Assembly: GCA_963768655.1 (NCBI GenBank)
Contig: CAVYIM010000003.1
Span: 512,001-576,000, forward strand
DNA: 64,000 nt
From: an uncultured Chloroflexia bacterium
GTDB taxonomy: Bacteria; Chloroflexota; Limnocylindria; Limnocylindrales; CSP1-4
Direction of reading: 5' to 3'
Position numbers and translations under genes: made by a program
The notes under the pieces: generated by a model
Told to the model about the DNA's origin: nothing
Databases searched by the model: none
What the model saw: only the letters and a program-made list of their open reading frames with translations
Shown: positions 1 through 64,000 of the stretch, piece by piece
Layout of the letters: each line of letters starts with the position of its first letter
How positions within the stretch are numbered: position 1 is the first letter of the stretch

Positions 1-20
1 CTTGCGAATTGGCAGCTCGT

Positions 21-1482
21 TCATAGCGCGGACCGATGCCGGGACCAGTGGCGTGCGGCGCGCGTCGACATGATCCGCTTCTGCTCCGACCCAGTAGCAC
101 CGATGGGCCCCGAACGACCCGACGGGGACGAGCCTCCACGGATACTCGCGGCCACAGCCCGCTCGGCCGGACTCAGCCCCGATCCGGCGTAGTGGAAGCT
201 CCGCCGGATGACGACCTGGTCGCCGACGGCCTTGGCACGGATCTGGGTGAGCCAGGGGTCGGCCGCGGCTCGATACTCCGCCCGGACGGCTCGCAACGCC
301 GCGAAGGTGACCGAGTAGCGACGGGCCTTGGTCAGGAAGTGGCCACGGAAGCCCAGGTTATGGGCCCAGCGTGGGCTCAGGGTCCAGGCCGATCGCATCA
401 GCGCGCGGGCATGATCCGAGAGTTCGGCTCGCTCGATCACTCCCTCCACCCGGATCCGTCGGTCCAGACCACCGCCTGATTGCGCGTCCTTGGTGGCGTA
501 CTTGGCGAGGTAGCCCGCGACGCCGGCTCCGTGCCCCTCGCCGGCGCGCTGGCCACCGGTGTTCAGCGGTCTCGTGTCGATCTGGCTACCCCAGCGGATC
601 ACGAGCTCACGTCCACCCGGTCCCGCCACCGTGACCGCTACGCGCGCCGCGGTGCGGGCGACGGCCTCCGCTAGACGCTGCGCCGTCGCTCCGCCCGCGG
701 GCGCGGTGTCGGGACCGTCGGGGCCGTCGAGCCGGATGACCGCATGGACGTGTACCGATCCACGGGCCTGGAACTCGGCGACCTTGGCATAGGCGACACG
801 GACCTGGGCTCGCAGGGCCGCTACGCTCAGATCCGCTCAAGGCTGCGAGCTCGCGCGGCAGGTACGTGATCGTTCGCCGCCACAGGGCTCCAAGGTTCGC
901 GTTCCACAGAGCCGCGGCCTCGTAGTCATAGCAGTCCGGACAGATTGCCTGGCCGATCCGGGGATCGTCCTCGGCGTGACGATCGAGACAGCGCATCGGG
1001 ATGCCGTGCGAGCAAACCTCTGCCTGGCCACCGAGCCGGCAGCTGCGGACGCCACCGGCATCGACAACTCGGCGATGCACCGCCCCGAACGAGGGTGCGG
1101 TGAACGTCGCGAAGACGAGCGGGTGCGAGGCAACCGCGGAGGAGACTCCTCGGGCCTCGTCGCCTCTGAGTCCCGCTGCGACGAGGAAGTAGGCGTCGCG
1201 GCGATACCGCTCCGAGCAGGGCGGACAGCGCGACTCGCGTCGGTTGCCACAGGCGACGAGGACGAAGCCTGGGGCCTGAGACCGCGTCGATCGCCGGGCG
1301 ACGACTGCGCCGGTCCTTGCCGAGACCGCCACCGACTCGCCTTCCAGGCGGATCGGCGAGGTGCAGCCGCCGGTCCGCCGGATCAGTTCCACGACCGCCG
1401 GTGCGCCGGCTCCGTAGCGGTGCGCGAGGACCGCGAGCGGCGCCGGCGATAGAAGCGGCGATGGGGACGCAGGAGGAACCAC
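21..1482 (-). CDS. repSA: RepSA-type (pSAM2/AICE) rolling-circle replication initiator, with a +1 frameshift near 831
   Basis: The N-part (GGCTSPIRL, CGNRRESRCPPCS, FATFTAPSFGAVH, CPDCYDY) joins, after removing one base at ~831, to YAKVAEFQARGSVHVHAVIRLDG (HUH motif) and YLAKYATK (catalytic Tyr) in the 21..629 frame. Start is approximate. Confidence 0.85.
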
Positions 1483-1493
1483 GGGGACCGGTC

Positions 1494-1919
1494 CTAGCCG
1501 GCCTGCTCGGGGCGGCGCAGAGGCTGCGGGACCTGGGCCTTCGGTGTCGCTGCGCGGACGGCGGTGGCCCGGAACGACCACGCCAGGCGCGGGCGAGAGC
1601 CCGAGGTATCCACGTAGCCGGTTGCCGTCAGGCCCTCGAACGAAACGGCCGGGAACGGCGATCCCGCCGGCGCCTGTGGCAGAACGGGCGGGTTGCGGGC
1701 CGCGATCTTGACCTTCACGACCTTGGTCCGCGCCTCGGGATCGGCGTCGAACACCGAGATCGCCCACAGTGGCAGACCAGTTTCGCGATCGTGCGCCTGG
1801 ACACGCTGCTCTGGCGTAGAGGCATCGAAGTCGATGACTTGCTCTACGGCTCCGATCGCGTATGCCCCCGAAGGGAAGACCTGGTCCATCGTGACGGGGA
1901 TGTGTCTGCCAATTGCCAT
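1494..1919 (-). CDS. pra: Plasmid replication, integration and excision activator (Pra-like)
   Basis: VFPSGA...DRETGLPLW.ISVFDADPEAR..VKVKIAA..PPVLP..P..SPF..V.FEGLTAT.YV...RLAWSFRA matches the AICE Pra family. AGGAGG RBS; lies directly upstream of repSA. Confidence 0.8.
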   Translation of the reverse strand: MAIGRHIPVTMDQVFPSGAYAIGAVEQVIDFDASTPEQRVQAHDRETGLPLWAISVFDADPEARTKVVKVKIAARNPPVLPQAPAGSPFPAVSFEGLTATGYVDTSGSRPRLAWSFRATAVRAATPKAQVPQPLRRPEQAG

Positions 1920-2116
1920 GTCATGACCTCCTTGTCTGATTTCGAACAGCCAGAATCAGCCGACGCTTTGCTCACAGCTATCGCAAGCTGAGGAGCTCGT
2001 GCGGCTCCGAAAACTGGGGGCGAGCGCTCGTTCTTCGGTCCGGAATGCCTTACCGGGACCTGGGCCAGTCGCCATCCAAGACGCTAGGCCGACCAACCGG
2101 GAGAGTCAAGGCTTCT

Positions 2117-2138
2117 GCGTACCATCCCGCGTACCATC
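2117..2138. repeat. 10-bp direct repeat GCGTACCATC x2 (period 12), possible integrase arm-type site
   Basis: Copies at 2117-2126 and 2129-2138. The function is inferred. Confidence 0.3.
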
Positions 2139-2306
2139 GGCGACAAATTCCGATGAAATCACCGTCATGAGGTGTGGAGACGTCACCCCTGAGCTAGAAC
2201 GACAGCCGAAAGGGTCCTCGAAGCCGACAGGCGCACGCTGGAGAGCGGAACCGTTTGCGACTTCGTCGGATCGCTGCGACCGGCGAGTGTGGCCCGATGC
2301 GCGGGG

Positions 2307-2720
2307 TCATCGGGCGGGTTCGCCTCCTATCGCCGCGATCCGCTCATGGAGGTCGCCGGGAGGGGCGGGGCTTGTTACAACTTTCTCTACTGCATCAAGA
2401 CCCGTGATCGTGCCTGCGGAGCGGGCGGCGCGGGCCGCCAGCGAAACATCGGCTCGATCTTCCATGGTGTAGACGTCGGTGCAGTTCTGGCTGCCGGCGG
2501 GTGACGGCGCGATGGGTGCAACGGTGCTCGGCGCTATGGACGCGGACGCGCTGGGCATGCTTTCGGACGAGATCGCAATGATCGAAGGGGTGGGTCCGGG
2601 CGTTGGGGATGCTGCCATGGATCCGGTGGAGGCGACCCGGATGGACAGAGCCGCCAACACGAAGACTACGAGGACTGCGATCAGTGAGAGAGCAGGATTT
2701 GCTCGGCGCACGGTTTTCAC
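2307..2720 (-). CDS. Membrane-anchored/secreted protein; shortened paralog of 3016..3738
   Basis: N-terminal hydrophobic segment, Ser/Pro linker, then a C...TITG...AVEKVV...IAAIGG pattern. The GTG start overlaps the upstream stop (GTGA). Confidence 0.55.
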   Translation of the reverse strand: MKTVRRANPALSLIAVLVVFVLAALSIRVASTGSMAASPTPGPTPSIIAISSESMPSASASIAPSTVAPIAPSPAGSQNCTDVYTMEDRADVSLAARAARSAGTITGLDAVEKVVTSPAPPGDLHERIAAIGGEPAR

Positions 2721-2959
2721 GGGTAGACCGCCTTGATGCCCGAAACGTCACCAGACTGGGGCGTGTAGAAGTTCTCCGGTCCCTGTTTCATGATTTCTGT
2801 AAGGCCGGTGTGGCCAAGGCCCTCCGCGTGACCGAACTCGTGGGTAAGGACTTTGCGCGAGTCGGCGTGGTAGACGTTGCAGCCGCAGGTGGGGTCGTAC
2901 GGATCCGACCAGTCGAAGCCGGGGCGCCTCAGCGCACCAGGCTTGCGGCAATCGGTCGC
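2717..2959 (-). pseudogene. Matrixin/metzincin Zn-metalloprotease C-terminal fragment (not in the ORF track)
   Basis: Manual translation: ...YHADSRKVLTHEFGHAEGLGHTGLTEIMKQGPENFYTPQSGDVSGIKAVYP*. This gives HExxHxxGxxH plus a Met-turn. There is an in-frame TGA at 2960-2962 and no start codon before the motif. Confidence 0.8.
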
Positions 2960-3015
2960 TCATGCCCCGCTCCGGCCCGAGCGGAGCCTGGGCCGTGGCC
3001 AACATGGGCCAGGAG

Positions 3016-3738
3016 CTACGGCACGCGGGAGGTCGACAGCAGCGCACTCGGCGACATCTGACTCCCATCCGGCAGGACTACGCTGCCATTCGTGATGGGC
3101 CAGTTGTCGACCACATCGAAGTCGGCGGCGGGAGCAGCCGTTAGCGATGGCTGGCTCTTGGATGTCAGGAACCAAATGGCACTCAGGCCGACCGAAGCGT
3201 CCGGCTGGCCTGACAGGATGTATGTGCTGCAGCCGACCATGCCGCCGAAGATGCGGACGCGAACCTGACCACCGGCGACTGCCTTGGCAACAGACGAGGC
3301 GTCCGTCTTGCCAACGCCAGTGACCGCGACGGTGACGACCCGATAGACGTCCGTGGCTTCTGGGTTCTTGGTAGGCCTGGAGCCGTCAGCCGTATCAAAC
3401 CGACCGGCACTTACCGCAACGATCGAACCGCTGACCACCGCATCGGAGTGGGCGCTCCAGTCCTTGACGGATGGCTGCAGGGTGAGCGGCTCGGAGATCA
3501 CGGTCTGGCAAGCGGATGAACTGGCTGGCATGACCGAGGCGGCTTCCGACCCCGCAGCTCCGGGGCTACTCGATGGATCTTGGACTGCACCGGCAACCGA
3601 AGTTCCAGACGGGGCGGCGGGCTCTCCGGTCGAGTAGACCCGTGGCAGTATGACCACAACCGCGAGAATGGCGACGATGACGGCGGCGGCCCCAACTTGA
3701 GCTGCCTGACGACGTCCTGGTTGACTCTGACTCCGCAT
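3016..3738 (-). CDS. Membrane-anchored extracellular protein, possible TIMP/NTR-like beta-barrel
   Basis: TM helix, Ser/Ala/Pro linker, then SDAVVSGSIVAV...YRVVTVAV...VRVRIFGGMVG...IWFL. The fold is an inference from the pattern. Confidence 0.7.
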   Translation of the reverse strand: MRSQSQPGRRQAAQVGAAAVIVAILAVVVILPRVYSTGEPAAPSGTSVAGAVQDPSSSPGAAGSEAASVMPASSSACQTVISEPLTLQPSVKDWSAHSDAVVSGSIVAVSAGRFDTADGSRPTKNPEATDVYRVVTVAVTGVGKTDASSVAKAVAGGQVRVRIFGGMVGCSTYILSGQPDASVGLSAIWFLTSKSQPSLTAAPAADFDVVDNWPITNGSVVLPDGSQMSPSALLSTSRVP

Positions 3739-3837
3739 TTCCCACCCCTTCCGCCAAGAGCGGTCGCTCCGAGATCGGCGCTCTCTATGAGTGAGGACAT
3801 CCTGTCGCCTAGAGGCGCGGCAACGGCGCAACCTGCC

Positions 3838-3960
3838 TTACCAAGTCGGCCTTGATTTTGGTGGAACGCACGACACGCAGAAACTCGAGTTGTAGAGGAA
3901 CTGCAGACCCGCGACGTCGCCGCCGGAACTCTGCGCCACTGTGGTCGGAGTTTCTCCCAT
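3838..3960 (-). pseudogene. Possible degraded matrixin C-terminal remnant
   Basis: ...M...QSSGGDVAGLQFLY resembles the last helix of the 2717-2959 fragment (QSGDVSGIKAVY). It sits in the same position relative to the downstream partner gene. Confidence 0.35.
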
Positions 3961-4135
3961 GTATACCGAATTCGGCCAACTCGGGTACAGGGCTAGAGCT
4001 ATGGTGCGCCAGCTATTGAGACAGAAAGCCAGCAGGAACACGAGGCCTCATCGGGCGGTCGCATGAGACCAGTGGCCGCCGCAGACGAGTTGGCATGCGA
4101 GTGCCAATGGGACATTCAGGTCGCCACGCGCCGCA

Positions 4136-4151
4136 ACTCCTCTCGCCCCGA
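4136..4151 (+). repeat. Second copy of putative att core ACTCCTCTCGCCCCGA
   Basis: Exact 16-bp match to 4311-4326. Confidence 0.75.
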
Positions 4152-4195
4152 AGACACCCAGCACATCCGATGACCCACGGACGAGAGCCAACGCG

Positions 4196-5788
4196 TCATG
4201 CACAGCGCACCGAGCGCAGAGGCGGCCTGGCGCCGCCCATAGTCACGAGCACGCGGCCCCGGTGGAGACGTGGGATCCAGATCCCCGAGGAGCGGGTTAG
4301 CCTAGGCCCGACTCCTCTCGCCCCGACCATAACAACCAATCGAGCCCCATTCCAGGCCCCGTCCCACCCTTGAGCCTTCGCTGACGCGCTCGGGTGCAGC
4401 CTCACTTTCCGAGACCCCAGCACATCGATACGCTCGAAGAGAGCCTCCGCTAGCAGCTTGCGACCGGACGGCTCGGCGTCATCCCAGAGCTTGGGCAACT
4501 CGCGAAGCGACTCGACTGCCTCTTGCGGTGTCAGCCCGCCGGCGCGTTCGCCTCTGGCGGCCTGCTCTTCCTGATCGAGCGCCCGCATGGTCGCCTCGAG
4601 GGCATCCGGGTCGCGGTCGCGGCGGTAGCGGGCCATGGCGGCATCACGATCGCGCTCGATGCGCGCGAGGGTCACCGGATCGGGTCCGGACTCATCGGCG
4701 CCGAGCCGGTCAACGACGGCACCCGCAAGCTCGGCATTGGCGCTGACATAGCCCAGAGCCTGGCGGACGAGCCCCTCGAACGCCTCGGCTGGATAGCTCA
4801 CGCCCTTGTGGCGCTTGTCGGTCGAGTTGCGAAAGACCCGTGGCGCGGGCCGTCCGGCGCCCAGCCAATCAGGGCAAGGGAAGTTGTGCCGATAGCGGGC
4901 TTGCTGGCCGATGAGGTGACGGCCGCAGGCGGCGCAGTGGAGCATCGAGAGCGCATAGGGCCGCCGGGTTGTCGGGCGGCCCGGATGGCGGCGGCTGAAC
5001 CGGGAGCGGGCGAGCTGCACGCGGTCCCAGGTGAGCTGATCGATCACGGCCGGAACACGAGTCGCGGTGCCATCACGCAGCCGGCCGATATAGACCGGGT
5101 TGGTCAGGATGCCCCGTGCGGTGTAGAACGGCAGTCCTGTCGCCTCGGCGACTTGCGCGTCGGTCATGCCCTCGGCCGCAGCTGCGAAGGCGGCGCGGAC
5201 CCGCTCGATCTGGGCGGGCACCGGCTCCAGGACCGGCGGCCTGCCGGATCTGATGTAGCCGTATGGCGGCTGGCCGCCGGGCTCACCCAGACGGCGGCGC
5301 TTGGCGGCGAGACCCTCGGATACGCGACGGCCGAGCTTGCGGCTGTAGGACTCGGCCTCGTGAGCCTCCCGCACGAAGTCGTCCCAGCGGTCCGAGTCGG
5401 TGCTGATGATCCGCTCGTCGCAGAACAGGACCGCTACCCCGGCGGCGTGGAGGTCATCGACCGCGATGAGGGTTTGCTTGAGGTTGCGCTGGAAGCGGCT
5501 CACATACCCGACCAGGAGCAGGTCGTATCGGCCTGCTCGCGCGGCTTCGGTCATTGCCGCGAACTCGGGCGCCTGGTACACGGTCCGGCCCGAGGCGGCG
5601 CTCTGCCAGACAAGCCCGGTGTCGACGAGGCCAAAGCGCTCGATGGTCCGGTCCTGAAGCTCGCGCTGGGAGTCCGGACCCCAGTTGTCGTACTGCCCGG
5701 TGGTGGACTCGCGTACCCAGCGGGCCACGCGTAGCCCGGCGATCTGGTCGGTGGAGCGGGGCAGGGCGTGCACGATAGGGCGAGTCAT
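4196..5788 (-). CDS. Large serine recombinase (serine integrase)
   Basis: N-terminal resolvase domain (WVRES..Q, VGYVSRFQRN), recombinase domain (GGQPPYGY, ILTNPVYIG), Zn ribbon (LHCAACG...FPC) and coiled coil. Confidence 0.95.
   Translation of the reverse strand: MTRPIVHALPRSTDQIAGLRVARWVRESTTGQYDNWGPDSQRELQDRTIERFGLVDTGLVWQSAASGRTVYQAPEFAAMTEAARAGRYDLLLVGYVSRFQRNLKQTLIAVDDLHAAGVAVLFCDERIISTDSDRWDDFVREAHEAESYSRKLGRRVSEGLAAKRRRLGEPGGQPPYGYIRSGRPPVLEPVPAQIERVRAAFAAAAEGMTDAQVAEATGLPFYTARGILTNPVYIGRLRDGTATRVPAVIDQLTWDRVQLARSRFSRRHPGRPTTRRPYALSMLHCAACGRHLIGQQARYRHNFPCPDWLGAGRPAPRVFRNSTDKRHKGVSYPAEAFEGLVRQALGYVSANAELAGAVVDRLGADESGPDPVTLARIERDRDAAMARYRRDRDPDALEATMRALDQEEQAARGERAGGLTPQEAVESLRELPKLWDDAEPSGRKLLAEALFERIDVLGSRKVRLHPSASAKAQGWDGAWNGARLVVMVGARGVGPRLTRSSGIWIPRLHRGRVLVTMGGARPPLRSVRCA
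4311..4329 (+). other. Putative att core resembling the tRNA-Pro 3' end, inside the recombinase gene
   Basis: TCCTCTCGCCCCGACCA resembles the T-stem/acceptor/CCA end typical of bacterial tRNA-Pro, but is not preceded by a GGTTCRA T-loop. It encodes MVGARG in the recombinase. Confidence 0.65.
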
Positions 5789-5968
5789 AGCTCAATCACG
5801 GCATAGAGTCCAGAGACCGGCGGCCGGCCCGGCGGGCGTGAGCCTGGCGGATGCAGACCGCCAGCGCCCGGACCAGCGGGTCAGGGGCAGCCAACCCGGC
5901 GGACTCCCGCGCCGGAACCAGCCGGCCCTGACGTTGCCCGGCTCCGTTGGACCGCCGGGCCTGGCCGC

Positions 5969-6874
5969 TCATCGGGCCTTGCCGCCTTGCCGGCCGGCTC
6001 TGGCTGGCTTGCGGCCGGCTGCAGGGTTCCGGCTGGGGCCGTGCGTGCTGGCACCACCCTGGACCTTGGCTGGTCGCGCGCCGGATGTAGCTGGCTTTCG
6101 GCTGGGCGCTGGCTTGCGGGCGGCTGAACGTCTGCCGGACGAGGCTGGCTTGGGGTTGGCCGTTGGCTTGCCGCCCGGTTTCGTCGAGCTTCCTCGCTGG
6201 GCACGGGGGCCAGCCTGGGCCAGCCTGGTGCTGGCCAGGCGGACCGCCCGCTGGGCCACGTCTCCACCGACCACGCTCGCTCCCCGCTCTGCGGCTCCCA
6301 CCAGCAGGGCTCCCGAGCCGCAGAAGGGGTCCACCACCAGGGAACCCCTGCCAATGGCGGCCATCGCGGCTAGCTCACGGCCCAGGCCATCGGGCTTCAT
6401 CGTCGGATACCGTCCAGCCGTGCCAGGCCCGACAGCGGCCACCGATACGAGATCAACGCCAGAGAGAGTCCGGGAGCCAGCAAGGCGCCCAACCAGCACG
6501 AACTCGGTCTGGTGGCGCAGGCCAGCCCCGAGCCCTGGGTACTGACGGTCCCAGGTGATGGTCCGGATGCCGGAGAAGCCAGCCCGCTCCAAGGCGCCGA
6601 TGGCCTCGTGCAGGCCGTCGTTGTTGGTCATGGCCATGAGGACCCCATGGGGCTTGAGCTTGCGGCGGGCAAGCGCGAAGACCCGCCCGATCTGGGGCCA
6701 GGTCAGGCCGCCCGTGAACCAGTCGCGCAGGTGACCGCTGGTCGGGCTGCGGTTGATGCTCGTATACGGCGGGTCCGTGATGACGAGATCGATCGAGCGA
6801 TCGGGCAGCGAGCCCAACAGGCGTTCGGCCGAGACCAGCTCGACGCGGACACGCTCGGACGGCTTAGTGCTCAT
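5969..6874 (-). CDS. Beta-class N4-C/N6-A DNA methyltransferase with a basic C-terminal tail
   Basis: IDLVITDPPY (motif IV) precedes YPTMKP and VVDPFCGSG (motif I). ATG at 6874 has a GGGAGGA RBS and overlaps the Rep stop. No cognate restriction nuclease is adjacent. Confidence 0.9.
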   Translation of the reverse strand: MSTKPSERVRVELVSAERLLGSLPDRSIDLVITDPPYTSINRSPTSGHLRDWFTGGLTWPQIGRVFALARRKLKPHGVLMAMTNNDGLHEAIGALERAGFSGIRTITWDRQYPGLGAGLRHQTEFVLVGRLAGSRTLSGVDLVSVAAVGPGTAGRYPTMKPDGLGRELAAMAAIGRGSLVVDPFCGSGALLVGAAERGASVVGGDVAQRAVRLASTRLAQAGPRAQRGSSTKPGGKPTANPKPASSGRRSAARKPAPSRKPATSGARPAKVQGGASTHGPSRNPAAGRKPARAGRQGGKAR

Positions 6875-8336
6875 AGGGCAGTCCTCCCTCAGGCGGTGGA
6901 GTCCAGGCATACCCTCCACCGGGTAGCCGGTGCGTTTCGAGGCGGCGACGAACGATCGGGAACTCCCAGTCGTCTTCGGTCGTGGCGGCGCCGCAGGTGG
7001 GGCAGATGCGCGGCACGCGGTATTGCTCGAAGCCGAGGTCTCGCAGGACCAGCTCGTCGGCACGCGGCGGTTCTTGCTCTTCGACCTGGACGCGGTAGAG
7101 CGAGCCGAAGCCGGAGACGAGCTTCTGGCGGCGGGTGGCCCAGACGTACTCCCCGATCCGCTCGGGGTCGAGTGAGTCGACGATCCCGTGGGGCTTGCCC
7201 ACGTACTTGAGGACCTCTCGGATCGCACCCTGGCGCGCGGCCGGATCGTCGCGGCTGACGGCCTCCACCCAGACCGACCAGGAGCCCTCGCAGCGCGAGC
7301 TACGGCCATGGCGGCAGTGCTCCCGCTTGCAGGTGATGGTCTGCCAGGTGTCGCGCATCTCGCCCCAGTCGATCCAGGGCGAGTCCATGAGGGTGTGGAG
7401 GTGGGGATGCCAGGTCATCGTGTCTTCGGCGAAGGTGAGATCGCAGGCGACGGCGCCTCCGGCGACCCGCTCGTGGCGATAGGTCTCGCAGTTGCGGTCG
7501 CGGCGGTGGCCCGCATGGACGCATTGCCGCGGGCAGCCTTGGGCGTGGACTTCGCTTGGCGGGTGCACCGGGCAGCGGCTCCGCTGTCGGCCGGTCCGGG
7601 TGGGGCAGCCGGGTTCGCAGCCGGCGGCATGCGCCTCACCCCCGCGGGCGCTGCAGCCCTCGACGCAACGAGGCAGCCGGCAGTCCGGCGCCGCTACCGG
7701 AAGATGGCAAGGATGACCGGGCGCGCCGTCGGGTTCGCCATCGGGTCCGAGGGCGGGCCAGCGCCAGCGGCACGCTCCGCCCGCGATGATGGCCCGGCGA
7801 CGGAGCCTACCGAAGTCGCTCCTCAGCCGCCGAATGCCGGCCTCCAGCTCACCCTGCGCGACGTTGCGAATGGTGAACGTCCAGAAGGCCGGCCGCGCCA
7901 TCTTCTGGGCGAGAGCGTCGTATCGCTCCAGAAGACGGGCCACTCGGGCTCGTTCGCAGTCGGGACAACCCCGGACGTGGCAGGAGAAGGGCGTAGCGAC
8001 GCCAGACCCGCAGCCCTGATGGACGAGAACCCGGACCTGGGTGCAGTCGCGCAGGGCTCCGGCCCGCTCGTCGAACCAGAAGGCGCGCTCCACCTCGCGC
8101 TCCTCGTGAGCGCGACGGCCGCACTCGGAAAGAACATCCGCGAGGTCGAGCTTCGACGCCTCGCGTTGCGCCGGATCGCGGAAGAGCTTGGAGAGTGGGT
8201 CCGCTTGTCCTCTTTGGCGCCTTCTGCGGGCCGATTTCGTGCTGCCACTGTTGGCTTGGTGCCATGTATGGACAGAAGTGGGATGCGCGCGCCGGGCGGG
8301 GACGGGAGCAGTTGCGAGCGCCACCAGACCGTTCAC
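6864..8336 (-). CDS. HUH rolling-circle replication initiator (Rep_1-like) with Cys/His-rich insertions
   Basis: N-terminal C..C..CxxxxCPxC, motif I FWTFTIRN, motif II WHPHLHTLM, motif III EVLKYVGKP, RRQKLVSGFG, and a C-terminal CPTC. Confidence 0.85.
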   Translation of the reverse strand: MNGLVALATAPVPARRAHPTSVHTWHQANSGSTKSARRRRQRGQADPLSKLFRDPAQREASKLDLADVLSECGRRAHEEREVERAFWFDERAGALRDCTQVRVLVHQGCGSGVATPFSCHVRGCPDCERARVARLLERYDALAQKMARPAFWTFTIRNVAQGELEAGIRRLRSDFGRLRRRAIIAGGACRWRWPALGPDGEPDGAPGHPCHLPVAAPDCRLPRCVEGCSARGGEAHAAGCEPGCPTRTGRQRSRCPVHPPSEVHAQGCPRQCVHAGHRRDRNCETYRHERVAGGAVACDLTFAEDTMTWHPHLHTLMDSPWIDWGEMRDTWQTITCKREHCRHGRSSRCEGSWSVWVEAVSRDDPAARQGAIREVLKYVGKPHGIVDSLDPERIGEYVWATRRQKLVSGFGSLYRVQVEEQEPPRADELVLRDLGFEQYRVPRICPTCGAATTEDDWEFPIVRRRLETHRLPGGGYAWTPPPEGGLPYEH

Positions 8337-8557
8337 GGCTGTGCGCCCCGCCGTTCACACTTAGGGCGCGAAGTGGGCCGATGGCCCATCGCAGGAGTGA
8401 AAGAGGCCTGGCGTGCCTTCAGAGCGCCAGACGCGGGATGATCGGGCCTACTCGCGAGACTCAGACGCTTGCGGCACAGATCGGTGCAGGTCCGACGGTC
8501 TGCCCGGCTCCATGTCGGGAGGGGCGTGCCACAGGAGCGGCAGCGGCCCTTGTTCAT
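8333..8557 (-). CDS. Small Zn-finger protein
   Basis: CRSCG...RADRRTCTDLCRKR. ATGA and GTGA overlaps with both neighbours. Confidence 0.7.
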   Translation of the reverse strand: MNKGRCRSCGTPLPTWSRADRRTCTDLCRKRLSLASRPDHPASGALKARQASFTPAMGHRPTSRPKCERRGAQP

Positions 8558-8751
8558 TGGAGGAACCTCGTCGCAAGGACCGCGCCCATGGCTTCCGCGT
8601 CAGAGCGCAACCTCGTCTCGCAGGCCCGGCAACGCGGCCGGCTGCACTTCGCTCGGGATTTCCAGGCATGGCCGCAGCGGGCGCAGACACGCCACGGCCG
8701 GAGCGTCACCTGGACCGTCAGAACCGCTGTTTCGTCTCGCACGCTTGTCAT
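8554..8751 (-). CDS. Small Zn-ribbon protein
   Basis: CARCGHAWKSR....PRCRAC. First gene of the coupled minus-strand operon; start chosen from the RBS. Confidence 0.7.
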   Translation of the reverse strand: MTSVRDETAVLTVQVTLRPWRVCARCGHAWKSRAKCSRPRCRACETRLRSDAEAMGAVLATRFLQ

Positions 8752-8842
8752 CTCGACCCTCTCGTTCGTCGGGCGCAGAGGGTTTCTTACAGCGACAATT
8801 GACGTCGAGGCAAACCAGCCGGCCTCGCGGCCGAGCAATGCT

Positions 8843-9941
8843 CATGCGTGGAACGCGAGAATTGAGCGTGGAAAGTCACGAGGAATTGAGGGCCCGCGGA
8901 AAGGCCTTTCGGCGCGAGCTGGCGGCCTGGCTCATGGCCGATCCGGAAGACAAACCGGACGGGCGGCCCGCCCTGTCGTCCATTCGTCTCACGCGCAGCT
9001 CCCTCTCCGGCGGCGAGGCGTGGGTCGGCAATGCAGCCGTCTCCCTCGATCCCAAGGTCCTGTCGGCACTCGCGTCGGATCGCGACTCGCCCTTCTACGA
9101 CTCGCTCTTCGGGACCGTCCTGCGCGCCTCCGAGCGGGCTATCGATCCGTCGCGCTGGTCCGAGCGAACGGAGCCTCTCATCGTTCGGTATGGACGGGTT
9201 CGGGTCGGGCTCTTCGATTGGACGACCGATCGCGACGCCTTCATCGAGGCGCTACTGGGTCGGCCGGTTCCGTCGACGCCGAGATACGAGCAGCGGGGAC
9301 CGATCCTGCCTGTGATGTCGAGGAGCGACTTCGACTCCGTCCGCGAGCTGCTCGGGGCACGGATGGAGGACAAGATCGCCCTTCTCCACGTAACCGGAGC
9401 CAGGATCGCAAACGGGCTCGACCCTCTCGTGAAGCTGGCAGCGGCCACCTCGTGTTGCGATCCGGTTCGAGCTGCCGTCGGGTATGCGCTGCTGCGCATC
9501 GACCCCCAGGGTTTCGCAGCATCACCATCGGGTCGGATGACGCTGCGGGCCATGGGGGCGGCACCGCGGGGGCGCACGCCTCGGCTAGACATGGAGCTTG
9601 CCGGCGTCTTCGACATCGACCTTGCCGGCTATCTCGGGCTGGTCTTCTGGAGCGGCGCGAAGCAGCTGCGCTCATACCGGGCCACCATGGCGGCGCATCT
9701 GCGGTATCTGTTCGACTACGAGGTCGCGCCACAATGCCGCTGGCCCGACGAGCGCACGCGGCGCGAGGCGCTGATGGTCTGGTTCATGGATCGGTTGGCC
9801 CGCTTGGCGGAGCCTGGTCAGCGCGTTACCAGATCGAAGATCGCCCGGGCCTTGCGCCGGGAGCACCCAGGCGACTACGAAGGCGAAAACGAGGCTGTGA
9901 CTGTCCGTAGGGTGTACCGAGTTTCGGCAAAGCTTACGTAA
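8843..9941 (+). CDS. Hypothetical protein, possible C-terminal HTH (divergent regulator?)
   Basis: Long ORF with protein-like composition. The C-terminal VTRSKIARALRR...VTVRRVYRVSAKL is HTH-like. Start uncertain (8837-8867). Confidence 0.6.
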
Positions 9942-10385
9942 GAGCGACCCAAGTCGAACAATTCAGGCGACCAGCAGACCATGGCTGGGAGGCGAGCTAC
10001 TTCGCGAAGACGCGTCCGCCCGGTCGCGGCCCGCCGAGGGCCGGCAGGAGGCAACCCGTGTGTCGTCCGCCAGATCGTCGCTTCCGACCGAATTCTAGGA
10101 GGCGCGCCGCACCAATTCGCAGCAACCGCCCGCAGGGGTGCGGGAACTAGCCACCCTGGGGGCGTGCATCTGAATCCCGGCGAGCCAGAACTGGGCGACG
10201 TGCCTCTTGTCGGTGACGACGACGTGGCCCTCGCCTGTAGAGACTTGCTGGTAGTCCACCTGAACGACCGCCTAGCAGAGGCCTGGCAGTCGACAACATC
10301 GGCGAGTCCGCGGAAGCCACGTTCCCCGTTCCTGCCAACAATCTGGCGTTCGTTTTGCACAACATGTTGGGAGGGAGTTGCGCTG

Positions 10386-10868
10386 GTGAACACAGACGCG
10401 TTCGACGACCGATATGAGGAGCTGCTCGCGGACTTGCGTCGCGTGTGCCGGGCGGTCGGTGCCGGGGACGAAGCGGAGGACGTGGCTCAGGAGACGCTCT
10501 GGTATGCCAGGGCCCGGCTAAGCGAGCTCCGTGATGACTCGAGACTGGTGCCTTGGCTAAGGAAGATCGCAGTGCGCCACGCCTGGCGGGCTCATGGGAG
10601 GCCCGTCGAAGACCTCCATAGCGTCCTCATCGCGGCACCGACGATCCCCGTCGAGCTTGCCATCGACGAGCGTCGCGCATTGGTTGCCCTCCCACGACGT
10701 GAGCGGGAGGTCGTGATGCTGGTGTACATCGCTGGCTTTCGAGAGGAAGAGGTGGCATCGATGCTCGGCGTGTCAAGAGGAACGGTGGCGAAGACTCTCT
10801 GGAGAGCCCGATGCAGCCTCTCTCGATCACTATCGGACTACTCAAGGAGCGGAATGCCATGTGGTTGA
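10386..10868 (+). CDS. ECF RNA polymerase sigma factor
   Basis: Region 2 (EAEDVAQET, WLRKIA) and region 4 (LPRREREVV...EEVASMLGVSRGTVAKTLWRAR); GGGAGGGAG RBS. Confidence 0.9.
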   Translation: MNTDAFDDRYEELLADLRRVCRAVGAGDEAEDVAQETLWYARARLSELRDDSRLVPWLRKIAVRHAWRAHGRPVEDLHSVLIAAPTIPVELAIDERRALVALPRREREVVMLVYIAGFREEEVASMLGVSRGTVAKTLWRARCSLSRSLSDYSRSGMPCG

Positions 10869-12262
10869 AAGCCCGCGGCCATCTCGATGACGAATGCATC
10901 TCCAGGTTTGTAGACCATGTGCGGGAGCTCAATTCACGCCAGCGTAGCCACCTCGACAAGTGCGACGCATGTCGCGCCAGGGTCGAAGGACACAGGCGGG
11001 CGCGCGACATGCTGCTCCGATTGAACGAAACAGTGCCTCTGCCGACATCCGGCCGCAGGAGTGGCCTTCGTGAGGCTGGAGCTCATCCGCTTCTGGTGGC
11101 CGGTGCCGCCGTGATCGTGATGGTCCTAGTCGTAAAGGTTGTCGTGGCTGGCCGTGGCGGCTACGTTAGCGCTGACTTGGGTGCGGCCACAGCCAAATCC
11201 ACCACGCCGTCGCCATCCTCGTCCGCCTCGCCATCCTCGTCCGCCTCGCCGTCCCCTTACTACAGCGGCGACTGGATTAGGCTTGGATCATCTGAGGTCA
11301 TGGGCGTGGTATGGTCGCCTGACGGTTCGCATCTGTTGGTCTGGTCCGAGCCCTATGCTGGGCAGACGCGCCACTTCCAGTTGCTCGATGCCAACGGTAG
11401 CGTGGTGAGGTCATTCGACGCGGAGGCTGCCGCTTGGATGGATTCGAGCACGTACGTCGTCCAAGAGTCAAGCACATCGCTCTTCGAAGGTCTCGGCAAC
11501 AACCAGGAGGCTAATGCGGGGGTATCGCTGGGCTCGGGATTGCTCAGCAACGGCCATGGAGCCGTCGCGTACATAGCGAACGATGGACAGGCGGTCTCGG
11601 ATCGACCCGGGCTTTCGGATCGGTTCGCCGTTCTCACCCGCAACGGCGCGACGCAGCCGATGCCAGGACGTCCAGCGGCGTGGTCGGAGGATGGCAGCGA
11701 GCTTGCTGTCTGGCACTACACCAGTGGATCTGGAGGAGTGGGAGGGCAGCCCTCAGGGTCGATGTCGGTGCTCGAATGGCCGGGATTGAGACAACTCGCA
11801 CAGTGGCCGGACATTGCCGTGGGCTCGACTCCCGTTCGCTTTGATCCAACCGGACGATACCTTGAGGTTGCCGGGTCGGCGTTTAGCATCCTGGACATCG
11901 CGACGGGTCGCGTTGTACGACCCAGTGGTGCTACTGGCCAGACGCCCGTCTGGGACGCCTCCTCTCACCTCATCGTCCCGAGACTCGATGGGACCGCGGC
12001 TACGTATGCCCTGGACGGCAGCCTCAAGGCGACGCAGGCGGCGGCAAATTCTGCAGCGGGCTCGGCGAACGGACAGACCGTGCTGTACTTCTGGTGGGAG
12101 TCACAGCGACCAATTCTCGTATCGATTGGCGCCTCTGTGCGAGATGTCGATGTGCCGGGAGTCCTCTGGACCTACCCGGAGGTGTCAGCCGACGGATCGA
12201 GGATCGCTATTCTGTGTCGTGTTTCGTCTGACTATGAAGCGTTTCTCCTCACGAGCCAGTAG
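10859..12262 (+). CDS. Zn-binding anti-sigma factor with TM helix and extracellular beta-propeller
   Basis: HLDKCDAC (HxxxCxxC), TM, SPSSSA linker, and WSPDG/WSEDG/FDPTG/VSADG propeller repeats. Overlaps the sigma gene. Confidence 0.85.
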   Translation: MWLKARGHLDDECISRFVDHVRELNSRQRSHLDKCDACRARVEGHRRARDMLLRLNETVPLPTSGRRSGLREAGAHPLLVAGAAVIVMVLVVKVVVAGRGGYVSADLGAATAKSTTPSPSSSASPSSSASPSPYYSGDWIRLGSSEVMGVVWSPDGSHLLVWSEPYAGQTRHFQLLDANGSVVRSFDAEAAAWMDSSTYVVQESSTSLFEGLGNNQEANAGVSLGSGLLSNGHGAVAYIANDGQAVSDRPGLSDRFAVLTRNGATQPMPGRPAAWSEDGSELAVWHYTSGSGGVGGQPSGSMSVLEWPGLRQLAQWPDIAVGSTPVRFDPTGRYLEVAGSAFSILDIATGRVVRPSGATGQTPVWDASSHLIVPRLDGTAATYALDGSLKATQAAANSAAGSANGQTVLYFWWESQRPILVSIGASVRDVDVPGVLWTYPEVSADGSRIAILCRVSSDYEAFLLTSQ

Positions 12263-12495
12263 ACGAGTGCAGGTTCCGCCGGTTCTGCCACCTGATTCCG
12301 TCGCGGACTGAGGTGGCCAATTCCGTGGAGTGCGCAGACGAGGGCGGTTGCGCGGCCGGGCTCGTGAATTCACGGCACAGAAATGTCAATCGAGTGGAGG
12401 TGCCACGCCTACTTCGGCAACTTCTGCATGACGGGCGCCGAGACACTGACCGACCCCGGCGCCCATCATACGATCATATGTGCCCCACACCAGTC

Positions 12496-13829
12496 TCAGT
12501 TGGCCTGGGCAGTGCTCACTTTGTATGCATGCCCACTGATGGGGTCAACATAAACGTCACCGCCACTGCCGTCCTGTCCATGCACGAACGGCGTAAAGGG
12601 CGAATTGCTGCCATCAATTGACGCCCAGACAAGGTGCCCGTCCCCATGCAGCCCGGCCGTCTGCATGATACTCCCCCGCTCAGTCGTCGAAGTCAGATCC
12701 CAGCCATCGGGAAGCGTGGAGGCTCCTGCATATGTGTAGCCGTTGGGGCCGTCGGCCACCATCGCGACTGCACGAACTTCCGCCCCCACCCGGACCTCAA
12801 CGAGCTCGTATGGCGCAACATCCGGCGAGAACGAGTCGACATGAGTAATGGCTCCGAGCGTGTAGCCTGTCAGGTCAATTCCGAGCCTGCCCTTGTCCAC
12901 TTCGTTCACGGCCAAGCCGTCGGCTACTGCGGCGGCTACTGTCGGTCGGGTTATGGCGGGCCCGAGCATCTTGCCGCTCATCGTGTCCTGAGTCACTGAC
13001 GTTGATCTGCTTGTCTGACCCGCCGTCGCTGCTGCTGCTGCCGCTCCGTTGTACTGGCTGGCCTGCCAATCGCCGTACGTCTCGCCCGGGCTGTCGCTGG
13101 GGACGGCATTCGCATACATCTGAAGAACGGTTACGTAGTAACTCGTCCAGAAGGGCCCCGCACCACCATAGCCACTCATGTTCGGACTCAGCCAGGAGCT
13201 CGTGTTCCAGGTCGAGATGGGAACGTTCGAATGCGCGTTCGTGTATGGATCGAACACGTAGAAACTGCTGATTGAGTCGGTGCCGTCAGAAAACGGGTCT
13301 CGAGTCGTGACGTAACCAGTGGTCAGGATCGCGTGACGTCCGGAATTGACGATAGCGCCATCAGGTCGCCCGGTTCCCCTAATGCCGTAGACCAGTTCCC
13401 AGTCTGCCGTGAAGGCACTGCTGTACCGGTAGTCGTTGAAGAACCAATTGCCAGGTGTATGCCAGTAAAGTGCCCAGCCTCGCCACGCGGATCGTGACCA
13501 TAGGTGCCGCTACCATCAGAGCACGGGCCGCTACTGTGCGCCTTCCAGTTGTACTTGTCCCCTTGGGAACTGTTGTCGACGGTGCTGGTTATCTGCGCGC
13601 TTAGCGACGATTGACTGGGATGAGTGGCACCGGGCACGTAATTCAGCCATGACAGGCTCGAAGCCACGACGCACCAACACGCCGTTTGCTGGTGGACGTC
13701 ATACCCGGACTGCCAGGAGTCTTGAGTGTACGCAGCAGCTCCCGCTGGCGAGAGGCCGGCCATCAAGAACGCCAGGGCGGTCGCGGCGAACGCGCGATTC
13801 CGCTGGCTCGGCCCTGCAAAGTGCACCAT
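12496..13829 (-). CDS. Secreted C39/papain-like cysteine peptidase, with a -1 frameshift near 13477
   Basis: Signal peptide and HQQTACWCVVAS (Gln/Cys). Adding one base continues the frame as WALYWH...GRHAILTTGY (His)...FYVFDP (Asp), joining ORFs 13323..14024 and 12496..13257. Confidence 0.75.
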
Positions 13830-14485
13830 AGGAAGTCCTCCCCGCACAGACACGCTCTGTCGACGGATGTCTGCGCCTACCTCTGGGCGATCATGTCCAC
13901 GCGCCCTCTGCACGTGGTGCTCGCCCAGAGGAAGCGTATCACCCGCTCTGTTCTCGGGGAAAGCTCCGGCGTGTGACGGGCAGGCCGTCGCTACGACAGC
14001 CGCTTTGTCGGCTGCAATATCCAAGGCTGGACAGCAAGGATGGGGACGGCGACCGCGGATCGGAGTGACGTTCGACCTCAGCGGTCAGCAACACCCAACA
14101 TGGCGAGGATCCAGAAAGAGCACCGACACGGCCAAGATCCAGACTCGGTGACCCAGTCTCTGGATCATGTCAGCGTTTTGCCGCCCCCATCGACGAGCAA
14201 GTGGAGTGTAACCCCCGGGTGCGCAGTCAGGCGCCCGTCGCGCCGACCACTACGGCTACGGTCGGGCGGTGCGCGTGGATCATCCGCCTCGCAGGGCGTC
14301 GATCATGGCAGCCGAGGATGTCGCATCTGGAACCACCCCGCGAAGATCGGCCGGCTAGCTTGTTATCTCGGCCTCAAGTCCAGTGGAGTCGACCAACTCT
14401 TCCGTCCCAAGCGTCCGGAGGCGCAGCTCGTCTGGCAGCTTCGTTGGCATCTTCGCCCGCGAACGGTAGCGGTCAGGAACCATCC

Positions 14486-14520
14486 AAATAGAACGCCGCC
14501 CACGCATAAATAGAACGCCG
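14486..14520. repeat. 13-bp direct repeat AAATAGAACGCCG x2 (period 22), candidate integrase arm sites
   Basis: Copies at 14486-14498 and 14508-14520, about 30 bp from the tRNA-Lys fragment. Confidence 0.55.
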
Positions 14521-14549
14521 ACGAACACCCGCGACCTCTCTGGTGCGCC

Positions 14550-14594
14550 CTTTTAATCGGCTGGTCGTGGGTCCGAATCCCACACGGCCCTCCA
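14550..14594 (+). other. 3' half of tRNA-Lys(UUU); att direct repeat at the island boundary
   Basis: CTTTTAA anticodon loop, T-arm GTGGG-TCCGAAT-CCCAC (T-loop variant), acceptor 3' strand and CCA. No 5' half is present. Confidence 0.8.
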
Positions 14595-14658
14595 ACATCG
14601 CGCCGTCGGCCGGCGCGATGGACTCAGTGGCGGTTCGCCGTCAGCGGGCGGCCGCGCC

Positions 14659-16101
14659 TCAGGCTACGGGCGTCGCGGAGTGGCCCGCCGGCTCGTAGCG
14701 GCGGAGAGGGTGAGTCGCACGCACGACCGACCGCAGAGCGGCGAGATCGCCGCTGATGAGACCGCGCGCCCGGGCCTGCACCAGGACGTTCCCGAGCGCC
14801 GTGGCCTCGACCGGGCCGGCGATGACGGGCAGGCCGCAGGCCTCCGCCGTGAGCCGGCACAGCAGCTCATTGCGGCTGCCGCCGCCGACGACGTGGACGA
14901 CGTCGATGTCCACCCCAGAAAGCCGGCGGGCGTCGGCGATCGCACGAGCGAACGCCGACGCCAGGCTGTCGAGGATGCAGCGCACGAACGCCGGCCGTGA
15001 GGATGGGACCGGTTGATCAGTTGTCCGGCAGTGGGCGGCGATCCGGGCCGGCATGTCGCCCGGCGGCAGCAAGTCCGCCTCGTCGGGGTCGATTAGGCTG
15101 CCGCCCGGAGGCAGATCGGCGGCCGCGGCGAGCAGTTCGGTGAGATCCATGCGCCCGCCTTCGCGTTCCCAGACACGCATCAATTCCTGGAGCAGCCAGA
15201 GCCCCATCACGTTGCGCAGGTACCGGGTCCGGCCGTCGACGCCCAGCTCGTTGGTGAAGTTCGCCTTCTGGCTTGCCACGCCCAGAACGGGTGCGCCGAG
15301 CTCGACGCCGACCAGCGCCCAGGTTCCGCACGAGATGTACGCGAACCGCTCGTCGGCCGCAGGCACGCCGACAACCGCGGAAGCGGTGTCGTGGGATCCG
15401 ACCGCGGCCAGGACCGCGTCGCGCGAAAGCCCGGTGTCGGCCATCACTTCCGGCCGAATGGGGCCGAGCGCGTCGCCGGCCTGGACGAGCTCCGGCAGGA
15501 TCGATGGGGGCAGGCCGAGCTCGCGGACCAGGTCCAGCGCCCAGGACCCGGCTACGGGATCGAACAGGCCCGTCGTCGACGCGTTGGTCGCCTCGACGTG
15601 GATGCCTCCGGCGAGCCAGTATCCGATGAGGTCCGGGATCATGAGCAGGACGCCGGCCGCTTCGAGCTCCGCGGTTCCGAGCGCCGCGGCGAGCTGGTAG
15701 ACGGTGTTGATCGGCAGGAACTGGGTGCCGGTCTTCGCGTAGAGGCGATCCTGAGGCACCGCGGCGTGGACCCGCTCCACTCCGAGGGCAGTCCGAGCGT
15801 CGCGGTAGTGGTGTGGATTGCCCAGGAGCCGTCCCGCAGGATCAAGCAACCCGTAGTCCACGCCCCAGCCGTCGACTCCGACACTCGCGATCGAGGGTGT
15901 CGCCCGGGCGGCGCGGCGCAGTCCTTCGATGATGTCGTGATACAGCCGCAACACGTCCCAGTGCAGGCCGTCGGGCAGCATGACGGGATCGTTGGCGAAC
16001 CGGTAGGTCTCCTCGAGCTCGAGGGTGTGCGGGCCGACGTGGCCGACCATCACGCGCCCGGACGAGGCGCCGAGATCGACGGCCGCGACGGTATCGGTCA
16101 C
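14659..16101 (-). CDS. rhaB: Rhamnulokinase
   Basis: AVDLGASSGRV, VGSHDTASAV, YISCGTW, GPVEATALGN; FGGY family, in a rhamnose cluster. Confidence 0.93.
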   Translation of the reverse strand: MTDTVAAVDLGASSGRVMVGHVGPHTLELEETYRFANDPVMLPDGLHWDVLRLYHDIIEGLRRAARATPSIASVGVDGWGVDYGLLDPAGRLLGNPHHYRDARTALGVERVHAAVPQDRLYAKTGTQFLPINTVYQLAAALGTAELEAAGVLLMIPDLIGYWLAGGIHVEATNASTTGLFDPVAGSWALDLVRELGLPPSILPELVQAGDALGPIRPEVMADTGLSRDAVLAAVGSHDTASAVVGVPAADERFAYISCGTWALVGVELGAPVLGVASQKANFTNELGVDGRTRYLRNVMGLWLLQELMRVWEREGGRMDLTELLAAAADLPPGGSLIDPDEADLLPPGDMPARIAAHCRTTDQPVPSSRPAFVRCILDSLASAFARAIADARRLSGVDIDVVHVVGGGSRNELLCRLTAEACGLPVIAGPVEATALGNVLVQARARGLISGDLAALRSVVRATHPLRRYEPAGHSATPVA

Positions 16102-16141
16102 TTCACGAGACCCGCCGCGACCAGGCGCGGCGTCTCGATTC

Positions 16142-17332
16142 TCACGCGCCCCACCCGGCCTGCTGGCCACCGACTCTCTCCGCCGCGACCTTCTCGGCGT
16201 AGCCGGAGCGGGCGAATGCTGCCATGGGGTCCGGGTCCAGGTTCATGTCCGCCCGGACGTCTCGGAGCAGCGGGCGAACGTCCGTGTCGTAGGCGTCCAT
16301 CAAGATGGCGTGCGCCCCGAGGACGTCACCGGCCTGCTGCGCCGCCTCGAGCGCTTTCTGATCGACCAGCAGCGCCTTGGCGGTCGCCTCCTGGACGTTC
16401 ATCACGCTGCGGATCTGACCCGGGATCTTCGCCTCGATGTTGTGGCACTGATCGAGCATGAAGGCGACGCCACTCTCCGGTCGCAGGGCGTCCGCCTTCA
16501 CGCACTCGTGCATGATCCGGAACAGCTGGAAGGGATCGGCTGCGCCGACCATCAGGTCGTCGTCCGCGTAGAAGCGCGAGTTGAAGTCGAAGCCGCCGAG
16601 CTTGTCCGCGCGGAGGAGCTGGGCGACGATGAACTCGATGTTCGTGCCCGGCGCGTGGTGGCCCGTGTCGACGACGACCTTTGCCTTGGGGCCGAGGGCC
16701 ACGCAGTGGGAGAACGACGTGCCCCAGTCCGGCACGTCGGTGTGGTAGAAGGCAGGCTCGAAGAGCTTGTACTCGAGGACCATGCGCTGGTTGGGGCCGA
16801 GCCGCTTGTAGACCTGCGCCAGCGACTCTGCCAGGCGGTCCTGGCGAGCCCGGATGTCGTCCTGGCCGGGGTAGTTGGTGCCGTCGGAGAACCACAGCTT
16901 GAGGTCGCGCGACCCCGTCTTGTCCATGATGTCGACGCACTCGAGGAGGTGGTCGACCGCCTTGCGCCGGACGCGTGCGTCGGGGTGGCAGACGCTGCCG
17001 AGCATGTAGTCGTCGTCCTGGAAGGTGTTCGAGTTGATGGTGCCGAGCGCGACGCCCTTCTCGGCGGCGTGCCGACCCAGGTCCGCATAGTCGTCGACCT
17101 TGTCCCAGGGGATGTGGAGCGCGACGGTCGGCGCGACGCCCGTGTACTTGTTGACCTGGGCCGCGTCGTCGACCTTCTCGTAGGGCGTCCGCGGGACGCC
17201 TTTCTGCGCGAAAACCTTGAACCGGGTGCCGGAGTTGCCGAAGGCCCATGAGGGGAGCTCGATCCGCTGGGTTCGAAGCGCAGCCCTTGCGGACCGACTG
17301 TCGGGAGCTGTCGAAGTCACGGTCGTCTCCAT
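16142..17332 (-). CDS. rhaI: L-rhamnose isomerase (RhaI type)
   Basis: IELPSWAFGNSGTRFKVF, ALHIPWD, EYKLFEP, DTGHHAPGTNIE, FMLDQCHNIE. Confidence 0.95.
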   Translation of the reverse strand: METTVTSTAPDSRSARAALRTQRIELPSWAFGNSGTRFKVFAQKGVPRTPYEKVDDAAQVNKYTGVAPTVALHIPWDKVDDYADLGRHAAEKGVALGTINSNTFQDDDYMLGSVCHPDARVRRKAVDHLLECVDIMDKTGSRDLKLWFSDGTNYPGQDDIRARQDRLAESLAQVYKRLGPNQRMVLEYKLFEPAFYHTDVPDWGTSFSHCVALGPKAKVVVDTGHHAPGTNIEFIVAQLLRADKLGGFDFNSRFYADDDLMVGAADPFQLFRIMHECVKADALRPESGVAFMLDQCHNIEAKIPGQIRSVMNVQEATAKALLVDQKALEAAQQAGDVLGAHAILMDAYDTDVRPLLRDVRADMNLDPDPMAAFARSGYAEKVAAERVGGQQAGWGA

Positions 17333-17469
17333 CCCTGTCCACCTGGCGGACGCGCTCAGGCGGACGCGCTCAAACGGTCACCGCGGCCTCGCGCGAAGGG
17401 TCCGCCGAAGGCCCGCGGCGACGGCAGCCACCAGCTTGCCACAGGTTCCGATTAGTTTCAATCTCCTCG

Positions 17470-17499
17470 TTGACAGTTCGATTGCTTCTCGTCTACTGT
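17470..17499 (+). promoter_or_regulatory. Sigma70-like promoter of the regulator/ABC operon
   Basis: TTGACA-18 bp-TACTGT, embedded in imperfect GTTTCAA/GTTCGAT repeats that may be DeoR operators. Confidence 0.55.
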
Positions 17500-17568
17500 T
17501 TCAACACCCGCTAGCATTCGAAAGTAATGATCCGCACGCGCGGCATCGCCGAAGGAGTTTCTGGCTGG

Positions 17569-18435
17569 ATGGAAACGGGCGATCACCGGGAAGTGTTCGC
17601 GCGTGAGCGCCAGCAGCACATCGCCCGAAGCGTCGAGGAGCAGGGCCGAGTGCGCGTCACTGACCTCGCCGAGAGATTCGCGGTTTCCGAAGTAACCATC
17701 CGGAAGGATCTCCGCGTGCTCGAGACTGAGGGGCGAGTAGTCCGCGCTCACGGCGGCGCGCTGGCGCCCAGCCGGAGCCAGCCGGAGCGCGCCTTCGAGA
17801 TCCGCGAACGCCTCCAGCGCGCGGAGAAGGACCGAATCGGGGCCGCGGCGGCAGCCCTGGTGATCGACGGCGAAAGCATCGCTCTGGATGCGAGCACGAC
17901 CGCCCTGGCCATGGCCCGCCACCTGCGTGCCCGCGGCCACTGGGTGCACCTGACCGTCATAACGAACGGGCTCCGCATCGCCTCGGAGCTCGCGGGCAGC
18001 CGCGGCATCACCGTGGCTCTGCCGGGCGGCTTCGTTCGCTGGGAGGCGCTGTCCGTTGTCGGCCCGCTCGGCGGAGGGCTGCTCGAGAAGGTGAATATCC
18101 AGAAGGCGTTCATGGGCGCCGCCGGTTTCACGCTCGATACGGGCCTGAGCGACGCGACCGACGAGGAGGCGCAGATGAAGCGCCTGATCGTCGCCTCGGC
18201 CAGCGAGGTCGTGGCGCTCGTCGACCACACGAAATGGGGGCGGGCTGCGTTCTCGACGTTCTGCCCCACCGACAGGCTGACTGCCGTCGTGACCGACGAA
18301 GACGCCCCGGACGGTATGACGACCGAGCTGCGCGGGCGTCGGGTCGCCGTTCACATTGCGGCGGCGCTGGAGAAGACACCCGCGCCGGGCATCCGACGGC
18401 CATCGGGCTCCACCCCGCTGGAGACGCCATCATGA
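17569..18435 (+). CDS. DeoR/GlpR-family transcriptional regulator
   Basis: ERQQHI...LAERFAVSEVTIRKDL..LE...RAHGGA, LDASTT, VDHTKW. Confidence 0.93.
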   Translation: METGDHREVFARERQQHIARSVEEQGRVRVTDLAERFAVSEVTIRKDLRVLETEGRVVRAHGGALAPSRSQPERAFEIRERLQRAEKDRIGAAAAALVIDGESIALDASTTALAMARHLRARGHWVHLTVITNGLRIASELAGSRGITVALPGGFVRWEALSVVGPLGGGLLEKVNIQKAFMGAAGFTLDTGLSDATDEEAQMKRLIVASASEVVALVDHTKWGRAAFSTFCPTDRLTAVVTDEDAPDGMTTELRGRRVAVHIAAALEKTPAPGIRRPSGSTPLETPS

Positions 18436-20000
18436 GCCAGGAACCGTCTATTGCCGCAGCCGCGGGCGGCGTCACGGGCACCGACGTCGCGAGTGCGTCT
18501 CCTCCCGTCGCACTCGCCGGCGTCTCGAAGAGGTTCGCCGCCACTCAGGCGCTCTCGGACGTCTCGCTGGAATTGATGCCCGGCGAGATCCATGGACTCG
18601 TCGGCGAGAACGGGGCCGGCAAGAGCACGATCGTCAAAGTGCTGGCCGGCGTCCATCAGCCCGATTCCGGCACCGTGCTGCTTGACGGCAAGCCGGTGTT
18701 GATTCACGGACCCGCGCATGCACGCTCGCTCGGCATCGCCACCGTCCACCAGGAGCCGCGTCTGTTCCCCGACCTGACGGTGGCGGAGAACGTCTTCATG
18801 GGCCACGCTCCGACCGGCCGGTTCGGTTCCGTGAACTGGCGAGAGATGCGGCGGTCGGCGGAGGGCTTCTTCGACAGCCTCAGTGTCCAACTGGATCCCA
18901 CGGCGGTCGTCCGCGGTCTATCGATGGCCGACCAGCAGCTCATCGAGATCGCCAAGGCACTCTCGATCGACGCAAGAGTGCTCATCCTCGACGAGCCGAC
19001 GGCATCGCTCTCCGCGCACGAGGTCGATCGGCTGTTTGCCATCGTCCGCCAGACCCGTGACCGCGGCGTGGCCGTCCTGTTTGTCAGCCACCGTCTCGAA
19101 GAGGTGTTCCAGCTGTGCGGCCGCGCGACCGTCGTCCGCGACGGGCGCCACGTGATCACGGCACCGACGTCCGAGCTGACGGCCGCCGACCTGGTGCGCC
19201 ACATGGTCGGCCGTGCCGTGTCGCTCTTCCCGAGGAGCGCCTCGAAGATCGGCGACGTCCTCCTCGACGTCCGGGGGCTGACTCGGATCGGCGCCTTCCG
19301 CGACGTCACGTTCTCCGTCCGGTCGGGTGAGATCGTGGGCCTTGCGGGCCTCGTCGGCGCCGGTCGCACCGAGATTGCCCGCGTCCTGTTCGGCATCGAT
19401 CGCGCCGACGCCGGCGAGGTGTTGCTCGCCGGCCGGCGGGTGCGCTTCGGTACCCCGTCGGAAGCGTTGCAGGCCGGCGTCGCGTACGTCCCGGAGGATC
19501 GGCACCTGGACGGTCTCGTGCCCGGCTTCTCGATCGCGGAGAACGTGTCCCTGCCGATCATTCCGCGACTCTTCCCGCACCTCTTCATCCGACCCAGTCG
19601 CGAGCGCAATCTCGCCGGCGGCTACATCGAGCGGCTGCGAATCCGCTCGACCGGTGCCGGCGAGCTCATCGAAGCGCTCTCCGGCGGGAATCAGCAGAAA
19701 GTGGTCATCGCGAAATGGTTGGCCTCGGAGCCGCGGGTGCTCATCCTCGATGAGCCCACTCGCGGCGTCGACATCGGCGCGAAGGTGGAGGTCCATCGGA
19801 TCATCTCGGACCTCGCGGCTGCGGGCCTCGGAATAGTCCTCATATCGAGCGAGCTTCCTGAAGTCCTCGCCATGAGCGACCGGATCATCGTGCTCCACGA
19901 GGGTCGAATTACCGCCGAGATCCCGCGGGCCGAGGCCTCCGAGGAACGGGTCATGTTCGCAGCGACAGGGCAGGCGGAGGAGACGCACAGTGGCGCTTAG
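18432..20000 (+). CDS. Sugar (rhamnose) ABC transporter ATP-binding protein
   Basis: GENGAGKST, two ILDEPT motifs, LSGGNQQKV. Confidence 0.95.
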   Translation: MSQEPSIAAAAGGVTGTDVASASPPVALAGVSKRFAATQALSDVSLELMPGEIHGLVGENGAGKSTIVKVLAGVHQPDSGTVLLDGKPVLIHGPAHARSLGIATVHQEPRLFPDLTVAENVFMGHAPTGRFGSVNWREMRRSAEGFFDSLSVQLDPTAVVRGLSMADQQLIEIAKALSIDARVLILDEPTASLSAHEVDRLFAIVRQTRDRGVAVLFVSHRLEEVFQLCGRATVVRDGRHVITAPTSELTAADLVRHMVGRAVSLFPRSASKIGDVLLDVRGLTRIGAFRDVTFSVRSGEIVGLAGLVGAGRTEIARVLFGIDRADAGEVLLAGRRVRFGTPSEALQAGVAYVPEDRHLDGLVPGFSIAENVSLPIIPRLFPHLFIRPSRERNLAGGYIERLRIRSTGAGELIEALSGGNQQKVVIAKWLASEPRVLILDEPTRGVDIGAKVEVHRIISDLAAAGLGIVLISSELPEVLAMSDRIIVLHEGRITAEIPRAEASEERVMFAATGQAEETHSGA

Positions 20001-21015
20001 CGCTCCGGCGAACGTCACAGCACCGAGCCGTCTCGGCACCTTGATCGGTCGGGCGGCGCGGTCCCGTGAGTTGACGCTCGCGGCCGTGGTGGTCGTGCTG
20101 TCGGCGCTCGTCGCGACTCGCGCCCCCAACTTCCTGTCGCCGGACAACCTGGAGCCTGTGACGACGCTGGCGGCGATCATCGTCATCGCGGCCGTCGGCG
20201 AGGCCCTCGTCATCATCACCAAGAACATCGACCTCTCCGTCGAGTCGACCATGGGTCTCGTCGCTTTCGTCGTCGCCGAGATGCTGAAAGGTCAGACCCT
20301 CCCCATTCCGGCGGCCTGGGCGCTCGGGATCGGGCTCGGCCTCGCGCTGGGCATGGCCAATGGCATCGTCATCACCGTCTTGCGTGTTCCGTCGATCGTG
20401 GCAACGCTTGGCACGCTGAGCATTTATCGCGGCTTGACCTTCTGGGTGGCAAATGGCCGGGAGATCACGACCTCGGACCTCCCGAACGGGTACACGGATC
20501 CGGCCAGCCAGACTTTCTTCGGCGTCCCGCTCTTCGTGATACTGGCCATTGCCGTAGTCATCGTGGTGGGCCTGATTCTTCGATACACCGTATTCGGCCG
20601 GCAGGTCTACGCCGTGGGCAGCAACGCCGAGGCCGCGGCAACCATCGGCATCCAGGCCCGATCGACCGTCTTTCTCGTGTTCGCCCTGGCCGGGATGCTC
20701 GCCGGCGTCGCGGGTGTCCTTTGGGGCATCGAATTCGGGCAGCTCTACGCGTCATCGGCGAGCGGCGAGTCGCTCGCGGTCATAGCCGCTGTCGTCGTCG
20801 GTGGCGTGTCGATCTCTGGCGGCTCGGGGACTGTCGTGGGGGCAGCTATCGGCGCCTTCTTTCTGGCCCTCATCCAGAACGCGCTCGTCGTGCTGAACCT
20901 TCCGCAGGAGTGGCTCCAGGTGATCTACGGGGCCGTGATCCTGCTGGCTGTGGCTACGGATGCGCTGGTCCAGATGCGCACTCAGCGGGCCAGGGCGCGG
21001 AGCCGAATGCGATGA
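19990..21015 (+). CDS. Sugar ABC transporter permease
   Basis: IDLSV, FGRQVYAVGSN, AVVVGGVSISGGSGTV; multiple TM helices. Confidence 0.93.
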   Translation: MALSAPANVTAPSRLGTLIGRAARSRELTLAAVVVVLSALVATRAPNFLSPDNLEPVTTLAAIIVIAAVGEALVIITKNIDLSVESTMGLVAFVVAEMLKGQTLPIPAAWALGIGLGLALGMANGIVITVLRVPSIVATLGTLSIYRGLTFWVANGREITTSDLPNGYTDPASQTFFGVPLFVILAIAVVIVVGLILRYTVFGRQVYAVGSNAEAAATIGIQARSTVFLVFALAGMLAGVAGVLWGIEFGQLYASSASGESLAVIAAVVVGGVSISGGSGTVVGAAIGAFFLALIQNALVVLNLPQEWLQVIYGAVILLAVATDALVQMRTQRARARSRMR

Positions 21016-22133
21016 CGCAAGATCCACGCTCCACCGGCGGGCCAGGTGCACCGCAACCCGCTGCCGAGATGCCGATCGCTGCCGCTGGTCCTTCGGCCAG
21101 CGTCATGAGCCGCATAGGGCGGTATCTGCTCGCGGCCGCCCGCATGGAAACGTTCCTCATCATCCTTCTGGCCCTCGTGGTCTTGTGGGGCGTGCACCTG
21201 TCGCCCTTCTTCCTTACCTGGTCCAACTTCGGCTTCTCTGTTCAGGCCGTCATTGAGATCTCGATCATGTCCCTGGCCATGACCCCGATCATCATCACCG
21301 GCGAAATCGACCTCTCGGTCGAGTCGATGGTCGGCCTCTCGAGCTGCGTTCTGGGGTGGCTGTGGGCCTCGGGTGTTCCCCTCGAGGTGTGTATTCCGAT
21401 CGTTCTGGCGGTTGGCGTCCTGGGCGGCCTCTTCAACGGCGTGTTCGTGGTCCGGTGGGGGCTGCCATCGCTCGTCGTGACCCTCGCGACGTACGCCCTG
21501 TTCCGCGGGCTCGGCCACGTCATCCTGGGCTCGACGGTCGTCACCAACTTCCCCGACTATTTCACCAACATCGGCTTCGGATACGTGCCGGGCACGAATG
21601 TCCCGTGGACGCTCTTCATATTCGTGTTTCTCGCCGTGGTCACCGTGGCAATCGTCCACGGAACCTGGATCGGACGTCAGGTGTTTGCGGCCGGCAAGAA
21701 CAAGGAAGCGGCCCGATATTCCGGCGTTCGCGTCGGGGCCCTCAAGATGGGGCTGTTCGCCGTATCGGGTCTGGTGGCCGCGCTTGCCGGAATCCTGCTC
21801 ACGTCGCGCACCTCGGCCGCTACGCCGGACGCCGGGCTCAATTTCACGCTGGCGGTCGTCACGATCGTGGTACTCGGTGGCGTGGACATCAATGGCGGCA
21901 AAGGCACCGTGCCTGGCGTCATCCTTGCCGTCCTGATCCTCGGGACGCTGAAGAGCGCGTTGACCGAAGCCGGTGTGTCGACGGACTACCAGAACGTAGC
22001 CATCGGGCTGCTTCTGATCGTTTCCGTGGTAACTCCCCAACTGGCTCGCCTGACGCGGGAACTGGTTGGTCGCAATCGTCTCGGACGAAGGCGGCCGGCT
22101 CACGACCCGGCGACGGGCGAGGTCGTTCGTTAG
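21012..22133 (+). CDS. Sugar ABC transporter permease
   Basis: ITGEIDLSV, VVLGGVDINGGKGTV; multiple TM helices. Confidence 0.93.
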   Translation: MTQDPRSTGGPGAPQPAAEMPIAAAGPSASVMSRIGRYLLAAARMETFLIILLALVVLWGVHLSPFFLTWSNFGFSVQAVIEISIMSLAMTPIIITGEIDLSVESMVGLSSCVLGWLWASGVPLEVCIPIVLAVGVLGGLFNGVFVVRWGLPSLVVTLATYALFRGLGHVILGSTVVTNFPDYFTNIGFGYVPGTNVPWTLFIFVFLAVVTVAIVHGTWIGRQVFAAGKNKEAARYSGVRVGALKMGLFAVSGLVAALAGILLTSRTSAATPDAGLNFTLAVVTIVVLGGVDINGGKGTVPGVILAVLILGTLKSALTEAGVSTDYQNVAIGLLLIVSVVTPQLARLTRELVGRNRLGRRRPAHDPATGEVVR

Positions 22134-22215
22134 TGCAGGAAGAGAGGAGTGGTTGATCCAACAGGCCCAACTGAGTCGTCCAATGTTCCGTAGCGTTGTA
22201 AGGAGGAGCAGTTCT

Positions 22216-23376
22216 ATGTCCCATCGTTTGCCGCGAGCGGCCGCAGGTGTGGCCCTCGTATTCATACTCGCGGGCTGCAGTTCGTCTGCAACCCCGAGCC
22301 CGACGGTCCCCCCGACCGCTCCGCCCGTCGTCACGCCCGCCCCGGTAGTCACCCCTGCCCCGGTGGTCACGCCGACCGCGGCCCCCGCGACTCCGACGGC
22401 CGCCCCGACCGGGACGCCGTGTCCGACGGGTGGCATCACCGGTAGCATCGTCATGCTCCCGAAGCAGATCAACAATCCGTACTTCGACGTCGCCTACAAG
22501 GGCGCCCAGAACGCGGCCTGCGATCTCGGCGGCACCCTGACCGAGGTCGGCCCGAGCAGCGCAGACGCGACGCTGCAGATCCCGTTCATTCAGACCGCAA
22601 CCACCCAGGGCGCGAAGGCGATCCTCGTCTCCGCGGACGACGCTAACGTGATCGCCCCGGCCCTGAAGGCGGCGATGGCCGCCGGCATCAAGGTCGTCGG
22701 CTATGACTCGAGCCCTGCCGTTGGTGCCTACACCGTGTTCGTGAACCAGGCTGACACGGCCGGCATCGGCAAGGGCCTCGCCGACATGGCTTGCGACGAA
22801 GCTCCGAGCTGCACCGGCGAGATCGCCGTTCTCTCGGCTGCCCAGACCGCGACGAACCAGAACGCCTGGATCGCCGCCATGAAGACAACGCTGACGGGCT
22901 CGAAGTACGCCGGCCTCAAGCTTGACGGCGTCTACTACGGCAACGACGACCCGACGATCAGCACGCAGCAGACCACGGCCATGCTCGCTGCTCACCCGAA
23001 CCTCAAGGTGATCATCGCCCCGACGACCGTTGGTATCGTCGCCGCGGCGCAGGTCATCACGCAGCAGAATCTCATCGGCAAGGTCTTTGTGACCGGCCTC
23101 GGCACTCCGATGGGTATGCAGACCTTCGTCAAGTCGGGCGCGGCTCCGGAGTTCGCTCTCTGGAACGTTACTGACCTTGGCTACCTGGCCTACGCGGTGG
23201 CCGCGGACCTCATCAAGGGCACCATCACGGGCAAGGTGGGCGACACGTTCACCGTGCCGTCCCTCAACGGCGGCGCGCCGTACACGATCGGCGCCAACAG
23301 CGTCGTCGTTCTCGGTCCTCCGTTCGTCTTTAACGCCCAGAACATCGACCAATACGTCGCATCCTTCGGCTTCTAG
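22216..23376 (+). CDS. rhaS: Rhamnose ABC transporter substrate-binding lipoprotein
   Basis: LAGC lipobox, Pro/Thr linker, LPKQINNPYF, TATNQNAWI, IIAPTTVGI; AGGAGG RBS. Confidence 0.9.
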   Translation: MSHRLPRAAAGVALVFILAGCSSSATPSPTVPPTAPPVVTPAPVVTPAPVVTPTAAPATPTAAPTGTPCPTGGITGSIVMLPKQINNPYFDVAYKGAQNAACDLGGTLTEVGPSSADATLQIPFIQTATTQGAKAILVSADDANVIAPALKAAMAAGIKVVGYDSSPAVGAYTVFVNQADTAGIGKGLADMACDEAPSCTGEIAVLSAAQTATNQNAWIAAMKTTLTGSKYAGLKLDGVYYGNDDPTISTQQTTAMLAAHPNLKVIIAPTTVGIVAAAQVITQQNLIGKVFVTGLGTPMGMQTFVKSGAAPEFALWNVTDLGYLAYAVAADLIKGTITGKVGDTFTVPSLNGGAPYTIGANSVVVLGPPFVFNAQNIDQYVASFGF

Positions 23377-23397
23377 CAACAGCTTCCAGCCACACAT

Positions 23398-23434
23398 GCA
23401 CCGACCCCGGCCCACACGGCGCCGGGGTCGGTGC
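23398..23434 (+). terminator. 14-bp stem-loop after the binding-protein gene (attenuator or mRNA stabiliser)
   Basis: GCACCGACCCCGGC / GCCGGGGTCGGTGC perfect inverted repeat. Confidence 0.7.
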
Positions 23435-23458
23435 TATTGAGAGAACGAGAGCGCGCGA

Positions 23459-23773
23459 ATGGAACGTGTCGCGTTTGCGATGAAGCTCCTCCCGGGAGCC
23501 GAGGCCGAGTACCGGCGGCGCCACGCCGCGGTCTGGCCCGAGATGCTCGAAGCACTCAAGGCGGCGGGAGCACGTAACTACTCCATCTATCTTCATGACG
23601 ACGATCTGTTCGGCGTCCTGGAAGTCGACGATTTCGACCGCTTCCGAAAGATGATGGACGAAGCGCCTGTCAACGCCCCCTGGCAGGCGGACATGGCGGC
23701 CCTCATCGAACCTTGCATCGATCCGGCGACCGGCTTCCACCGCCGCCTCGACGAGGTATTCCATCTCGACTGA
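23459..23773 (+). CDS. rhaM: L-rhamnose mutarotase
   Basis: EYRRRHAAVWPEML.ALK.AG.RNYSIY...WQADM...EVFHLD. Confidence 0.93.
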   Translation: MERVAFAMKLLPGAEAEYRRRHAAVWPEMLEALKAAGARNYSIYLHDDDLFGVLEVDDFDRFRKMMDEAPVNAPWQADMAALIEPCIDPATGFHRRLDEVFHLD

Positions 23774-23895
23774 ACCCGGCTGCGGCCGTGGGCAGTCCCG
23801 AACCGTGGGACTTCGGGTTCGCGCAGGCTACGATCCGCAGAGTGGTGCTCCGATCCACAGGCTACGCCCGCCAACAAGGAGGTCATCGGAGAAAC

Positions 23896-24759
23896 ATGGC
23901 GCTGAAGGAACCACTCCCGGACCTCGAGGAGATCCTCGCCTCCATCGGGGCGGGCGGCGGCCGTATCGCCGCCATCGACGCCAGCGAGGGCGCCGCCGGC
24001 AATATCTCGGTCTACGTCGGTTGGCCAATGGAGGTCCGCCGCAGGTTCCCGATCGTCGAAGAGATCGAACTGCCGCAGCCTGCGCCGCACCTCGCGAACA
24101 ACCTGGTCATCGTCACCGGCTCAGGCAGGCGCCTGCGCGAGATCCAGGTCGACCCGGTCGCCAACCTGGGAGTCGTGCGAGTCTCGCCCGACGGCACTGC
24201 GGGCGTGCTCCACACCGCGCCGGGCCGGCTGTTCGAGCGGGTCACCTCCGAGTGGAACTCCCACCTCGGGGTGCATGACGACGTGGTGGCGCGAACCGAC
24301 ACCAACTTCCACGCCATCGTCCACGCCCAGCCGCCGCGTCTCACATTCCTCAGCCACGTCCCCGAGTATCGCGACGAGGGCTATCTGAACCGGCGACTGC
24401 TGCGCTGGGAGCCGGAGACGATCATCAACCTGCCGGCCGGGATCGGCGTGCTGCCGTTCATGCTCCCCGGCTCCGCTCCACTTATGGAGGCGAACGTCGA
24501 GAGCCTGCGCACGCACCGCATAGTCATCTGGGCGAAGCACGGCGTCATGGCGCGCTCCAGCATTTCCGTGAAACGGGCAGTCGATCGGATCGAGTATGCC
24601 GAGACGACGGCCAGCTACGAGTACATGGACCTGATGACAGGCGGTCGGGCAGAAGGCCTGACGCTCGACGAGCTACGGGCCGTCGTGGCCGCCTTCGACG
24701 TCGAGACGACGCAGGCATGGCTCGTCGCGCCAGCTGGGGCGCCCCCGAAGTCCAGGTAG
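23896..24759 (+). CDS. rhaD: Class II aldolase, probable rhamnulose-1-phosphate aldolase
   Basis: EGAAGNIS, TSEWNSHL, IVHAQP, WAKHGV; pathway context. Confidence 0.8.
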   Translation: MALKEPLPDLEEILASIGAGGGRIAAIDASEGAAGNISVYVGWPMEVRRRFPIVEEIELPQPAPHLANNLVIVTGSGRRLREIQVDPVANLGVVRVSPDGTAGVLHTAPGRLFERVTSEWNSHLGVHDDVVARTDTNFHAIVHAQPPRLTFLSHVPEYRDEGYLNRRLLRWEPETIINLPAGIGVLPFMLPGSAPLMEANVESLRTHRIVIWAKHGVMARSSISVKRAVDRIEYAETTASYEYMDLMTGGRAEGLTLDELRAVVAAFDVETTQAWLVAPAGAPPKSR

Positions 24760-24840
24760 CCAGGCACGCGCGGCCGCCGCTTGGCCGCTCTCGCCAGCCG
24801 GGCCGGCGGTGCCGGCATCTGCGCCGGCGATGTCCGCCGC

Positions 24841-26754
24841 CTACTGGCTCAGGTCGGCCACGGCGGCGAGCAGCTGCGCGTCCCCGGAGGACTGGAGACT
24901 CACGGCCGTCATCCCGCCCAGGTTGATCGGGTCGATCGGAGCGGCGCCGCTCGGCAGGGCAACCGTCTGGTCGGGCGTGATGCCCTTGCCGAAGATCAGA
25001 TGGCCATCGGGCGTGAGCCAATCCTCGATGCCGAGCAGGATCACCGACCCGTCGGACAACGTGAATGGCTCGAGAACGGTGCCCGTGCCGACGGTGGTCA
25101 GCCCGACGATGCTGGCGCGGCCGGAGTCCTGCAGCGCTCCGGCGACGATCTCCGCCGCGCTGGCGGTGTCGTGATCGACGAGCACCACCATTGGCCACCC
25201 GTCGGTTTCAGCCTCGGTGCTGGCAAATGAGGTGTCCACAGTGATCGGCGTCTGCTTCCCGGACGCGTCCTGTTCGAGGTAGACATTGCCCTTCGAGAGG
25301 AACTCGCTGGCGACGCTGCGGGCCTGCTCGGCGAGGCCGCCCGGGTCCCCTCGCAGATCGAGCACGATCGCCGTGGCGCCTGCTGCTTTGGCCCCGTCGA
25401 TGGCCTGCTTCACCTGGTCGGACGCGCCGTCGTCGAACTCGTACAGGGCGATGTCGGCGATGTGTGTGCCCGGCACGATGCCCCAGTCGACGATCGGTGC
25501 GGTCACCGTGGCGCGCGTCATCGTGATGTCCACGCTGGTCGTGGCGCCCGGATGAATCACCGAGATCGTCACCTTCGTTCCCGGGTCGCCCCGGATCGCG
25601 GCGGCCAGCTGGTCGAAGGTCATGCCCGAGGTGGACGTGCCGTTCACGGCCGTGATCTGGTCTCCGGCCAGGACGCCGGCTCCCGCTGCCGGCGAGCCCG
25701 CGATCACGCGCTCGACCAGCAGCTCGCCGTTCGACTGCGTGACCAGGACGCCGATCCCGGCAACCGTGCCGCTGAGCTCGCTCATCTCCTGCTTGTACTC
25801 CTCGGGCGTGAGGAACCGGCTGTGGCCGGTGTCGCCCAGGGCGTCGACCATGCCGCTGATGGAGCCGTACAGGAGCTGCTGGTCGGTGATCGAAGAACTG
25901 CCGACGTAGTTCTGGCGGATGTCCTGCACCGCCTGGTCGTAGATGGTGAAGTCCTTGAGTGGCTCGTTCTGCGCCGTCTGTTGCGCGGACACGGTGAGAT
26001 GGTCGACGACCATGCCGCCGGCGAAGGCGATCATGACCGCGGCCACCGCCGAGAGGATCAGCGGCAGACGGCTGGGCCGGCGGTGCGTCTGTGAGTCGGG
26101 GCTCACGAGCCGGCCCGCGCCATCGAAGACCAGGTCCGCCGGAGGGGTTGGCGGCCAGGTGGGCGAGGCCGAAGTCGAACGGGGCGAAGGCGGGGTCTGG
26201 GGCGCGGTCGGCCAGCTTTGCTGGGCGGGCGGCCAGGCCTGCGGGGAAGGCGGCCAGCCTTGCGGGGAAGGCGGCCAGCCTTGCGGGGCTTGCGGTTGCT
26301 GGGCGGGCGGCCAGGCCTGCGGCGAAGGCGGCCAGGCCTGCTGGGCGGGCGGCCAGGCCTGCGGCGAAGGCGGCCAGCCTTGTGGGGCGGGCGGCCAGCC
26401 CTGCGGGGCCTGCGGTTGCTGGGCGGGCGGCAACCCCTGGGCCGCGGGCGGCCAGGCGCCGGGAGCGGGCGGCAAGCCCTGGGCCGCGGGCGGCAAGCCT
26501 TGGGCCGCGGGCGGCAAGCCTTGGGCCGCGGGCGGCCAGCCTTGGGCCGCGGGCGGCCAGCCGGGCTGTGTCGGTGGCCCGCCCGCGGGGGCGGTCGGTC
26601 CGGCGGCCTGCGGCGCCGTCGGTCCCTCGGAAGGTCCCGAAGCCGGCCCCGCGGCCGGTTCGGCGGGGCTCGTGCCCTGCGTCTGGTCAGAGCCAGTTGC
26701 GTCTTCGGGGGGCGTCCCCGACTGCTCCGATTGCCGCTCGTCGTCGATCGTCAT
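24841..26754 (-). CDS. S41 carboxyl-terminal processing protease with PDZ domain and a repetitive N-terminus
   Basis: TM helix, GIGV..PDZ, LDLRGDPGG, TASAAEI, WLTPDG, GITPD. Confidence 0.9.
   Translation of the reverse strand: MTIDDERQSEQSGTPPEDATGSDQTQGTSPAEPAAGPASGPSEGPTAPQAAGPTAPAGGPPTQPGWPPAAQGWPPAAQGLPPAAQGLPPAAQGLPPAPGAWPPAAQGLPPAQQPQAPQGWPPAPQGWPPSPQAWPPAQQAWPPSPQAWPPAQQPQAPQGWPPSPQGWPPSPQAWPPAQQSWPTAPQTPPSPRSTSASPTWPPTPPADLVFDGAGRLVSPDSQTHRRPSRLPLILSAVAAVMIAFAGGMVVDHLTVSAQQTAQNEPLKDFTIYDQAVQDIRQNYVGSSSITDQQLLYGSISGMVDALGDTGHSRFLTPEEYKQEMSELSGTVAGIGVLVTQSNGELLVERVIAGSPAAGAGVLAGDQITAVNGTSTSGMTFDQLAAAIRGDPGTKVTISVIHPGATTSVDITMTRATVTAPIVDWGIVPGTHIADIALYEFDDGASDQVKQAIDGAKAAGATAIVLDLRGDPGGLAEQARSVASEFLSKGNVYLEQDASGKQTPITVDTSFASTEAETDGWPMVVLVDHDTASAAEIVAGALQDSGRASIVGLTTVGTGTVLEPFTLSDGSVILLGIEDWLTPDGHLIFGKGITPDQTVALPSGAAPIDPINLGGMTAVSLQSSGDAQLLAAVADLSQ
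26195..26565 (-). repeat. Coding 21-nt tandem repeats ([GAS][WL]PP[AS][APQ]Q, about 16 heptads)
   Basis: Read directly from the translation. Confidence 0.9.
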
Positions 26755-26856
26755 GCCCGCTTCTCCATCGTCGCTGATCGCCACATGATGGCGCACCTTG
26801 CGGATCGAGACCGAGCGTGAGGGCGCCGGACCGCAAGCCGGAGCGCCCGGAGTACG

Positions 26857-27717
26857 ATGCGTGCCGTGGCGAGATTGCGGTTGCCGGGTGCCGAGCCAGT
26901 CGCGAGGGGCTCCACCAGCCCAGGCGGGGGATGGCGCGACCACCCGGATACGGTCGAGCCAACCGTGCTGGTTCTGGGCGGATTCCTCACTGCCCCGCCG
27001 ATGTACCGCCGATTCGTCGAAAGGCTCCGCGCGCGAGGTGCGGCCGGCGTGGTGGTGGCCGGCGTCTGGACGCCCGACTGGCTGATCGCCTCCGCTCGCG
27101 GCCCCGGCGCGATCGCCACCCGCTCCGGGCGGGCGCTGCTCGAGGCGGGCCGTCTGGCGGCCGAGGTCTCAGACGGGGCGCCGGTGCTGGTCGTGGGCCA
27201 CTCGGCGGGGGGTCTGCTCGCGCGGATCCTGACCGCGGCCGAGCCGCTGCCGGGGAAACGATTCGGGGCGGCGTGGCGGATGGCGGCGATCGTCACGCTC
27301 GGCACTCCGCATGTCCCGTCGACGGGGGAGGGGATCGGCGGGCGGTTGAACACCGTCGTTACGGAGGTCGCGGAAGAGGCCGCGCCTGGAGCCTGCCACT
27401 CCCCGGAGATCGGGTACGTGTCGGTGGCCTCGCGGGCGATCCGCAGCGACCCCTCGGGCACGGGCCGTGAGCGAGTCGCGCACCTGCTCTACCGCTCCGT
27501 CATGGGCCGCGCGGCGGTGCCCGGAACCGAAGGCGACGGCCTGGTCCCGGTGGCCTCGGCAATGCTCGAAGGGTCGGCGCAGATCGTCGTGGACGGCGCC
27601 GTCCACGGCCCGAGCGCCGGGGCGCCCTGGTACGGCACGGACGGCCCCATGGAAGTTTGGTGGCCTGCGGCCCTCTCGGCCTGGCACGAAGCCTTGCGGT
27701 ATCGCGCCGCGCACTGA
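26857..27717 (+). CDS. Alpha/beta hydrolase (lipase/PGAP1-like)
   Basis: VGHSAGG, VTLGTPH, GDGLVP, H near the C-terminus. Start uncertain. Confidence 0.85.
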   Translation: MRAVARLRLPGAEPVARGSTSPGGGWRDHPDTVEPTVLVLGGFLTAPPMYRRFVERLRARGAAGVVVAGVWTPDWLIASARGPGAIATRSGRALLEAGRLAAEVSDGAPVLVVGHSAGGLLARILTAAEPLPGKRFGAAWRMAAIVTLGTPHVPSTGEGIGGRLNTVVTEVAEEAAPGACHSPEIGYVSVASRAIRSDPSGTGRERVAHLLYRSVMGRAAVPGTEGDGLVPVASAMLEGSAQIVVDGAVHGPSAGAPWYGTDGPMEVWWPAALSAWHEALRYRAAH

Positions 27718-27800
27718 TCGCCGATGCCGGCGGCCACGGAGCCGAGAACCTGGCGGCCGGCGGGGCCCGGCGCGGCGAGGCACCAGCCACGGGATTTCGT

Positions 27801-27829
27801 TTGACGCAACCGAGGCCCACCGCTACAGT
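27801..27829 (+). promoter_or_regulatory. Sigma70 promoter of tRNA-fMet
   Basis: TTGACG-17 bp-TACAGT, 6 bp upstream of the tRNA. Confidence 0.7.
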
Positions 27830-27835
27830 TCCCGG

Positions 27836-27910
27836 CGCGGGGTGGAGCAGCGGCAGCTCGTCGGGCTCATAACCCGAAGGTCGGCGGTTCGAATCCGTCC
27901 CCCGCAACCA
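27836..27910 (+). tRNA. tRNA-fMet (CAT), initiator
   Basis: Cloverleaf, GGG-CTCATAA-CCC anticodon arm, C1:A72 mismatch, GGTTCGAATCC, encoded CCA. Confidence 0.97.
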
Positions 27911-27922
27911 AGCTCTGAACGT

Positions 27923-27948
27923 GAAACCCGGTCATCGGACCGGGTTTC
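27923..27948 (+). terminator. Terminator-like hairpin after the tRNA
   Basis: GAAACCCGGTC-ATCG-GACCGGGTTTC. Confidence 0.75.
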
Positions 27949-28312
27949 GTCGTCTCTGGCGAGGGCCCTGACCACATCCAGAGAACATTTCGCATGCCGC
28001 CGGGGCCGCTCCGGGTGGATCAAGGGCCCGATTTGGGCGTTTCTGGTCCTGGCGAGGGTCGCCCGGATCACCAGCGGGCATGGTCAGGGCAGTGAACGTT
28101 CCCTGCTGACCAGCAACGACCCCTGCGATGCCCACCAATTGCTGGCTTTGGTAGGACAGGATGGTTGGTAGGCTGCGGCCGAGCGGCTACCCGCGCTATC
28201 GCGGCGTCGTGACGAGCCAAGCCGCGGGTGACTCACCGGCCGTCGCGTAAACCCTCGCTGTCGTTTCTCCGAGGCTTCCGTCGATGAGCGCGAGGGGGTA
28301 TTCCGAAGACAC

Positions 28313-28774
28313 TTGGCAGGCGCTGAAGCGGGCCGTGAGAAGCACCGCCGTGACGGCTTGCAGAAGTGGGCCGCCACTGGGAGGCTGGACGACAACCTTG
28401 CCGTCCTCGCTGGCCTGGGGACGATCGACTCCGAGGCTGCCGCTCAACGACTGATCAAGGCAGCCAGGTCGCCCACCAGCGACGTCCGTGCCGAGGCAGC
28501 TCATGGCCTCGCCCGGCAGAGTTCGCCGACAGCGGCTGCGGCTCTCGCCGAGCTGAAAGTCGATAAGGACTACTTCGTCCGGTACGCCGCATTCTTCGCT
28601 GTCGCCTTGCTTCAACCGCCGGTGGAAGGGGAACCTGCGCAAATGCGTCCGATAAGACTTGCTCACGAGTCGGCGGTCGCGGCTGGGGTGGAGCGAGAGC
28701 GGGCCTGGAAGTGGCGGGGCCGAGTTAGCCAACCTGACCATCACCCTCTCGTGTTTGCCGACGATCTGGCTTGA
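28313..28774 (+). pseudogene. HEAT-repeat protein, probably a degraded 5'-truncated gene
   Basis: SDVRAEAAHGL and DYFVRYAA HEAT-like repeats; in-frame stops upstream (28169, 28229). Confidence 0.45.
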
Positions 28775-28979
28775 CCGACGCCAGATGGCCAAGGCGGTAT
28801 GAGGCATTTGCGGCGTCCGAGGCAGGTCGGCGTCCGATAAGATCAACAGTGGACAAGCCAAGAAAGCACGAGCTCAAGCTATGGGGTCGAATGTTGGGTC
28901 GCCGGTCCCATTGCCCTGTCGTGGTCGTCCGTTAGGTCGGCAACGCAGCTCTTGATCGACGTGCCTAGGAGGGATCGAA

Positions 28980-30014
28980 ATGCTCACTCAGTGCCCGAAG
29001 TGTGGGGCCCCGCGCGTGGGCGACGAGCCGGTCTGCCGGACCTGCGGCTCGGAACTGGGCAATCTTGGTTCTTCCGTGACGGTGGAGGGGGCGGCCGCTC
29101 CCGCACAAGGAGGAGCTCCTGCTGCTCCGGCTCCTGCAACGGCTCCGGCTCCGGCAACAGCTCCAGGTCCTGTTGCGGCCGGACAAGCCTGGACGTGGCC
29201 GGGAGCGCCCCCTGCCATACCTTCTCCCGCCTCCCCATGGCCGACCAACCCGAACCCCATCGCGGACGCGGGTTCTCCCCTAACGGGAATGCCACCGACG
29301 ATGGGCGGCAACCCTCCTGGGTTTCCCCAGACTCCTGGGTTTCCTCCGACTAACTGCTGGCGCTGCCAGGCGCCCTTGTACCCAGGCCAGCCATACTGCG
29401 CCAACTGCGGTTTCGCTTACCGAACTATGGGGATGGCCCCTGCCCGGAAGCGCCGCACGAAACTGGTCGTGATCGGTGCGATTGTCGCGGTCGTACTCGT
29501 TGCTGTGGGTGGATTCGCCGTTCTCAACCAGTCGAGCGGCTGGACCCCTGCCGCCGAGCCGTCGCCCTCGGGCACCTGGTACTCGTTCACGTCCCCCGAC
29601 AACGCCTGGAGCGTCATGTTCCCCAGCTCCGATACGCCTCAGGAAATGTCGCTGTCGATCCCGCTCGGGACGACTCAAGTCCAGATGAATTGCTACATGG
29701 TGAGAAGCGACGGCATTGTCTACGAGGCCGGGGCCGAAGACATTCCGGGCGATCAGTTGAGCACCGATCCGAATACCAACCTTGACTCGTTCGAACAGGG
29801 CATCAAGGTATTCGGGACCGTCACCGACTCCCGCGACCTTACTTTCCAAGGCTTTCAGGCCCGGGAAGTCAGGTTCACATACACGAGCCTGAGCTTCGAG
29901 GGATATATCAGGTTCTGGGTATCGGGCAGCCGAGTGTACGTGATGATGGTCGTGGGCCAGCCAGGCTCCACGATGTACCCCGAACACTTCTTCGACACCT
30001 TCACAGCGAGCTGA
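28980..30014 (+). CDS. Zn-ribbon membrane protein with extracellular domain
   Basis: CPKCG..CRTCG and CWRC..CANCG, Pro-rich linker, TM helix; AGGAGGG RBS. Confidence 0.8.
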   Translation: MLTQCPKCGAPRVGDEPVCRTCGSELGNLGSSVTVEGAAAPAQGGAPAAPAPATAPAPATAPGPVAAGQAWTWPGAPPAIPSPASPWPTNPNPIADAGSPLTGMPPTMGGNPPGFPQTPGFPPTNCWRCQAPLYPGQPYCANCGFAYRTMGMAPARKRRTKLVVIGAIVAVVLVAVGGFAVLNQSSGWTPAAEPSPSGTWYSFTSPDNAWSVMFPSSDTPQEMSLSIPLGTTQVQMNCYMVRSDGIVYEAGAEDIPGDQLSTDPNTNLDSFEQGIKVFGTVTDSRDLTFQGFQAREVRFTYTSLSFEGYIRFWVSGSRVYVMMVVGQPGSTMYPEHFFDTFTAS

Positions 30015-30147
30015 ACAGTCACGAGGAAATCAGTCCCTGGTGCGGTGTTGATCTGGGCGAGGACGCTCCCTGCAAGTCGCAGCTGCGAGCAGACATCAGC
30101 TGCTTGTTACGTGAGCTAACCTTTGGCGCAGAGGAGGGTTCAGCACA

Positions 30148-31248
30148 ATGAAGTACCAGCGTCTCTCGCGCCAAGCCTGGGTCGGGCTCATGGCCGCGCT
30201 GCTGCTGCTTGGGGCATGCTCGCAGTCCGGGTCCGTGGCATCTGCGACCACCACCGCCCCGACCACCGTTTCGGCGACCGCGGCGGCAGCGACTGTCCCG
30301 ACTGCGACCGCGGCTCCGATCGCCACCGCGGCCAAGACCGCCGCCAAGACCGCAGCCGCCCCCACTCCTACCGCACCCCATGTGCCGGCCCCGCCCAGCA
30401 GTGCCACCGCGCAGGACCTCTCCCTGGGCGACATCAGCAAGTGCACCGCCGAGGACGCCCACGCCGATATCTGCATCCTGCTCAAGTGGACCGCGCCGGC
30501 CGGCAACATCAGCGGCTACCGCGTCTACACCGGCCGGGACGGGGGAACAGTGATCGGCCCGCCACCGGCGGGTTTCTACACCTGCCCCCAGGGCAGCCAA
30601 CCGGGCGGCACCGCAGCCACGGTCCCGGCGGGAACGACGAGCTACTATCTGCCCCTCATCGGTGAGTACTCTCCGACCTGCGTGGCCGTGAGCGCGTACA
30701 ACGGCGCGGGCGAGTCAGTGTGGGACGTGGTCCTGGTGGAGAGCACAGGCCAGGGCCCGGTTGGCTCCACCTGGCAGACATACCCAGACCCGCGCCAGTT
30801 CGGGTTCAAGGTGGACTATCCGACCCAGGGCTACCACGAGGTCGACCTGGCCTCGACGACGGCCGGCGGCTACGCCTACACGGAGGACACGTTCTACGTG
30901 CCCGTCGGCTCGGAGACGAACCCGCAGCTGGTGTTGGCCGCCGAGAAGGTCGTGTTCTCAGGAGCCACGCCCCCCAACACGAGCAAGGACCTGATCGCGT
31001 TCTACGAGAAGACGCTCGCCTACTACGCGCCCTACTGCAGCAGCAGCGGCACTCTGTCTGACGTGACCGCCGCCACGCTCGATGGGCACGGTGGCTACTC
31101 GTTCACTTTGACCGAGGGCTCCAGCGTGCAGAAGGGCAAGGTCGCCCTCATCAACGGGCAACTCTACGGGATCCTGGCCGGCGGCCCAGCCGGCAGTGCC
31201 AACTCGAGCGTCATCACCAAGTTCCTGGCGTCCTTCCACCTCGACTGA
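30148..31248 (+). CDS. Lipoprotein with FN3-like domain
   Basis: LGAC lipobox, Ala/Thr linker, LKWTAP..ISGYRVY...VSAYNGAGES; GAGGAGG RBS. Confidence 0.8.
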   Translation: MKYQRLSRQAWVGLMAALLLLGACSQSGSVASATTTAPTTVSATAAAATVPTATAAPIATAAKTAAKTAAAPTPTAPHVPAPPSSATAQDLSLGDISKCTAEDAHADICILLKWTAPAGNISGYRVYTGRDGGTVIGPPPAGFYTCPQGSQPGGTAATVPAGTTSYYLPLIGEYSPTCVAVSAYNGAGESVWDVVLVESTGQGPVGSTWQTYPDPRQFGFKVDYPTQGYHEVDLASTTAGGYAYTEDTFYVPVGSETNPQLVLAAEKVVFSGATPPNTSKDLIAFYEKTLAYYAPYCSSSGTLSDVTAATLDGHGGYSFTLTEGSSVQKGKVALINGQLYGILAGGPAGSANSSVITKFLASFHLD

Positions 31249-31668
31249 CGGGCCACGGATCAGCACCCGCGGGCGGTGGGTCCAACCGGGCCGGCCGCGG
31301 CCAATGGCGGCGGGTAGCACCACGCCACGATGACCTGAGTGTCATGGGGTCGCGGGCCTGTTCTCCCGGCAGTGCATCGCGGGGCGATGACCTGGGCCTC
31401 ACTTGTCGCAGCCATTCTCCGAGTTGACTGCCAGGCCGTGCCGGGCGAGACTCAAGGCGCGCCCTTCGCCGCAAGACCCACGTCGTCGGTCACCACCGCT
31501 GAGAAGCCCATGTTTTCGTCGGGGGATCCGAGCCGCTCTGCGGGGCAAGGTACAAACGCTCCACCGTCGTGGGGCGACACATGACCGACTCCTCGCGAGA
31601 ACAACGATGCAGGACCAGTCGGCGCGGCGGATGGTCGACGCGCCGAGCGAAAACAAAGGAGTAACCCA

Positions 31669-32142
31669 ATGCCCCGCGTCGGCGAGCTCGCCCCAGACTT
31701 CAGTCTGCCCGACCAGGATAAGGAACCCGCGACGCTCAGCGACCTGCGTGGACGGCCCGTCATGCTGGTCTTCTTCCCGGCCGCCTTCAGCTCGACCTGC
31801 ACGCGCGAGCTGTGCGAGATCCGCGACGACTTCAGCGCCTACGAACAGCGCGGCGTCACGGTCTTAGGTATCAGTGTCGACTCCACGCACGCGCTGCGGG
31901 CGTGGAGGGAGGCCCAAGGCTACCGTAACCGGTTCCTCTCCGACCGCTGGCCAGTGGGCGCCGTCACCAAGCTCTACGGAGTCTGGAACGAGGATGCCGG
32001 ACAGGCGGACCGCGGGACCTTTATCCTCGACGCCGAGGGGTTTGTGCGCTTTGCCGTGCACAACTCGTCGAACCAGGCGCGCGACGAGGGCGCGTACGTT
32101 GCCGCGCTCGAGGCGATGGGCGCTGGCGGGCGTCCGGCGTAG
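31669..32142 (+). CDS. Peroxiredoxin (AhpE-like)
   Basis: APDFSLPDQ, FFPAAFSSTCTRELC, GISVDS, RGTFILD. Confidence 0.9.
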   Translation: MPRVGELAPDFSLPDQDKEPATLSDLRGRPVMLVFFPAAFSSTCTRELCEIRDDFSAYEQRGVTVLGISVDSTHALRAWREAQGYRNRFLSDRWPVGAVTKLYGVWNEDAGQADRGTFILDAEGFVRFAVHNSSNQARDEGAYVAALEAMGAGGRPA

Positions 32143-32328
32143 GGCTACGAAGCTCGCTGGCTCCGCTACGGACCGGTGAGGTGACCTCGGGCGACATCCC
32201 TGGGCTCGGGCCCGAGCAGGACGCGCGGTTAGTGCAGGACGCGCGGTTAGTGCGAGAGCCCTCGTCGTGTCGTCCGCTGGCGGGACACAGCATGGTCTCA
32301 CTCGGCGCCGTGTCGCCCGATCGGTCGG

Positions 32329-32883
32329 CTATGCGCTCGCCGACGCCGGAAGGCGATCAGATGGCAGCATGGCGGCAACGATGAGCAGCACCGGATTGCC
32401 GATGAGGGCGAGGTCGATCCACGCGCGAGTTCCGAGCAGGCCCAACAGTGCGGGCGGCACATAGGTCGGCCCGGCGCTGGCACAGGCGCAGGCGGTGGCC
32501 ATTATCGACAGGAAGAACATCAAGGGAGCGATGTACAACCACGCCACGGCGGCCACCAGAGTCGCGTGGCCGCGAAGCGTGGTCCAGTGACCGTGAACGG
32601 GTAACAGGGCGAGCATGCCTGCCGTGGCGGCTTCCGCCAGGAGCAGCAACCCGAGGCCGGGTTGCGCGAGGATCGTCTGATCCGCGAGCGCGTACGCGGC
32701 AGCCACGAGCGCCAGGGCGCAGGCCGCTCCAGCCAGCGCCGTCCGCCACACGTCGCGGCCCGGTGCGCTCGTCTCGGTTGCGATCGAGGGCACGCCACGC
32801 GACCGCCGCCCCGCGCGAAACGCAAGCATCGGCCACAGCAGAATGAGCGCCAACGGCGGCAGCATGTAGATGAACCAGGCCAC
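32329..32883 (-). CDS. Hypothetical membrane protein
   Basis: Several hydrophobic helices; GAGGAGG RBS before GTG 32883. Confidence 0.6.
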   Translation of the reverse strand: MAWFIYMLPPLALILLWPMLAFRAGRRSRGVPSIATETSAPGRDVWRTALAGAACALALVAAAYALADQTILAQPGLGLLLLAEAATAGMLALLPVHGHWTTLRGHATLVAAVAWLYIAPLMFFLSIMATACACASAGPTYVPPALLGLLGTRAWIDLALIGNPVLLIVAAMLPSDRLPASASA

Positions 32884-33511
32884 GTGACCCCTCCTCGCAC
32901 AGCTTTGCCGGACGCTCCCCGAGTCTGGACCAGGCCAGGTGGCAAGGTCAATAGACGATCGCCCGGCCGGCAGCCGTCCTGGGTGCGGTTCGCCCAAGCA
33001 CGAGCCGAACAACTCCTGCGGGCTGGCAGCGACCGGCGTCAGCCGCCCTGGGGAATGGCGGACATCCAGACTGGGCGCACCATGTTCACGCATCGTGGTG
33101 CCATCAGGACCTGGGCAAGCGGCCAGTAGGCGCTCGCGTCACCTGCGGCGATTGAGGTGGTCGACGAGCGGCGCGGCCGGCTCGACCAGCAGAGTCAGAC
33201 CCAACGCGTTTGCTTCGTCAGTCGTCGGCACCATTGCTCGCGTCTGTCCTGGCGTACCAGCAGGCGATCCACAGGCACCGTGTCGCCGACCAGGGGCCAC
33301 AACGGATCCCCGCACCGAGTGTCGGTGAGCAACAGCCTTGCACAGATGACTCTCCGGACGATGTCGCGCCACCGTTCCAAGAGGAATCGGAGTCGGAAAT
33401 CATCGACCGTGTACCTGTCCACGATGCCGCGCGCGTCGCAAAGCGCCCGCGGAGTGCGCCGGAATCGGTTTGTCTGCTTGATCTCCGTTCAGCAAGTCGA
33501 ACGGCAAGAGA

Positions 33512-34918
33512 TCATGGCGTCGCCTGACCGAACCAGGTTCCGTCCGGGCCGCTGAACAGGATCCCGTCGCGCATCAGGATGGCGCTGATCTGGCCGGGCG
33601 TCATGCTGGCCGAGGCGCCATCGCCGGTGATGGTCAGTCGCTTCCAGTGGGTTCCGTCGGCAGATATCCAGACCTGGTTGGGAACCGTGCCCGCGAACGT
33701 CGGGTTTCCGAAGACCTCCAGGCGGGCGCCGTCGCCGGTGAAGTCGCCGTTCGGATTCCCGACCCCCTCGCCCGTCGATTGCAGGCCGAGCGGATCGATC
33801 GTGCCGGGCTCGGCTTTCCAGCTCCGCCCGTCCACAGACGTCCAGAGCTGCGTCGTGCCCGGTGTCGCGCCGAGGTTGGACGTCTCCCCGAAGAGGCCGC
33901 CGCTGCCGGCGAACAGCTCCGTGAACGCGAAGCTGCGGCTGCTCGGGACCGTAGCCTGGGTCCAGTGCTCGCCATCGGTGGACCACCAGGCCAGCGGCTC
34001 CAGGCTCGCGTCGCCGGTCGAGCCCTTGCCCCCGGCGGCCACGAAACCGCCGCCGAACGCGGCGATCGTATCGACGAACGAACCTGCCGGTCCTGTCAGC
34101 GTTACCGGTTGCCAGGTCGTGCAGTCCGAAGTGAATTCGAGCCCCGCGTCGCCCGACGCGACCGCCCCGCTCGAGTTTCCGGCAAGGACGGTCGGTATCG
34201 TGGCAGTCGTCGGATCGACCCAAGTACTGCCATCGCTCGAATACCAGAGCTTGTGGCCGCCGGCCGTGTCATCGGTCGCGACGATCACGCCATCTCGACA
34301 GCTCGAACCGGCCGACACCGACACGTCGAGGTTGTCCAGGCCGAAGGTGGACGCCGGAAGCTGGGTCCACGACCGGCCGTCACGGGAGAGCCACACGGTC
34401 TCCGGGGCGGACACGTCCGTCTGCGCGATCGCCACGTAGCCGCCCGGCCACGGAATGACCCTCGATACGGCGAGAGGCGCGCCCGTCAGGGCCTGCACGT
34501 TCAGCCCCGTCCAGATCGAGGTCGAAAGCGGCGGGACCGTGCCGGCCGGCCCGGTCATGGTCGGCGTCGCCGAGGGCGTGGCCGACGGCGTGGCCGAGGG
34601 CGTGGCGGACGGCGTGGCGGACGGCGTGGCCGACGGCGCGACGGTCGGGCTTGCGGTGGACGTTGCCGTGGGCGCAGCTGATGTGGACGGCCCCACCGCG
34701 GGTGCAATCGCGAAGCGACTTGCCAGCACCACCACGGCAAAGGCGAGGAACACCGCCGCGGCCGCAGCCGGCATCCGCCACCGGATCGGTCGAGCGGGTT
34801 GGGCATCGCGCCGCAGTGTCCGGGTGACGCGGTCGCGCAGGGCCGGCGAGGCCACACCCGAGTCGAACCGGGCGTGCATGCGACGACTCAGTCGATCCTC
34901 GAATTCACGCTCGTCCAT
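33512..34918 (-). CDS. Putative anti-sigma membrane protein with BNR/Asp-box propeller
   Basis: Short cytoplasmic N-terminus, TM, (PSAT)n linker, five WxSxDGxxW repeats. Overlaps the ECF sigma gene. Confidence 0.8.
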   Translation of the reverse strand: MDEREFEDRLSRRMHARFDSGVASPALRDRVTRTLRRDAQPARPIRWRMPAAAAAVFLAFAVVVLASRFAIAPAVGPSTSAAPTATSTASPTVAPSATPSATPSATPSATPSATPSATPTMTGPAGTVPPLSTSIWTGLNVQALTGAPLAVSRVIPWPGGYVAIAQTDVSAPETVWLSRDGRSWTQLPASTFGLDNLDVSVSAGSSCRDGVIVATDDTAGGHKLWYSSDGSTWVDPTTATIPTVLAGNSSGAVASGDAGLEFTSDCTTWQPVTLTGPAGSFVDTIAAFGGGFVAAGGKGSTGDASLEPLAWWSTDGEHWTQATVPSSRSFAFTELFAGSGGLFGETSNLGATPGTTQLWTSVDGRSWKAEPGTIDPLGLQSTGEGVGNPNGDFTGDGARLEVFGNPTFAGTVPNQVWISADGTHWKRLTITGDGASASMTPGQISAILMRDGILFSGPDGTWFGQATP

Positions 34919-35417
34919 CGGTCGCCTCCAGGGTCGCGCGCATCTTCTTCAGCGCGTAGTGCAGCCGCGACTTGACCGTGCCGGCGGGCAGGCCCAGGCG
35001 ATCGGCGATCTCTTCTGCCGTCAGGTCGCGCCAGTAGCGCAGGACGACGACCGCGCGGTGATCCGCGTCGAGGGCGGCCAGCGCTTCGTCGAGGTTGTCA
35101 TCGACCGGACCTGGCGCGGTCCTGTCATCGGCTGCGGCCGCCTGGAGCGCGAGAGCACGCACCCGTTGGCGCTTTCTCCGCCGCAGCCGGTCTCGGCATA
35201 CGTTGATCACGACACGTTCGAACCAGGGCGAGAAGAGGTCGGAGTCGCGCAGGGAGTTGTTCTTCTGCCATGCGATCAGGCACGCGTCCTGAACGGCGTC
35301 TTCCGCCTCCCGATCGTCGAGCATGATCGCCCGCGCCAGGCGATATGCCCGGTCGAGCTCACGCTCGATACGCCGCGCCAGCATTTCTCGCCGGTCGACC
35401 ACCATCAAGGTCTCCAC
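34905..35417 (-). CDS. ECF RNA polymerase sigma factor
   Basis: EAEDAVQDA, WFERVVINVCRD, EEIADRLGLPAGTVKSRLHYA. Confidence 0.92.
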   Translation of the reverse strand: METLMVVDRREMLARRIERELDRAYRLARAIMLDDREAEDAVQDACLIAWQKNNSLRDSDLFSPWFERVVINVCRDRLRRRKRQRVRALALQAAAADDRTAPGPVDDNLDEALAALDADHRAVVVLRYWRDLTAEEIADRLGLPAGTVKSRLHYALKKMRATLEATDGRA

Positions 35418-35472
35418 CCGAACCCTCTCGAGCCATGCGTTTCGCGGGACTCTTGCCGCGTTTCAGGCCAAC

Positions 35473-35500
35473 AGACGATTGGACAGGCCCAGAAGGTTCA
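35473..35500 (-). promoter_or_regulatory. Candidate autoregulatory ECF promoter
   Basis: TGAACC-17 bp-CGTCT on the minus strand, about 55 bp upstream of the sigma gene; fits the common ECF AAC/CGT pattern. Confidence 0.55.
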
Positions 35501-35696
35501 CAAGCAGGCTCGGCAAACTCTCCGCGACCGACGCCGGTGGCTTCCACGGCTCCTCAAGTCGCGCAGACCCATCGAAGGGTACAGTCGGAAGGGGCTGCGG
35601 TCAGGATGATCCTGGAGGCGGCGAGACCCACTCGGGCCCCGGCGACTCGCCGCCCGGGTCGCCGCGACCGGCGTTTTCCGCCGCTACACTTGCGGC

Positions 35697-36722
35697 ATGG
35701 GGGAGTTGTCGGCGACCGATTCCAGCTCGGCGCTCATCGCTGCGCTGGCTGCGTCCGAAGATCCGATCCTCGCCTACAGGGCCGGACTGCTGCTGGCGGG
35801 CGCGTCCGGGGGCGACGCGCGGCACGACGTCGCGCTCGAGGCGGTTCGCGCCCGGATACCCGCGTCGCCGACGGCCCGGGCGCTGCTTCGTGGCCGCGAC
35901 ATCGACGAGCAATCTAACGCGTATCGCAAGTGGCAGGGCCCGCACTGGACGCTGGTCTGTTTGGCCCTGATCGACTACCCGCCCGGCGACGAATCGCTCG
36001 TCCCGCTCATCCGCCGGGTCGACGACTGGCTCTTCTCCCGGCAGCACCTGAGCCCGCCCGGAACTACCGTCTACAGAGGCGAGGAGGACCGCGTCCGGCG
36101 CTGCGGATCCCAGGAAGGAAACGCGATCTGGTATTCGGTCAGGCTCGGGCTGGAGAACGAGCGGACGGTCGAGCTGGTCGATCGGCTGATCGGCTGGCAG
36201 TGGCCGGACGGCGGCTGGAACTGCGACAAGCGGCGGGGCGTCCGGTGTTCGTCCTTCCAGGAAACGGCCATCCCGGCCCGCGGCCTGTGGGCCTTCGGGC
36301 AGCGGCACGCATACGAGCCGGCCATCCGGGCCGCGAACAGGGCGGCCGAGCTGATGCTCTCGCGCCGTTTGCTCTGGCGGCAGCGCGATGGCTCCCTGGT
36401 CGAGCCCGACTGGGGCGGCGCCGTGGACCGGATCCACTTCCCGATCCAGTTCTACGACGTTCTCTTCGCCCTGGAGGTCATGGCCGAGCTGGGACGAATC
36501 GGCGATCGCAGATGCGCCGACGCGCTGGCGCTGCTCGAGTCGAAGCGCCTGCCCGACGGCGGCTTTCCGATCGAAGACCTGAACGCGACCCCCTCCGATC
36601 GGATCGTCAGCCGCGGCAGCTTCGCCAGATGGGGGCCGGCCGGGCGGCGACAGGGCAACCCGCTGGTCAGCCTTCGGGCGTTCGAGGTCCTGGGGGCGGC
36701 CGAACGTTCGCGCGACGCCTGA
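35697..36722 (+). CDS. Prenyltransferase/terpene-cyclase-like alpha-toroid protein
   Basis: YRKWQGPHW, QWPDGGWNC, RLPDGGF (QW-like repeats). Confidence 0.7.
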   Translation: MGELSATDSSSALIAALAASEDPILAYRAGLLLAGASGGDARHDVALEAVRARIPASPTARALLRGRDIDEQSNAYRKWQGPHWTLVCLALIDYPPGDESLVPLIRRVDDWLFSRQHLSPPGTTVYRGEEDRVRRCGSQEGNAIWYSVRLGLENERTVELVDRLIGWQWPDGGWNCDKRRGVRCSSFQETAIPARGLWAFGQRHAYEPAIRAANRAAELMLSRRLLWRQRDGSLVEPDWGGAVDRIHFPIQFYDVLFALEVMAELGRIGDRRCADALALLESKRLPDGGFPIEDLNATPSDRIVSRGSFARWGPAGRRQGNPLVSLRAFEVLGAAERSRDA

Positions 36723-37080
36723 CCCCGGAGGCGATCCTGACGAGGACCAAACCCCCGAGGCCGACGATCCATACGGTCAGGCCTGCCTCGAGGTACGTCT
36801 TCCAGCCCGCGCCGGGGAATCGGGGCGTCAGGGCCGTGAGCACGAGAACGGCCGTCGCGCAGGCGAGCGTCCAGCCTGCGGGGCCAACGAGGCGCGTCTC
36901 CGATCTCCACAGGACGGCGCACCAGAGAGCGAATACTCCCAGGTTGAAGAAGTCGGAGAGCAGGAAACCCGGGTACCAATCCTGCGAACCCGCGAAAAAG
37001 GACACAGCCCATACGAGGCCGGGCGCGGCCAGACACGCTGCCGTCCACACGGCTGCCCGCCGGCCCGGGGGCTGTCTCAT
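36667..37080 (-). CDS. Hypothetical membrane protein
   Basis: Four hydrophobic segments. Confidence 0.55.
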   Translation of the reverse strand: MRQPPGRRAAVWTAACLAAPGLVWAVSFFAGSQDWYPGFLLSDFFNLGVFALWCAVLWRSETRLVGPAGWTLACATAVLVLTALTPRFPGAGWKTYLEAGLTVWIVGLGGLVLVRIASGVRRRANVRPPPGPRTPEG

Positions 37081-37154
37081 CGTCGGCGCCTACAGAAGGT
37101 TACGGAAGAACGTTGCCGAGGCAACGCATCGGGTGCCGCTCAGGCGCGGCTCTG

Positions 37155-37487
37155 TCAGCGGCGCTGCTTGGCGTGGCAGTCGATGCAGTCCTGAGCCCAG
37201 GGCAACGCCTCCAGGCGCGCGGGTGCGATCGGCTTGCCGCACGTATGACACAGCCCGAAAGTGCCCGCCTCGATCCGGCGCAACGCGCCCTCGATCTGGC
37301 CGAGGTGCTGCTCCTCGCGCTCCCGGAGCTGCTGGCCGCGCTGGCTCTCGGAGACTTCTGTCGCCGCGGCGGTCTGGGCGCCGTGGGCGACGTGCGGGTG
37401 CTCGACCTCCTCGGAGAGCTCCAGCCGGATGCGCGCGCGCTCGGCTTCGAGCGTCTGGCGCGCGTTCTCGATCAGCTTGGAGTCCAT
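37155..37487 (-). CDS. TraR/DksA C4-type Zn-finger protein
   Basis: IEGALRRIEAGTFGLCHTCGKPIAPARLEALPWAQDCIDC. Confidence 0.9.
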   Translation of the reverse strand: MDSKLIENARQTLEAERARIRLELSEEVEHPHVAHGAQTAAATEVSESQRGQQLREREEQHLGQIEGALRRIEAGTFGLCHTCGKPIAPARLEALPWAQDCIDCHAKQRR

Positions 37488-37695
37488 GGGTGGCATCCTA
37501 CCCTTCTGGCTCAGGGCGTGTGGGCCTTCCAGCACATTCTCGACGCGCCGCCGCCAGGCTCCCGGACGGCGACTGTGTACAACTCGAACCGCCTGCCGGG
37601 CCGTTCTGGCCGGCGGAGCTAGACTCCAACCTGCGACCGAGCGAGTCAGGCCTGGAAGCCCGATGGCGACCGCCCTTTCGGCCGAAGGAGAACCG

Positions 37696-37863
37696 ATGGC
37701 TTACGCGAAGGACCCCGTGTGCGGCATGGAGGTCGACACGGACACCGACCTCAAGACCGAGCACGACGGCGAGACCTACTACTTCTGCAGTCGGGGCTGC
37801 AAGCTCGACTTCGAGGAAGATCCCGAGAAGTACCTCGATCCGGAGTACGAGCCGCATATGTGA
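37696..37863 (+). CDS. YHS-domain protein
   Basis: KDPVCGMEV...YYFCSRGCK..F..DPEKY; AAGGAG RBS. Confidence 0.9.
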   Translation: MAYAKDPVCGMEVDTDTDLKTEHDGETYYFCSRGCKLDFEEDPEKYLDPEYEPHM

Positions 37864-38060
37864 AGCCGGGCCGAGAACGACGTTGCGCGGCCGGTCGCCC
37901 GCCGTATGCCGCCGGCCGCCCGAGCTGCCGCCGACGGCTGGGTGCAGGCGGAGCCGCCCCGCCGCCCACGCCCGCGTGGTACGCTCACCGCGACGTTGTG
38001 GAGTGCCGAGCCAGCCTCCTAGCCTGACGATCGAGAACCGAACCACCCAGGAGAAACCCG

Positions 38061-38345
38061 ATGACTTATGTGATCGCCGAGCCCTGCGTCGATGTGACCG
38101 ACCGCGCGTGTGTTTCCGTCTGCCCGGTCGACTGCATCCACGAGGAAGAGGGCGACCGGACTCTGTACATCGAGCCGAACGAGTGCATCGACTGTGGCGC
38201 CTGCGAGCCCGAGTGCCCGGTGAACGCCATCTTCACCGAGGATGCGCTCCCGCCCCAGTGGGCCGTCTACACGGAGATCAACGCGCTCTGGTTTACGGAC
38301 AAAGCCGCTGCCCGGGCGATGGTGGACAAGGCCAAGCCCCGCTGA
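38061..38345 (+). CDS. fdxA: 7Fe-type ferredoxin
   Basis: CVDVTDRACVSVCPVDC and CIDCGACEPECP. Confidence 0.9.
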   Translation: MTYVIAEPCVDVTDRACVSVCPVDCIHEEEGDRTLYIEPNECIDCGACEPECPVNAIFTEDALPPQWAVYTEINALWFTDKAAARAMVDKAKPR

Positions 38346-38362
38346 CCGCCTCGAGTTCGAAC

Positions 38363-38390
38363 AAGCGCCCGGCCCACCGGCCGGGCGCTT
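38363..38390 (+). terminator. Terminator-like hairpin
   Basis: AAGCGCCCGGCC-CACC-GGCCGGGCGCTT. Confidence 0.7.
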
Positions 38391-38444
38391 CGGATTCCGG
38401 GACTCGCGGTGGCGTGGGCTCGGGTGGGCGGCCCGCCTCTGACG

Positions 38445-38528
38445 CGGCCGCGGGCCGGGGTGTGGGCCGCGGGTCGGGCCGCGGGCCGGGGTGTGGGCCG
38501 CGGGTCGGGCCGCGGGCCGGGGTGGGGG
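38445..38528. repeat. G-rich 32-bp tandem repeat (about 2.5 copies)
   Basis: GGCCGCGGGCCGGGGTGTGGGCCGCGGGTCGG repeated. Confidence 0.8.
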
Positions 38529-38602
38529 CAGGACTGCCCGCCCAGACGCTCAGTGCAGCGCCAGATAAGGGGCCGATAAGGCGCCGCGGCTAGACTTGTC
38601 CG

Positions 38603-39511
38603 ATGCGAATCGTCTCGCTCCTGCCCTCTGCCACCGAAATCGTATGCGCCCTGGGGTTGCGCGACGAACTCGTCGGCGTCAGCCACTGCTGCGACTACCC
38701 GCCGGAGATCGAGGGAGTCGCGGTTGTCACGCGGCCGCTGCCCGCCGCCGACCGGGCTCAATCGCTGCACCTGTTCATGGACAACGAGATCGGACCGGGC
38801 GAGCTGGACGTCGAGGCGCTTCGCGCCGCGCAGCCGGATCTCGTGATCGTGCGTGACGCGGTCGCCGGCATCGGCATCGGCACCCGCCAGGTCCGCGAGG
38901 CGCTGAGGGAGACGGCGGTCGAACCGGTCATCGTCTCGCTGGAGCCCGTCAGCGTTGAGGGCATCTTCCACTCCATCACCACGGTCGGGGCGATGGTCGA
39001 GGCCGAGGACGACGCCATGGAGCTCCTTGAAGCGCTCCGGGAGGAGATCGGCGACCTGGAACAGCAGGTCGTCGTTCGCCAGGACGCGGGCATCCGGGCT
39101 CCGCGCGTGGTCATGCTGGCGGGCCTGGAGCCGCCGTTCGCCAGCGGTCGCTGGGTTCCGGAGCAGGTTCGTCGCGCCGGCGGCTGGGACCTGCTCGGAA
39201 GCGAGGGCGACGCCGCGTCGCCGATCGACTGGGAGACGGTCCGCGACGTCGATCCCGAAATGCTGGTGATGGCGCCGGTGGGGATGCATCTGCCCGCGGC
39301 GAAGCGCGCATTCACACGGACGCAACTGCCGGAGTTCTGGCACGAGATCGAGGCAGTCCGCCGCGGTCGGATCTTCATCGTCGAGCCGGTCTACTTCGAG
39401 CGGCCGGGCCCGCGGATCGTGGACGGTGTTGGCATGCTGGCCGAAATCTTCGACCCCGACGCCTTCATCGACACGTCGCCCCCGGGCAGCTGGACGCCGG
39501 TGATGGAGTAG
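38603..39511 (+). CDS. Cobalamin/Fe-siderophore-type binding protein (BtuF-like, no signal peptide)
   Basis: MRIVSLLPSATEIVCALG...GVSHCCDYP...YFERPGPRIVDG. Confidence 0.85.
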   Translation: MRIVSLLPSATEIVCALGLRDELVGVSHCCDYPPEIEGVAVVTRPLPAADRAQSLHLFMDNEIGPGELDVEALRAAQPDLVIVRDAVAGIGIGTRQVREALRETAVEPVIVSLEPVSVEGIFHSITTVGAMVEAEDDAMELLEALREEIGDLEQQVVVRQDAGIRAPRVVMLAGLEPPFASGRWVPEQVRRAGGWDLLGSEGDAASPIDWETVRDVDPEMLVMAPVGMHLPAAKRAFTRTQLPEFWHEIEAVRRGRIFIVEPVYFERPGPRIVDGVGMLAEIFDPDAFIDTSPPGSWTPVME

Positions 39512-39521
39512 GGGGCGGGAG

Positions 39522-40223
39522 ATGGCAACCGGTGGCCCGCCCGAGAGCGTCGAGTCGGAGATGGTCCGCTACTACGCGGCCCGAGCCGACGAATACGACG
39601 ACTGGTACCTGCGCCGCGGTCGCTACTCGCACGGCCCCGCCAACGACGCAGCCTGGCGTTCAGACCTCGAGGCGGCCGCCGCGTGGCTGGCCAGCCGAGG
39701 GTTTCGTGGCCAGATCGTCGATCTGGCGGCGGGCACCGGCTGGTGGTCGCCGGCGCTGGCAAGGCAGGGGCAGCTCACCCTGTGCGATGCTGCGGCCCAG
39801 CCGCTCGAGAAGGCCCGGGCTCGACTGGCGGCGGCCGGCGTCACCGCGAGATTCGAGATTCGCGATGCCTGGCAGGAGCCCGACCGGTCCGTCGATGGCG
39901 TCTTCGCCGGCTTCTGGATCAGCCACGTCGATCGCCGCCAGCTTGACGAGTTCTTCGAGCTGGTCGCTCGGTGGCTCGTCCCGGGCGGGCTGTTCGCCTT
40001 CATCGACTCGCGCCAGGACCCTGAGTCGGGCGCCCGAGACCATCGCCCGCCCGTCGACGACGTCCAGGTCCGCCGCCTCGACGATGGCACGAGCTTCCAC
40101 GTCCGGAAGGTCTTCTACGAGCCCTCGGATCTCGCGGCGGCGCTGCAGCGAGCCGGTTTCTCGGAGGTCCAGGTAGTCGCCACGGATCGGTTCTTCGTGC
40201 TCGGCTCGGGTCGTCGCCGGTAG
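39522..40223 (+). CDS. Class I SAM-dependent methyltransferase
   Basis: YYAARADEYD, VDLAAGTGWW, GFWISHV, LVPGG. Confidence 0.88.
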   Translation: MATGGPPESVESEMVRYYAARADEYDDWYLRRGRYSHGPANDAAWRSDLEAAAAWLASRGFRGQIVDLAAGTGWWSPALARQGQLTLCDAAAQPLEKARARLAAAGVTARFEIRDAWQEPDRSVDGVFAGFWISHVDRRQLDEFFELVARWLVPGGLFAFIDSRQDPESGARDHRPPVDDVQVRRLDDGTSFHVRKVFYEPSDLAAALQRAGFSEVQVVATDRFFVLGSGRRR

Positions 40224-40309
40224 CTCCGACACTCTGGCCGGGCAGCCGCTAGAGAGGCTGGAGTGAGGCTCCGATTTCAGGATTAACTCAGTCGATAGCT
40301 TGAATATTC

Positions 40310-40395
40310 CATTTGCCTCCTCCCCTCCTCCAAGGGCAAGACGAGAACAAACAAGCCGGTCGCCCCCCATCCCAGCGACCGGCTCTCGTCTGTCT
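40310..40395 (+). ncRNA. Candidate small RNA with C/U-rich (anti-SD) hairpin loops
   Basis: Two adjacent hairpins in an intergenic region; see findings. Confidence 0.4.
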
Positions 40396-40556
40396 GGGGC
40401 CCCGCGAAGCCACCGAAGACGAGCCGTCGGGCCGAACCCGGGTCCATGCCACGGCCGGGCCGTTGTTCGGCTTTTGGTCCCGGCGTCGCCCCCGGACGGC
40501 CAATTTCGCGCGCAACGGCCCCTCGCGGCCGCCCGGCGACGCCTATACTCCGCCGC

Positions 40557-41483
40557 ATGTCGCCGCTTTCGAACCGAACTGTCGCCACTATCGGCTCCGG
40601 CGTGATGGCCGAGTCGATCATCGCCGGGCTGCTCCGGGGCAAGCTCGTCGGCCCGGGTCAGATCGTCGGCAGCGAGCCGCGACCCGAGCGGCGCGAGGAG
40701 CTTGCGAGCCAGTACGGCGTGCGCATGGTCGCCTCCAACCTGGAGGCGGCGAGCGGCGCCGACGTGATCCTGCTTTCGGTCAAGCCACAGACGCTGACCA
40801 AGGTCGGGCACGAGCTGGGCGGCCACCTGTGGCCGAATCAGCTGGTGGTCTCGATCGTGGCCGGGGCCAACTGCAAGGTGCTCACGGCGCTGCTCGACCA
40901 CCGCGAGGTCGTCCGCAGCATGCCGAACACACCCGCCCAGATCGGCCGCGGCATCACCGTCTGGTACGCCACCCCGGAAGTCACCGAGGTGCAGTGCGAC
41001 CAGGCGCGCGTGCTGCTGAGGGCGCTCGGCACGGACCTGCAGGTCGAGGACGAGAAGTTCGTCGAAATGGCCACCGCGGTCAGCGGCACCGGGCCGGCCT
41101 ACGTCTTCCTGGTCATGGAGGCGCTCATCGACGCCGCCGTCCATCTCGGCTTCCCGCGCCACGTCGCCCACGACCTCGTCATCGAGACGCTCGAGGGCAG
41201 CACGGCCTTTGCCAAGGCGACAGCTCAGCACCCTGCGGTGCTGCGGAACATGGTCACCTCGCCGGGCGGCACCAGCGCCGCCGCGATCCACGAGCTCGAG
41301 TCGGGGCGCCTCCGGACTGTCCTCTCCGAGGCGGTTTGGGCGTCCTACCGGCGAACGGTCGAGCTGGGCGCGGAGCTCGAGCTGGGCCTTGGACTCAATG
41401 AGGGCGCGAGCGACGCCACGAACGGTCGGACTTCGAACGGAGCGCGTTCGAAGACATCGACCGCGCAGCGACCCGGTCGCTAG
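40557..41483 (+). CDS. proC: Pyrroline-5-carboxylate reductase
   Basis: IGSGVMA, VKPQ, RSMPNTP, TAVSGTGPAY, VTSPGGTS. Confidence 0.95.
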   Translation: MSPLSNRTVATIGSGVMAESIIAGLLRGKLVGPGQIVGSEPRPERREELASQYGVRMVASNLEAASGADVILLSVKPQTLTKVGHELGGHLWPNQLVVSIVAGANCKVLTALLDHREVVRSMPNTPAQIGRGITVWYATPEVTEVQCDQARVLLRALGTDLQVEDEKFVEMATAVSGTGPAYVFLVMEALIDAAVHLGFPRHVAHDLVIETLEGSTAFAKATAQHPAVLRNMVTSPGGTSAAAIHELESGRLRTVLSEAVWASYRRTVELGAELELGLGLNEGASDATNGRTSNGARSKTSTAQRPGR

Positions 41484-41484
41484 C

Positions 41485-42363
41485 ATGCCTGGGTCCTCCG
41501 GCCCGAGCGGATCGGCCGGCCCGCGCGGCCTGCTGTCGATCTTTCCCCACCCCGACGACGAGAGCTACGGCGCCGGCGGGCTGATGGCCCTGGCCGCGGC
41601 CGCGGGCAATCCCGTCTGGGTCCTGTGCGTCACCAACGGCGACCAGGGCGGACGGCCCGGCGAGATGGGCGTCGATCACTCGCTCGATCCGCAGATCAGG
41701 CTCGAAGAGCTCCGCTGCGCGTGCCGAGAGATGGGCATCGCCGAGCCGATCTTCCTCGGCTACCGCGACTCGGGCATGGAGGGCTGGGGCGCGCCCGAGG
41801 GGTCGCTGGCGCTGGCAGATACGGAGGAAGTCGTGGGCCGGATGGTCGACGTCATCCGTCGCCTGCGGCCGGCCGTGGTCGTGACCTTCGACCCCGGCGG
41901 GATTTACGGCCACCCGGACCACGTCAGGTGCTCGGCCACGGCGACCGAGGCCTACCGGCGGGCTGCGGCCGAACCGGGCGGTCCGACCGCGCTCTACCAC
42001 CAGGTCATGCCGCGCTCCCGCATCGCCGCCATGCGCGCCGCGATGGAGGAGGAGCGGCGCAGCTCGGGTGACACGACTCCGCCGTCCGAGGACGACCGAC
42101 GCCAGCAGGAGGCGTTCGAGCGGCTGGCCCGGCCCGACGAGGAGATAACGACCGTCGTGGCGATCGACGAGGTGCTCGACCGCAAGCTTGCGGCGCTGGC
42201 CTGTCACGACAGCCAGATGCGCGGCCGGCGCTGGGACGACCCGGAGGTTCGGGAGCAGCTGACGAACATGTTCGGCCACGAAACGTTCGTGCGGGTCGAT
42301 CCTCCCCCCGGGCCCGGCGAGCGCGAGGACCGGCCCGTGGGCCTGCAATGGGGCAAGCGGTGA
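41485..42363 (+). CDS. PIG-L family deacetylase (MshB/Mca-like)
   Basis: PHPDDE, GYRDSGM, GIYGHPDH, HDSQ. Confidence 0.9.
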   Translation: MPGSSGPSGSAGPRGLLSIFPHPDDESYGAGGLMALAAAAGNPVWVLCVTNGDQGGRPGEMGVDHSLDPQIRLEELRCACREMGIAEPIFLGYRDSGMEGWGAPEGSLALADTEEVVGRMVDVIRRLRPAVVVTFDPGGIYGHPDHVRCSATATEAYRRAAAEPGGPTALYHQVMPRSRIAAMRAAMEEERRSSGDTTPPSEDDRRQQEAFERLARPDEEITTVVAIDEVLDRKLAALACHDSQMRGRRWDDPEVREQLTNMFGHETFVRVDPPPGPGEREDRPVGLQWGKR

Positions 42364-44348
42364 CCGCGCCGCAGCGCACGGGTCCGGACCGCGAGCGCGC
42401 GGTCGCAGAAGCTGCCCGAGGCGCCCAGGAGAACGGCCGCGTCCGCCGTCCATCCCGCGACGGGCTGACCATCGAGCAGGCCGGCGCGATCGAGGCGCCC
42501 CGCGAGTACCGACTCTCCCCTGACGGCCGCCGAGTGGCCTTCACAGCGGAGGCGGCCGGGGCCCGCCAGATCTTCCTGATGGCGTCGCGCGGCGGTTATC
42601 CGGAGCAGTTGACCGCGACCGAGAAGTCGGCCTCGGATCCGCAGTGGTCGCCAGACGGGCGCCGCCTCGCCTTCGTCCGCGACGAGGCGATCTGGATGAT
42701 CGACGTCGAAGGGGCGCACCAGGCCCTCGTGAGTCAGCACCCGGCCGGCAACCGCGCCCCGCGCTGGTGCGCCGACGGGCATCAGATCGCCTTCATCTCG
42801 CGGCGCCGCGGCTGGGACCAGCTGTGGGTCGTGGACGCGCCGGTCCCGCGTCGGGGCCGCCCCGCGACCCGCCCCCGCTCCCCCGAGCCCATCCCGCTGA
42901 CCGCGCCGGGCGTCGACGTCGACGAGTTCGTGTGGTCGCCGGACGGCCGCCAGATTGCCGTCACCTCGCAGCGTTTGCCGGACCTGCTCACCTCGCAGAT
43001 CCACCTGGTCGACGTGGTCACGGCCCAGGAGCGGCTCGTCGCCGGCGAGGACGCCTGGGAGACCGGCCCGCGCTGGCTGCCGGACGGCTCGGGCCTGTTG
43101 CTGATTTCGGACCGCGACGGCTGGTTCCAGGTCGTCCGAGTCCCGGCCGACGGCAAGGATCGGGCGGTTCTTACGACGGGCCTCCGCGACCATGGCGAGC
43201 CGGGCGGGGGCTGGGGGTACGTGCCCGTGCCATCGCCCGACGGGAAGCTCTTCGCCTGCGTGGAGATCCACGATGGGCTCGTCGATCTACTGATCGGCAA
43301 GCTGCCCGCGCGGGGCGTCTCCGCGGCCGGTCGGACCGGGCCGCGGCTGACGGTCGCGAACCCGTTCGAGGGCGTGTGGATGATCGTCGGCTGGACGCCC
43401 GACGCGACGGCCCTCCTGGCTATCGGGCGCAGCGACCACGCCCCCGACGATCTCTGGCTGCTGCCCGTCCCGGAGACCGCGGCCGGGGGCGCGAAACCCC
43501 GCCAGCTGACCCACTCGTTGCCGACCGTCGTGGACACGGCCCATTTCGCGACCGCCACGCGCATCGCCTTCGAGGCCCGCGACGGGCTGCGGATCGAAGG
43601 CAACCTCTATCTACCCTCGAACGCAACCGGCGAGGAAGCGGTCCGCGTGCCCTGCCTGGTCCACTCGCACGGCGGGCCCACCTCTCAGGCCCTGCGCGAC
43701 TGGCTGCCGTTCCGCCAGCTCGTGGCGGAGGCCGGGATCGCCTTCCTGTCCGTGGACTTTCGCGGATCGACGGGCTACGGCCGCCACTTCCGCTGGGCCA
43801 ACCGCGGCGAGTGGGGCCACGCCGACGCGTTCGACGTCATCGATGCCGCCCACTGGGCGGCGGCGCAGTCCTGGTGCGATGGCCGGCTGGCCCACTACGG
43901 CGCCTCGTACGGCGGCTACATGACGCTCTGCGTCCTGACGGAGGAGCCGTCCCTGTGGCGCGCCGGCATCGACCTGTACGGCGACTCGGACATCGCGGAG
44001 AGCTACCGCCACGGAGATCGTCTGGGTCGGATCGACCTGGAGCGGATGATGGGCCGGCCCGACGACCCCGCGGCCGCCGAGGCCTACCGCCGTGGCTCAC
44101 CGCTCAATCGGGTGGAGCGAATCGAGGCGCCGCTCTTGATCATGCACGGCCGCAAGGACAAGCGCGTCGTGCCGCTGATGACCGAGAAGATCGTCGAGGC
44201 GCTCGAGATCGAAGGTAAGCACTACCAGGTCCACTGGTACGACGAGGAGCCGCACGGCCTTCAGAAGCGCGACAACCGCCGTGACGCCTGGAAACGCTGC
44301 CTGGAATTCCTGAAGCGCCATCTGCTCGAGCAGGTCGACGAAGAGTAA
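42348..44348 (+). CDS. S9 prolyl oligopeptidase family protein
   Basis: WSPDG propeller repeats, HGGP, GASYGG, DKRV, EPHG. Confidence 0.93.
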   Translation: MGQAVTAPQRTGPDRERAVAEAARGAQENGRVRRPSRDGLTIEQAGAIEAPREYRLSPDGRRVAFTAEAAGARQIFLMASRGGYPEQLTATEKSASDPQWSPDGRRLAFVRDEAIWMIDVEGAHQALVSQHPAGNRAPRWCADGHQIAFISRRRGWDQLWVVDAPVPRRGRPATRPRSPEPIPLTAPGVDVDEFVWSPDGRQIAVTSQRLPDLLTSQIHLVDVVTAQERLVAGEDAWETGPRWLPDGSGLLLISDRDGWFQVVRVPADGKDRAVLTTGLRDHGEPGGGWGYVPVPSPDGKLFACVEIHDGLVDLLIGKLPARGVSAAGRTGPRLTVANPFEGVWMIVGWTPDATALLAIGRSDHAPDDLWLLPVPETAAGGAKPRQLTHSLPTVVDTAHFATATRIAFEARDGLRIEGNLYLPSNATGEEAVRVPCLVHSHGGPTSQALRDWLPFRQLVAEAGIAFLSVDFRGSTGYGRHFRWANRGEWGHADAFDVIDAAHWAAAQSWCDGRLAHYGASYGGYMTLCVLTEEPSLWRAGIDLYGDSDIAESYRHGDRLGRIDLERMMGRPDDPAAAEAYRRGSPLNRVERIEAPLLIMHGRKDKRVVPLMTEKIVEALEIEGKHYQVHWYDEEPHGLQKRDNRRDAWKRCLEFLKRHLLEQVDEE

Positions 44349-44378
44349 GGGCGATCTATGTGGGGTCGGCGGGGTGGA

Positions 44379-44775
44379 GTGAATCTGCTCGACACGGACG
44401 AGATGGCGGCCTTCTTCGAGCGGCTCGACCACCTCAATGAGGGTGAGCTTCTCGGCCTGCGCGCCGCCTGGCGATCGACGAGCCGCGGGGCGCACGAGGA
44501 AGCCTGGGCGGCCGTACGGGCCGTCGGTGTGCGCGAGGGCTTGAGCAAGGAGATCGACCGCGTGCGCAACCGGGCGCTTGGCTGGGCATCGCGCGGTTCT
44601 AACTCGAATTCCCTATCGGATCAGCAGCGACGTGACCTGGCTACAGATCAAGATCGAAGCCGGCGAGGCCATCGTCGACGCAGCGCTGGCGCTGGCTCTC
44701 GGCCCCCGCCTCGACGCGAGCACGCGCAAAATCCTGATCGGTCCCTGGTTGCGCGTCACCCAGGGTGCGGAGTAG
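44379..44775 (+). CDS. Hypothetical protein, with a +1 frameshift at ~44607
   Basis: Removing one A from GAATTC joins ...WASRGSNS to IPYRISSDVTW...PWLRVTQGAE. Confidence 0.6.
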
Positions 44776-44932
44776 GGGCCGCTGCCTCCGGGCCCCATCG
44801 TGCAGATGTCCGGCTCAGCCGGACAGGATTGGGCTCTTCGGTTGCGCGTCACCCAGGGTGCGGAGTAGGGGCCGCTGCCTCCGGGCCCCATCGTGCAGAT
44901 GTCCGGCTCAGCCGGACAGGTTTCGGGCTCTT
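44747..44932. repeat. 93-bp-period tandem duplication
   Basis: 81 identical bp at 44747-44827 and 44840-44920, including the gene's stop codon and the hairpin TGTCCGGCTCAGCCGGACA. Confidence 0.9.
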
Positions 44933-45127
44933 TGCAGATCGCCGGCCGATCGACGCCCGATCGGACCAGGAATTCGGCGTATAGAGGTCAATTCGGCCCT
45001 GCGGCCGGCTTCGGAGCGGCGTTTCAGCGTCACCGACCGTCCCGCCGGCGCCCGATCCCGCCGGCGGGCCGATTCGTGTCCGGTTGGGTCGGACGAATGC
45101 AACTTCGACCGCGCGACGATGGCGCCC

Positions 45128-45292
45128 GCCCGCCGCCGACCGCGGCACGTACCGCCCGCCGCCGACCGCGGCACGTACCGCCCGCCGCCGACCGCGGCAC
45201 GTACCGCCCGCCGCCGACCGCGGCACGTACCACCCGCCGCCGACCGCGGCACGTACCACCCGCCGCCGACCGCGGCACGTACCACCCGCCGC
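45128..45292. repeat. 26-bp tandem repeat x6 plus a partial copy (VNTR)
   Basis: RCCCGCCGCCGACCGCGGCACGTACC, head-to-tail, no spacers. Confidence 0.95.
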
Positions 45293-45357
45293 GTCCAGGT
45301 GGCAACGTGAGTTCGCGCCCTTCGCACGGTTTTCGCGCACCGATGTAGGCTCAACGC

Positions 45358-45771
45358 GTGGCAGATCTTCGCGTTGAGCTGCTGGCCGTCGAGGACTGCC
45401 CGCACCTGGAGCAGGCGCGGCGCGATCTGGAGAGCGTGCTCCGCAAGGGGATCATCGAAACCCCGATCCAGCTGATCTTCGTCACCAGCCAGGAGGACGC
45501 CGAGTTCCTCGGCTTCCAGGGCTCGCCGACCATCCGCATCGGGGGTGAGGACGTCGTTCCCCAACCGGAGCTGCCGGTGGCGCTGGCATGCCGGATCTAC
45601 CGCGATGCGGACGGCCGAGCGCTCGGCTCGCCTCCGATCGAAGCCATCGCCGCAGCCGTGGATGCCCACCGCCGCGGCAGGCTCGAGACGTTCCAGCGCG
45701 AGGAGGCGGCGAAGGTCGCCGAGTTCGCGCGCCGCGCCGACGCAGCCGATGACTCCACCAAGGAAGGCTGA
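45358..45771 (+). CDS. Thioredoxin-like protein
   Basis: VEDCPH, FQGSPTIRIGGEDV, ACRIY. Confidence 0.8.
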   Translation: MADLRVELLAVEDCPHLEQARRDLESVLRKGIIETPIQLIFVTSQEDAEFLGFQGSPTIRIGGEDVVPQPELPVALACRIYRDADGRALGSPPIEAIAAAVDAHRRGRLETFQREEAAKVAEFARRADAADDSTKEG

Positions 45772-45775
45772 CCAG

Positions 45776-46750
45776 ATGAGCGTTGCCGATTCCGTTCGAG
45801 TGCTGCCGCAGCGAACGATGCGGTCCCTCTTCATCTCGCTGTCCCACCGCCGGTCGCTCGCCCGAATGGCCGTGCGGAGCCCGCTGACGCGGCCGGTCGT
45901 CGCCCGCTTCGTCGCCGGCGAAACGCTCGAGGCGGCCCTGCCCGCGATCGCGGCCCTCAAACGCGCCGGGATGCGAACCACCGTCGACGTCCTGGGCGAA
46001 TCGGTCAGCTCGGCGGAGCTCGCCTCCGCCGCCGCCGATCGCTACGTCGCGACCCTGCCCGCCCTGGCGTCGGGTGGGCTCGACGCCAACGTCAGCGTCA
46101 AGCTGACCCAGATGGGCCTGGAGATCGACCGCGACCTGTGCCGCTCCAACGTGATGCGGATCATCGACGCGGCGCGGGCCGTGGACGGCTTCGTGCGCTT
46201 CGACATGGAGGACCATACCGCGACCGATGCCACTCTCGCGATCTGGCGGGAGGCCCACGAGGCGTACCCGCAGACCGGCGTCGTGATCCAGGCGGCGTTG
46301 CGGCGGAGTGCCGTCGACGTCGGACGGATCCTCGCCGCGGGCGGCCGGGTTCGGCTGTGCAAGGGCGCCTACGACGAGCCGCGCAGCGTCGCCTACGTGA
46401 ACAAGTCGACGGTGGACGCCAACTACGCGAAGCTGATGGAGCGGCTGCTCAAGTCCGGCTCATACCATGCCCTGGCGACACACGACCCCAAGCTGATCGC
46501 GCAGGCCATCGCCATCGCCGAGCGCGAGGGGATCGGCTCCGGGCGCTTCGAGTTCCAGATGCTCTACGGCGTCCGGCGCGACCTGCAGCGGATGCTCGTC
46601 GCGCGCGGCTACACGGTCCGGATCTACGTGCCGTACGGGCACGAGTGGTATCCGTACTTCATGCGCCGCCTGGCCGAACGCCCGGCCAACGTCGGTTTCA
46701 TGCTGCGGGCGATCCTCAAGGAAGAGGGTCGCCGGGTCCGGGGGCACTGA
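45776..46750 (+). CDS. Proline dehydrogenase (monofunctional)
   Basis: RFVAGET, SVKLTQMG, RFDMED, RLCKGAY, ATHD, EFQMLYG, YFMRRLAERPAN. Confidence 0.95.
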   Translation: MSVADSVRVLPQRTMRSLFISLSHRRSLARMAVRSPLTRPVVARFVAGETLEAALPAIAALKRAGMRTTVDVLGESVSSAELASAAADRYVATLPALASGGLDANVSVKLTQMGLEIDRDLCRSNVMRIIDAARAVDGFVRFDMEDHTATDATLAIWREAHEAYPQTGVVIQAALRRSAVDVGRILAAGGRVRLCKGAYDEPRSVAYVNKSTVDANYAKLMERLLKSGSYHALATHDPKLIAQAIAIAEREGIGSGRFEFQMLYGVRRDLQRMLVARGYTVRIYVPYGHEWYPYFMRRLAERPANVGFMLRAILKEEGRRVRGH

Positions 46751-47151
46751 CCCAAGGCCTGGACCTGGCTTGCGGCGCCAGGGTCCTGAACCGACCCCTG
46801 ACCAGGGTGAACCCGCCCGGATTACTCGTCCGGACGGCGGTATGGGTTCGTTCTCGACCCGACGGAAGGCCCGGTGCCCGGGTGGTGGGCATATCCGACA
46901 GGGAAGCCAACGCGGAGGTCCCTACTCAGTCCCTGCCCATCCGGGGGACAAACGCGCCCACCCACCCGCTTCGGCCGGGAACCCGGTATCTGGCGTCAAA
47001 CGTGTGGGTCGAGTTGGGCAGATTCGGCGACTCAGGCGGGGCCCGGATGCAGTGACGTCTCATATGCCCACCAGGCGGGCAGTCAGCGCCAGATCTGGCC
47101 GGTGCGGTCGAATGTGTACCTATGTCTGGGCCGGGTCGACCAGATGCCCGG

Positions 47152-47250
47152 GCTCTGCCGCCCTCTGCCGCCCTCTGCCGCCCTCGCCAAGCCTCTGCCG
47201 CCCTCGCCAAGCCTCGGCCGCCCTCGTGCCCTCTTCCGCCTTCTGCCGAG
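47152..47250. repeat. Low-complexity CTCTGCCGCC / CTCGCCAAGC 10-mer repeats
   Basis: Seen directly in a convergent intergenic region. Confidence 0.7.
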
Positions 47251-47254
47251 CCCG

Positions 47255-47935
47255 TCAGCCCTCGCTCACCGGCTGGCGCAGCACCGTCTTGAGCTTCGCG
47301 GGATCCGACCGGCGCGGGTCGCCCAGGTAGATCTCGTGGTGAGCGCCGCGCGGCCGGAGGCCCCGGACGGTGATGAAGGCGTGGAGCCGCTCGATAGTGG
47401 GGCGCTCCTGCGAGTACGGCCCGATGTGCATGACCTGGGCGGAGCGCCCTTCCCGCCAGCGCTCCAGGCGCAGCCGGTCCAGCTGATCCGAGTCGCCTTT
47501 CTTGCGCCGCACCTCCGCAACGGCCTCCTCGAATACCGCCGGGGTCACGTCGTCCGAGACCGCGAGCATCGCCCGCCAGCCCCACTTCTCGGGCGCGACG
47601 TTCATGTCGAAGGCTTCGTCCTCGCCGGTGAACCAGAGCGCCTCGAGCGGCAGGACCGGCATGGCCAGACCGTCGCGCTTGAGGCGGAACTTGATCGAGT
47701 AGACGAGCGGGAACAGGGCGGCGAAGGCCTTCTGGAAATCGGTCGTGGGGTAGTCGGCCCCTTCGTCGGGCGCTCCCCTGCCGTCGATCATCAGGTAGCC
47801 GAGCTCGGGCACGTCCACGAGGACCGGATCCCGAGGCGGGTTGAAGAGCGGCGCCAGCCTCTTCTTGAGGTCGGGAGCCGCCGGCGCGGTTGTCGGTGCA
47901 GTTCCCGACGCGGTCCTGGTCGTCGTCGTGGCCAT
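47255..47935 (-). CDS. GyrI-like domain protein
   Basis: YLMIDGRG, PLEALW, MHIGPY, HHEIYLGDPRR, LKTVLRQP. Confidence 0.88.
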   Translation of the reverse strand: MATTTTRTASGTAPTTAPAAPDLKKRLAPLFNPPRDPVLVDVPELGYLMIDGRGAPDEGADYPTTDFQKAFAALFPLVYSIKFRLKRDGLAMPVLPLEALWFTGEDEAFDMNVAPEKWGWRAMLAVSDDVTPAVFEEAVAEVRRKKGDSDQLDRLRLERWREGRSAQVMHIGPYSQERPTIERLHAFITVRGLRPRGAHHEIYLGDPRRSDPAKLKTVLRQPVSEG

Positions 47936-48031
47936 TGCTTCCTCCTGCGGCGAATGCAGGTGACTTCTACGGCCTCGGGCGGGGTTAGGGTCAAGCCTTC
48001 GGGCGCTGAGCGCCAGGGCCGTGCGGCGCGG

Positions 48032-48511
48032 CTATCCCAGCGAGGCCGCCATCTGGTCGCAATGCTCTTCGATGTGGCCCGCCAGCATCTCGTCCGCGAT
48101 CTGCTTGACGGTCATGTCGCCTTTGGTCTTATGCGACCCGCGGCGCGCGCACTGCCGGTCGTCCAGCTCGAGCAGGCGGCGAACCACTCGCTCCAGGTGG
48201 AAGTCCAGGCGGAAGTACAGCTCGGAAACGGGCAGGCTTCGGTCGCGGTCGACCGTCAGCAGCCGGATGAGATCGCTTGGTGCCCGGCCGAACGGAACCG
48301 GCTCCATCGGGGCGGCGAGGATGCGCTCGATCTCGCCCAGCCAGTAGGGGAGCATCTCATCGACGTGGGCGAGCGTCTCGCGGGCGACCCATTCGCGCGA
48401 ACGCGGCAGGTCGTCGGGCGCGGGCGGGCTCATCTCCACCTTGGTGCGGAGCCGGACGAGGCGGTCGCGGGCGACTCGCAGCCGCTCGACCTCCGGATAC
48501 AGGGTCGCCAT
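48032..48511 (-). CDS. DinB-family protein
   Basis: W..RETLAHVDE..PYW...HIEEHCDQ. Confidence 0.8.
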   Translation of the reverse strand: MATLYPEVERLRVARDRLVRLRTKVEMSPPAPDDLPRSREWVARETLAHVDEMLPYWLGEIERILAAPMEPVPFGRAPSDLIRLLTVDRDRSLPVSELYFRLDFHLERVVRRLLELDDRQCARRGSHKTKGDMTVKQIADEMLAGHIEEHCDQMAASLG

Positions 48512-48725
48512 ATCTCGGGCTTCTCTCCCTCCGGGGCGAGGTCGTGTGGTTTGGGCTGACCTCGCCCACAGAGATTACTCGAACCGGCGAGAGACCGGGA
48601 AGCTGGCCAGGAACGCGGTCGGGCCGATCCCTCAGGTTCCGGCGCCTCGAATCCGTCGTCCGGCTGGGAAGATGGTTGGCGCGTTTCTCCGGCCGGCCCC
48701 GGCTGACGCGCGACCTTTCTTCCGC

Positions 48726-49691
48726 CTACACCTCTTCGAGGAGAGTCGGGCGAGATTCGGACGGCGTCGCCGTCTGGGCCAGCAGAACGCCGGTCAGGAC
48801 CAGCAACGCGCCGACGATCTGCAGCGGGGCGAGCGTCTCGCCGAGGAAGCCCACACCCAGGGCAATGACCACGAGCGGCTCCACGGTTGCCATGAGGGAC
48901 GCCTGCGCCGCCCCGATTCGCGCCACCGACGCGTAGAACGCCTGGATGGCGATCGCGGCCGCGAACAGGCCTATGCCGAACAAGCCGGGCCACGCCTCCA
49001 CCGGGACGCCCCACGGCACGAGCGGCTCGCGGGCGGCTGCGGCGATGACGAACATCGTCAGCCACGTGCCGGTCATCATCACTGCGCCGGCGACGGGCGG
49101 CGAAACCTCGGCGCCCTTGCCCTTCGAGCGCATGTCGGCGGTCTGGCCCGGCCGCTCGCCTGCCATCCAGGCCGCGAGGATGATGTATACGGCGTAGGTC
49201 AGCGGCGAGAGCGCCCCGATCGCGACCCCCAGTCCGTCGACTCCGGCCTCGATTCCCCCGATCGTCAGGATCGCCCCCGTCAGCACGACCGCGAGCGAGC
49301 CCCAGGCCAGGCGGCCCCGGAACGGGTAGCCGAGCCTCATCGACAGCACCGCGACCACGGCCGGGTACGCGTACATCAGAAGCGCCTCGAGCGAGGTCGG
49401 GATGCGCTGGACGGCGGCGTAGTACACGCTCGCGGTCATGACGAAGGTCGCGCCGGTGAAGAGAAGGCGCCCGGTCGTCCGGCGGTCGAGCAGGCGAAGC
49501 TCGGCCCGTGCTCTCGGTTGGGCGAACAGCCACAGCCAGCTGATCACGGTCGCGAAGAAGAAGCGCCACGCCAGCAGCGCAATCCAGTCCAGCCCCGCGT
49601 GGTAGACGCTCTTGGCGAAGAGCGGCCCGGTACCGTACGCGACGCCCGAGAGGGCGCCGAGCGCGATGCCAACGACTTTTCGACGGTCCAT
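48726..49691 (-). CDS. DMT/EamA transporter
   Basis: About 10 TM helices, LLMYAYP, ATVEP, GFLGE. Confidence 0.9.
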   Translation of the reverse strand: MDRRKVVGIALGALSGVAYGTGPLFAKSVYHAGLDWIALLAWRFFFATVISWLWLFAQPRARAELRLLDRRTTGRLLFTGATFVMTASVYYAAVQRIPTSLEALLMYAYPAVVAVLSMRLGYPFRGRLAWGSLAVVLTGAILTIGGIEAGVDGLGVAIGALSPLTYAVYIILAAWMAGERPGQTADMRSKGKGAEVSPPVAGAVMMTGTWLTMFVIAAAAREPLVPWGVPVEAWPGLFGIGLFAAAIAIQAFYASVARIGAAQASLMATVEPLVVIALGVGFLGETLAPLQIVGALLVLTGVLLAQTATPSESRPTLLEEV

Positions 49692-49971
49692 CGCGCAAGG
49701 CTAGCAGGAGATGCCTGGAGGTTCCGGCGGCCTACCGTGGCGGGTAGGTATGATCTTCGAAGGAGCCTGGTGCGGGCACGCAAATGGCCCGTTGCGCCAG
49801 CGCACGATGCGTTCGGAGTAGGCCGAATCACACCTGTGGCCCCTACATGCAGACTACCGCCCGAGTACCTCTCAAACGGTACGAGTGAGTCATATGCCCG
49901 ATTCGCGGCCGGCCCTAGGATCTCCGACATCGAGGCGACCGATCGGTTGCCAGCTCCTGAGGTCGAATGCG

Positions 49972-50226
49972 ATGTCACGGGCCCGCGAACGCTGCCCTCG
50001 CTGCGGTAGGCGCCTCGTCAGCACGCGGTTCGACACCACGTTCCGCCTCCCCGACCGAAGCGAGCGTCTCTGCTTCGGGATCCCGGGTGGCCTGTGCGAA
50101 GACTGCCACCAGCTGTACATCGATCCCGAGCTGATCGAGCTGCTCGATCTGGGCCAGGGTCGCTGCGTCTTCGCCATCGAGAGCGACCTGGTCGTCCAGG
50201 AGCAGGCCTGGTCCAGCGCCGACTGA
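49972..50226 (+). CDS. Small YgiT-type Zn-finger protein
   Basis: CPRCG...IPGGLCEDCHQLYID. Confidence 0.7.
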   Translation: MSRARERCPRCGRRLVSTRFDTTFRLPDRSERLCFGIPGGLCEDCHQLYIDPELIELLDLGQGRCVFAIESDLVVQEQAWSSAD

Positions 50227-50273
50227 CAGGTACGGGCGCGCTCTCCCCTCAGGTCATTCGCCGCGGTCCCGCT

Positions 50274-50711
50274 GGGCTCATATCCCTGCCCGTGAGGCGG
50301 CCGGGGTGGTCGGGCTCATACCCCTGGCGAATGAACGCGACGTGTTCGGGCCCGTGAGGCGGCCGGGGTTGGCGGGCCCATATCCCTGGCGAATGAACGC
50401 GACGTGTTCGGGCCCGTGAGGACCGGCGGGCGGCCGGAGTGGTCGGGCCCATATCCCTGGCGAATGAACGCGACGTGTTCGGGCCCGTGGGGAGCGGCGG
50501 GCGGCCGGAGTGGTCGGGCTCATGTCCCTGGCGAATGAACGCGACGTGTTCGGGCCCGTGGGGAGCGGCGGGCGGCCGGAGTGGTCGGGCTCATGTCCCT
50601 GGCGAATGAACGCGACGTGTTCGGGCCCGTGAGGCGGCCGGGGTTGGCGGGCTCATATCCCTGGTGAATGAACGCGACGTGTTCGGGCCCGTGGGGAGCG
50701 GCGGGCGGCCG
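50274..50711. repeat. Intergenic array of six 46-bp palindromic units with two linker types
   Basis: Cores start at 50311, 50373, 50444, 50515, 50586 and 50648. Confidence 0.92.
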
Positions 50712-51755
50712 TCAGCGCGCGCCCGATTTGCGAACGTGGTCCGCGATCCACAGCGTGATGGCCGAGCGGCGTCGTAGCTCGCCCCCACCGTCGTGGCCCT
50801 TCAGCGTCGCATCCAGCTCCAGCAGGCCGGCCAGCGCGGCGTCCAGCTCGGGCAGCGTCCATGTCCGCGCCTGGTTGGCAAGCATCTCGGCCCGGTACGG
50901 GTTGAGCTTGAGCGTCCGCACGAGAGTGGCAGCGGGCGTCCCCGCGGCCAGGAGGTCGGCGATCTGGATCAACTCGCGCAAGCGGCGATGGAGGTGGACG
51001 ATCAGGACGGGGGAGGGAACGTCGTCCAGGCGATCCGCCAGCTCGGCGGCCTCGGCCGCGTGGCGCATGCCGACGGCGTCGAGGAAGGCCCAGGTCGAGC
51101 CGGGAACGGCGTCGGCGACGAGAGCCCTGACATCCTCGGGGCCGATCTGGCCGTCGAGGCGGTAGAGGGCCAGCTTCTCCAGTTCCGACACGGCCAGCTC
51201 ACCCTGGCGGCGACGATCGACGTCGCGCTCGCGGACGAACGCGCCGACGCGTTCCGCCAGCAGCGCGGCCGCCGGGCCGGTGATGCGGATGCCGCGCTCC
51301 CCTGCGCGATCGGCGATCCAGCGCGCCATGCCCTCGCGGGTTGGGGCTTTGAATTCGCGGACGTCGCCGCCGGCCGCGGCCACCGCGTTCCGGAGCGCTT
51401 CCAGCGAGGCGGGGCGCCGGGCGGTGCCGTCCACCAGGTCCAGGAACGCCAGGCCGTTGCCGTCCGCCACGGCGTCGAAGACCGCCACGAGGCGAGCCGC
51501 CAGTGGCTTGTTCACGATGAGCGGCGCCGGTTCGGCCACGACCACCAGCGTGCCGCCGCCGAACATGGTGGCCGTGGCCACTTTCTCGGCAATCTCGTCA
51601 GCGGAGGTGGAGCTGCCGGAGAGGCGGATTCGTTCGAGCGCGGGGCCGCCGCCCGCCAGCCGAGCGGCCAGCGCGTCGGACCCGCGGGCGACGCTGTACG
51701 AATCGTCGCCCCAGTAGTAGCCGAGCGGCGCAGGCCGCGTGGTCGGTGCGGCCAC
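50712..51755 (-). CDS. holA: DNA polymerase III delta subunit
   Basis: YYWGDD, TMFGGG.LVVV, SELEKLALY, ELDATLKG; downstream of comEC. Confidence 0.88.
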   Translation of the reverse strand: MAAPTTRPAPLGYYWGDDSYSVARGSDALAARLAGGGPALERIRLSGSSTSADEIAEKVATATMFGGGTLVVVAEPAPLIVNKPLAARLVAVFDAVADGNGLAFLDLVDGTARRPASLEALRNAVAAAGGDVREFKAPTREGMARWIADRAGERGIRITGPAAALLAERVGAFVRERDVDRRRQGELAVSELEKLALYRLDGQIGPEDVRALVADAVPGSTWAFLDAVGMRHAAEAAELADRLDDVPSPVLIVHLHRRLRELIQIADLLAAGTPAATLVRTLKLNPYRAEMLANQARTWTLPELDAALAGLLELDATLKGHDGGGELRRRSAITLWIADHVRKSGAR

Positions 51756-51756
51756 G

Positions 51757-52452
51757 TCAGGTCTCCCGAGCGAGGAGCGGCGCGGCGGGCGGCGCGGGCG
51801 GCGCGAGCGGTGGCGCGGGATGCCGCGCAGGATGCCGCGCGAGTCGCAGGGCCCGGCCCGTCCACTTGAGGCGGCGCATCTCTGCCGGCGCGACGCCCAC
51901 GAATTCGCATACCCGAGCCTCCAACGCCTCCGCCCGCTGCCGGACGGCAGCCAGCGTCTCGGGCGTCCATGTCCCTCGGGCTTTCTCGGCGCGCACTTCG
52001 GGCGGGTAGCGGCGCTCCCACGACGCGAACCGCTCAGCCATCGACTCGACCTTCTGCCCGGCGCGCTTGTCCGCATAGGCGACGATCAGGGCCTCACTCG
52101 ATGCGCCGGCGAACCAGCGGTCGAACCAGGCGCCGTCGGCCAGGCGCGTCGCCGGATGACCGGCGATCGCCTCGCCGAGCTCCGGATGGCCGCGTCGGGC
52201 CAGCCATTCGGCCGAGCCGGCGCCGTGGGCCAGGTCCGCCACCGACGGTCGCGCGGCCGGCAGCTTGTCGACGTCATGCAGGAGAGCGGCCGCTTCCACG
52301 AGGCGGCGATCGAGCGATCGCCCAGCCGAAACCGCCCGCCACGCCAGCCAGCCCGCCGTCTCGGCCACGGCCCGTGAGTGACGGAGGTGCCAGGCCGGCG
52401 GCTCGAGCGAGAGCAGCAGGGCCGCGCTTTCTCGACGGCTCGGGACTGACAT
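51757..52452 (-). CDS. HD-domain protein
   Basis: RHSRAVA, ALLHDVDK, H, VAYADKR. Confidence 0.88.
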   Translation of the reverse strand: MSVPSRRESAALLLSLEPPAWHLRHSRAVAETAGWLAWRAVSAGRSLDRRLVEAAALLHDVDKLPAARPSVADLAHGAGSAEWLARRGHPELGEAIAGHPATRLADGAWFDRWFAGASSEALIVAYADKRAGQKVESMAERFASWERRYPPEVRAEKARGTWTPETLAAVRQRAEALEARVCEFVGVAPAEMRRLKWTGRALRLARHPARHPAPPLAPPAPPAAPLLARET

Positions 52453-55013
52453 AGATCGAATTGTACAGGAGCCCGGGCGGGGTGGAGGGGCCCACGCCCG
52501 CACCCACGCCGGCTCCGGCGGCCAGCGCCGAGCGCCCCTCCGCAGGTCGCCGGCCGTAATCGGAGCGGGCAGACGAGACGGTCACCGCCGCGGCGTCCAG
52601 CGTGGTCTCGACCGTGCCGACCTGATCGGTCCGCAGAACCGTTTGGGCGTGGGTTCGCAGTCGGGCCATCGTCGAAGGTGCCGGATGTCCGTACGGGTTC
52701 CCGGCCCCGACCGAAACGACCGCCACGCCAGGCCGAAGGGCCGCCAGCAGATCGTCGGAGGACGCGGTCGCGCTGCCGTGGTGGGCGACCTTGAGCATGT
52801 CGACGGTCGGCAGCCCGCGTCCCAGCAGGATGGGGTCGACGTCGTCCTCGGCGTCGCCCGTGAGCAGGAAGCGGCGGTTCTCGTATTCGCCGAGCAGGAC
52901 GATCGAGGCGTCATTGGTCTTTCGATTGTCCGTCGCGGTGGGGTCGAGACAGGCCGGCCGCACCGTTCCGTCGTCGGGCCACAACACGCGCAGCGTGGCG
53001 TCGTCGAGTCGCAGCGCGTCGCCCGTCCGCAGACGCTCGGGCCTCAGGCCGTGGGCGGTCAGCGCGTCGAGCCAGGCGCGGTAGGCGGGCGTGGAGACCG
53101 ACCAGCCCGACTCGAACGCCCGCCCGACCCGGTACTTGTCGACGACGGTCACCAGGCCGCTGACATGGTCGTCGTGCGGGTGCGTCAGGACGATCGCGTC
53201 GAGCCGTCGATCCCAGGCCGGCACGTACCGATCCAGGACGTTGAGTAGGAGGCTGCCGTCGGGGCCGCCGTCTATCAGGATCCGGCCGCCGTGATCGCCT
53301 TCGAGGAGGATCGCGTCGCCCTGGCCGACATCCAGGACGATCACGTGGACGGCGCCGTCGGGCCGCGACGCGACCACGCAGCCGGCCAGGGCGACGACGA
53401 AGGCGGCCGCGACGAAGACTCGGCGGTGGTTGGGCCGGCGGGCCGGCTTTCCAGCGTCCCCGGCGCGGCCGGCACGCGCCGAGGGGCCGGTACACCGGGT
53501 CGGCCGATCGGCCTTGCCGGACGAGGGCGCGCGGAGCTGTCGATGGAGCAAACACAGCGCCAGCCCGGCCGCGGTCGCGGCCAGGGCGTTCGCCGGGAAG
53601 GCAAGCGTCTCATTCGCGCCGGGAACCGAGGCGGCCACGTGCACCACCGAGATCAGCCCCGCCAGTAGTGCCCACGCCGGGAGTGCCAGAAGGCCGCACA
53701 GCCAGGATGGCGCTCCAAGCGCGCCCAGCCCGCCCGCCACGAACGCCAGGGCGCCCGCCGCCATGGCCGGGGGAACGAGTGGGACCGCGACCAGGTTCGC
53801 CGCCGGGGCGATGAGGGCCAGCCGGCCGAAGGTCAGAAGGGCGATCGGCAGTGTTGCCGCCTGGGCTGCCAGCGAGACCCCCAGGCTTTCGCGCAGAGGA
53901 CCGGGCAGCCAGGGAGCGGCCGCCTCCAGGCGGCGAGTGAGTGGCGTCGCCCATGCCACCAGCCCGGCCGTGGCCGCCGCCGAGAGCTGGAACCCTGCGT
54001 CGCCGACCGTGCCGGGTTCGGCGACCACCATCGCGGCGACGGCCCACGCGAGGCCGACCATCGCCCTCGAGCCGCGCCCGCTCTCGACGGCGAGAAGCGC
54101 CACCGCCGCCATCGAAGCGGCTCGAATTCACCGAAGGTGACGCGCCGGCGAACAGCGTGTAGGCCACGATCGCGGCAAGCGTGACGACGGCCCGTCGGCG
54201 GCGGCCGACGAGAGAGCCCAGGAGCGCCGCCACGGTCGCAGCCACGATGGCGATGTTCCAGCCGGAGATGGCGACGATGTGGCTGACGCCGGCGGTCGTG
54301 AAGTCCGCCGCCACCTCCTTGTCCACGCGGTCGCGGAGCCCGATCAGGATGGCGGCGGCGAGCCCGCCCTCGGGCTCGGGCAGGACACGCTGGAGCGCGT
54401 CGCCCGAGGCCTGGCGGAAGCCTTCGAGGCGCCCCGCCGGTGAGTCGTCGTGAGCGAGAAGCGCCACTTCTGTCGCCTCGCACGAGGCGGTGATGCCCTG
54501 CGACGCCAGCCAGTCGTCGTAAGCGCTCTGAGTCAGCGGCCGGATACGGCCGGACCAGCTGACGACGTCGCCGCCGATGAGCCGTGGATACGCCGGCAGG
54601 TTGGCCGAGCAGGTGAGTGGCGGCGCGGCGATCTCGATCGTGGCGATCTGGACGCCTTTGGTCGCATGCGCGCCGATCACGGTCGCCTGCCACGTGTCCG
54701 TCCCGGCGGGGAGTGGCGCCGTTCCGGGCGATCCGCCGGCTGCCCCGCCCAGGGCCGCGCCGGCCGCAAGGCGAGCGGCCACGATCGCCGCCCCGAGCGC
54801 GGCAACGGCCAATCTCGGCGCCCAGGCCGGCCGGCGCGCCAATCCGCATACACACGCAGCCGCGAGGATCGCCGCCGAGATACTGGCGGCTGCCACGGTC
54901 GGCGCCGCGTCGGGCGCAATCGCTCCTTGCGCAACGGCCGTGGCCCCGACGCCGACGCCCGCGCCCGCAGCCGCAGTCACGCCGACCGCCAGCCACGCCG
55001 GCCGGGGGAGCAT
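52274..55013 (-). CDS. comEC: DNA uptake protein ComEC, with a +1 frameshift at ~54126
   Basis: GVSHIVAISGWNI, GASPSV|IRAASM (after removing one base), GFQLS; MBL domain LDVGQGD, LTHPHDDH, LTGDAE, KVAHHGS, YGHP. Confidence 0.92.
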
Positions 55014-55016
55014 CGC

Positions 55017-55700
55017 TCAGCCGACCGTGACCAGGGCGCGGAACTTGGCGAGTGTGGACGCGGCCACGATCTTGCGGGTCACGAGATCGTCGATGCTGCG
55101 GAATGGCTGCTGCTCGCGGGCGGCGATGATCTTCTGCGCCGTCACCGGCCCGACGCCAGGCAGCGTGTCGAGCTGTTCGGCCGTCGCCGTATTGAGGTTG
55201 ATCAGTCCCGCGGTCGCCGCCTGGCTCCCGGCCGCGCCGGGCGACGTCCCGCCCGCTTCTCCGCGTCTGGGCACGTGGATCAGCTGGGCATCCACGAGCT
55301 TCGCCGCCAGGTTCAGCTGCGCCTCCGCCATGCGCGGGTCCACGTCCGCGGAGTACCCACCCGCGGCCTTGATCGCGTCCGCGACCCTCGACCCGATCGG
55401 AAGGGAGTAGACGCCCGGACTCAGTACCGCCCCGGACACCTCCACGACCAGCATCGCCTGCGTGGCCGCCGGCGCGGTCGACGCGCCGCTGCCGCCGGTA
55501 TCGCCGGCGCCCGAAACCATCTCCACCTGACCGCCGCCCTGTCCCGCGACGAGCAGCGCCGCGCCGACGGAAACGACCACCAGCACACCGACCGCGGCCA
55601 GCAGCAGCCGCGAGGCGTCGAGGCGCAATCGCTGGGGAGGCGGTTCGGGCGGGGCTGTCTCCGGCGTTTCGATCGCCCGCCAGGGCGCGCTCGTGTCCAT
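55017..55700 (-). CDS. comEA: ComEA DNA-binding protein
   Basis: TM helix, SLBB (VSGAV..PGVY), HhH (INLNTATAEQLDTLPGVG). Confidence 0.93.
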   Translation of the reverse strand: MDTSAPWRAIETPETAPPEPPPQRLRLDASRLLLAAVGVLVVVSVGAALLVAGQGGGQVEMVSGAGDTGGSGASTAPAATQAMLVVEVSGAVLSPGVYSLPIGSRVADAIKAAGGYSADVDPRMAEAQLNLAAKLVDAQLIHVPRRGEAGGTSPGAAGSQAATAGLINLNTATAEQLDTLPGVGPVTAQKIIAAREQQPFRSIDDLVTRKIVAASTLAKFRALVTVG

Positions 55701-55925
55701 CGGCATCTCCGACTGCGTGCTCGGCGGGGTTCGCCGCAAACACTATCGGAGGCCGATCACCCTGCGCTTATCGCGCGCTTATCGCGCGCCCGGCAGCCGG
55801 GGCATTCCTCGTCGGCTCGGAGCTGGGGAAAGGATCGACCTTCCGGAGTCCGTCTCCAGCCCGGTCGTTCGTGTCCCGCCGTTCGTCTCCCGCCGAGCAC
55901 GGCGAGTCTGGCGAGCCAGACTTCG

Positions 55926-58475
<2,550 letters not shown>

Positions 58476-59129
58476 GGTGGACCTCTCAGTGGCTGGTTCG
58501 GGCCGCGGCGACCCTCCGGATCTGCCGCCCGAGTGAGGCTTCAGTTTATCCGAGGGACCCGCCACGCGGGATCAGCGCGCCGCCGCGGACGGCGCCGTGG
58601 CAGCCATGCCCGACGGCGCCGGACGGCTTCCCGCCGGCCCTGGCTCGGCAGCATCGGACGGCTCCCCGTCGGGCCCTGGCTCGCCGCGCCGGACGGGTCC
58701 CTGATAGCCGATCTGGACAAATGCAAATCCCCGTAGCACGAGTCCAGGACCGAGCATTCGAACGGCACGTCCCAGTGCTGGATTGGGCTCTGGCCCGCCC
58801 CGTTTCGCGCTCAATCTGGCCTGCCGGAGGCCCGAACGGCCGATCCCTGGCCCGGAGATGAGCCTGCCCTGCCTCGCGCACCCGGACGATCTGATCTCGC
58901 GCTACCCCCGTGAAGACCAACAGGCGCCACGCGGCGGAGCACGCAACTCTGGTTCACAGCAGGTTCAGGCTCGACGGCCGGCAACTACGGGGGTGGCTGA
59001 TGAACCCGACCGAGCCAACGACGGGGCTGGCATTCTGGACAAATTCAAGCATCGCGTCGACCCGGAGATCCGGACACTCCTGCTACACATCGGGCGAGAC
59101 GAGTAAGAGGCCTGAAGGAGGGAAGGCGC

Positions 59130-59593
59130 ATGAACTCGAGGTTCGCCACAATCGTCGAATCCTTGGAGCCGGCATTCCAGGCGCTCATTCAGATGGCGCC
59201 GGTGTGCGTGGAGCGGCTACCTAAATCAACGCCGATGCGGGGGATCTACTTGTTCTCGGACGGTGCCAAACATCTATACGTTGGGCGTAGCGACAACATC
59301 CGGCGGCGAGTTCGCCTTCACTGCCGCCCCGGCAGCCAGCACAGGCGACCTTTGCCTTTCGAATGGCGCGACGCGAGACCGGCCATATCGAGGCGGCCTA
59401 CACGGCTACGGGCTCCCGCAGGGCCATTGTCAACGATGCCGTGTTCGGCGCCGCGTTCCTCGCCTGCAAGGCGCGGATCAGATCCTTGGACCTGCGCTAT
59501 GTGGAGGAGAGCGACCCCACTCGACAGGCCCTGCTAGAGATCTACGCGGCCACGGTCCTTGAGACGCCACTCAACGATTTCGAGAATCACTGA
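59130..59593 (+). CDS. GIY-YIG nuclease-like protein, with a -1 frameshift at ~59343
   Basis: GIYLF....LYVGRS.NIRRRV..H. One added base continues the frame as ATFAFRMARRETG...QALLEIYA....TPLNDFENH. Confidence 0.8.
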
Positions 59594-59679
59594 GCAGCCA
59601 CGCTAGCGCTTCGGCCCGGACCTCGCCTTGGGAACCGATCGCGACTTCGCCTTGGGCCGATATGTCTTTGACATTTGGG

Positions 59680-60486
59680 TCATGCCCCCAAGATGTCGCG
59701 CCTGGCGACCGCGAACACGCCGATTGCCGTCAGGATGACCGACGGCACCGCGAGCGCCGCGTAGCGCCAGAGCTCAGTTGCGTGGTCGAGCGGGTTGCCG
59801 CCGAATGCCCAGTCCCAGGGCGAGATGTGTCGCCACGGCGCGAGCACGCTGCTCAACTGGAACAGGGAGGAGACGATCAAACCGACGAGGGCCACGCCGA
59901 GACCGATCGCCAGGACCAGGGAAGGGCGCCCGCGGATGCCGGCGACGGCAACGGCGAGGCTCCCGTGGAACGCGGCGAGCAGACCGGACAACACGATCGT
60001 GGAGAGGACAAATCCGCTGTCGATGCGAAGATCGAAGGCCGCGTCGCTGGCGAGCTGAGCGAGCAGCAGGACGATTGTGATAGCGGCCAGGGCGATCAGG
60101 GCTGCGACCACGCGACCGACCAGGACGGCCCGTCGGGAGACGGGCTGGGCGAGATACAGCTCCATTCGGCCGCTGGCCTCCTCGCCGGCAGTCTGTCCGT
60201 TCACGAACAGCACCGCCGCAGCGGCGAGCAGGAGTGGCACGAAGAAGTCATAAAGGTTGCCTCGCAGGAACCCTGCTGGGGTTCCGAAGTCCTGGAGGCC
60301 GAATGCCTGGACGACACCCGAGGGCAACTGATCCATTGCCTGAGAGATGCCCGACGAACCCTTGAACGCTGGCCAGACGGAGATCGTGCCGGCGACCAAG
60401 GCCGCCAGCCCGATGGACCACCACAATGTCGCCCGCCGCATGGCGCGAAGCGGTCCGGCGACGAGTTCGAGCATCCGCGCGTTCAT
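59680..60486 (-). CDS. ABC-2 transporter permease
   Basis: AGEEASGRMELYLAQPVSR, ISPWDW, RRDI; TM helices. Confidence 0.88.
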   Translation of the reverse strand: MNARMLELVAGPLRAMRRATLWWSIGLAALVAGTISVWPAFKGSSGISQAMDQLPSGVVQAFGLQDFGTPAGFLRGNLYDFFVPLLLAAAAVLFVNGQTAGEEASGRMELYLAQPVSRRAVLVGRVVAALIALAAITIVLLLAQLASDAAFDLRIDSGFVLSTIVLSGLLAAFHGSLAVAVAGIRGRPSLVLAIGLGVALVGLIVSSLFQLSSVLAPWRHISPWDWAFGGNPLDHATELWRYAALAVPSVILTAIGVFAVARRDILGA

Positions 60487-61385
60487 ACCGTCTCACCGTC
60501 GTAGAGGTCGAGGAATGCCTCTTCCAGATCTGGTTCCTCGATCAGCATCGAACCGACCTGATGGCGGGCGAGCAGGCCAAGCAGTGGCTGGATAGAGCCC
60601 GAGAGAGTCGCCGTGAAGCGATGTTCGTCGACGACCGGGTCAACCATGTCCGGCAGGGCTTTGAGTTCGGCCTCCGGCGGGTCGTCTTCGAACCAGACCT
60701 CGATGCGCTGGCGGGCACGCCCGCGAAGTTCCGCCACAGTCCCCTGTGCCACGAGCTTGCCGGCCCGCAGGATAGCCACGCGATCGGCCGCCCTCTGGAC
60801 TTCGCTCAGCGAATGAGAGGAGAGGAAGACCGTCGCGCCGGCCGCGCGCGCATCCCGCACCATCGCCAGAAACTCGCGCTGCATCAATGGATCCAGACCG
60901 ATGGTCGGCTCATCGAGGACGATCAACTCGGCGTCGAAGAGGAACGCGAGCAGGAGGGCGACCTTGCGCCGATTGCCAGTCGAGAGGTCGCGCAAGTGAC
61001 GGCGGAGATCGAGCCGCAGTCGCTCGGCGAGCTGGTCGCGACGTGCCGGATCGAAGCCGCCCCGCGATCGGCCGATGCTCGCGACGAACTCCATCCCGGA
61101 TAGCCGGTCGGGCAGTCTCAGCTCGCCGGGCACATAGGTGAGCCTGCGCCGCAGCGCGACCCCGTCGCGGGTGGCATCGAGGCCGAAGGCGCCGATCCTG
61201 CCCGCGGTGGGCAGCAAGAGGCCGAGCAGGCAGCGGATCGTGGTGGTCTTGCCCGAACCGTTGGGACCGAGAAATCCGAAGACCTCGCCCCGGGCGACTC
61301 GCAGGTCGATCCCGCGAACGGCCTCGACCTTTCCGTAGTGCTTCACAAGGCCGTCGATCTGGACGACCGACTCCGCTCCATTCAT
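60483..61385 (-). CDS. ABC transporter ATP-binding protein
   Basis: GPNGSGKTT, LSTGNRRKV, LDEPT, SSH. Confidence 0.93.
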   Translation of the reverse strand: MNGAESVVQIDGLVKHYGKVEAVRGIDLRVARGEVFGFLGPNGSGKTTTIRCLLGLLLPTAGRIGAFGLDATRDGVALRRRLTYVPGELRLPDRLSGMEFVASIGRSRGGFDPARRDQLAERLRLDLRRHLRDLSTGNRRKVALLLAFLFDAELIVLDEPTIGLDPLMQREFLAMVRDARAAGATVFLSSHSLSEVQRAADRVAILRAGKLVAQGTVAELRGRARQRIEVWFEDDPPEAELKALPDMVDPVVDEHRFTATLSGSIQPLLGLLARHQVGSMLIEEPDLEEAFLDLYDGETV

Positions 61386-63412
61386 CGGTCCTTCGCTCCT
61401 GCAGCGATCCGGCTCGACAGGAGGGTTTGAAGCTCATCCCGCACTGCAGTAGCCGAGAAGATGGTCAGCCGATCCCCGGTCTCCAACACAACATCGCCGC
61501 GAGGCACGATCAACCGATCACCCCGCGCGATCGACACGAGCACGCTGTCGCGTGGCCACTTGGTGTCCGCGACGCGCTTTCCGGCAAGGACCGATCCGGC
61601 TGTGATTTCAGCTTCGAGCATCGACCCCGTCGATCCGACCGACCGCACCTGGCGGACGTTGGCTGCTAGGGCGCGGCGGTACTCCGCCATCGCATCGCGC
61701 GCCGAGAGAACGCCAGCGAGCCGATCATCCGCGACGACCGGAGCCCAAGAGCGATGCCCGTCGGCGAGAACTCCGAGCGCGTCGTCCAGCGAGTCGTCGG
61801 CGGAGATCACAGCTCCGTCCAGCGCCAGCCCGCCTACTTTCGCTGTCGGATCGGCCGCTTCGAGTACGGCCAGGTCGACGGTTCCCCGAACTGCGCCGTG
61901 CCGGTCGACCACGGGCGCTCCGGGTACGGCGGCGGTTACGAGCCTGGCAATCGCTTCAGCCACCGTCAGATCCACGCTGAGGACCGCTCGCGCCGCCCGT
62001 GCTGCGTCGCCCGCTGGGATTGCCGCCATGAGCGGGAGGGCGAACCGGAACCGGTGGGCGGGCAATTCGGCGCGGCTCCGGATCTGAGAGGCATAGATCG
62101 AGCGGTCGCCCACGATCAGGGTGGCGATCCCGATCGCGAGCATCGCCGGGGCGAGCATCGCCAGGCTGTCGGTCATCTCGGCGACCATCAGCATCACCGC
62201 GAGAGGAGCCCTTGCCACGCTCCCGAACAGAGCCATCATCGCCACGATGACGAAGGGCGACGGATCAACCGGAACCCCCGGCGCGACCGGTTCGAGCAGT
62301 CTCCAGATCCCGGCGCCGAGCAGTCCGCCGATGACCATTCCCGGACCGAAGATGCCGCCGGAGCCGCCTGAGCCGATCGAGAGCGAGGTCGCCAGGATCT
62401 TGGCGAACGGCAGCGCCAGGATCACCCACAACGGCAGGCCGAGAAGCGTCGTCCGGTCGAATCCCGCCTGGACCCAGCCGTAGCCGGTGCCCAACACACC
62501 CGGCAGCGCGAGGCCAAGGCAGCCAACGGCGAAGCCGGCGATGGCGGGACGAAGCTCGCGTGGAAGCTGCCAGCGCTTGAACCAGCGGGTCAGCCCGTAG
62601 AAGCTCCCGATGTAGAGCCGCCCGACCACCCCGCACGCCAGGCCGATCAGTGAGTAGTAGGCGAGCTGGCGCGGATCGGTGAACCCGGCCCCGGCCACAG
62701 GGCCGAATATCGGGTTGAAGCTGATGATCGCGCCGAAGATCGAGAAGGCGACGATCGAGCCGACGAAAGCCGGCACCAGGGCATCCGACTCCACGTCGTC
62801 GCGGTAAGGGATCTCGACGGCGAGGACCGCGCCGCCGAGCGGTGCGCGGAAGATCGCCCCGATGCCGGCGCCGATGCCTGTGCTCACCGCGATCCGAGCA
62901 TCCCGGGCGTCGAGATCGAGAACCCGCGCCAGTAACGAACCGAACCCGGCGCCGATCTGCGCCGTCGGGCCCTCGCGGCCACCGGAGCCGCCGGAACCTA
63001 TCGTGATGGCTGATGCGACCAGCTTGATCAGCGGAATCCGGGCGCGGATGCGGCGCGGCCCATGGTGGAAAGCGGCGATGGCCGCGTCGGTGCCGTGCCC
63101 CTCGGCCTCGGGCGCGAGCCTGAAGACGACGATCCCGGATATGAGGCCGCCGAGGGCAACGACGAGCGGGATCGCCCACGGCCGCGCGGCGTCGGTGATG
63201 GGCCGAGCGCCCTCTCCGAGCGGTGATGCGGGCGTGAACCCGGCCAGCGTGCCGAGGAAGAACCGCGTACCGAGGTCCAGCGCTACGAAGAAAAGGGCCG
63301 CGCCCAGGCCGCTTATCACGCCGATGATCGCGCCGAGCACGATCCATTTGCGCAGATAGGCCGTCGAGCGGACGCGAAGGCGAACCGACCGCAGAAGCGC
63401 TGCGCCGTTCAC
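61382..63412 (-). CDS. ClC chloride channel/antiporter with CBS pair and TrkA-C domain
   Basis: GGSGGREGP, GGSGGIFGP, CBS-like segment, and ARGDRLIVPRGDVVLETGDRL. Confidence 0.9.
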   Translation of the reverse strand: MNGAALLRSVRLRVRSTAYLRKWIVLGAIIGVISGLGAALFFVALDLGTRFFLGTLAGFTPASPLGEGARPITDAARPWAIPLVVALGGLISGIVVFRLAPEAEGHGTDAAIAAFHHGPRRIRARIPLIKLVASAITIGSGGSGGREGPTAQIGAGFGSLLARVLDLDARDARIAVSTGIGAGIGAIFRAPLGGAVLAVEIPYRDDVESDALVPAFVGSIVAFSIFGAIISFNPIFGPVAGAGFTDPRQLAYYSLIGLACGVVGRLYIGSFYGLTRWFKRWQLPRELRPAIAGFAVGCLGLALPGVLGTGYGWVQAGFDRTTLLGLPLWVILALPFAKILATSLSIGSGGSGGIFGPGMVIGGLLGAGIWRLLEPVAPGVPVDPSPFVIVAMMALFGSVARAPLAVMLMVAEMTDSLAMLAPAMLAIGIATLIVGDRSIYASQIRSRAELPAHRFRFALPLMAAIPAGDAARAARAVLSVDLTVAEAIARLVTAAVPGAPVVDRHGAVRGTVDLAVLEAADPTAKVGGLALDGAVISADDSLDDALGVLADGHRSWAPVVADDRLAGVLSARDAMAEYRRALAANVRQVRSVGSTGSMLEAEITAGSVLAGKRVADTKWPRDSVLVSIARGDRLIVPRGDVVLETGDRLTIFSATAVRDELQTLLSSRIAAGAKDR

Positions 63413-63834
63413 GCGAAGGGCTCGAACGACTGTGCCAGCTTGGCGATCGCTTCCGCCTCGATGGGCGTAACGGCCGCCGACGCGAGCACGGCAGCGAGGT
63501 CACGGCTGCGCCGCTCCAGGATACGGGTACGCAGCTCGCGGCCCGCCTCGGTCAATCGAACGCAAACCACGCGTTTGTCGAGGTCGTCTTTGTCGGTCCG
63601 CACGAGGCCGCGCGCTTTGAGGCGCGAGACGACACGACTCGCCGGCGAGGCATGGGCTCCGACGCGACTGGCGATCTCCCCAACGGCTGCGCCATCGCCG
63701 TCCTCACCGACAACGAACAAGACGCGCCACTGCATGAATGTGAGTTCGGAATCAGTGGCAGCTATCGCTCGGGCGGTGATGGCGACTGCGCCCACGACCA
63801 GGCGTTCGAGCACGGCCACCAGAGGATCTCGCAT
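63409..63834 (-). CDS. MarR-family regulator
   Basis: LTFMQWRVL, SRVVSRLKARGLV, DKRVVCVRLTEAG; coupled to the ClC gene. Confidence 0.9.
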   Translation of the reverse strand: MRDPLVAVLERLVVGAVAITARAIAATDSELTFMQWRVLFVVGEDGDGAAVGEIASRVGAHASPASRVVSRLKARGLVRTDKDDLDKRVVCVRLTEAGRELRTRILERRSRDLAAVLASAAVTPIEAEAIAKLAQSFEPFA

Positions 63835-63956
63835 AGCGCCCAGTGTAGCGCAGGTATATTCCGGTCGGAATATACCTGGACCCGTCGCGCTCAATACCGC
63901 ACGGCCCCCGTAGTGCGGCCGAGTGCCGACAGCCGAGGTTCGCATGCCGGAGGATT

Positions 63957-64000
63957 TGGTGGAGCTACAGGGATTCGAACCCTGGACCTCCTGCATGCCA
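63957..64000 (-). tRNA. tRNA-Ala (GGC), 3' half; cut by the window edge
   Basis: Minus strand TGGCATGCAGGAGGTCCAGGGTTCGAATCCCTGTAGCTCCACCA. Could instead be an att repeat. Confidence 0.85.

What the first reader, a model, noticed from the sequence alone, without database searches (positions are those of the whole stretch)
4048..4329. Serine recombinase with a tRNA-Pro-like att core inside its own gene and two tandem, exchangeable C-terminal tails
Seen: codons MVGARG near the recombinase 3' end are the reverse complement of TCCTCTCGCCCCGACCA (4313-4329). The 16-mer ACTCCTCTCGCCCCGA recurs exactly at 4136-4151, 175 bp away. Past core 1 the frame continues as GARGV-GPRLTRSS...RSVRCA*. Past core 2, in the equivalent frame, it reads GARGV-AARGDLNVPLALACQLVCGGHWSHATAR* (stop at 4048-4050), a tail of similar length. 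Known: this motif resembles tRNA-Pro 3' ends, and myxophage Mx8 has attP inside its (tyrosine) int gene, so integration changes the C-terminus and lowers activity. Inference: recombination here would swap the recombinase tail, for example to tRNA-derived VGARGFEP... on integration or to tail 2. That would make an integration-state switch of recombinase activity or stability (the Ala-ending tail may be a degron). The non-tRNA left arms suggest an intact attP or P/P' junctions from tandem accretion. Caveat: a 34-codon open frame is unremarkable at this GC content.
Basis: partly seen in the sequence, partly recalled or inferred. Interest (0 to 1): 0.85.

Follow-up and report, generated by a model that had tools for sequence, protein, structure and literature searches.

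The report
Serine integrase overlapping its attachment site
A mobile element's serine integrase gene runs across its own recombination site, which copies the end of a proline tRNA gene, so each insertion gives the enzyme a different tail; a very similar layout was described in Dehalococcoides in 2011, so this is a new variant, not a new kind.

Summary
The 16-mer occurs exactly twice, 175 bp apart. Its 17-nt form equals the 3' end of the genus's tRNA-Pro(CGG).

The ORF at 4196-5788 (-) is a large serine recombinase (LSR). Comparing junctions places its crossover at the CC dinucleotide 4314-4315, inside codon Gly492. Of 47 close homologs, 43 are conserved through MVGARG and then diverge. Relatives read antisense into an intact tRNA-Pro (4 of 16 loci).

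The LSR belongs to a ~10-kb element (4316-14381). That element is inserted in a pSAM2-like element, which itself sits in tRNA-Lys. Two relatives keep the empty insertion site.

Tail 1 is a conserved 175-bp cassette bounded by both 16-mers. It occurs in 28 of 51 genomes of the genus and evolves as coding sequence (pN/pS 0.23). Tail 2 is an accidental ORF: sister copies of that arm encode 7 residues and a stop.

The proposed activity switch or degron is untested, and AlphaFold gives no confident structure for the tail.

McMurdie et al. 2011 described the same gene/att overlap, tandem islands and hypothesis for DsiB at Dehalococcoides ssrA. I therefore rate this a new variant of a known kind, of moderate interest.

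The parts
4196..5788 (-). Large serine recombinase ORF, 530 aa (P0001). The body is residues 1-492 and the tail is residues 493-530.
   Evidence: Translation. Pfam PF00239 at E 1.3e-13; PF07508 at 17.5 bits, below its cut-off. AlphaFold2 mean pLDDT 84. Foldseek aligns the model over full length to SPbeta, phiC31 and Bxb1 integrase structures, probability 1.00. S28, C285, C288 and C305 are invariant in 83 aligned sequences.
4314..4315 (.). Inferred crossover dinucleotide CC of the left junction (first two bases of codon Gly492 on the minus strand).
   Evidence: In 14 distinct junctions of this LSR lineage everything to the right of CC is conserved and the left side varies. Two junctions even differ at the base just before CC.
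4316..4329 (+). Element-borne P' arm start, TCTCGCCCCGACCA. It is identical to the last 14 nt of tRNA-Pro(CGG) and encodes M-V-G-A-R on the minus strand.
   Evidence: In L021, L024, L026 and L031 this stretch completes a tRNA-Pro(cgg) called by ARAGORN.
4152..4313 (-). Tail cassette 'L_A': 38 tail codons plus stop (4196-4312) and about 45 nt of 3' flank. It is conserved and often stands alone without an LSR.
   Evidence: Copies at C2, C6, C8, C4 and C9 (partial). Found in 28 of 51 genomes of the genus. pN/pS is 0.23 in the tail frame against 0.43-4.1 in the other frames. Of 29 other loci, 5 have it fused to a full-length LSR.
4136..4151 (+). Core 2: a truncated core copy (no CCA) that forms the far border of the tail cassette.
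   Evidence: In 15 of 20 cassette left ends a core-like 16-mer abuts, with differing arms further left.
4048..4135 (-). 'Tail 2': stump of a type-b arm (GGGACATTCAGGTCG... at 4109-4135) plus an accidental 34-codon open frame.
   Evidence: In 7 of 8 core-adjacent copies the arm encodes 7 aa and a TGA. The window arm is 2 nt shorter, so the TGA is out of frame.
4316..14381 (.). Inserted LSR element 'Y', about 10.07 kb.
   Evidence: Relatives L036 and L039 have the tail cassette followed within about 40 bp by a homolog of window 14433-14552 (77-81% identity). This is the empty site. A paralogous 12.9-kb element lies at C4:529955-542886 between core copies.
14352..14381 (+). Right end of Y: type-e arm (T)AGCTTGTTATCTCGGCCTCAAGT plus CC (14380-14381). 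It would encode the tail LEAEITS* if joined to the LSR.
   Evidence: In 17 distinct e-arm junctions the left side is conserved through AAGT-CC and the right side varies. A contig of run X2 leaves the window sequence exactly after 14381. The inverted repeat GCTTGTTAT / ATAACAACC lies symmetrically around CC (sequence).
14382..14549 (.). Flank of the insertion site (B' side), which belongs to the host element X.
   Evidence: Homologous to the sequence beside the tail cassette in L036 and L039.
14550..14603 (+). attR of the tRNA-Lys island: a direct repeat of the tRNA-Lys(ttt) 3' part (46 nt exact at 14550-14595).
   Evidence: The tRNA-Lys lies at C3:510186-510260.
21..1767 (-). pSAM2-type RepSA replication initiator of host element X, split into two ORFs (21-629 and 607-1767).
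   Evidence: Pfam PF20199 at E 8.3e-37 and 4.4e-67. Just left of the window lie a tyrosine integrase (PF00589, E 9.4e-25) and an HTH_17 excisionase-like gene.
5969..7309 (-). DNA methyltransferase of element Y.
   Evidence: Pfam N6_N4_Mtase at E 4.5e-13. NCBIfam gives weak methyltransferase hits. The gene is conserved beside the LSR in relatives.
6864..8336 (-). Rep_1-type (rolling-circle) replication protein of element Y. The start codon is uncertain because the ORF overlaps the methylase ORF.
   Evidence: Pfam PF01446 at E 1.7e-10.

Best explanation
The finding is the left junction of a ~10-kb integrative element (Y, 4316-14381). Its integrase is a large serine recombinase, and the recombination site lies inside that recombinase's own gene.

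Inferred from junction comparison: strand exchange happens at a CC dinucleotide within codon Gly492. The 14 nt on the gene side belong to the element and copy the end of tRNA-Pro(CGG), the family's main target. Insertion into that tRNA therefore rebuilds it. Everything after Gly492 is encoded by whatever DNA lies across the junction.

Shown here: Y sits in a secondary site inside a pSAM2-like element that is itself integrated in tRNA-Lys. The DNA across the junction is a conserved 175-bp tail-coding cassette with a core copy at each end. This explains the two 16-mers. Tail 2 is an accidental ORF in the stump of a third arm type.

My reading of function: the overlap keeps the integrase gene and its site together as one compact module, and the tail exchange follows automatically from it. 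I consider it possible but unproven (about 1 in 3) that the tail also tunes the enzyme.
For: LSR identity.

The core is the tRNA-Pro(CGG) end. An intact tRNA in G015 is followed by 7 more same-strand copies over about 24 kb.

The gene/site overlap is general:
- All 16 loci of relatives carry the core at the LSR 3' end, and 4 of 16 overlap an intact tRNA-Pro(cgg).
- DNA similarity to the window stops at 4299-4314 in 14 of 15 loci.
- 43 of 47 close proteins have MVGARG followed by unrelated tails of 4-139 aa.
- 14 of 121 homologs end GRGER[I/S/T], 13 of them GRGERI. On the tRNA end seen this is the same DNA read in another frame, stopped by the T-loop TGA. So the DNA is conserved, not the peptide.

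Crossover at CC: 14 P' junctions and 17 e-arm junctions change from conserved to variable exactly there. A contig of run X2 diverges after 14381.

Insertion: empty sites in L036 and L039. The island is bounded by a 46-nt tRNA-Lys repeat and carries a tyrosine integrase, an excisionase-like gene and RepSA.

Cassette.

Tail 2.
Against: - No excised circle, empty site or recombination product from this strain was seen. The available runs are assembled contigs, and they showed no joints.
- The intact attP predicted for Y (e-arm, CC, then the Y gene end) was not found. Of the 60 metagenome contigs holding e-arm plus core, 58 extend at least 8 nt beyond it, and none of these 58 continues with the Y gene end.
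- The e-arm was found at the far end of only 6 of 17 elements of this lineage (window, C4, L019, L020, L022, L025; the 15 close loci plus these first two). In the other 11 none lay within the flank held.
- The site Y used has a P-arm-like left half. Textbook serine integrases are not expected to use such a site.
- tRNA-Pro(CGG) itself is missing from this 88.6%-complete assembly.
- The pN/pS sample was limited to copies with an intact 39-codon frame and a short motif, which biases it towards conservation.
Confidence: 0.8

Rival explanations
1. Integration-state switch. The C-terminal tail matters for the enzyme. The LSR would be complete only on the excised circle or beside a tail cassette, and it would be weakened, destabilised or less well expressed when it reads into the tRNA or other DNA.
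For: - A tail pattern (...RG..V.V...PLRxVRSA) recurs in 25 of 121 homologs that are only about 50% identical. It occurs in proteins that read the core in either frame.
- The window's tail fits this pattern and evolves as coding sequence: pN/pS 0.23, with variable columns 19/11/32 by codon position.
- The e-arm keeps a stop codon right after 7 codons in most copies.
- The overlap persists down to 32% identity (L011).
- In phiC31 integrase, acidic residues at the extreme C-terminus touch the directionality factor (bioRxiv 10.1101/2025.05.02.651858, passage read).
Against: - AlphaFold gives pLDDT below 50 for residues 487-530.
- The arm at Y's own far end would give only a 7-aa tail, so this lineage seems to work without the long tail.
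- Integrated copies carry unrelated tails of 4-139 aa yet must still excise.
- 22 of 29 other cassette copies stand without any LSR.
- There are no expression or activity data.
Confidence: 0.3
2. The junction is an intact attP, or a tandem-accretion junction carried along passively. On this reading the cassette is the P arm of a neighbouring element that inserted next to Y at tRNA-Pro, and the pair later moved as a block into the tRNA-Lys island. Y did not insert on its own.
For: - In arrays of relatives every core is flanked by a P-type arm on the left and a gene-end arm on the right.
- The same order, RepSA, cassette, then LSR, occurs in L017 of another species.
- The RepSA element on C9 has an LSR next to tRNA-Arg and a related tail end (...RSVRSA*) at its far end.
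- The cassette has GTTA at -18..-15 from CC, mirroring TAAC at +15..+18 (sequence).
Against: - L036 and L039 show the cassette directly followed by the homolog of 14433-14552 with no LSR element between them. This is what an empty insertion site looks like.
- RepSA and the excisionase-like gene overlap by 4 nt, so the tyrosine module is native to X.
Confidence: 0.12
3. Chance overlap. The tRNA-Pro-like pieces would be scars of tyrosine-integrase elements, unrelated to the serine recombinase, whose ORF merely happens to run on through GC-rich DNA.
For: - Long open frames are common at 70% GC.
- The island does carry a tyrosine integrase.
- tRNA 3' ends are classic targets of tyrosine integrases (PMC2440964, passage; PMC10865867, passages).
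Against: - All 16 loci with LSR relatives have the core at the gene's 3' end.
- Conservation switches exactly at a 2-nt CC, whereas tyrosine integrases use long identity blocks. The tyrosine integrase here uses a 46-nt tRNA-Lys repeat.
- No tyrosine integrase lies next to these cores in the loci examined.
Confidence: 0.03

Closest known systems
Dehalococcoides ssrA genomic islands with the serine recombinase DsiB (McMurdie et al. 2011, BMC Genomics 12:287, PMC3146451; passages read)
   Same: - Same phylum (Chloroflexota).
- A ~540-aa serine recombinase sits on the reverse strand at attL, and its gene always overlaps attL at its 3' end. The stop codon lies outside the island, and C-termini diverge in length and sequence.
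- The insertion point is in the T-loop region of a tRNA-like gene.
- Tandem islands are separated by ~20-bp repeats of the gene's 3' end, and some lack an integrase.
- The authors already proposed that the gene may be complete only on the circle or next to a neighbouring island carrying the 3' fragment.
   Different: - The target here is tRNA-Pro(CGG), not the tmRNA gene.
- No second small serine recombinase (DsiA), RecF or ParB module was seen among the ORFs scanned.
- Y carries a Rep_1 gene.
- There are dispersed secondary sites, one inside another mobile element.
- There is a conserved tail cassette under purifying selection, and homologs read the core in either of two frames.
- Sequence relatedness to DsiB was not tested.
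Myxophage Mx8 IntP (tyrosine integrase with attP inside int; recalled, not retrieved by my search)
   Same: attP lies within the integrase ORF, so integration replaces the C-terminal coding end.
   Different: It is a tyrosine recombinase with a different mechanism and site architecture.
SSV-type 'suicidal' archaeal tyrosine integrases (review PMC8371274, passages read)
   Same: [quoted passage not shown]
   Different: Those genes are split into two non-functional parts, and the review says such integrases are found only in archaea. Here only the last ~7% (or 7 codons) is exchanged, the enzyme is a serine recombinase, and the host is bacterial.
SCCmec and CcrAB
   Same: Large serine recombinases insert at the 3' end of a conserved gene and build composite tandem islands separated by short repeats. 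This comparison is drawn in PMC3146451. NCBIfam CcrB and CcrA are the nearest named models, far below their cut-offs.
   Different: SCCmec uses two recombinases and targets a protein-coding gene. I know of no overlap between the recombinase ORF and the att site there.
Phage serine integrases phiC31, Bxb1, SPbeta
   Same: Same fold over the full length, a 2-nt crossover, and a ~46-bp site with outer inverted repeats.
   Different: As recalled, their attB sites lie in protein-coding genes, and attP is not described as lying inside int. PMC10865867 notes that the tRNA or tmRNA sites of M. smegmatis are the ones used by tyrosine integrases.
pSAM2-type actinomycete integrative and conjugative elements (review PMC2440964, passage)
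   Same: Host element X has RepSA, an excisionase-like gene, a tyrosine integrase and a tRNA 3'-end repeat.
   Different: It is found in Chloroflexota (record titles). No FtsK-like transfer gene was identified among the ORFs scanned, and RepSA is split.

Membership tests
Large serine recombinase (serine integrase) | N-terminal resolvase-type catalytic domain with a serine nucleophile | tested here: met
   PF00239 at E 1.3e-13, residues 25-166. R26, E27, S28, T29 and Q32 are invariant in 83 sequences.
Large serine recombinase (serine integrase) | Recombinase domain, zinc ribbon and embedded coiled coil after the catalytic domain | tested here: met
   PF07508 scores only 17.5 bits against a cut-off of 21.1. 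However, the AlphaFold model (pLDDT 84, long helices at 334-450) aligns over ~540 columns to SPbeta, phiC31 and Bxb1 integrases with probability 1.00. C285, C288, H301 and C305 are invariant.
Large serine recombinase (serine integrase) | Short att sites with a 2-nt crossover and outer inverted repeats | tested here: met
   Comparative only. Conservation breaks at CC in 14 P' junctions and 17 e-arm junctions. TTGTTAT / ATAACAA lie symmetrically around CC.
Large serine recombinase (serine integrase) | Catalyses attP x attB recombination | not testable with these tools
   No raw reads or assays. The contigs showed no joints.
DsiB / ssrA-island type elements of Dehalococcoides | [quoted passage not shown] | tested here: met
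   The feature is as described in PMC3146451.
DsiB / ssrA-island type elements of Dehalococcoides | Tandem islands downstream of the target gene, separated by repeats of its 3' end | tested here: met
   In relatives G015, G006 and G010. In this genome the copies are dispersed and the tRNA itself is not assembled.
DsiB / ssrA-island type elements of Dehalococcoides | Target is the tmRNA gene ssrA | tested here: not met
   The target is tRNA-Pro(cgg).
DsiB / ssrA-island type elements of Dehalococcoides | Six-gene integration module including the small serine recombinase DsiA | tested here: not met
   No second resolvase-domain ORF was found among those scanned beside the LSR. A methylase is present. 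Small ORFs were not scanned exhaustively.
DsiB / ssrA-island type elements of Dehalococcoides | Sequence orthology to DsiB | not tested
Mx8-type or SSV-type integrases with attP inside int | Tyrosine recombinase catalytic domain | tested here: not met
   The protein is a serine recombinase. The resemblance is in layout only.
pSAM2-type integrative conjugative element (for host element X) | RepSA initiator, integrase plus excisionase, and a tRNA 3'-end identity segment repeated at both ends | tested here: met
   PF20199, PF00589 and HTH_17, and a 46-nt repeat of tRNA-Lys.
pSAM2-type integrative conjugative element (for host element X) | FtsK/TraSA-like transfer protein | tested here: inconclusive
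   None of the ORFs scanned in 1768-4130 or in Y matched such a family. Not every ORF was scanned.

The most novel reading that the evidence does not exclude
The tail encoded across the crossover is a working, portable part of these integrases. On this reading the enzyme is complete only on the excised circle or beside a tail cassette. The 175-bp cassettes, each bounded by two cores, would be non-autonomous units that the integrases move in trans. They would serve as landing pads on other mobile elements, handing an incoming integrase a full canonical tail and letting serine-integrase elements ride on conjugative ones.
Probability: 0.2. Interest if true: 0.7.

Novelty: new variant of a known kind. 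Interest (0 to 1): 0.5.

Why it matters
Serine integrases are widely used genome-engineering tools, and their natural targets are usually described as lying in protein-coding genes. This family instead:
- targets a tRNA gene and rebuilds it after insertion;
- carries the crossover inside its own coding sequence;
- builds arrays of up to about 20 sites per genome in soil and peat Chloroflexota.

The family gives many natural 'same body, different tail' variants. These offer a direct way to test the question left open for DsiB since 2011: does an integrase whose gene spans its att site change behaviour between the free and inserted states? The nested insertion also shows one mobile element using a remnant carried by another as its docking site.

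Tried and rejected
- **Expression.** No RNA holder was listed for the stretch. The four runs laid were assembled contigs at low depth. They showed no joints, so neither excision nor circles could be seen. Parts without cover say nothing.
- **Known RNAs.** Rfam at E up to 1 gave nothing in 3400-4700.
- **Flank search in this genome.** I looked here for a homolog of the 14379-14552 flank next to other cassette copies and found none above shuffles. The empty site came later from relatives.
- **A wrong reading, withdrawn.** I first read a loose end of run X4 at 4329 as the host flank of the tRNA-Pro locus and searched the genome for it (nothing found). One search shows that this sequence is the gene end of another LSR lineage.
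- **pN/pS.** The first count was contaminated by tRNA-antisense and unrelated frames. I repeated it on filtered copies.
- **Intact attP of Y.** It was not found. Of 60 metagenome contigs with e-arm plus core, none of the 58 with at least 8 nt beyond it continues into the Y gene end. One contig ends after TAAC.
- **Sequence searches of structures and families.** The PDB sequence search gave only weak catalytic-domain hits. NCBIfam gave CcrB, XisF and CcrA far below their cut-offs.
- **Tail structure.** AlphaFold gave no confident model for residues 487-530.
- **Host guess.** I first assumed an actinobacterial host because of RepSA. Record titles of relatives say Chloroflexota.
- **Literature.** Searches found no paper on a serine integrase with its att site in tRNA-Pro or inside its own gene. 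One search found the DsiB paper. Supplements were not read.
- **Not attempted.** Identifying a directionality factor, and complex prediction.
Full report
**What is in the sequence.**
- The 16-mer ACTCCTCTCGCCCCGA stands exactly at 4136-4151 and 4311-4326.
- The ORF 4196-5788 on the minus strand gives a 530-aa protein (P0001). MVGARG at residues 487-492 is the reverse complement of 4313-4330.
- The protein is a large serine recombinase (LSR).
  - The resolvase domain scores E 1.3e-13.
  - The catalytic serine motif and the zinc-ribbon cysteines are invariant in 83 aligned sequences.
  - The AlphaFold2 model has mean pLDDT 84.
  - Foldseek aligns it over its full length to the SPbeta, phiC31 and Bxb1 integrase structures.

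**The core is the end of tRNA-Pro(CGG).**
- ARAGORN finds tRNA-Pro(tgg) and tRNA-Pro(ggg) in this 9-contig, 88.6%-complete genome. It also reports a 69-nt cgg candidate, which I doubt and which does not end in the core.
- In relative G015 an intact tRNA-Pro(cgg) ends in GGTTCAAATCCTCTCGCCCCGACCA. Seven more copies of the 17-mer follow on the same strand over about 24 kb.
- The 17-mer occurs in 33 of 41 genomes searched. That is 22 of 24 other genomes of the genus, with up to 21 copies each, often in same-strand arrays.
- Record titles of related loci name Chloroflexota, 'Candidatus Limnocylindrales'.

**The gene spans its own site.**
- Of 453 homologs at E 1e-20 or better, 120 were listed.
- Among the 47 closest proteins (63-100% identity, the window's own included), 43 have MVGARG. 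They are alike up to it and unrelated after it.
- Over all 121 proteins, 75 have the motif, followed by tails of 4-139 aa with a median of 21.
- Eight tails read FEP(P/Q)TS..., the antisense of the tRNA.
- A further 14 proteins end in GRGER[I/S/T], 13 of them in GRGERI. On the tRNA end seen, GRGERI is the same DNA read in another frame and stopped by the T-loop TGA. The conserved thing is therefore the DNA site, not the peptide.
- In 16 loci from reference genomes the core sits at the LSR 3' end in all 16, and 4 overlap an ARAGORN-called tRNA-Pro(cgg).
- Nucleotide similarity to the window ends at 4299-4314 in 14 of 15 loci.
- A 99%-identical protein (P0002, 499 aa) carries a different 7-aa tail, so exchange is recent.

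**Where strands are exchanged.**
- I collected 14 distinct junctions with this lineage's gene end and 17 with the arm AGCTTGTTATCTCGGCCTCAAGT (type e).
- The first set is invariant to the right of a CC and variable to its left. The second set is the reverse.
- In the window the CC pairs are 4314-4315 and 14380-14381.
- TTGTTAT and ATAACAA lie symmetrically around the CC, 28 bp apart. This is the layout of a serine-integrase attP.
- A contig of run X2 follows the window up to 14381 and then continues with the tRNA-like 14 nt and other DNA.
- The 14 nt TCTCGCCCCGACCA thus belong to the element and restore the tRNA on insertion.

**Context.**
- The window begins inside an island bounded by tRNA-Lys(ttt) at C3:510186-510260 and a 46-nt exact repeat of its 3' part at 14550-14595.
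- The island carries a tyrosine integrase and an HTH_17 excisionase-like gene just left of the window.
- It also carries a pSAM2-type RepSA, split into two ORFs. This is host element X.
- The LSR, a DNA methylase, a Rep_1 protein and a sigma-70-like gene form element Y, 4316-14381.
- In relatives L036 and L039 the cassette that flanks the LSR is followed within about 40 bp by a homolog of 14433-14552, with no LSR between. This is the empty site, so Y is an insertion into X.
- A frameshifted paralog of Y lies on contig C4 between two core copies, again with an e-arm at its far end.
- E-arms were found at the far end of 6 of 17 elements of the lineage. The other 11 had none within the flank held.

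**The two 'tails'.**
- Tail 1 belongs to a 175-bp cassette (4136-4313).
- The cassette recurs five more times in this genome, one copy being partial. It occurs in 28 of 51 genomes of the genus.
- Its 38 codons are nearly invariant while the DNA is 79-97% identical. On 22 distinct copies pN/pS is 0.23, against 0.43-4.1 in the other five frames. Variable columns number 19, 11 and 32 by codon position. The copies were pre-filtered for an intact frame.
- The tail fits a C-terminal pattern ending PLRxVRSA that 25 of 121 homologs show by my expression. Two of the 25 are probably chance matches.
- Of 29 other cassette loci, 5 are fused to full-length LSRs, whose best matches to my protein panel range from 82% down to about 30% identity. 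Two are fused to LSR fragments, and 22 have no LSR within the flank held.
- In 15 of 20 cassette copies the far end abuts a core-like 16-mer with differing arms beyond.
- Tail 2 is the stump of another arm type. In 7 of 8 core-adjacent copies that arm encodes 7 residues and a TGA. The window copy is 2 nt shorter, so the TGA is out of frame.

**Function.**
- Shown: the anatomy, the insertion, and natural tail exchange.
- Inferred: the CC crossover and activity of the enzyme.
- Open: whether the tail matters.
  - For: the conserved tail pattern, purifying selection, and persistence of the overlap down to 32% identity.
  - Against: no confident structure for residues 487-530, a 7-aa tail from the element's own e-arm, and junk tails in inserted copies.

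**What is known.**
- McMurdie et al. 2011 (PMC3146451, passages read) describe the following in Dehalococcoides:
  - divergent C-termini;
  - tandem islands at the tmRNA gene, with insertion in the T-loop;
  - the same idea that the gene may be complete only on the circle or beside a neighbouring island.
- A review states that integrases which disrupt their own gene are known only from archaea and are tyrosine enzymes (PMC8371274).
- Mx8 is recalled, not read.
- My other searches found no serine integrase targeting tRNA-Pro.

Noticed in passing
window 21-1767; also G000 C6:183812-186084 and C9:289270-291524: pSAM2-type RepSA elements occur three times in this Chloroflexota genome, each with a different integrase. 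One has a tyrosine integrase at tRNA-Lys. The C6 copy has a second, 28%-identical tyrosine integrase. The C9 copy has a frameshifted serine recombinase next to tRNA-Arg, bounded by a 17-nt tRNA-Arg repeat. The window's RepSA is split into two ORFs.
   Followed up: partly
G000 C4:7212-7287, C4:8661 and C4:10363: There are two extra 5' copies of tRNA-Pro(tgg), each running up to the anticodon loop, upstream of the intact gene. They look like tandem islands left by elements that cross over in the anticodon loop.
   Followed up: no
L013/L014 (G015:C10:234662-258419), L015 (G006:C22), L016 (G010:C19): Same-strand arrays of the tRNA-Pro core are spaced 0.5-8.5 kb apart, with at least seven recurrent left-arm types. 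Many units are too small to hold an integrase, so the arrays resemble cassette arrays.
   Followed up: partly
L065-L124 (metagenome contigs): The e-arm plus core stands next to at least a dozen different right-hand sequences. Among these are LSR genes of other lineages (ORFs of 499 and 510 aa) that read into it. Arms and gene ends therefore combine freely.
   Followed up: partly
window 4121 leftwards on the minus strand; type-b arms in L015 and L016: In type-b arms the stop of the integrase frame overlaps an ATG (TGAATG). This suggests a downstream gene coupled to the integrase in the excised form.
   Followed up: no
window 5969-7309 and 6864-8336 (minus strand): The longest ORFs of the methylase and the Rep_1 protein overlap by about 450 nt in different frames, so at least one start codon is further downstream than listed.
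   Followed up: no
window 27836-27910: The only tRNA gene inside the window is tRNA-Met(cat). It lies next to a stretch of 75% GC at 26-28 kb.
   Followed up: no

Follow-up and report, generated by a model that had tools for sequence, protein, structure and literature searches.

An integrative element with a large serine integrase and a plasmid-type rolling-circle Rep gene, nested in a tRNA-Lys island of an uncultured Chloroflexia bacterium

Related systems and extent of the element

The integrative mobilizable elements (IMEs) of Firmicutes, as presented in the passages of Guedon et al. 2017 (PMC5704250) used here, are small, combine a serine or tyrosine integrase with an HUH or rolling-circle-type protein, carry variable cargo including restriction-modification genes, and integrate into the 3' ends of tRNA or protein genes. 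According to the same passages, the relaxases of most streptococcal IMEs are related to rolling-circle initiators, the Rep_1 initiators of three Firmicute plasmids are also used in mobilisation by ICEBs1, and the boundary between initiator and relaxase is blurred. An element that resembles these IMEs in size, integrase and HUH protein, cargo and target is located in the window analyzed here, a stretch of 64,000 nucleotides. It differs from them in its initiator family (those named in these passages are Rep_trans/MobT, Rep_2, PHA00330 and Viral_Rep, not Rep_1), in the host phylum and in having no TcpA coupling protein, which many of the IMEs possess.

The element belongs to a small, uncharacterised family and is real mobile DNA with a serine integrase and a plasmid-type rolling-circle Rep gene. 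Its conserved ends place the borders at about positions 4313 and 14378 of the window, 10.07 kb apart, and not at 4196-9941 as in the preliminary description. This stretch (about 4313..14378) probably represents an independent integrative plasmid-like element, for which we infer replication and transfer. The near end (4313..4330, minus strand), ATGGTCGGGGCGAGAGGA, is assigned to the P arm of attP; it is part of the integrase coding sequence and has exactly the sequence of the tRNA-Pro 3' end. The tRNA-Pro 3' end in L014 consists of the same 17 bases, and similarity to L010, L017, L014 and L008 breaks off at 4299-4313. The far end (14352..14378, minus strand) is assigned to the P' arm, which in the circular form would encode the last 7 int codons and the stop codon. 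It is 97-100% identical over 29-36 bp to L004, L008, L010, L012 and L017, with otherwise unrelated cargo around it. Among 39 loci, a 21-mer of the far end occurs exactly in these five related loci, a sixth match (L024) being the window's own DNA, and it had no match in 100 shuffles of the window. The direct repeat TGGTCGGGGCGAGAGGA is present at both element ends in L010, L014 and L017. L010 contains a second, upstream integrase with its 3' end abutting the far end of the element, which resembles a tandem array with a unit size of about 11.6 kb.

Comparison of the related loci revealed a conserved core, reaching from the gene at the position of the 366-aa putative regulator over the Zn protein, Zn74, Rep, the methyltransferase (MTase) and a 58-aa gene to the serine integrase. 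Many of 20 related contigs show the order Zn74–Rep–MTase–integrase again, accompanied by cargo that differs. In the 20 loci with Rep relatives, which include the duplicate sequences L004/L008 and L006/L014, the MTase gene follows rep in 11 (L004, L006, L008, L009, L010, L011, L012, L014, L016, L017 and L018) and is upstream of it in one (L005), and a serine integrase is encoded downstream in 9 (L004, L005, L006, L007, L008, L010, L014, L016 and L017). Judged from the recurrence of the far-end 21-mer and of the gene order on other contigs, the observed module is beyond chance. The genes for recombinase, MTase and Rep do co-occur in other genomes, and the objection raised beforehand, that they might not, therefore fails.

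The five minus-strand open reading frames for the integrase, MTase, Rep and two Zn proteins, plus the divergent one, were all found where the preliminary description had positioned them, and the gene overlaps at 8554-8557, 8333-8336 and 6864-6874 agree with these coordinates; a sixth co-oriented gene at 5796..5972 had been overlooked. The classification as a compact integrative element with a Rep_1-type HUH initiator, an orphan MTase and a large serine integrase is supported. As had been stated, the element yielded no gene for a capsid, for packaging or for conjugation, and no transfer function was recognised there.

Integrase, attachment sites and a candidate directionality factor

The large serine integrase (4196..5788, minus strand) matched PF00239 Resolvase (E 1.3e-13) and the integrase family phrog_95 (E 9.4e-47 over residues 11-463). 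Its residues R26, E27, S28, T29, C285, C288 and C305 are invariant in the 7 sequences aligned. The integrated form comprises 530 aa, of which residues 1-492 (4313..5788) are native and the last 38 come from flanking DNA, and in silico joining of the element ends yielded an integrase of 499 aa ending with MVGARGLEAEITS before the stop codon. The attP site appears to lie within the integrase reading frame, so that the tail of the protein would differ between the two states: the excised form should encode 499 aa and the integrated form 530 aa with a foreign tail. One run (X3) contained a contig joint of the attP type, from 14375 to 4313 with TAA between them, which is equally explained by the far end of an element seated in tRNA-Pro. 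From the runs, which consist of contigs, neither an excised circle nor an empty site nor a raised copy depth could be demonstrated.

The 3' end of the integrase gene overlaps a tRNA-Pro gene in 3 of the 9 loci scanned (L005, L006 and L014). The source genome (G000) possesses three tRNA-Pro genes and the window copy of the element is at none of them; a tRNA-Pro-like secondary site is proposed for this copy. The integrase-side flank (4130..4312), from which one putative attB half-site comes, is a conserved block of about 150-200 nt of the surrounding RepSA island without an Rfam match. Copies 85-91% identical to it are present in the source genome at C2:55288-55486, C6:188260-188417, C8:96108-96254 and C4:545435-545524, and its first 13 or so bases agree with the flank in L008 (GTCGGGsCTAsGC). 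The far-side half-site (14379..14400; TGGTCGACTCCACTGGA on the rep strand) was assigned by junction comparison and is also part of the surrounding island. It has TGGTCG...ACTGGA in common with the site in L004/L008; in the remaining copies of the flanking block, 8 of 17 positions are different, and the reconstructed attB is based on likeness to this one locus pair for that reason. A degraded second integrase copy is located on contig C4 of the source genome.

The integrase may recombine attP, situated within the 3' part of its own coding sequence, with the T-arm/acceptor end of tRNA-Pro or with sites that resemble it. The crossover would occur at GGA/TCC with the last 17 tRNA bases coming from the element, and the last 7 int codons would be exchanged for flanking sequence upon integration. 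The phage large serine integrases are similar in their resolvase domain, recombinase domain, zinc ribbon and coiled coil, but the element differs from them by targeting a tRNA gene with 17 bases common to attP and attB and by an attP inside the int frame. To our knowledge, no described serine integrase has both of these properties, and none was found in the portions of the literature returned by searches.

The conserved 58-aa gene at 5796..5972 (minus strand) is located directly upstream of int. The C-terminal DPLVRALAVCIRQAHARR of its product is invariant in all 5 aligned sequences, third-position synonymous changes occur between loci, and the protein motif is also found upstream of int in L006/L014, L007, L010 and the C4 copy. 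In a model of the complex with the integrase, contact was predicted at the base of the zinc domain and coiled coil with a score of 0.80 versus 0.26 for the best control, a score that is the model's own confidence with shallow input alignments of 7 and 5 rows. Of 80 solved complexes, 58 attained this mark, as did 2 of 110 mismatched pairs; three runs had at least 64% of the contacts in common, with a partner pLDDT of at least 51. The model makes the 58-aa protein a candidate excision factor (recombination directionality factor), and a better one than the Zn proteins, for which this function had been suggested and found no support. By binding to the base of the integrase coiled coil, it may shift the reaction to excision. 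This would be similar to the phiC31 gp3 protein, also a small partner, which according to the title of PMC5814800 binds at the zinc-domain/coiled-coil base; related publications deal with the diversity of directionality factors (PMC11795197) and with SPbeta structures (PMC11722253).

Rep, its relatives and the accompanying core genes

Rep (6864..8336, minus strand; 490 aa) is a Rep_1-type HUH rolling-circle initiator by its match to PF01446 Rep_1, which scored 41.2 bits at a cut-off of 33.2 and is limited to profile positions 7-81. The motifs FWTFTIRN, WHPHLHTLMD and EVLKYVGKP were seen, and all of 25 sequences share H312, E374, K377, Y378 and K381. Thirteen plasmids of 2-3 kb encode a "protein rep" that has 25-30% identity to residues 278-434. 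The sequence-based family assignment is backed by these motifs and plasmid Rep matches. Motif I, the HUH motif and the ExxKY tyrosine motif are shared with the pC194/pUB110 family of rolling-circle plasmids, but the Rep of the element has double the length; its N terminus contains a Cys cluster (matching Zn_Tnp_IS91 weakly, E 0.0011), and about 150 inserted aa rich in Cys and His separate motif I from motif II. Moreover, the replicon is an integrative one; the element revealed no replication origin, and the pC194-type nick site CTTGATA is absent from it. In favour of mobility, Rep was detected in 5 of the 401 genomes sampled from the phylum of the host, and the source genome has the degraded second integrase copy on C4.

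The main role of the Rep_1-type protein may alternatively be that of a relaxase nicking an oriT, so that the single strand could pass into a new cell through the pore of a conjugative element, with replication being secondary; the element would then be an IME. The layout of integrase, HUH protein and cargo in about 10 kb fits the IME picture, and so do the kinship of IME relaxases with initiators, the use of Rep_1 by ICEBs1 and the blurred boundary in the passages cited above (PMC5704250). This reading is nevertheless unlikely: FtsK_SpoIIIE matched only a chromosomal gene on C7 in the source genome, AAA_10 and T4SS-DNA_transf had no match there, albeit absence from a genome that is 88.6% complete is no proof, and a coupling protein is present in none of the related elements examined.

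PM2-like and other double jelly-roll viruses that have rolling-circle initiators were reportedly treated by Krupovic and Bamford in 2007 (PMC1950889). Relatives of Rep on L013 and L015 (51-52% identical) and on L021 and L023 (27-43%) are encoded upstream of a P-loop ATPase and a 325-400-aa protein, for which a double jelly-roll capsid fold was predicted (pLDDT 88.9). This protein matched P3 of PRD1/PR772 (E 6e-23 to 1e-21, TM 0.78-0.83) and the capsid protein of Bacillus phage Wip1 (E 1.7e-27). These neighborhoods, the position of the L013 and L015 Reps among the Rep clades of integrase elements in a tree with an unresolved backbone, and an element size of 10-12 kb comparable to that of the capsid-gene contigs would agree with a capsid-less derivative or satellite of PRD1/PM2-like tailless viruses that have the same Rep, spread in their particles. 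Such an origin is very improbable, with no homologue of the ATPase or capsid protein anywhere in the source genome, 53 pattern matches but 0 confirmed Rep relatives in 2.9 million IMG/VR contigs, and no Rep relative in 50,697 phage records. The likeness to the viruses of Yutin et al. 2018 (PMC5894146) consists in contigs of about 8-21 kb on which the genes for a packaging ATPase and a double jelly-roll capsid protein adjoin those of Rep relatives; the element in the window has neither gene, and the initiators named in the passages of that publication are phiX174-like or M13-like, not Rep_1.

In an independent integrative plasmid-like element, Rep would nick the excised circle and copy it by rolling circle, by which the circle may be maintained or a transferable form supplied. 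The orphan N6/N4 DNA methyltransferase (5969..6874, minus strand), with a DPPY motif and a K/P-rich C-terminal tail, matched PF01555 N6_N4_Mtase (E 1.3e-13), phrog_67 (E 1.7e-17) and the PADLOC type II MTase models. The window copy of the element has no recognised restriction enzyme, and the MTase might guard the DNA of the element in a new host.

Zn74 (8333..8557, minus strand), a 74-aa four-Cys protein (CxxC...CxxxC), overlaps rep by 4 bases and is encoded upstream of Rep in 12 of the 20 related loci. In element A of L010, a Zn74-like N terminus is fused to a weakly ORF58-like C terminus (tblastn E 0.032), and this fused gene overlaps the start of the integrase gene. The zinc-ribbon protein (8554..8838, minus strand; CxxC...CxxC) has homologues in L009, L012, L016, L018 and L019, and neither it nor Zn74 gave a family match. 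The ATG at 8751 of its gene and a GAGG upstream of it are conserved in all 4 aligned loci, and this ATG is most likely the true start, giving 65 aa. In L004, L008 and L017, an XRE-type helix-turn-helix gene takes the place of the zinc-ribbon gene.

Promoters or operators are presumed in the divergent intergenic region (8752..8840), which has a conserved ACGTCAATTGTCGC-like stretch in the 4-locus alignment and separates the zinc/rep operon from the gene of the 366-aa protein (8841..9941, plus strand). This presumed regulator had no Pfam, PHROG or NCBIfam match, and none of its 25 homologues has a Pfam domain. Its model (pLDDT 73) gave nothing at E <= 0.001 in Foldseek against the PDB; the best Z of VIA was 5.6, confined to residues 295-365, which weakly suggests that the 65 C-terminal residues are winged-helix-like. 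Fold support for the helix-turn-helix proposed earlier is weak at this level (Z about 5). A different gene, unrelated by BLAST, occupies this position in related elements.

The surrounding island and the cargo

A 16.4-kb island at tRNA-Lys, overlooked in the preliminary description, surrounds the element and carries a tyrosine integrase, Xis and RepSA. At the right end of the island (attR; 14550..14594, plus strand), 45 bp repeat the 3' part of tRNA-Lys exactly and are identical to window positions -1784..-1740 in tRNA-Lys(TTT). In the relative G006, the FGGY kinase gene directly adjoins tRNA-Lys and the island is absent. The pSAM2-type RepSA initiator (21..1767, minus strand) is split into two overlapping open reading frames matching PF20199 (E 4.4e-67 for profile positions 4-196, E 8.3e-37 for 266-436), and the 14-base overlap at their junction is also present in the copies on C6 and C9. 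These RepSA copies are without the Rep/serine-integrase module and the related elements are without RepSA, which speaks for an element independent of the RepSA island. It is least probable of all that the module is fixed cargo of the island, moving, if at all, only via the tyrosine integrase of the latter: the stretch from tRNA-Lys to 14594 is bounded by the 45-bp repeats and missing at this site in G006, the integrated int has a foreign tail and the reconstructed attB is atypical, but every core ORF is intact, elements that are related and have the same ends exist without RepSA and RepSA copies without the module, and independent excision is compatible with nesting.

The pSAM2-type integrative and conjugative elements of actinomycetes carry int, xis, RepSA and an FtsK-like Tra. 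They resemble the element in integrating, excising and then replicating by rolling circle, in their tRNA targets and in their size of 9-24 kb, and the surrounding island carries exactly int, xis and RepSA. The nested element differs by Rep_1 instead of RepSA and a serine instead of a tyrosine integrase, and neither it nor the island contains an FtsK-like translocase. Actinomycete elements of this type are reportedly the subject of Ghinet et al. 2011 (PMC3218068).

The conserved ends at about 4313 and 14378 make the ECF sigma and anti-sigma genes cargo of the element, as had been proposed; the peptidase assigned to this cargo was not confirmed, no peptidase family being found in it. The cargo varies among related elements, with restriction-modification genes elsewhere (XamI plus an MTase in L010, an MTase-Mrr fusion in L012) and here the sigma/anti-sigma pair and two uncharacterised genes. 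The ECF-type sigma factor (10386..10868, plus strand, start approximate) matched Sigma70_r4_2 (E 1.2e-11), Sigma70_ECF (E 3.3e-05) and r2 (E 0.0023). The probable anti-sigma factor (10811..12262, plus strand), with one membrane helix and a large outer domain, had no Pfam or PADLOC match; its HxxxCxxC motif (HLDKCDAC, LLVAGAAVIVMVLVVKVVVAG) was read from the sequence. The 253-aa (12496..13257) and 233-aa (13323..14024) proteins, both encoded on the minus strand, had no Pfam or PADLOC match either. A Q...CW motif was seen by eye in the 233-aa protein, from which no family was assigned.

Extent, genes and attachment sites of the element

Comparison with related loci shows an integrative element that is delimited and recurrent and possesses intact genes plus variable cargo. 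It resides in an assembly of 3.37 Mb with 68.8% G+C, nine contigs and a completeness of 88.6%. The five minus-strand ORFs of the preliminary description were all present, with unchanged coordinates and overlaps. They encode a serine integrase (int, 4196..5788; Resolvase PF00239, E 1.3e-13; PHROG "integrase" phrog_95, E 9.4e-47), a DNA methyltransferase (5969..6874; N6_N4_Mtase, E 1.3e-13), a Rep protein (6864..8336; Rep_1, 41.2 bits against a cut-off of 33.2) and two small Cys-rich proteins without a family match, the 74-aa four-Cys protein Zn74 (8333..8557) and a second zinc protein (8554..8838). A further minus-strand ORF of 58 aa, absent from that description, sits between the methyltransferase gene and int (5796..5972). 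The methyltransferase matched PF01555 with 51.9 bits (cut-off, 26.7), and its translation contains DLVITDPPY with the (D/S)PPY motif. Domain and motif are those of a predicted beta-class N6-adenine or N4-cytosine DNA methyltransferase.

A 366-aa ORF diverges on the plus strand (8841..9941). Its product had no family match in Pfam, PHROGs, NCBIfam or PADLOC, and a Foldseek comparison of its model with the PDB returned nothing at E ≤ 0.001. A wide fold comparison gave Z ≤ 5.6, confined to the last 65 residues, and in the protein atlas only unnamed clusters were hit, at 0.89 to 0.90.

On the integrase side, similarity to related loci ends at 4299-4313, within the int ORF and directly after ATGGTCGGGGCGAGAGGA (4330..4313). 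On the far side, a stretch of 29 to 36 bp (14352..14387) is 97 to 100% identical in five loci, L004, L008, L010, L012, and L017, in otherwise unrelated surrounding DNA; its 21-mer core was exact in these five of the 39 loci compared, and none of 100 shuffled versions of the window contained it. These two sharp limits indicate an element of 10,066 bp at about 4313..14378, which replaces the limits of 4196 and 9941 in the preliminary description. Related elements delimited by the same end marks measure about 10.6 to 12.3 kb.

The junctions in six loci have a P arm, ATGGTCGGGGCGAGAGGA, and a P' arm, CTTGAGGCCGAGATAACAAGC, in common, and differ in their B arms. Comparison of all junctions places the putative crossover at GGA (TCC on the other strand). 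Short attachment sites that would give hybrid attL and attR sites are as expected of a large serine recombinase. In L010, a second upstream integrase ORF, only 50% identical, ends right at the far end of the element in a tandem array-like manner. Public sequencing data were compared as the assembled contigs of 23 runs, the best of which contained 0.47 of the sampled words. Four were aligned in detail and gave evidence of neither depth nor a circle; uncovered stretches carry no weight. A single contig joint, 4316 to 14355, with a short side of 27 letters, fitted neither attB nor attP and was set aside.

In three of the nine loci scanned (L005, L006, and L014), int runs with its last 40 to 60 bases or so into a tRNA-Pro gene of the opposite strand. 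The 17 terminal bases of the element in L014 are the 3' end of this tRNA-Pro, and the same 17 bases occur at the far junction. Together, identity and overlaps indicate that the T-arm/acceptor end of tRNA-Pro should be the normal target and that the element would restore the tRNA.

In the integrase, the PF00239 match spans residues 25-166 and the phrog_95 match residues 11-463, with PF07508, for the recombinase domain, at 17.5 bits remaining under its cut-off of 21.1. R26, E27, S28 and T29 were invariant in seven sequences, as were C285, C288 and C305; judged by its position, S28 is the probable nucleophile. When the element ends were joined in silico, a 499-aa integrase ending in MVGARGLEAEITS resulted, with the stop codon in the conserved far-end stretch. 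The integrated int carries 38 extra foreign residues instead, and its ORF extends to 4196. This places the predicted attP inside the int reading frame, so that the integrated and excised states would give the protein different tails. In the public run X3, the first codon that follows the joint is TTA on the rep strand instead of CTT; both are Leu codons. The synonymous change at this variant junction is a small hint that the int frame may be constrained.

Insertion site and surrounding tRNA-Lys island

The genome contains three tRNA-Pro genes, and the window copy of the element is at none of them. The element is inserted at the end of a conserved block, 150 to 200 nt long (4130..4312), which forms the inner target. 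Element-free copies of this block exist on other contigs of the assembly (C2:55288-55486, C6:188260-188417, C8:96108-96254, and C4:545435-545524) and in some relatives; on C6, the block occupies the corresponding position in a second RepSA copy. The element-free copies end in a tRNA-Pro-like 17-mer, ...CTCCTCTCGCCCCGACCA, and then diverge sharply. The far half-site in the window differs from the block copies (TGGTCGACTCCACTGGA) and resembles the site of the L004/L008 element. We read the window copy as a putative integration into a site that resembles the tRNA-Pro target.

One hairpin in the block has a compensatory change in the C4 copy, and the summed contig depth in two peat/permafrost runs was 33 to 355 over the block, compared to about 2 to 8 over the neighboring integrase gene. 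As the 3' end of a protein gene, it would have a tail frame that is kept in C2, C8, and the window's own contig C3, but the ORFs that precede it are short and not related to one another and no long ORF spans the block, so this origin was rejected. A tRNA-like RNA was also rejected because ARAGORN and Rfam found nothing; the Rfam search of window positions 1..16000, block included, gave no match at E ≤ 1.

To the left of the window are a tRNA-Lys(TTT) gene (−1814..−1740, negative positions being left of the window), a tyrosine integrase gene and an HTH_17 Xis-like gene, and the window itself contains a pSAM2-type RepSA gene (21..1767; PF20199) in two ORFs that overlap at 607-629. The 3' part of tRNA-Lys recurs as an exact 45-bp copy at 14550..14594. 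In the relative genome G006, the FGGY kinase gene, with its window counterpart at 14659..16170, directly adjoins tRNA-Lys. The 45-bp repeat and this empty site indicate that 16.4 kb form a tRNA-Lys island, in which the serine integrase element is nested about 170 bp from the right end.

No FtsK-like translocase belongs to the RepSA/tyrosine integrase/HTH_17 Xis set of the island (window, 21-1767; left-hand DNA, L003:8186-10024). The RepSA pieces overlap by 14 bases at the same junction on C6 and C9, so that the split may reflect a true site of frameshifting and not an error. The third RepSA copy, C9:287272-290875, is located beside a tRNA-Arg gene and a short resolvase-type serine recombinase, which is 32% identical to the window's integrase over residues 25-178; in this arrangement, the RepSA backbone seems to pair with different integrases. 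An IS630-family transposase gene (DDE_3; L003:6938-8020, window −3062..−1980) lies between an FHA-domain gene and tRNA-Lys. This copy is missing at the matching G006 site, and copies with 97 to 100% identity occur at three other places in the genome. A second, degraded integrase end was found at C4:539015-545524, with an int that is 80 to 82% identical and interrupted near residue 79. This stretch also contains a Zn74-like fragment; no Rep or methyltransferase was detected, and about 2.5 kb of other DNA separates the P arm from the block copy.

The Rep initiator and its relatives

The PF01446 match of Rep (E 1.7e-10) covers only profile positions 7-81 of 253, and the same domain was precomputed on 39 of 40 homologues. 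An alignment of 25 homologues revealed the motifs of HUH initiators, FWTFTIRN, WHPHLHTLMD and EVLKYVGKP. In the second, H312 is invariant and H314 present in at least 90% of the sequences; in the third, E374, K377, Y378 and K381 are invariant, and these residues would correspond to the pC194 Glu/Tyr. The alignment also contains an N-terminal CxVRGCPDCERAR cluster and a Cys/His-rich insert of about 150 residues that separates motifs I and II and is missing in the most distant homologues. Residues 278-434 are 25 to 30% identical to "protein rep" of 13 plasmid records of 2.0 to 3.0 kb (E 1e-5 to 8e-4), and the Rep profile had no match among PDB sequences at E ≤ 1. Domain, motifs and plasmid similarity are those of the Rep_1 (pC194/pUB110) HUH rolling-circle initiators, to which Rep is assigned as a predicted member. 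The double-strand origin of the Rep_1 family has the nick sequence CTTGATA. This sequence does not occur in the 10,066-bp element, which contains a single CTTGAT within a cargo gene, and the replication origin in this Rep clade may differ from the pC194 type. An IS91-type transposase, suggested by a weak Zn_Tnp_IS91 match (E 0.0011), was rejected: Rep has a single conserved tyrosine, and the element ends are integrase sites.

In a large protein collection, 40 Rep homologues were found, nearly all unnamed. A DNA scan yielded 17 metagenome loci and three genomic loci, two in Chloroflexi/Chloroflexia MAGs and one in a MAG labelled Candidatus Sulfotelmatobacter. Of 401 genomes sampled from the phylum, 5 contained Rep (E ≤ 1e-10); INPHARED (50,697 phage records) contained no match, and none of 53 pattern matches in IMG/VR was confirmed. 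The Rep-methyltransferase-integrase set, the recurrence of which had been left to a neighborhood search by the preliminary description, was found in other genomes and contigs. When the proteins of the window were compared with 20 related loci by tblastn, the methyltransferase gene was directly 3' of rep in 11 loci and preceded it in one, Zn74 was upstream of rep in 12, and a serine integrase followed downstream in nine, with several other contigs stopping short of that position. The second zinc protein was found in five and the 366-aa protein in three of the 20. L004/L008 and L006/L014 are duplicate sequences, so these counts represent fewer independent cases. An identical element is integrated at tRNA-Pro(CGG) in L006 (DASPUH010000127.1) and L014; binning had assigned the contig to Candidatus Sulfotelmatobacter (Acidobacteriota). 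Named hosts are otherwise Chloroflexota, so that either the host range is wide or the binning is in error.

Four metagenome contigs contain Rep relatives in another setting. Those of L013 and L015 are 51 to 52% identical to the window's Rep, those of L021 and L023 27 to 43%. None has an adjacent methyltransferase or integrase gene; instead, a P-loop ATPase of about 220 aa and a protein of 325 to 400 aa follow (L013:4676-6682, L015:5103-7098, L021:7615-9652, and L023:8728-10761). The latter protein belongs to a family of 364 representatives, and its model (pLDDT 88.9) resembles P3 of PRD1/PR772 (E 6e-23 to 1e-21, TM 0.78 to 0.83) and the capsid protein of Bacillus phage Wip1 (E 1.7e-27). According to this model, it is a predicted double jelly-roll capsid protein, and the four contigs look like small tailless viruses replicating with a Rep_1-type initiator. 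In a Rep tree of 16 rows, L013 and L015 form a pair among the clades of the integrase elements, with a backbone without resolution.

The possibility that the element itself is a PRD1/PM2-like double jelly-roll prophage was rejected because capsid protein and packaging ATPase are absent. The eight ATPase and capsid proteins from these contigs had no tblastn match in the genome, no PHROG structural family was found among the six core proteins, and the cargo proteins had no Pfam match in tests for capsid or packaging functions. This agrees with the preliminary description, in which no capsid, packaging or conjugation gene had been seen: none was recognized by Pfam, PHROG or PADLOC.

Direction of recombination, proposed working and cargo

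The C terminus of the 58-aa protein, DPLVRALAVCIRQAHARR, is invariant in all five aligned loci. DNA differences at this conserved end are in third codon positions, which points to selection on the protein. In L006/L014, L007, L010, and also in the degraded copy on C4, the motif is likewise found upstream of int. When integrase residues 1-492 and the 58-aa protein were modelled as a complex, the score was 0.80, compared to 0.26 for the best control; among solved complexes, 58 of 80 reach this value, and among mismatched pairs, 2 of 110. Contact agreement between runs was at least 64% and the partner pLDDT at least 51, with shallow alignments. Residues 31-48 of the small protein are predicted to contact integrase residues 350-365 and 418-473. 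The model supports a putative binding of the 58-aa protein to the integrase. Known directionality factors of serine integrases are reported to share no fold and to act via the zinc domain and coiled coil (PMC5814800, PMC11795197, PMC11722253). The other element of L010 encodes a 122-aa protein overlapping the start of its integrase, with a Zn74-like N terminus (E 9.5e-07) and a weak match to the C terminus of the 58-aa protein (E 0.032). This fused protein hints that Zn74 may also work with the integrase.

In the proposed working of the element, the serine integrase would insert the circle at tRNA-Pro-like sites and the 58-aa protein, perhaps together with Zn74, would permit excision. The Rep_1-type protein would then copy the excised circle by the rolling-circle mode, and the orphan methylase may protect the DNA of the element. 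The first operon gene and the divergent gene would act as an exchangeable control pair. The product of the gene at the divergent position is always 340 to 440 aa long, and those of nine loci fall into at least three groups unconnected by BLASTP. The first operon gene changes jointly with it: its product is a zinc ribbon protein in some loci, and in L004, L008, and L017 it is an XRE-type HTH protein.

The working resembles that of Firmicute integrase-plus-initiator elements (PMC5704250), of which the element is probably not a member: the initiator families given for streptococcal IMEs in the passages of that report considered here do not include Rep_1. In the 88.6%-complete genome, FtsK_SpoIIIE (PF01580) matched only a chromosomal gene (C7:170744-171275), and AAA_10 and T4SS-DNA_transf matched nothing. 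An integration module as in IMEs is present, and neither a helper ATPase nor a coupling protein was found in this genome; the HUH protein could serve as relaxase. The pSAM2-type elements (AICE) are also alike in working. The element is not one of them, having no FtsK/SpoIIIE-like translocase and no AICE replication gene (RepSA, RepAM, or prim-pol) within 4313..14378, whereas RepSA is located outside, at 21..1767. The element appears to be distinguished by three features: the large serine integrase has a tRNA as its target, the predicted attP is in the int frame, and the initiator clade is common to PRD1-like viruses. No description of these features was found in the literature searched, which consisted mostly of titles with a few passages.

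A more far-reaching idea, which we hold to be improbable, is that attP within int acts as a state switch, with the 499-aa LEAEITS end on the circle and a site-dependent tail in the integrated form, and that this switch and the 58-aa coiled-coil binder jointly determine in which direction recombination runs. As part of the same idea, the family may perhaps also be a capsid-less partner of hitherto unrecognized, Rep_1-carrying PRD1-like viruses, borrowing particles to move between conjugation-less cells.

The ends, placed to the base, define these elements as a family of small integrative replicons from bacteria of soil and peat that have been little studied. An integrase with predicted attP and attB (tRNA-Pro) and a candidate mini directionality factor would be parts sought for genome engineering, and a replication gene common to plasmid-like elements and tailless capsid-encoding viruses bears on the exchange of modules between viruses and plasmids. 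A sigma/anti-sigma pair or restriction systems travel as cargo on these elements. The content beyond the divergent gene varies, for instance, a XamI-type restriction enzyme plus methylase in L010 and a methylase-Mrr fusion in L012. On a contig from a permafrost run, the sigma/anti-sigma region of the window (9894-12275) was 99.6% identical, 9 of 2,382 bases being different, and a peat run likewise contained a near-identical stretch. This indicates that nearly the same cargo occurs in distant samples.
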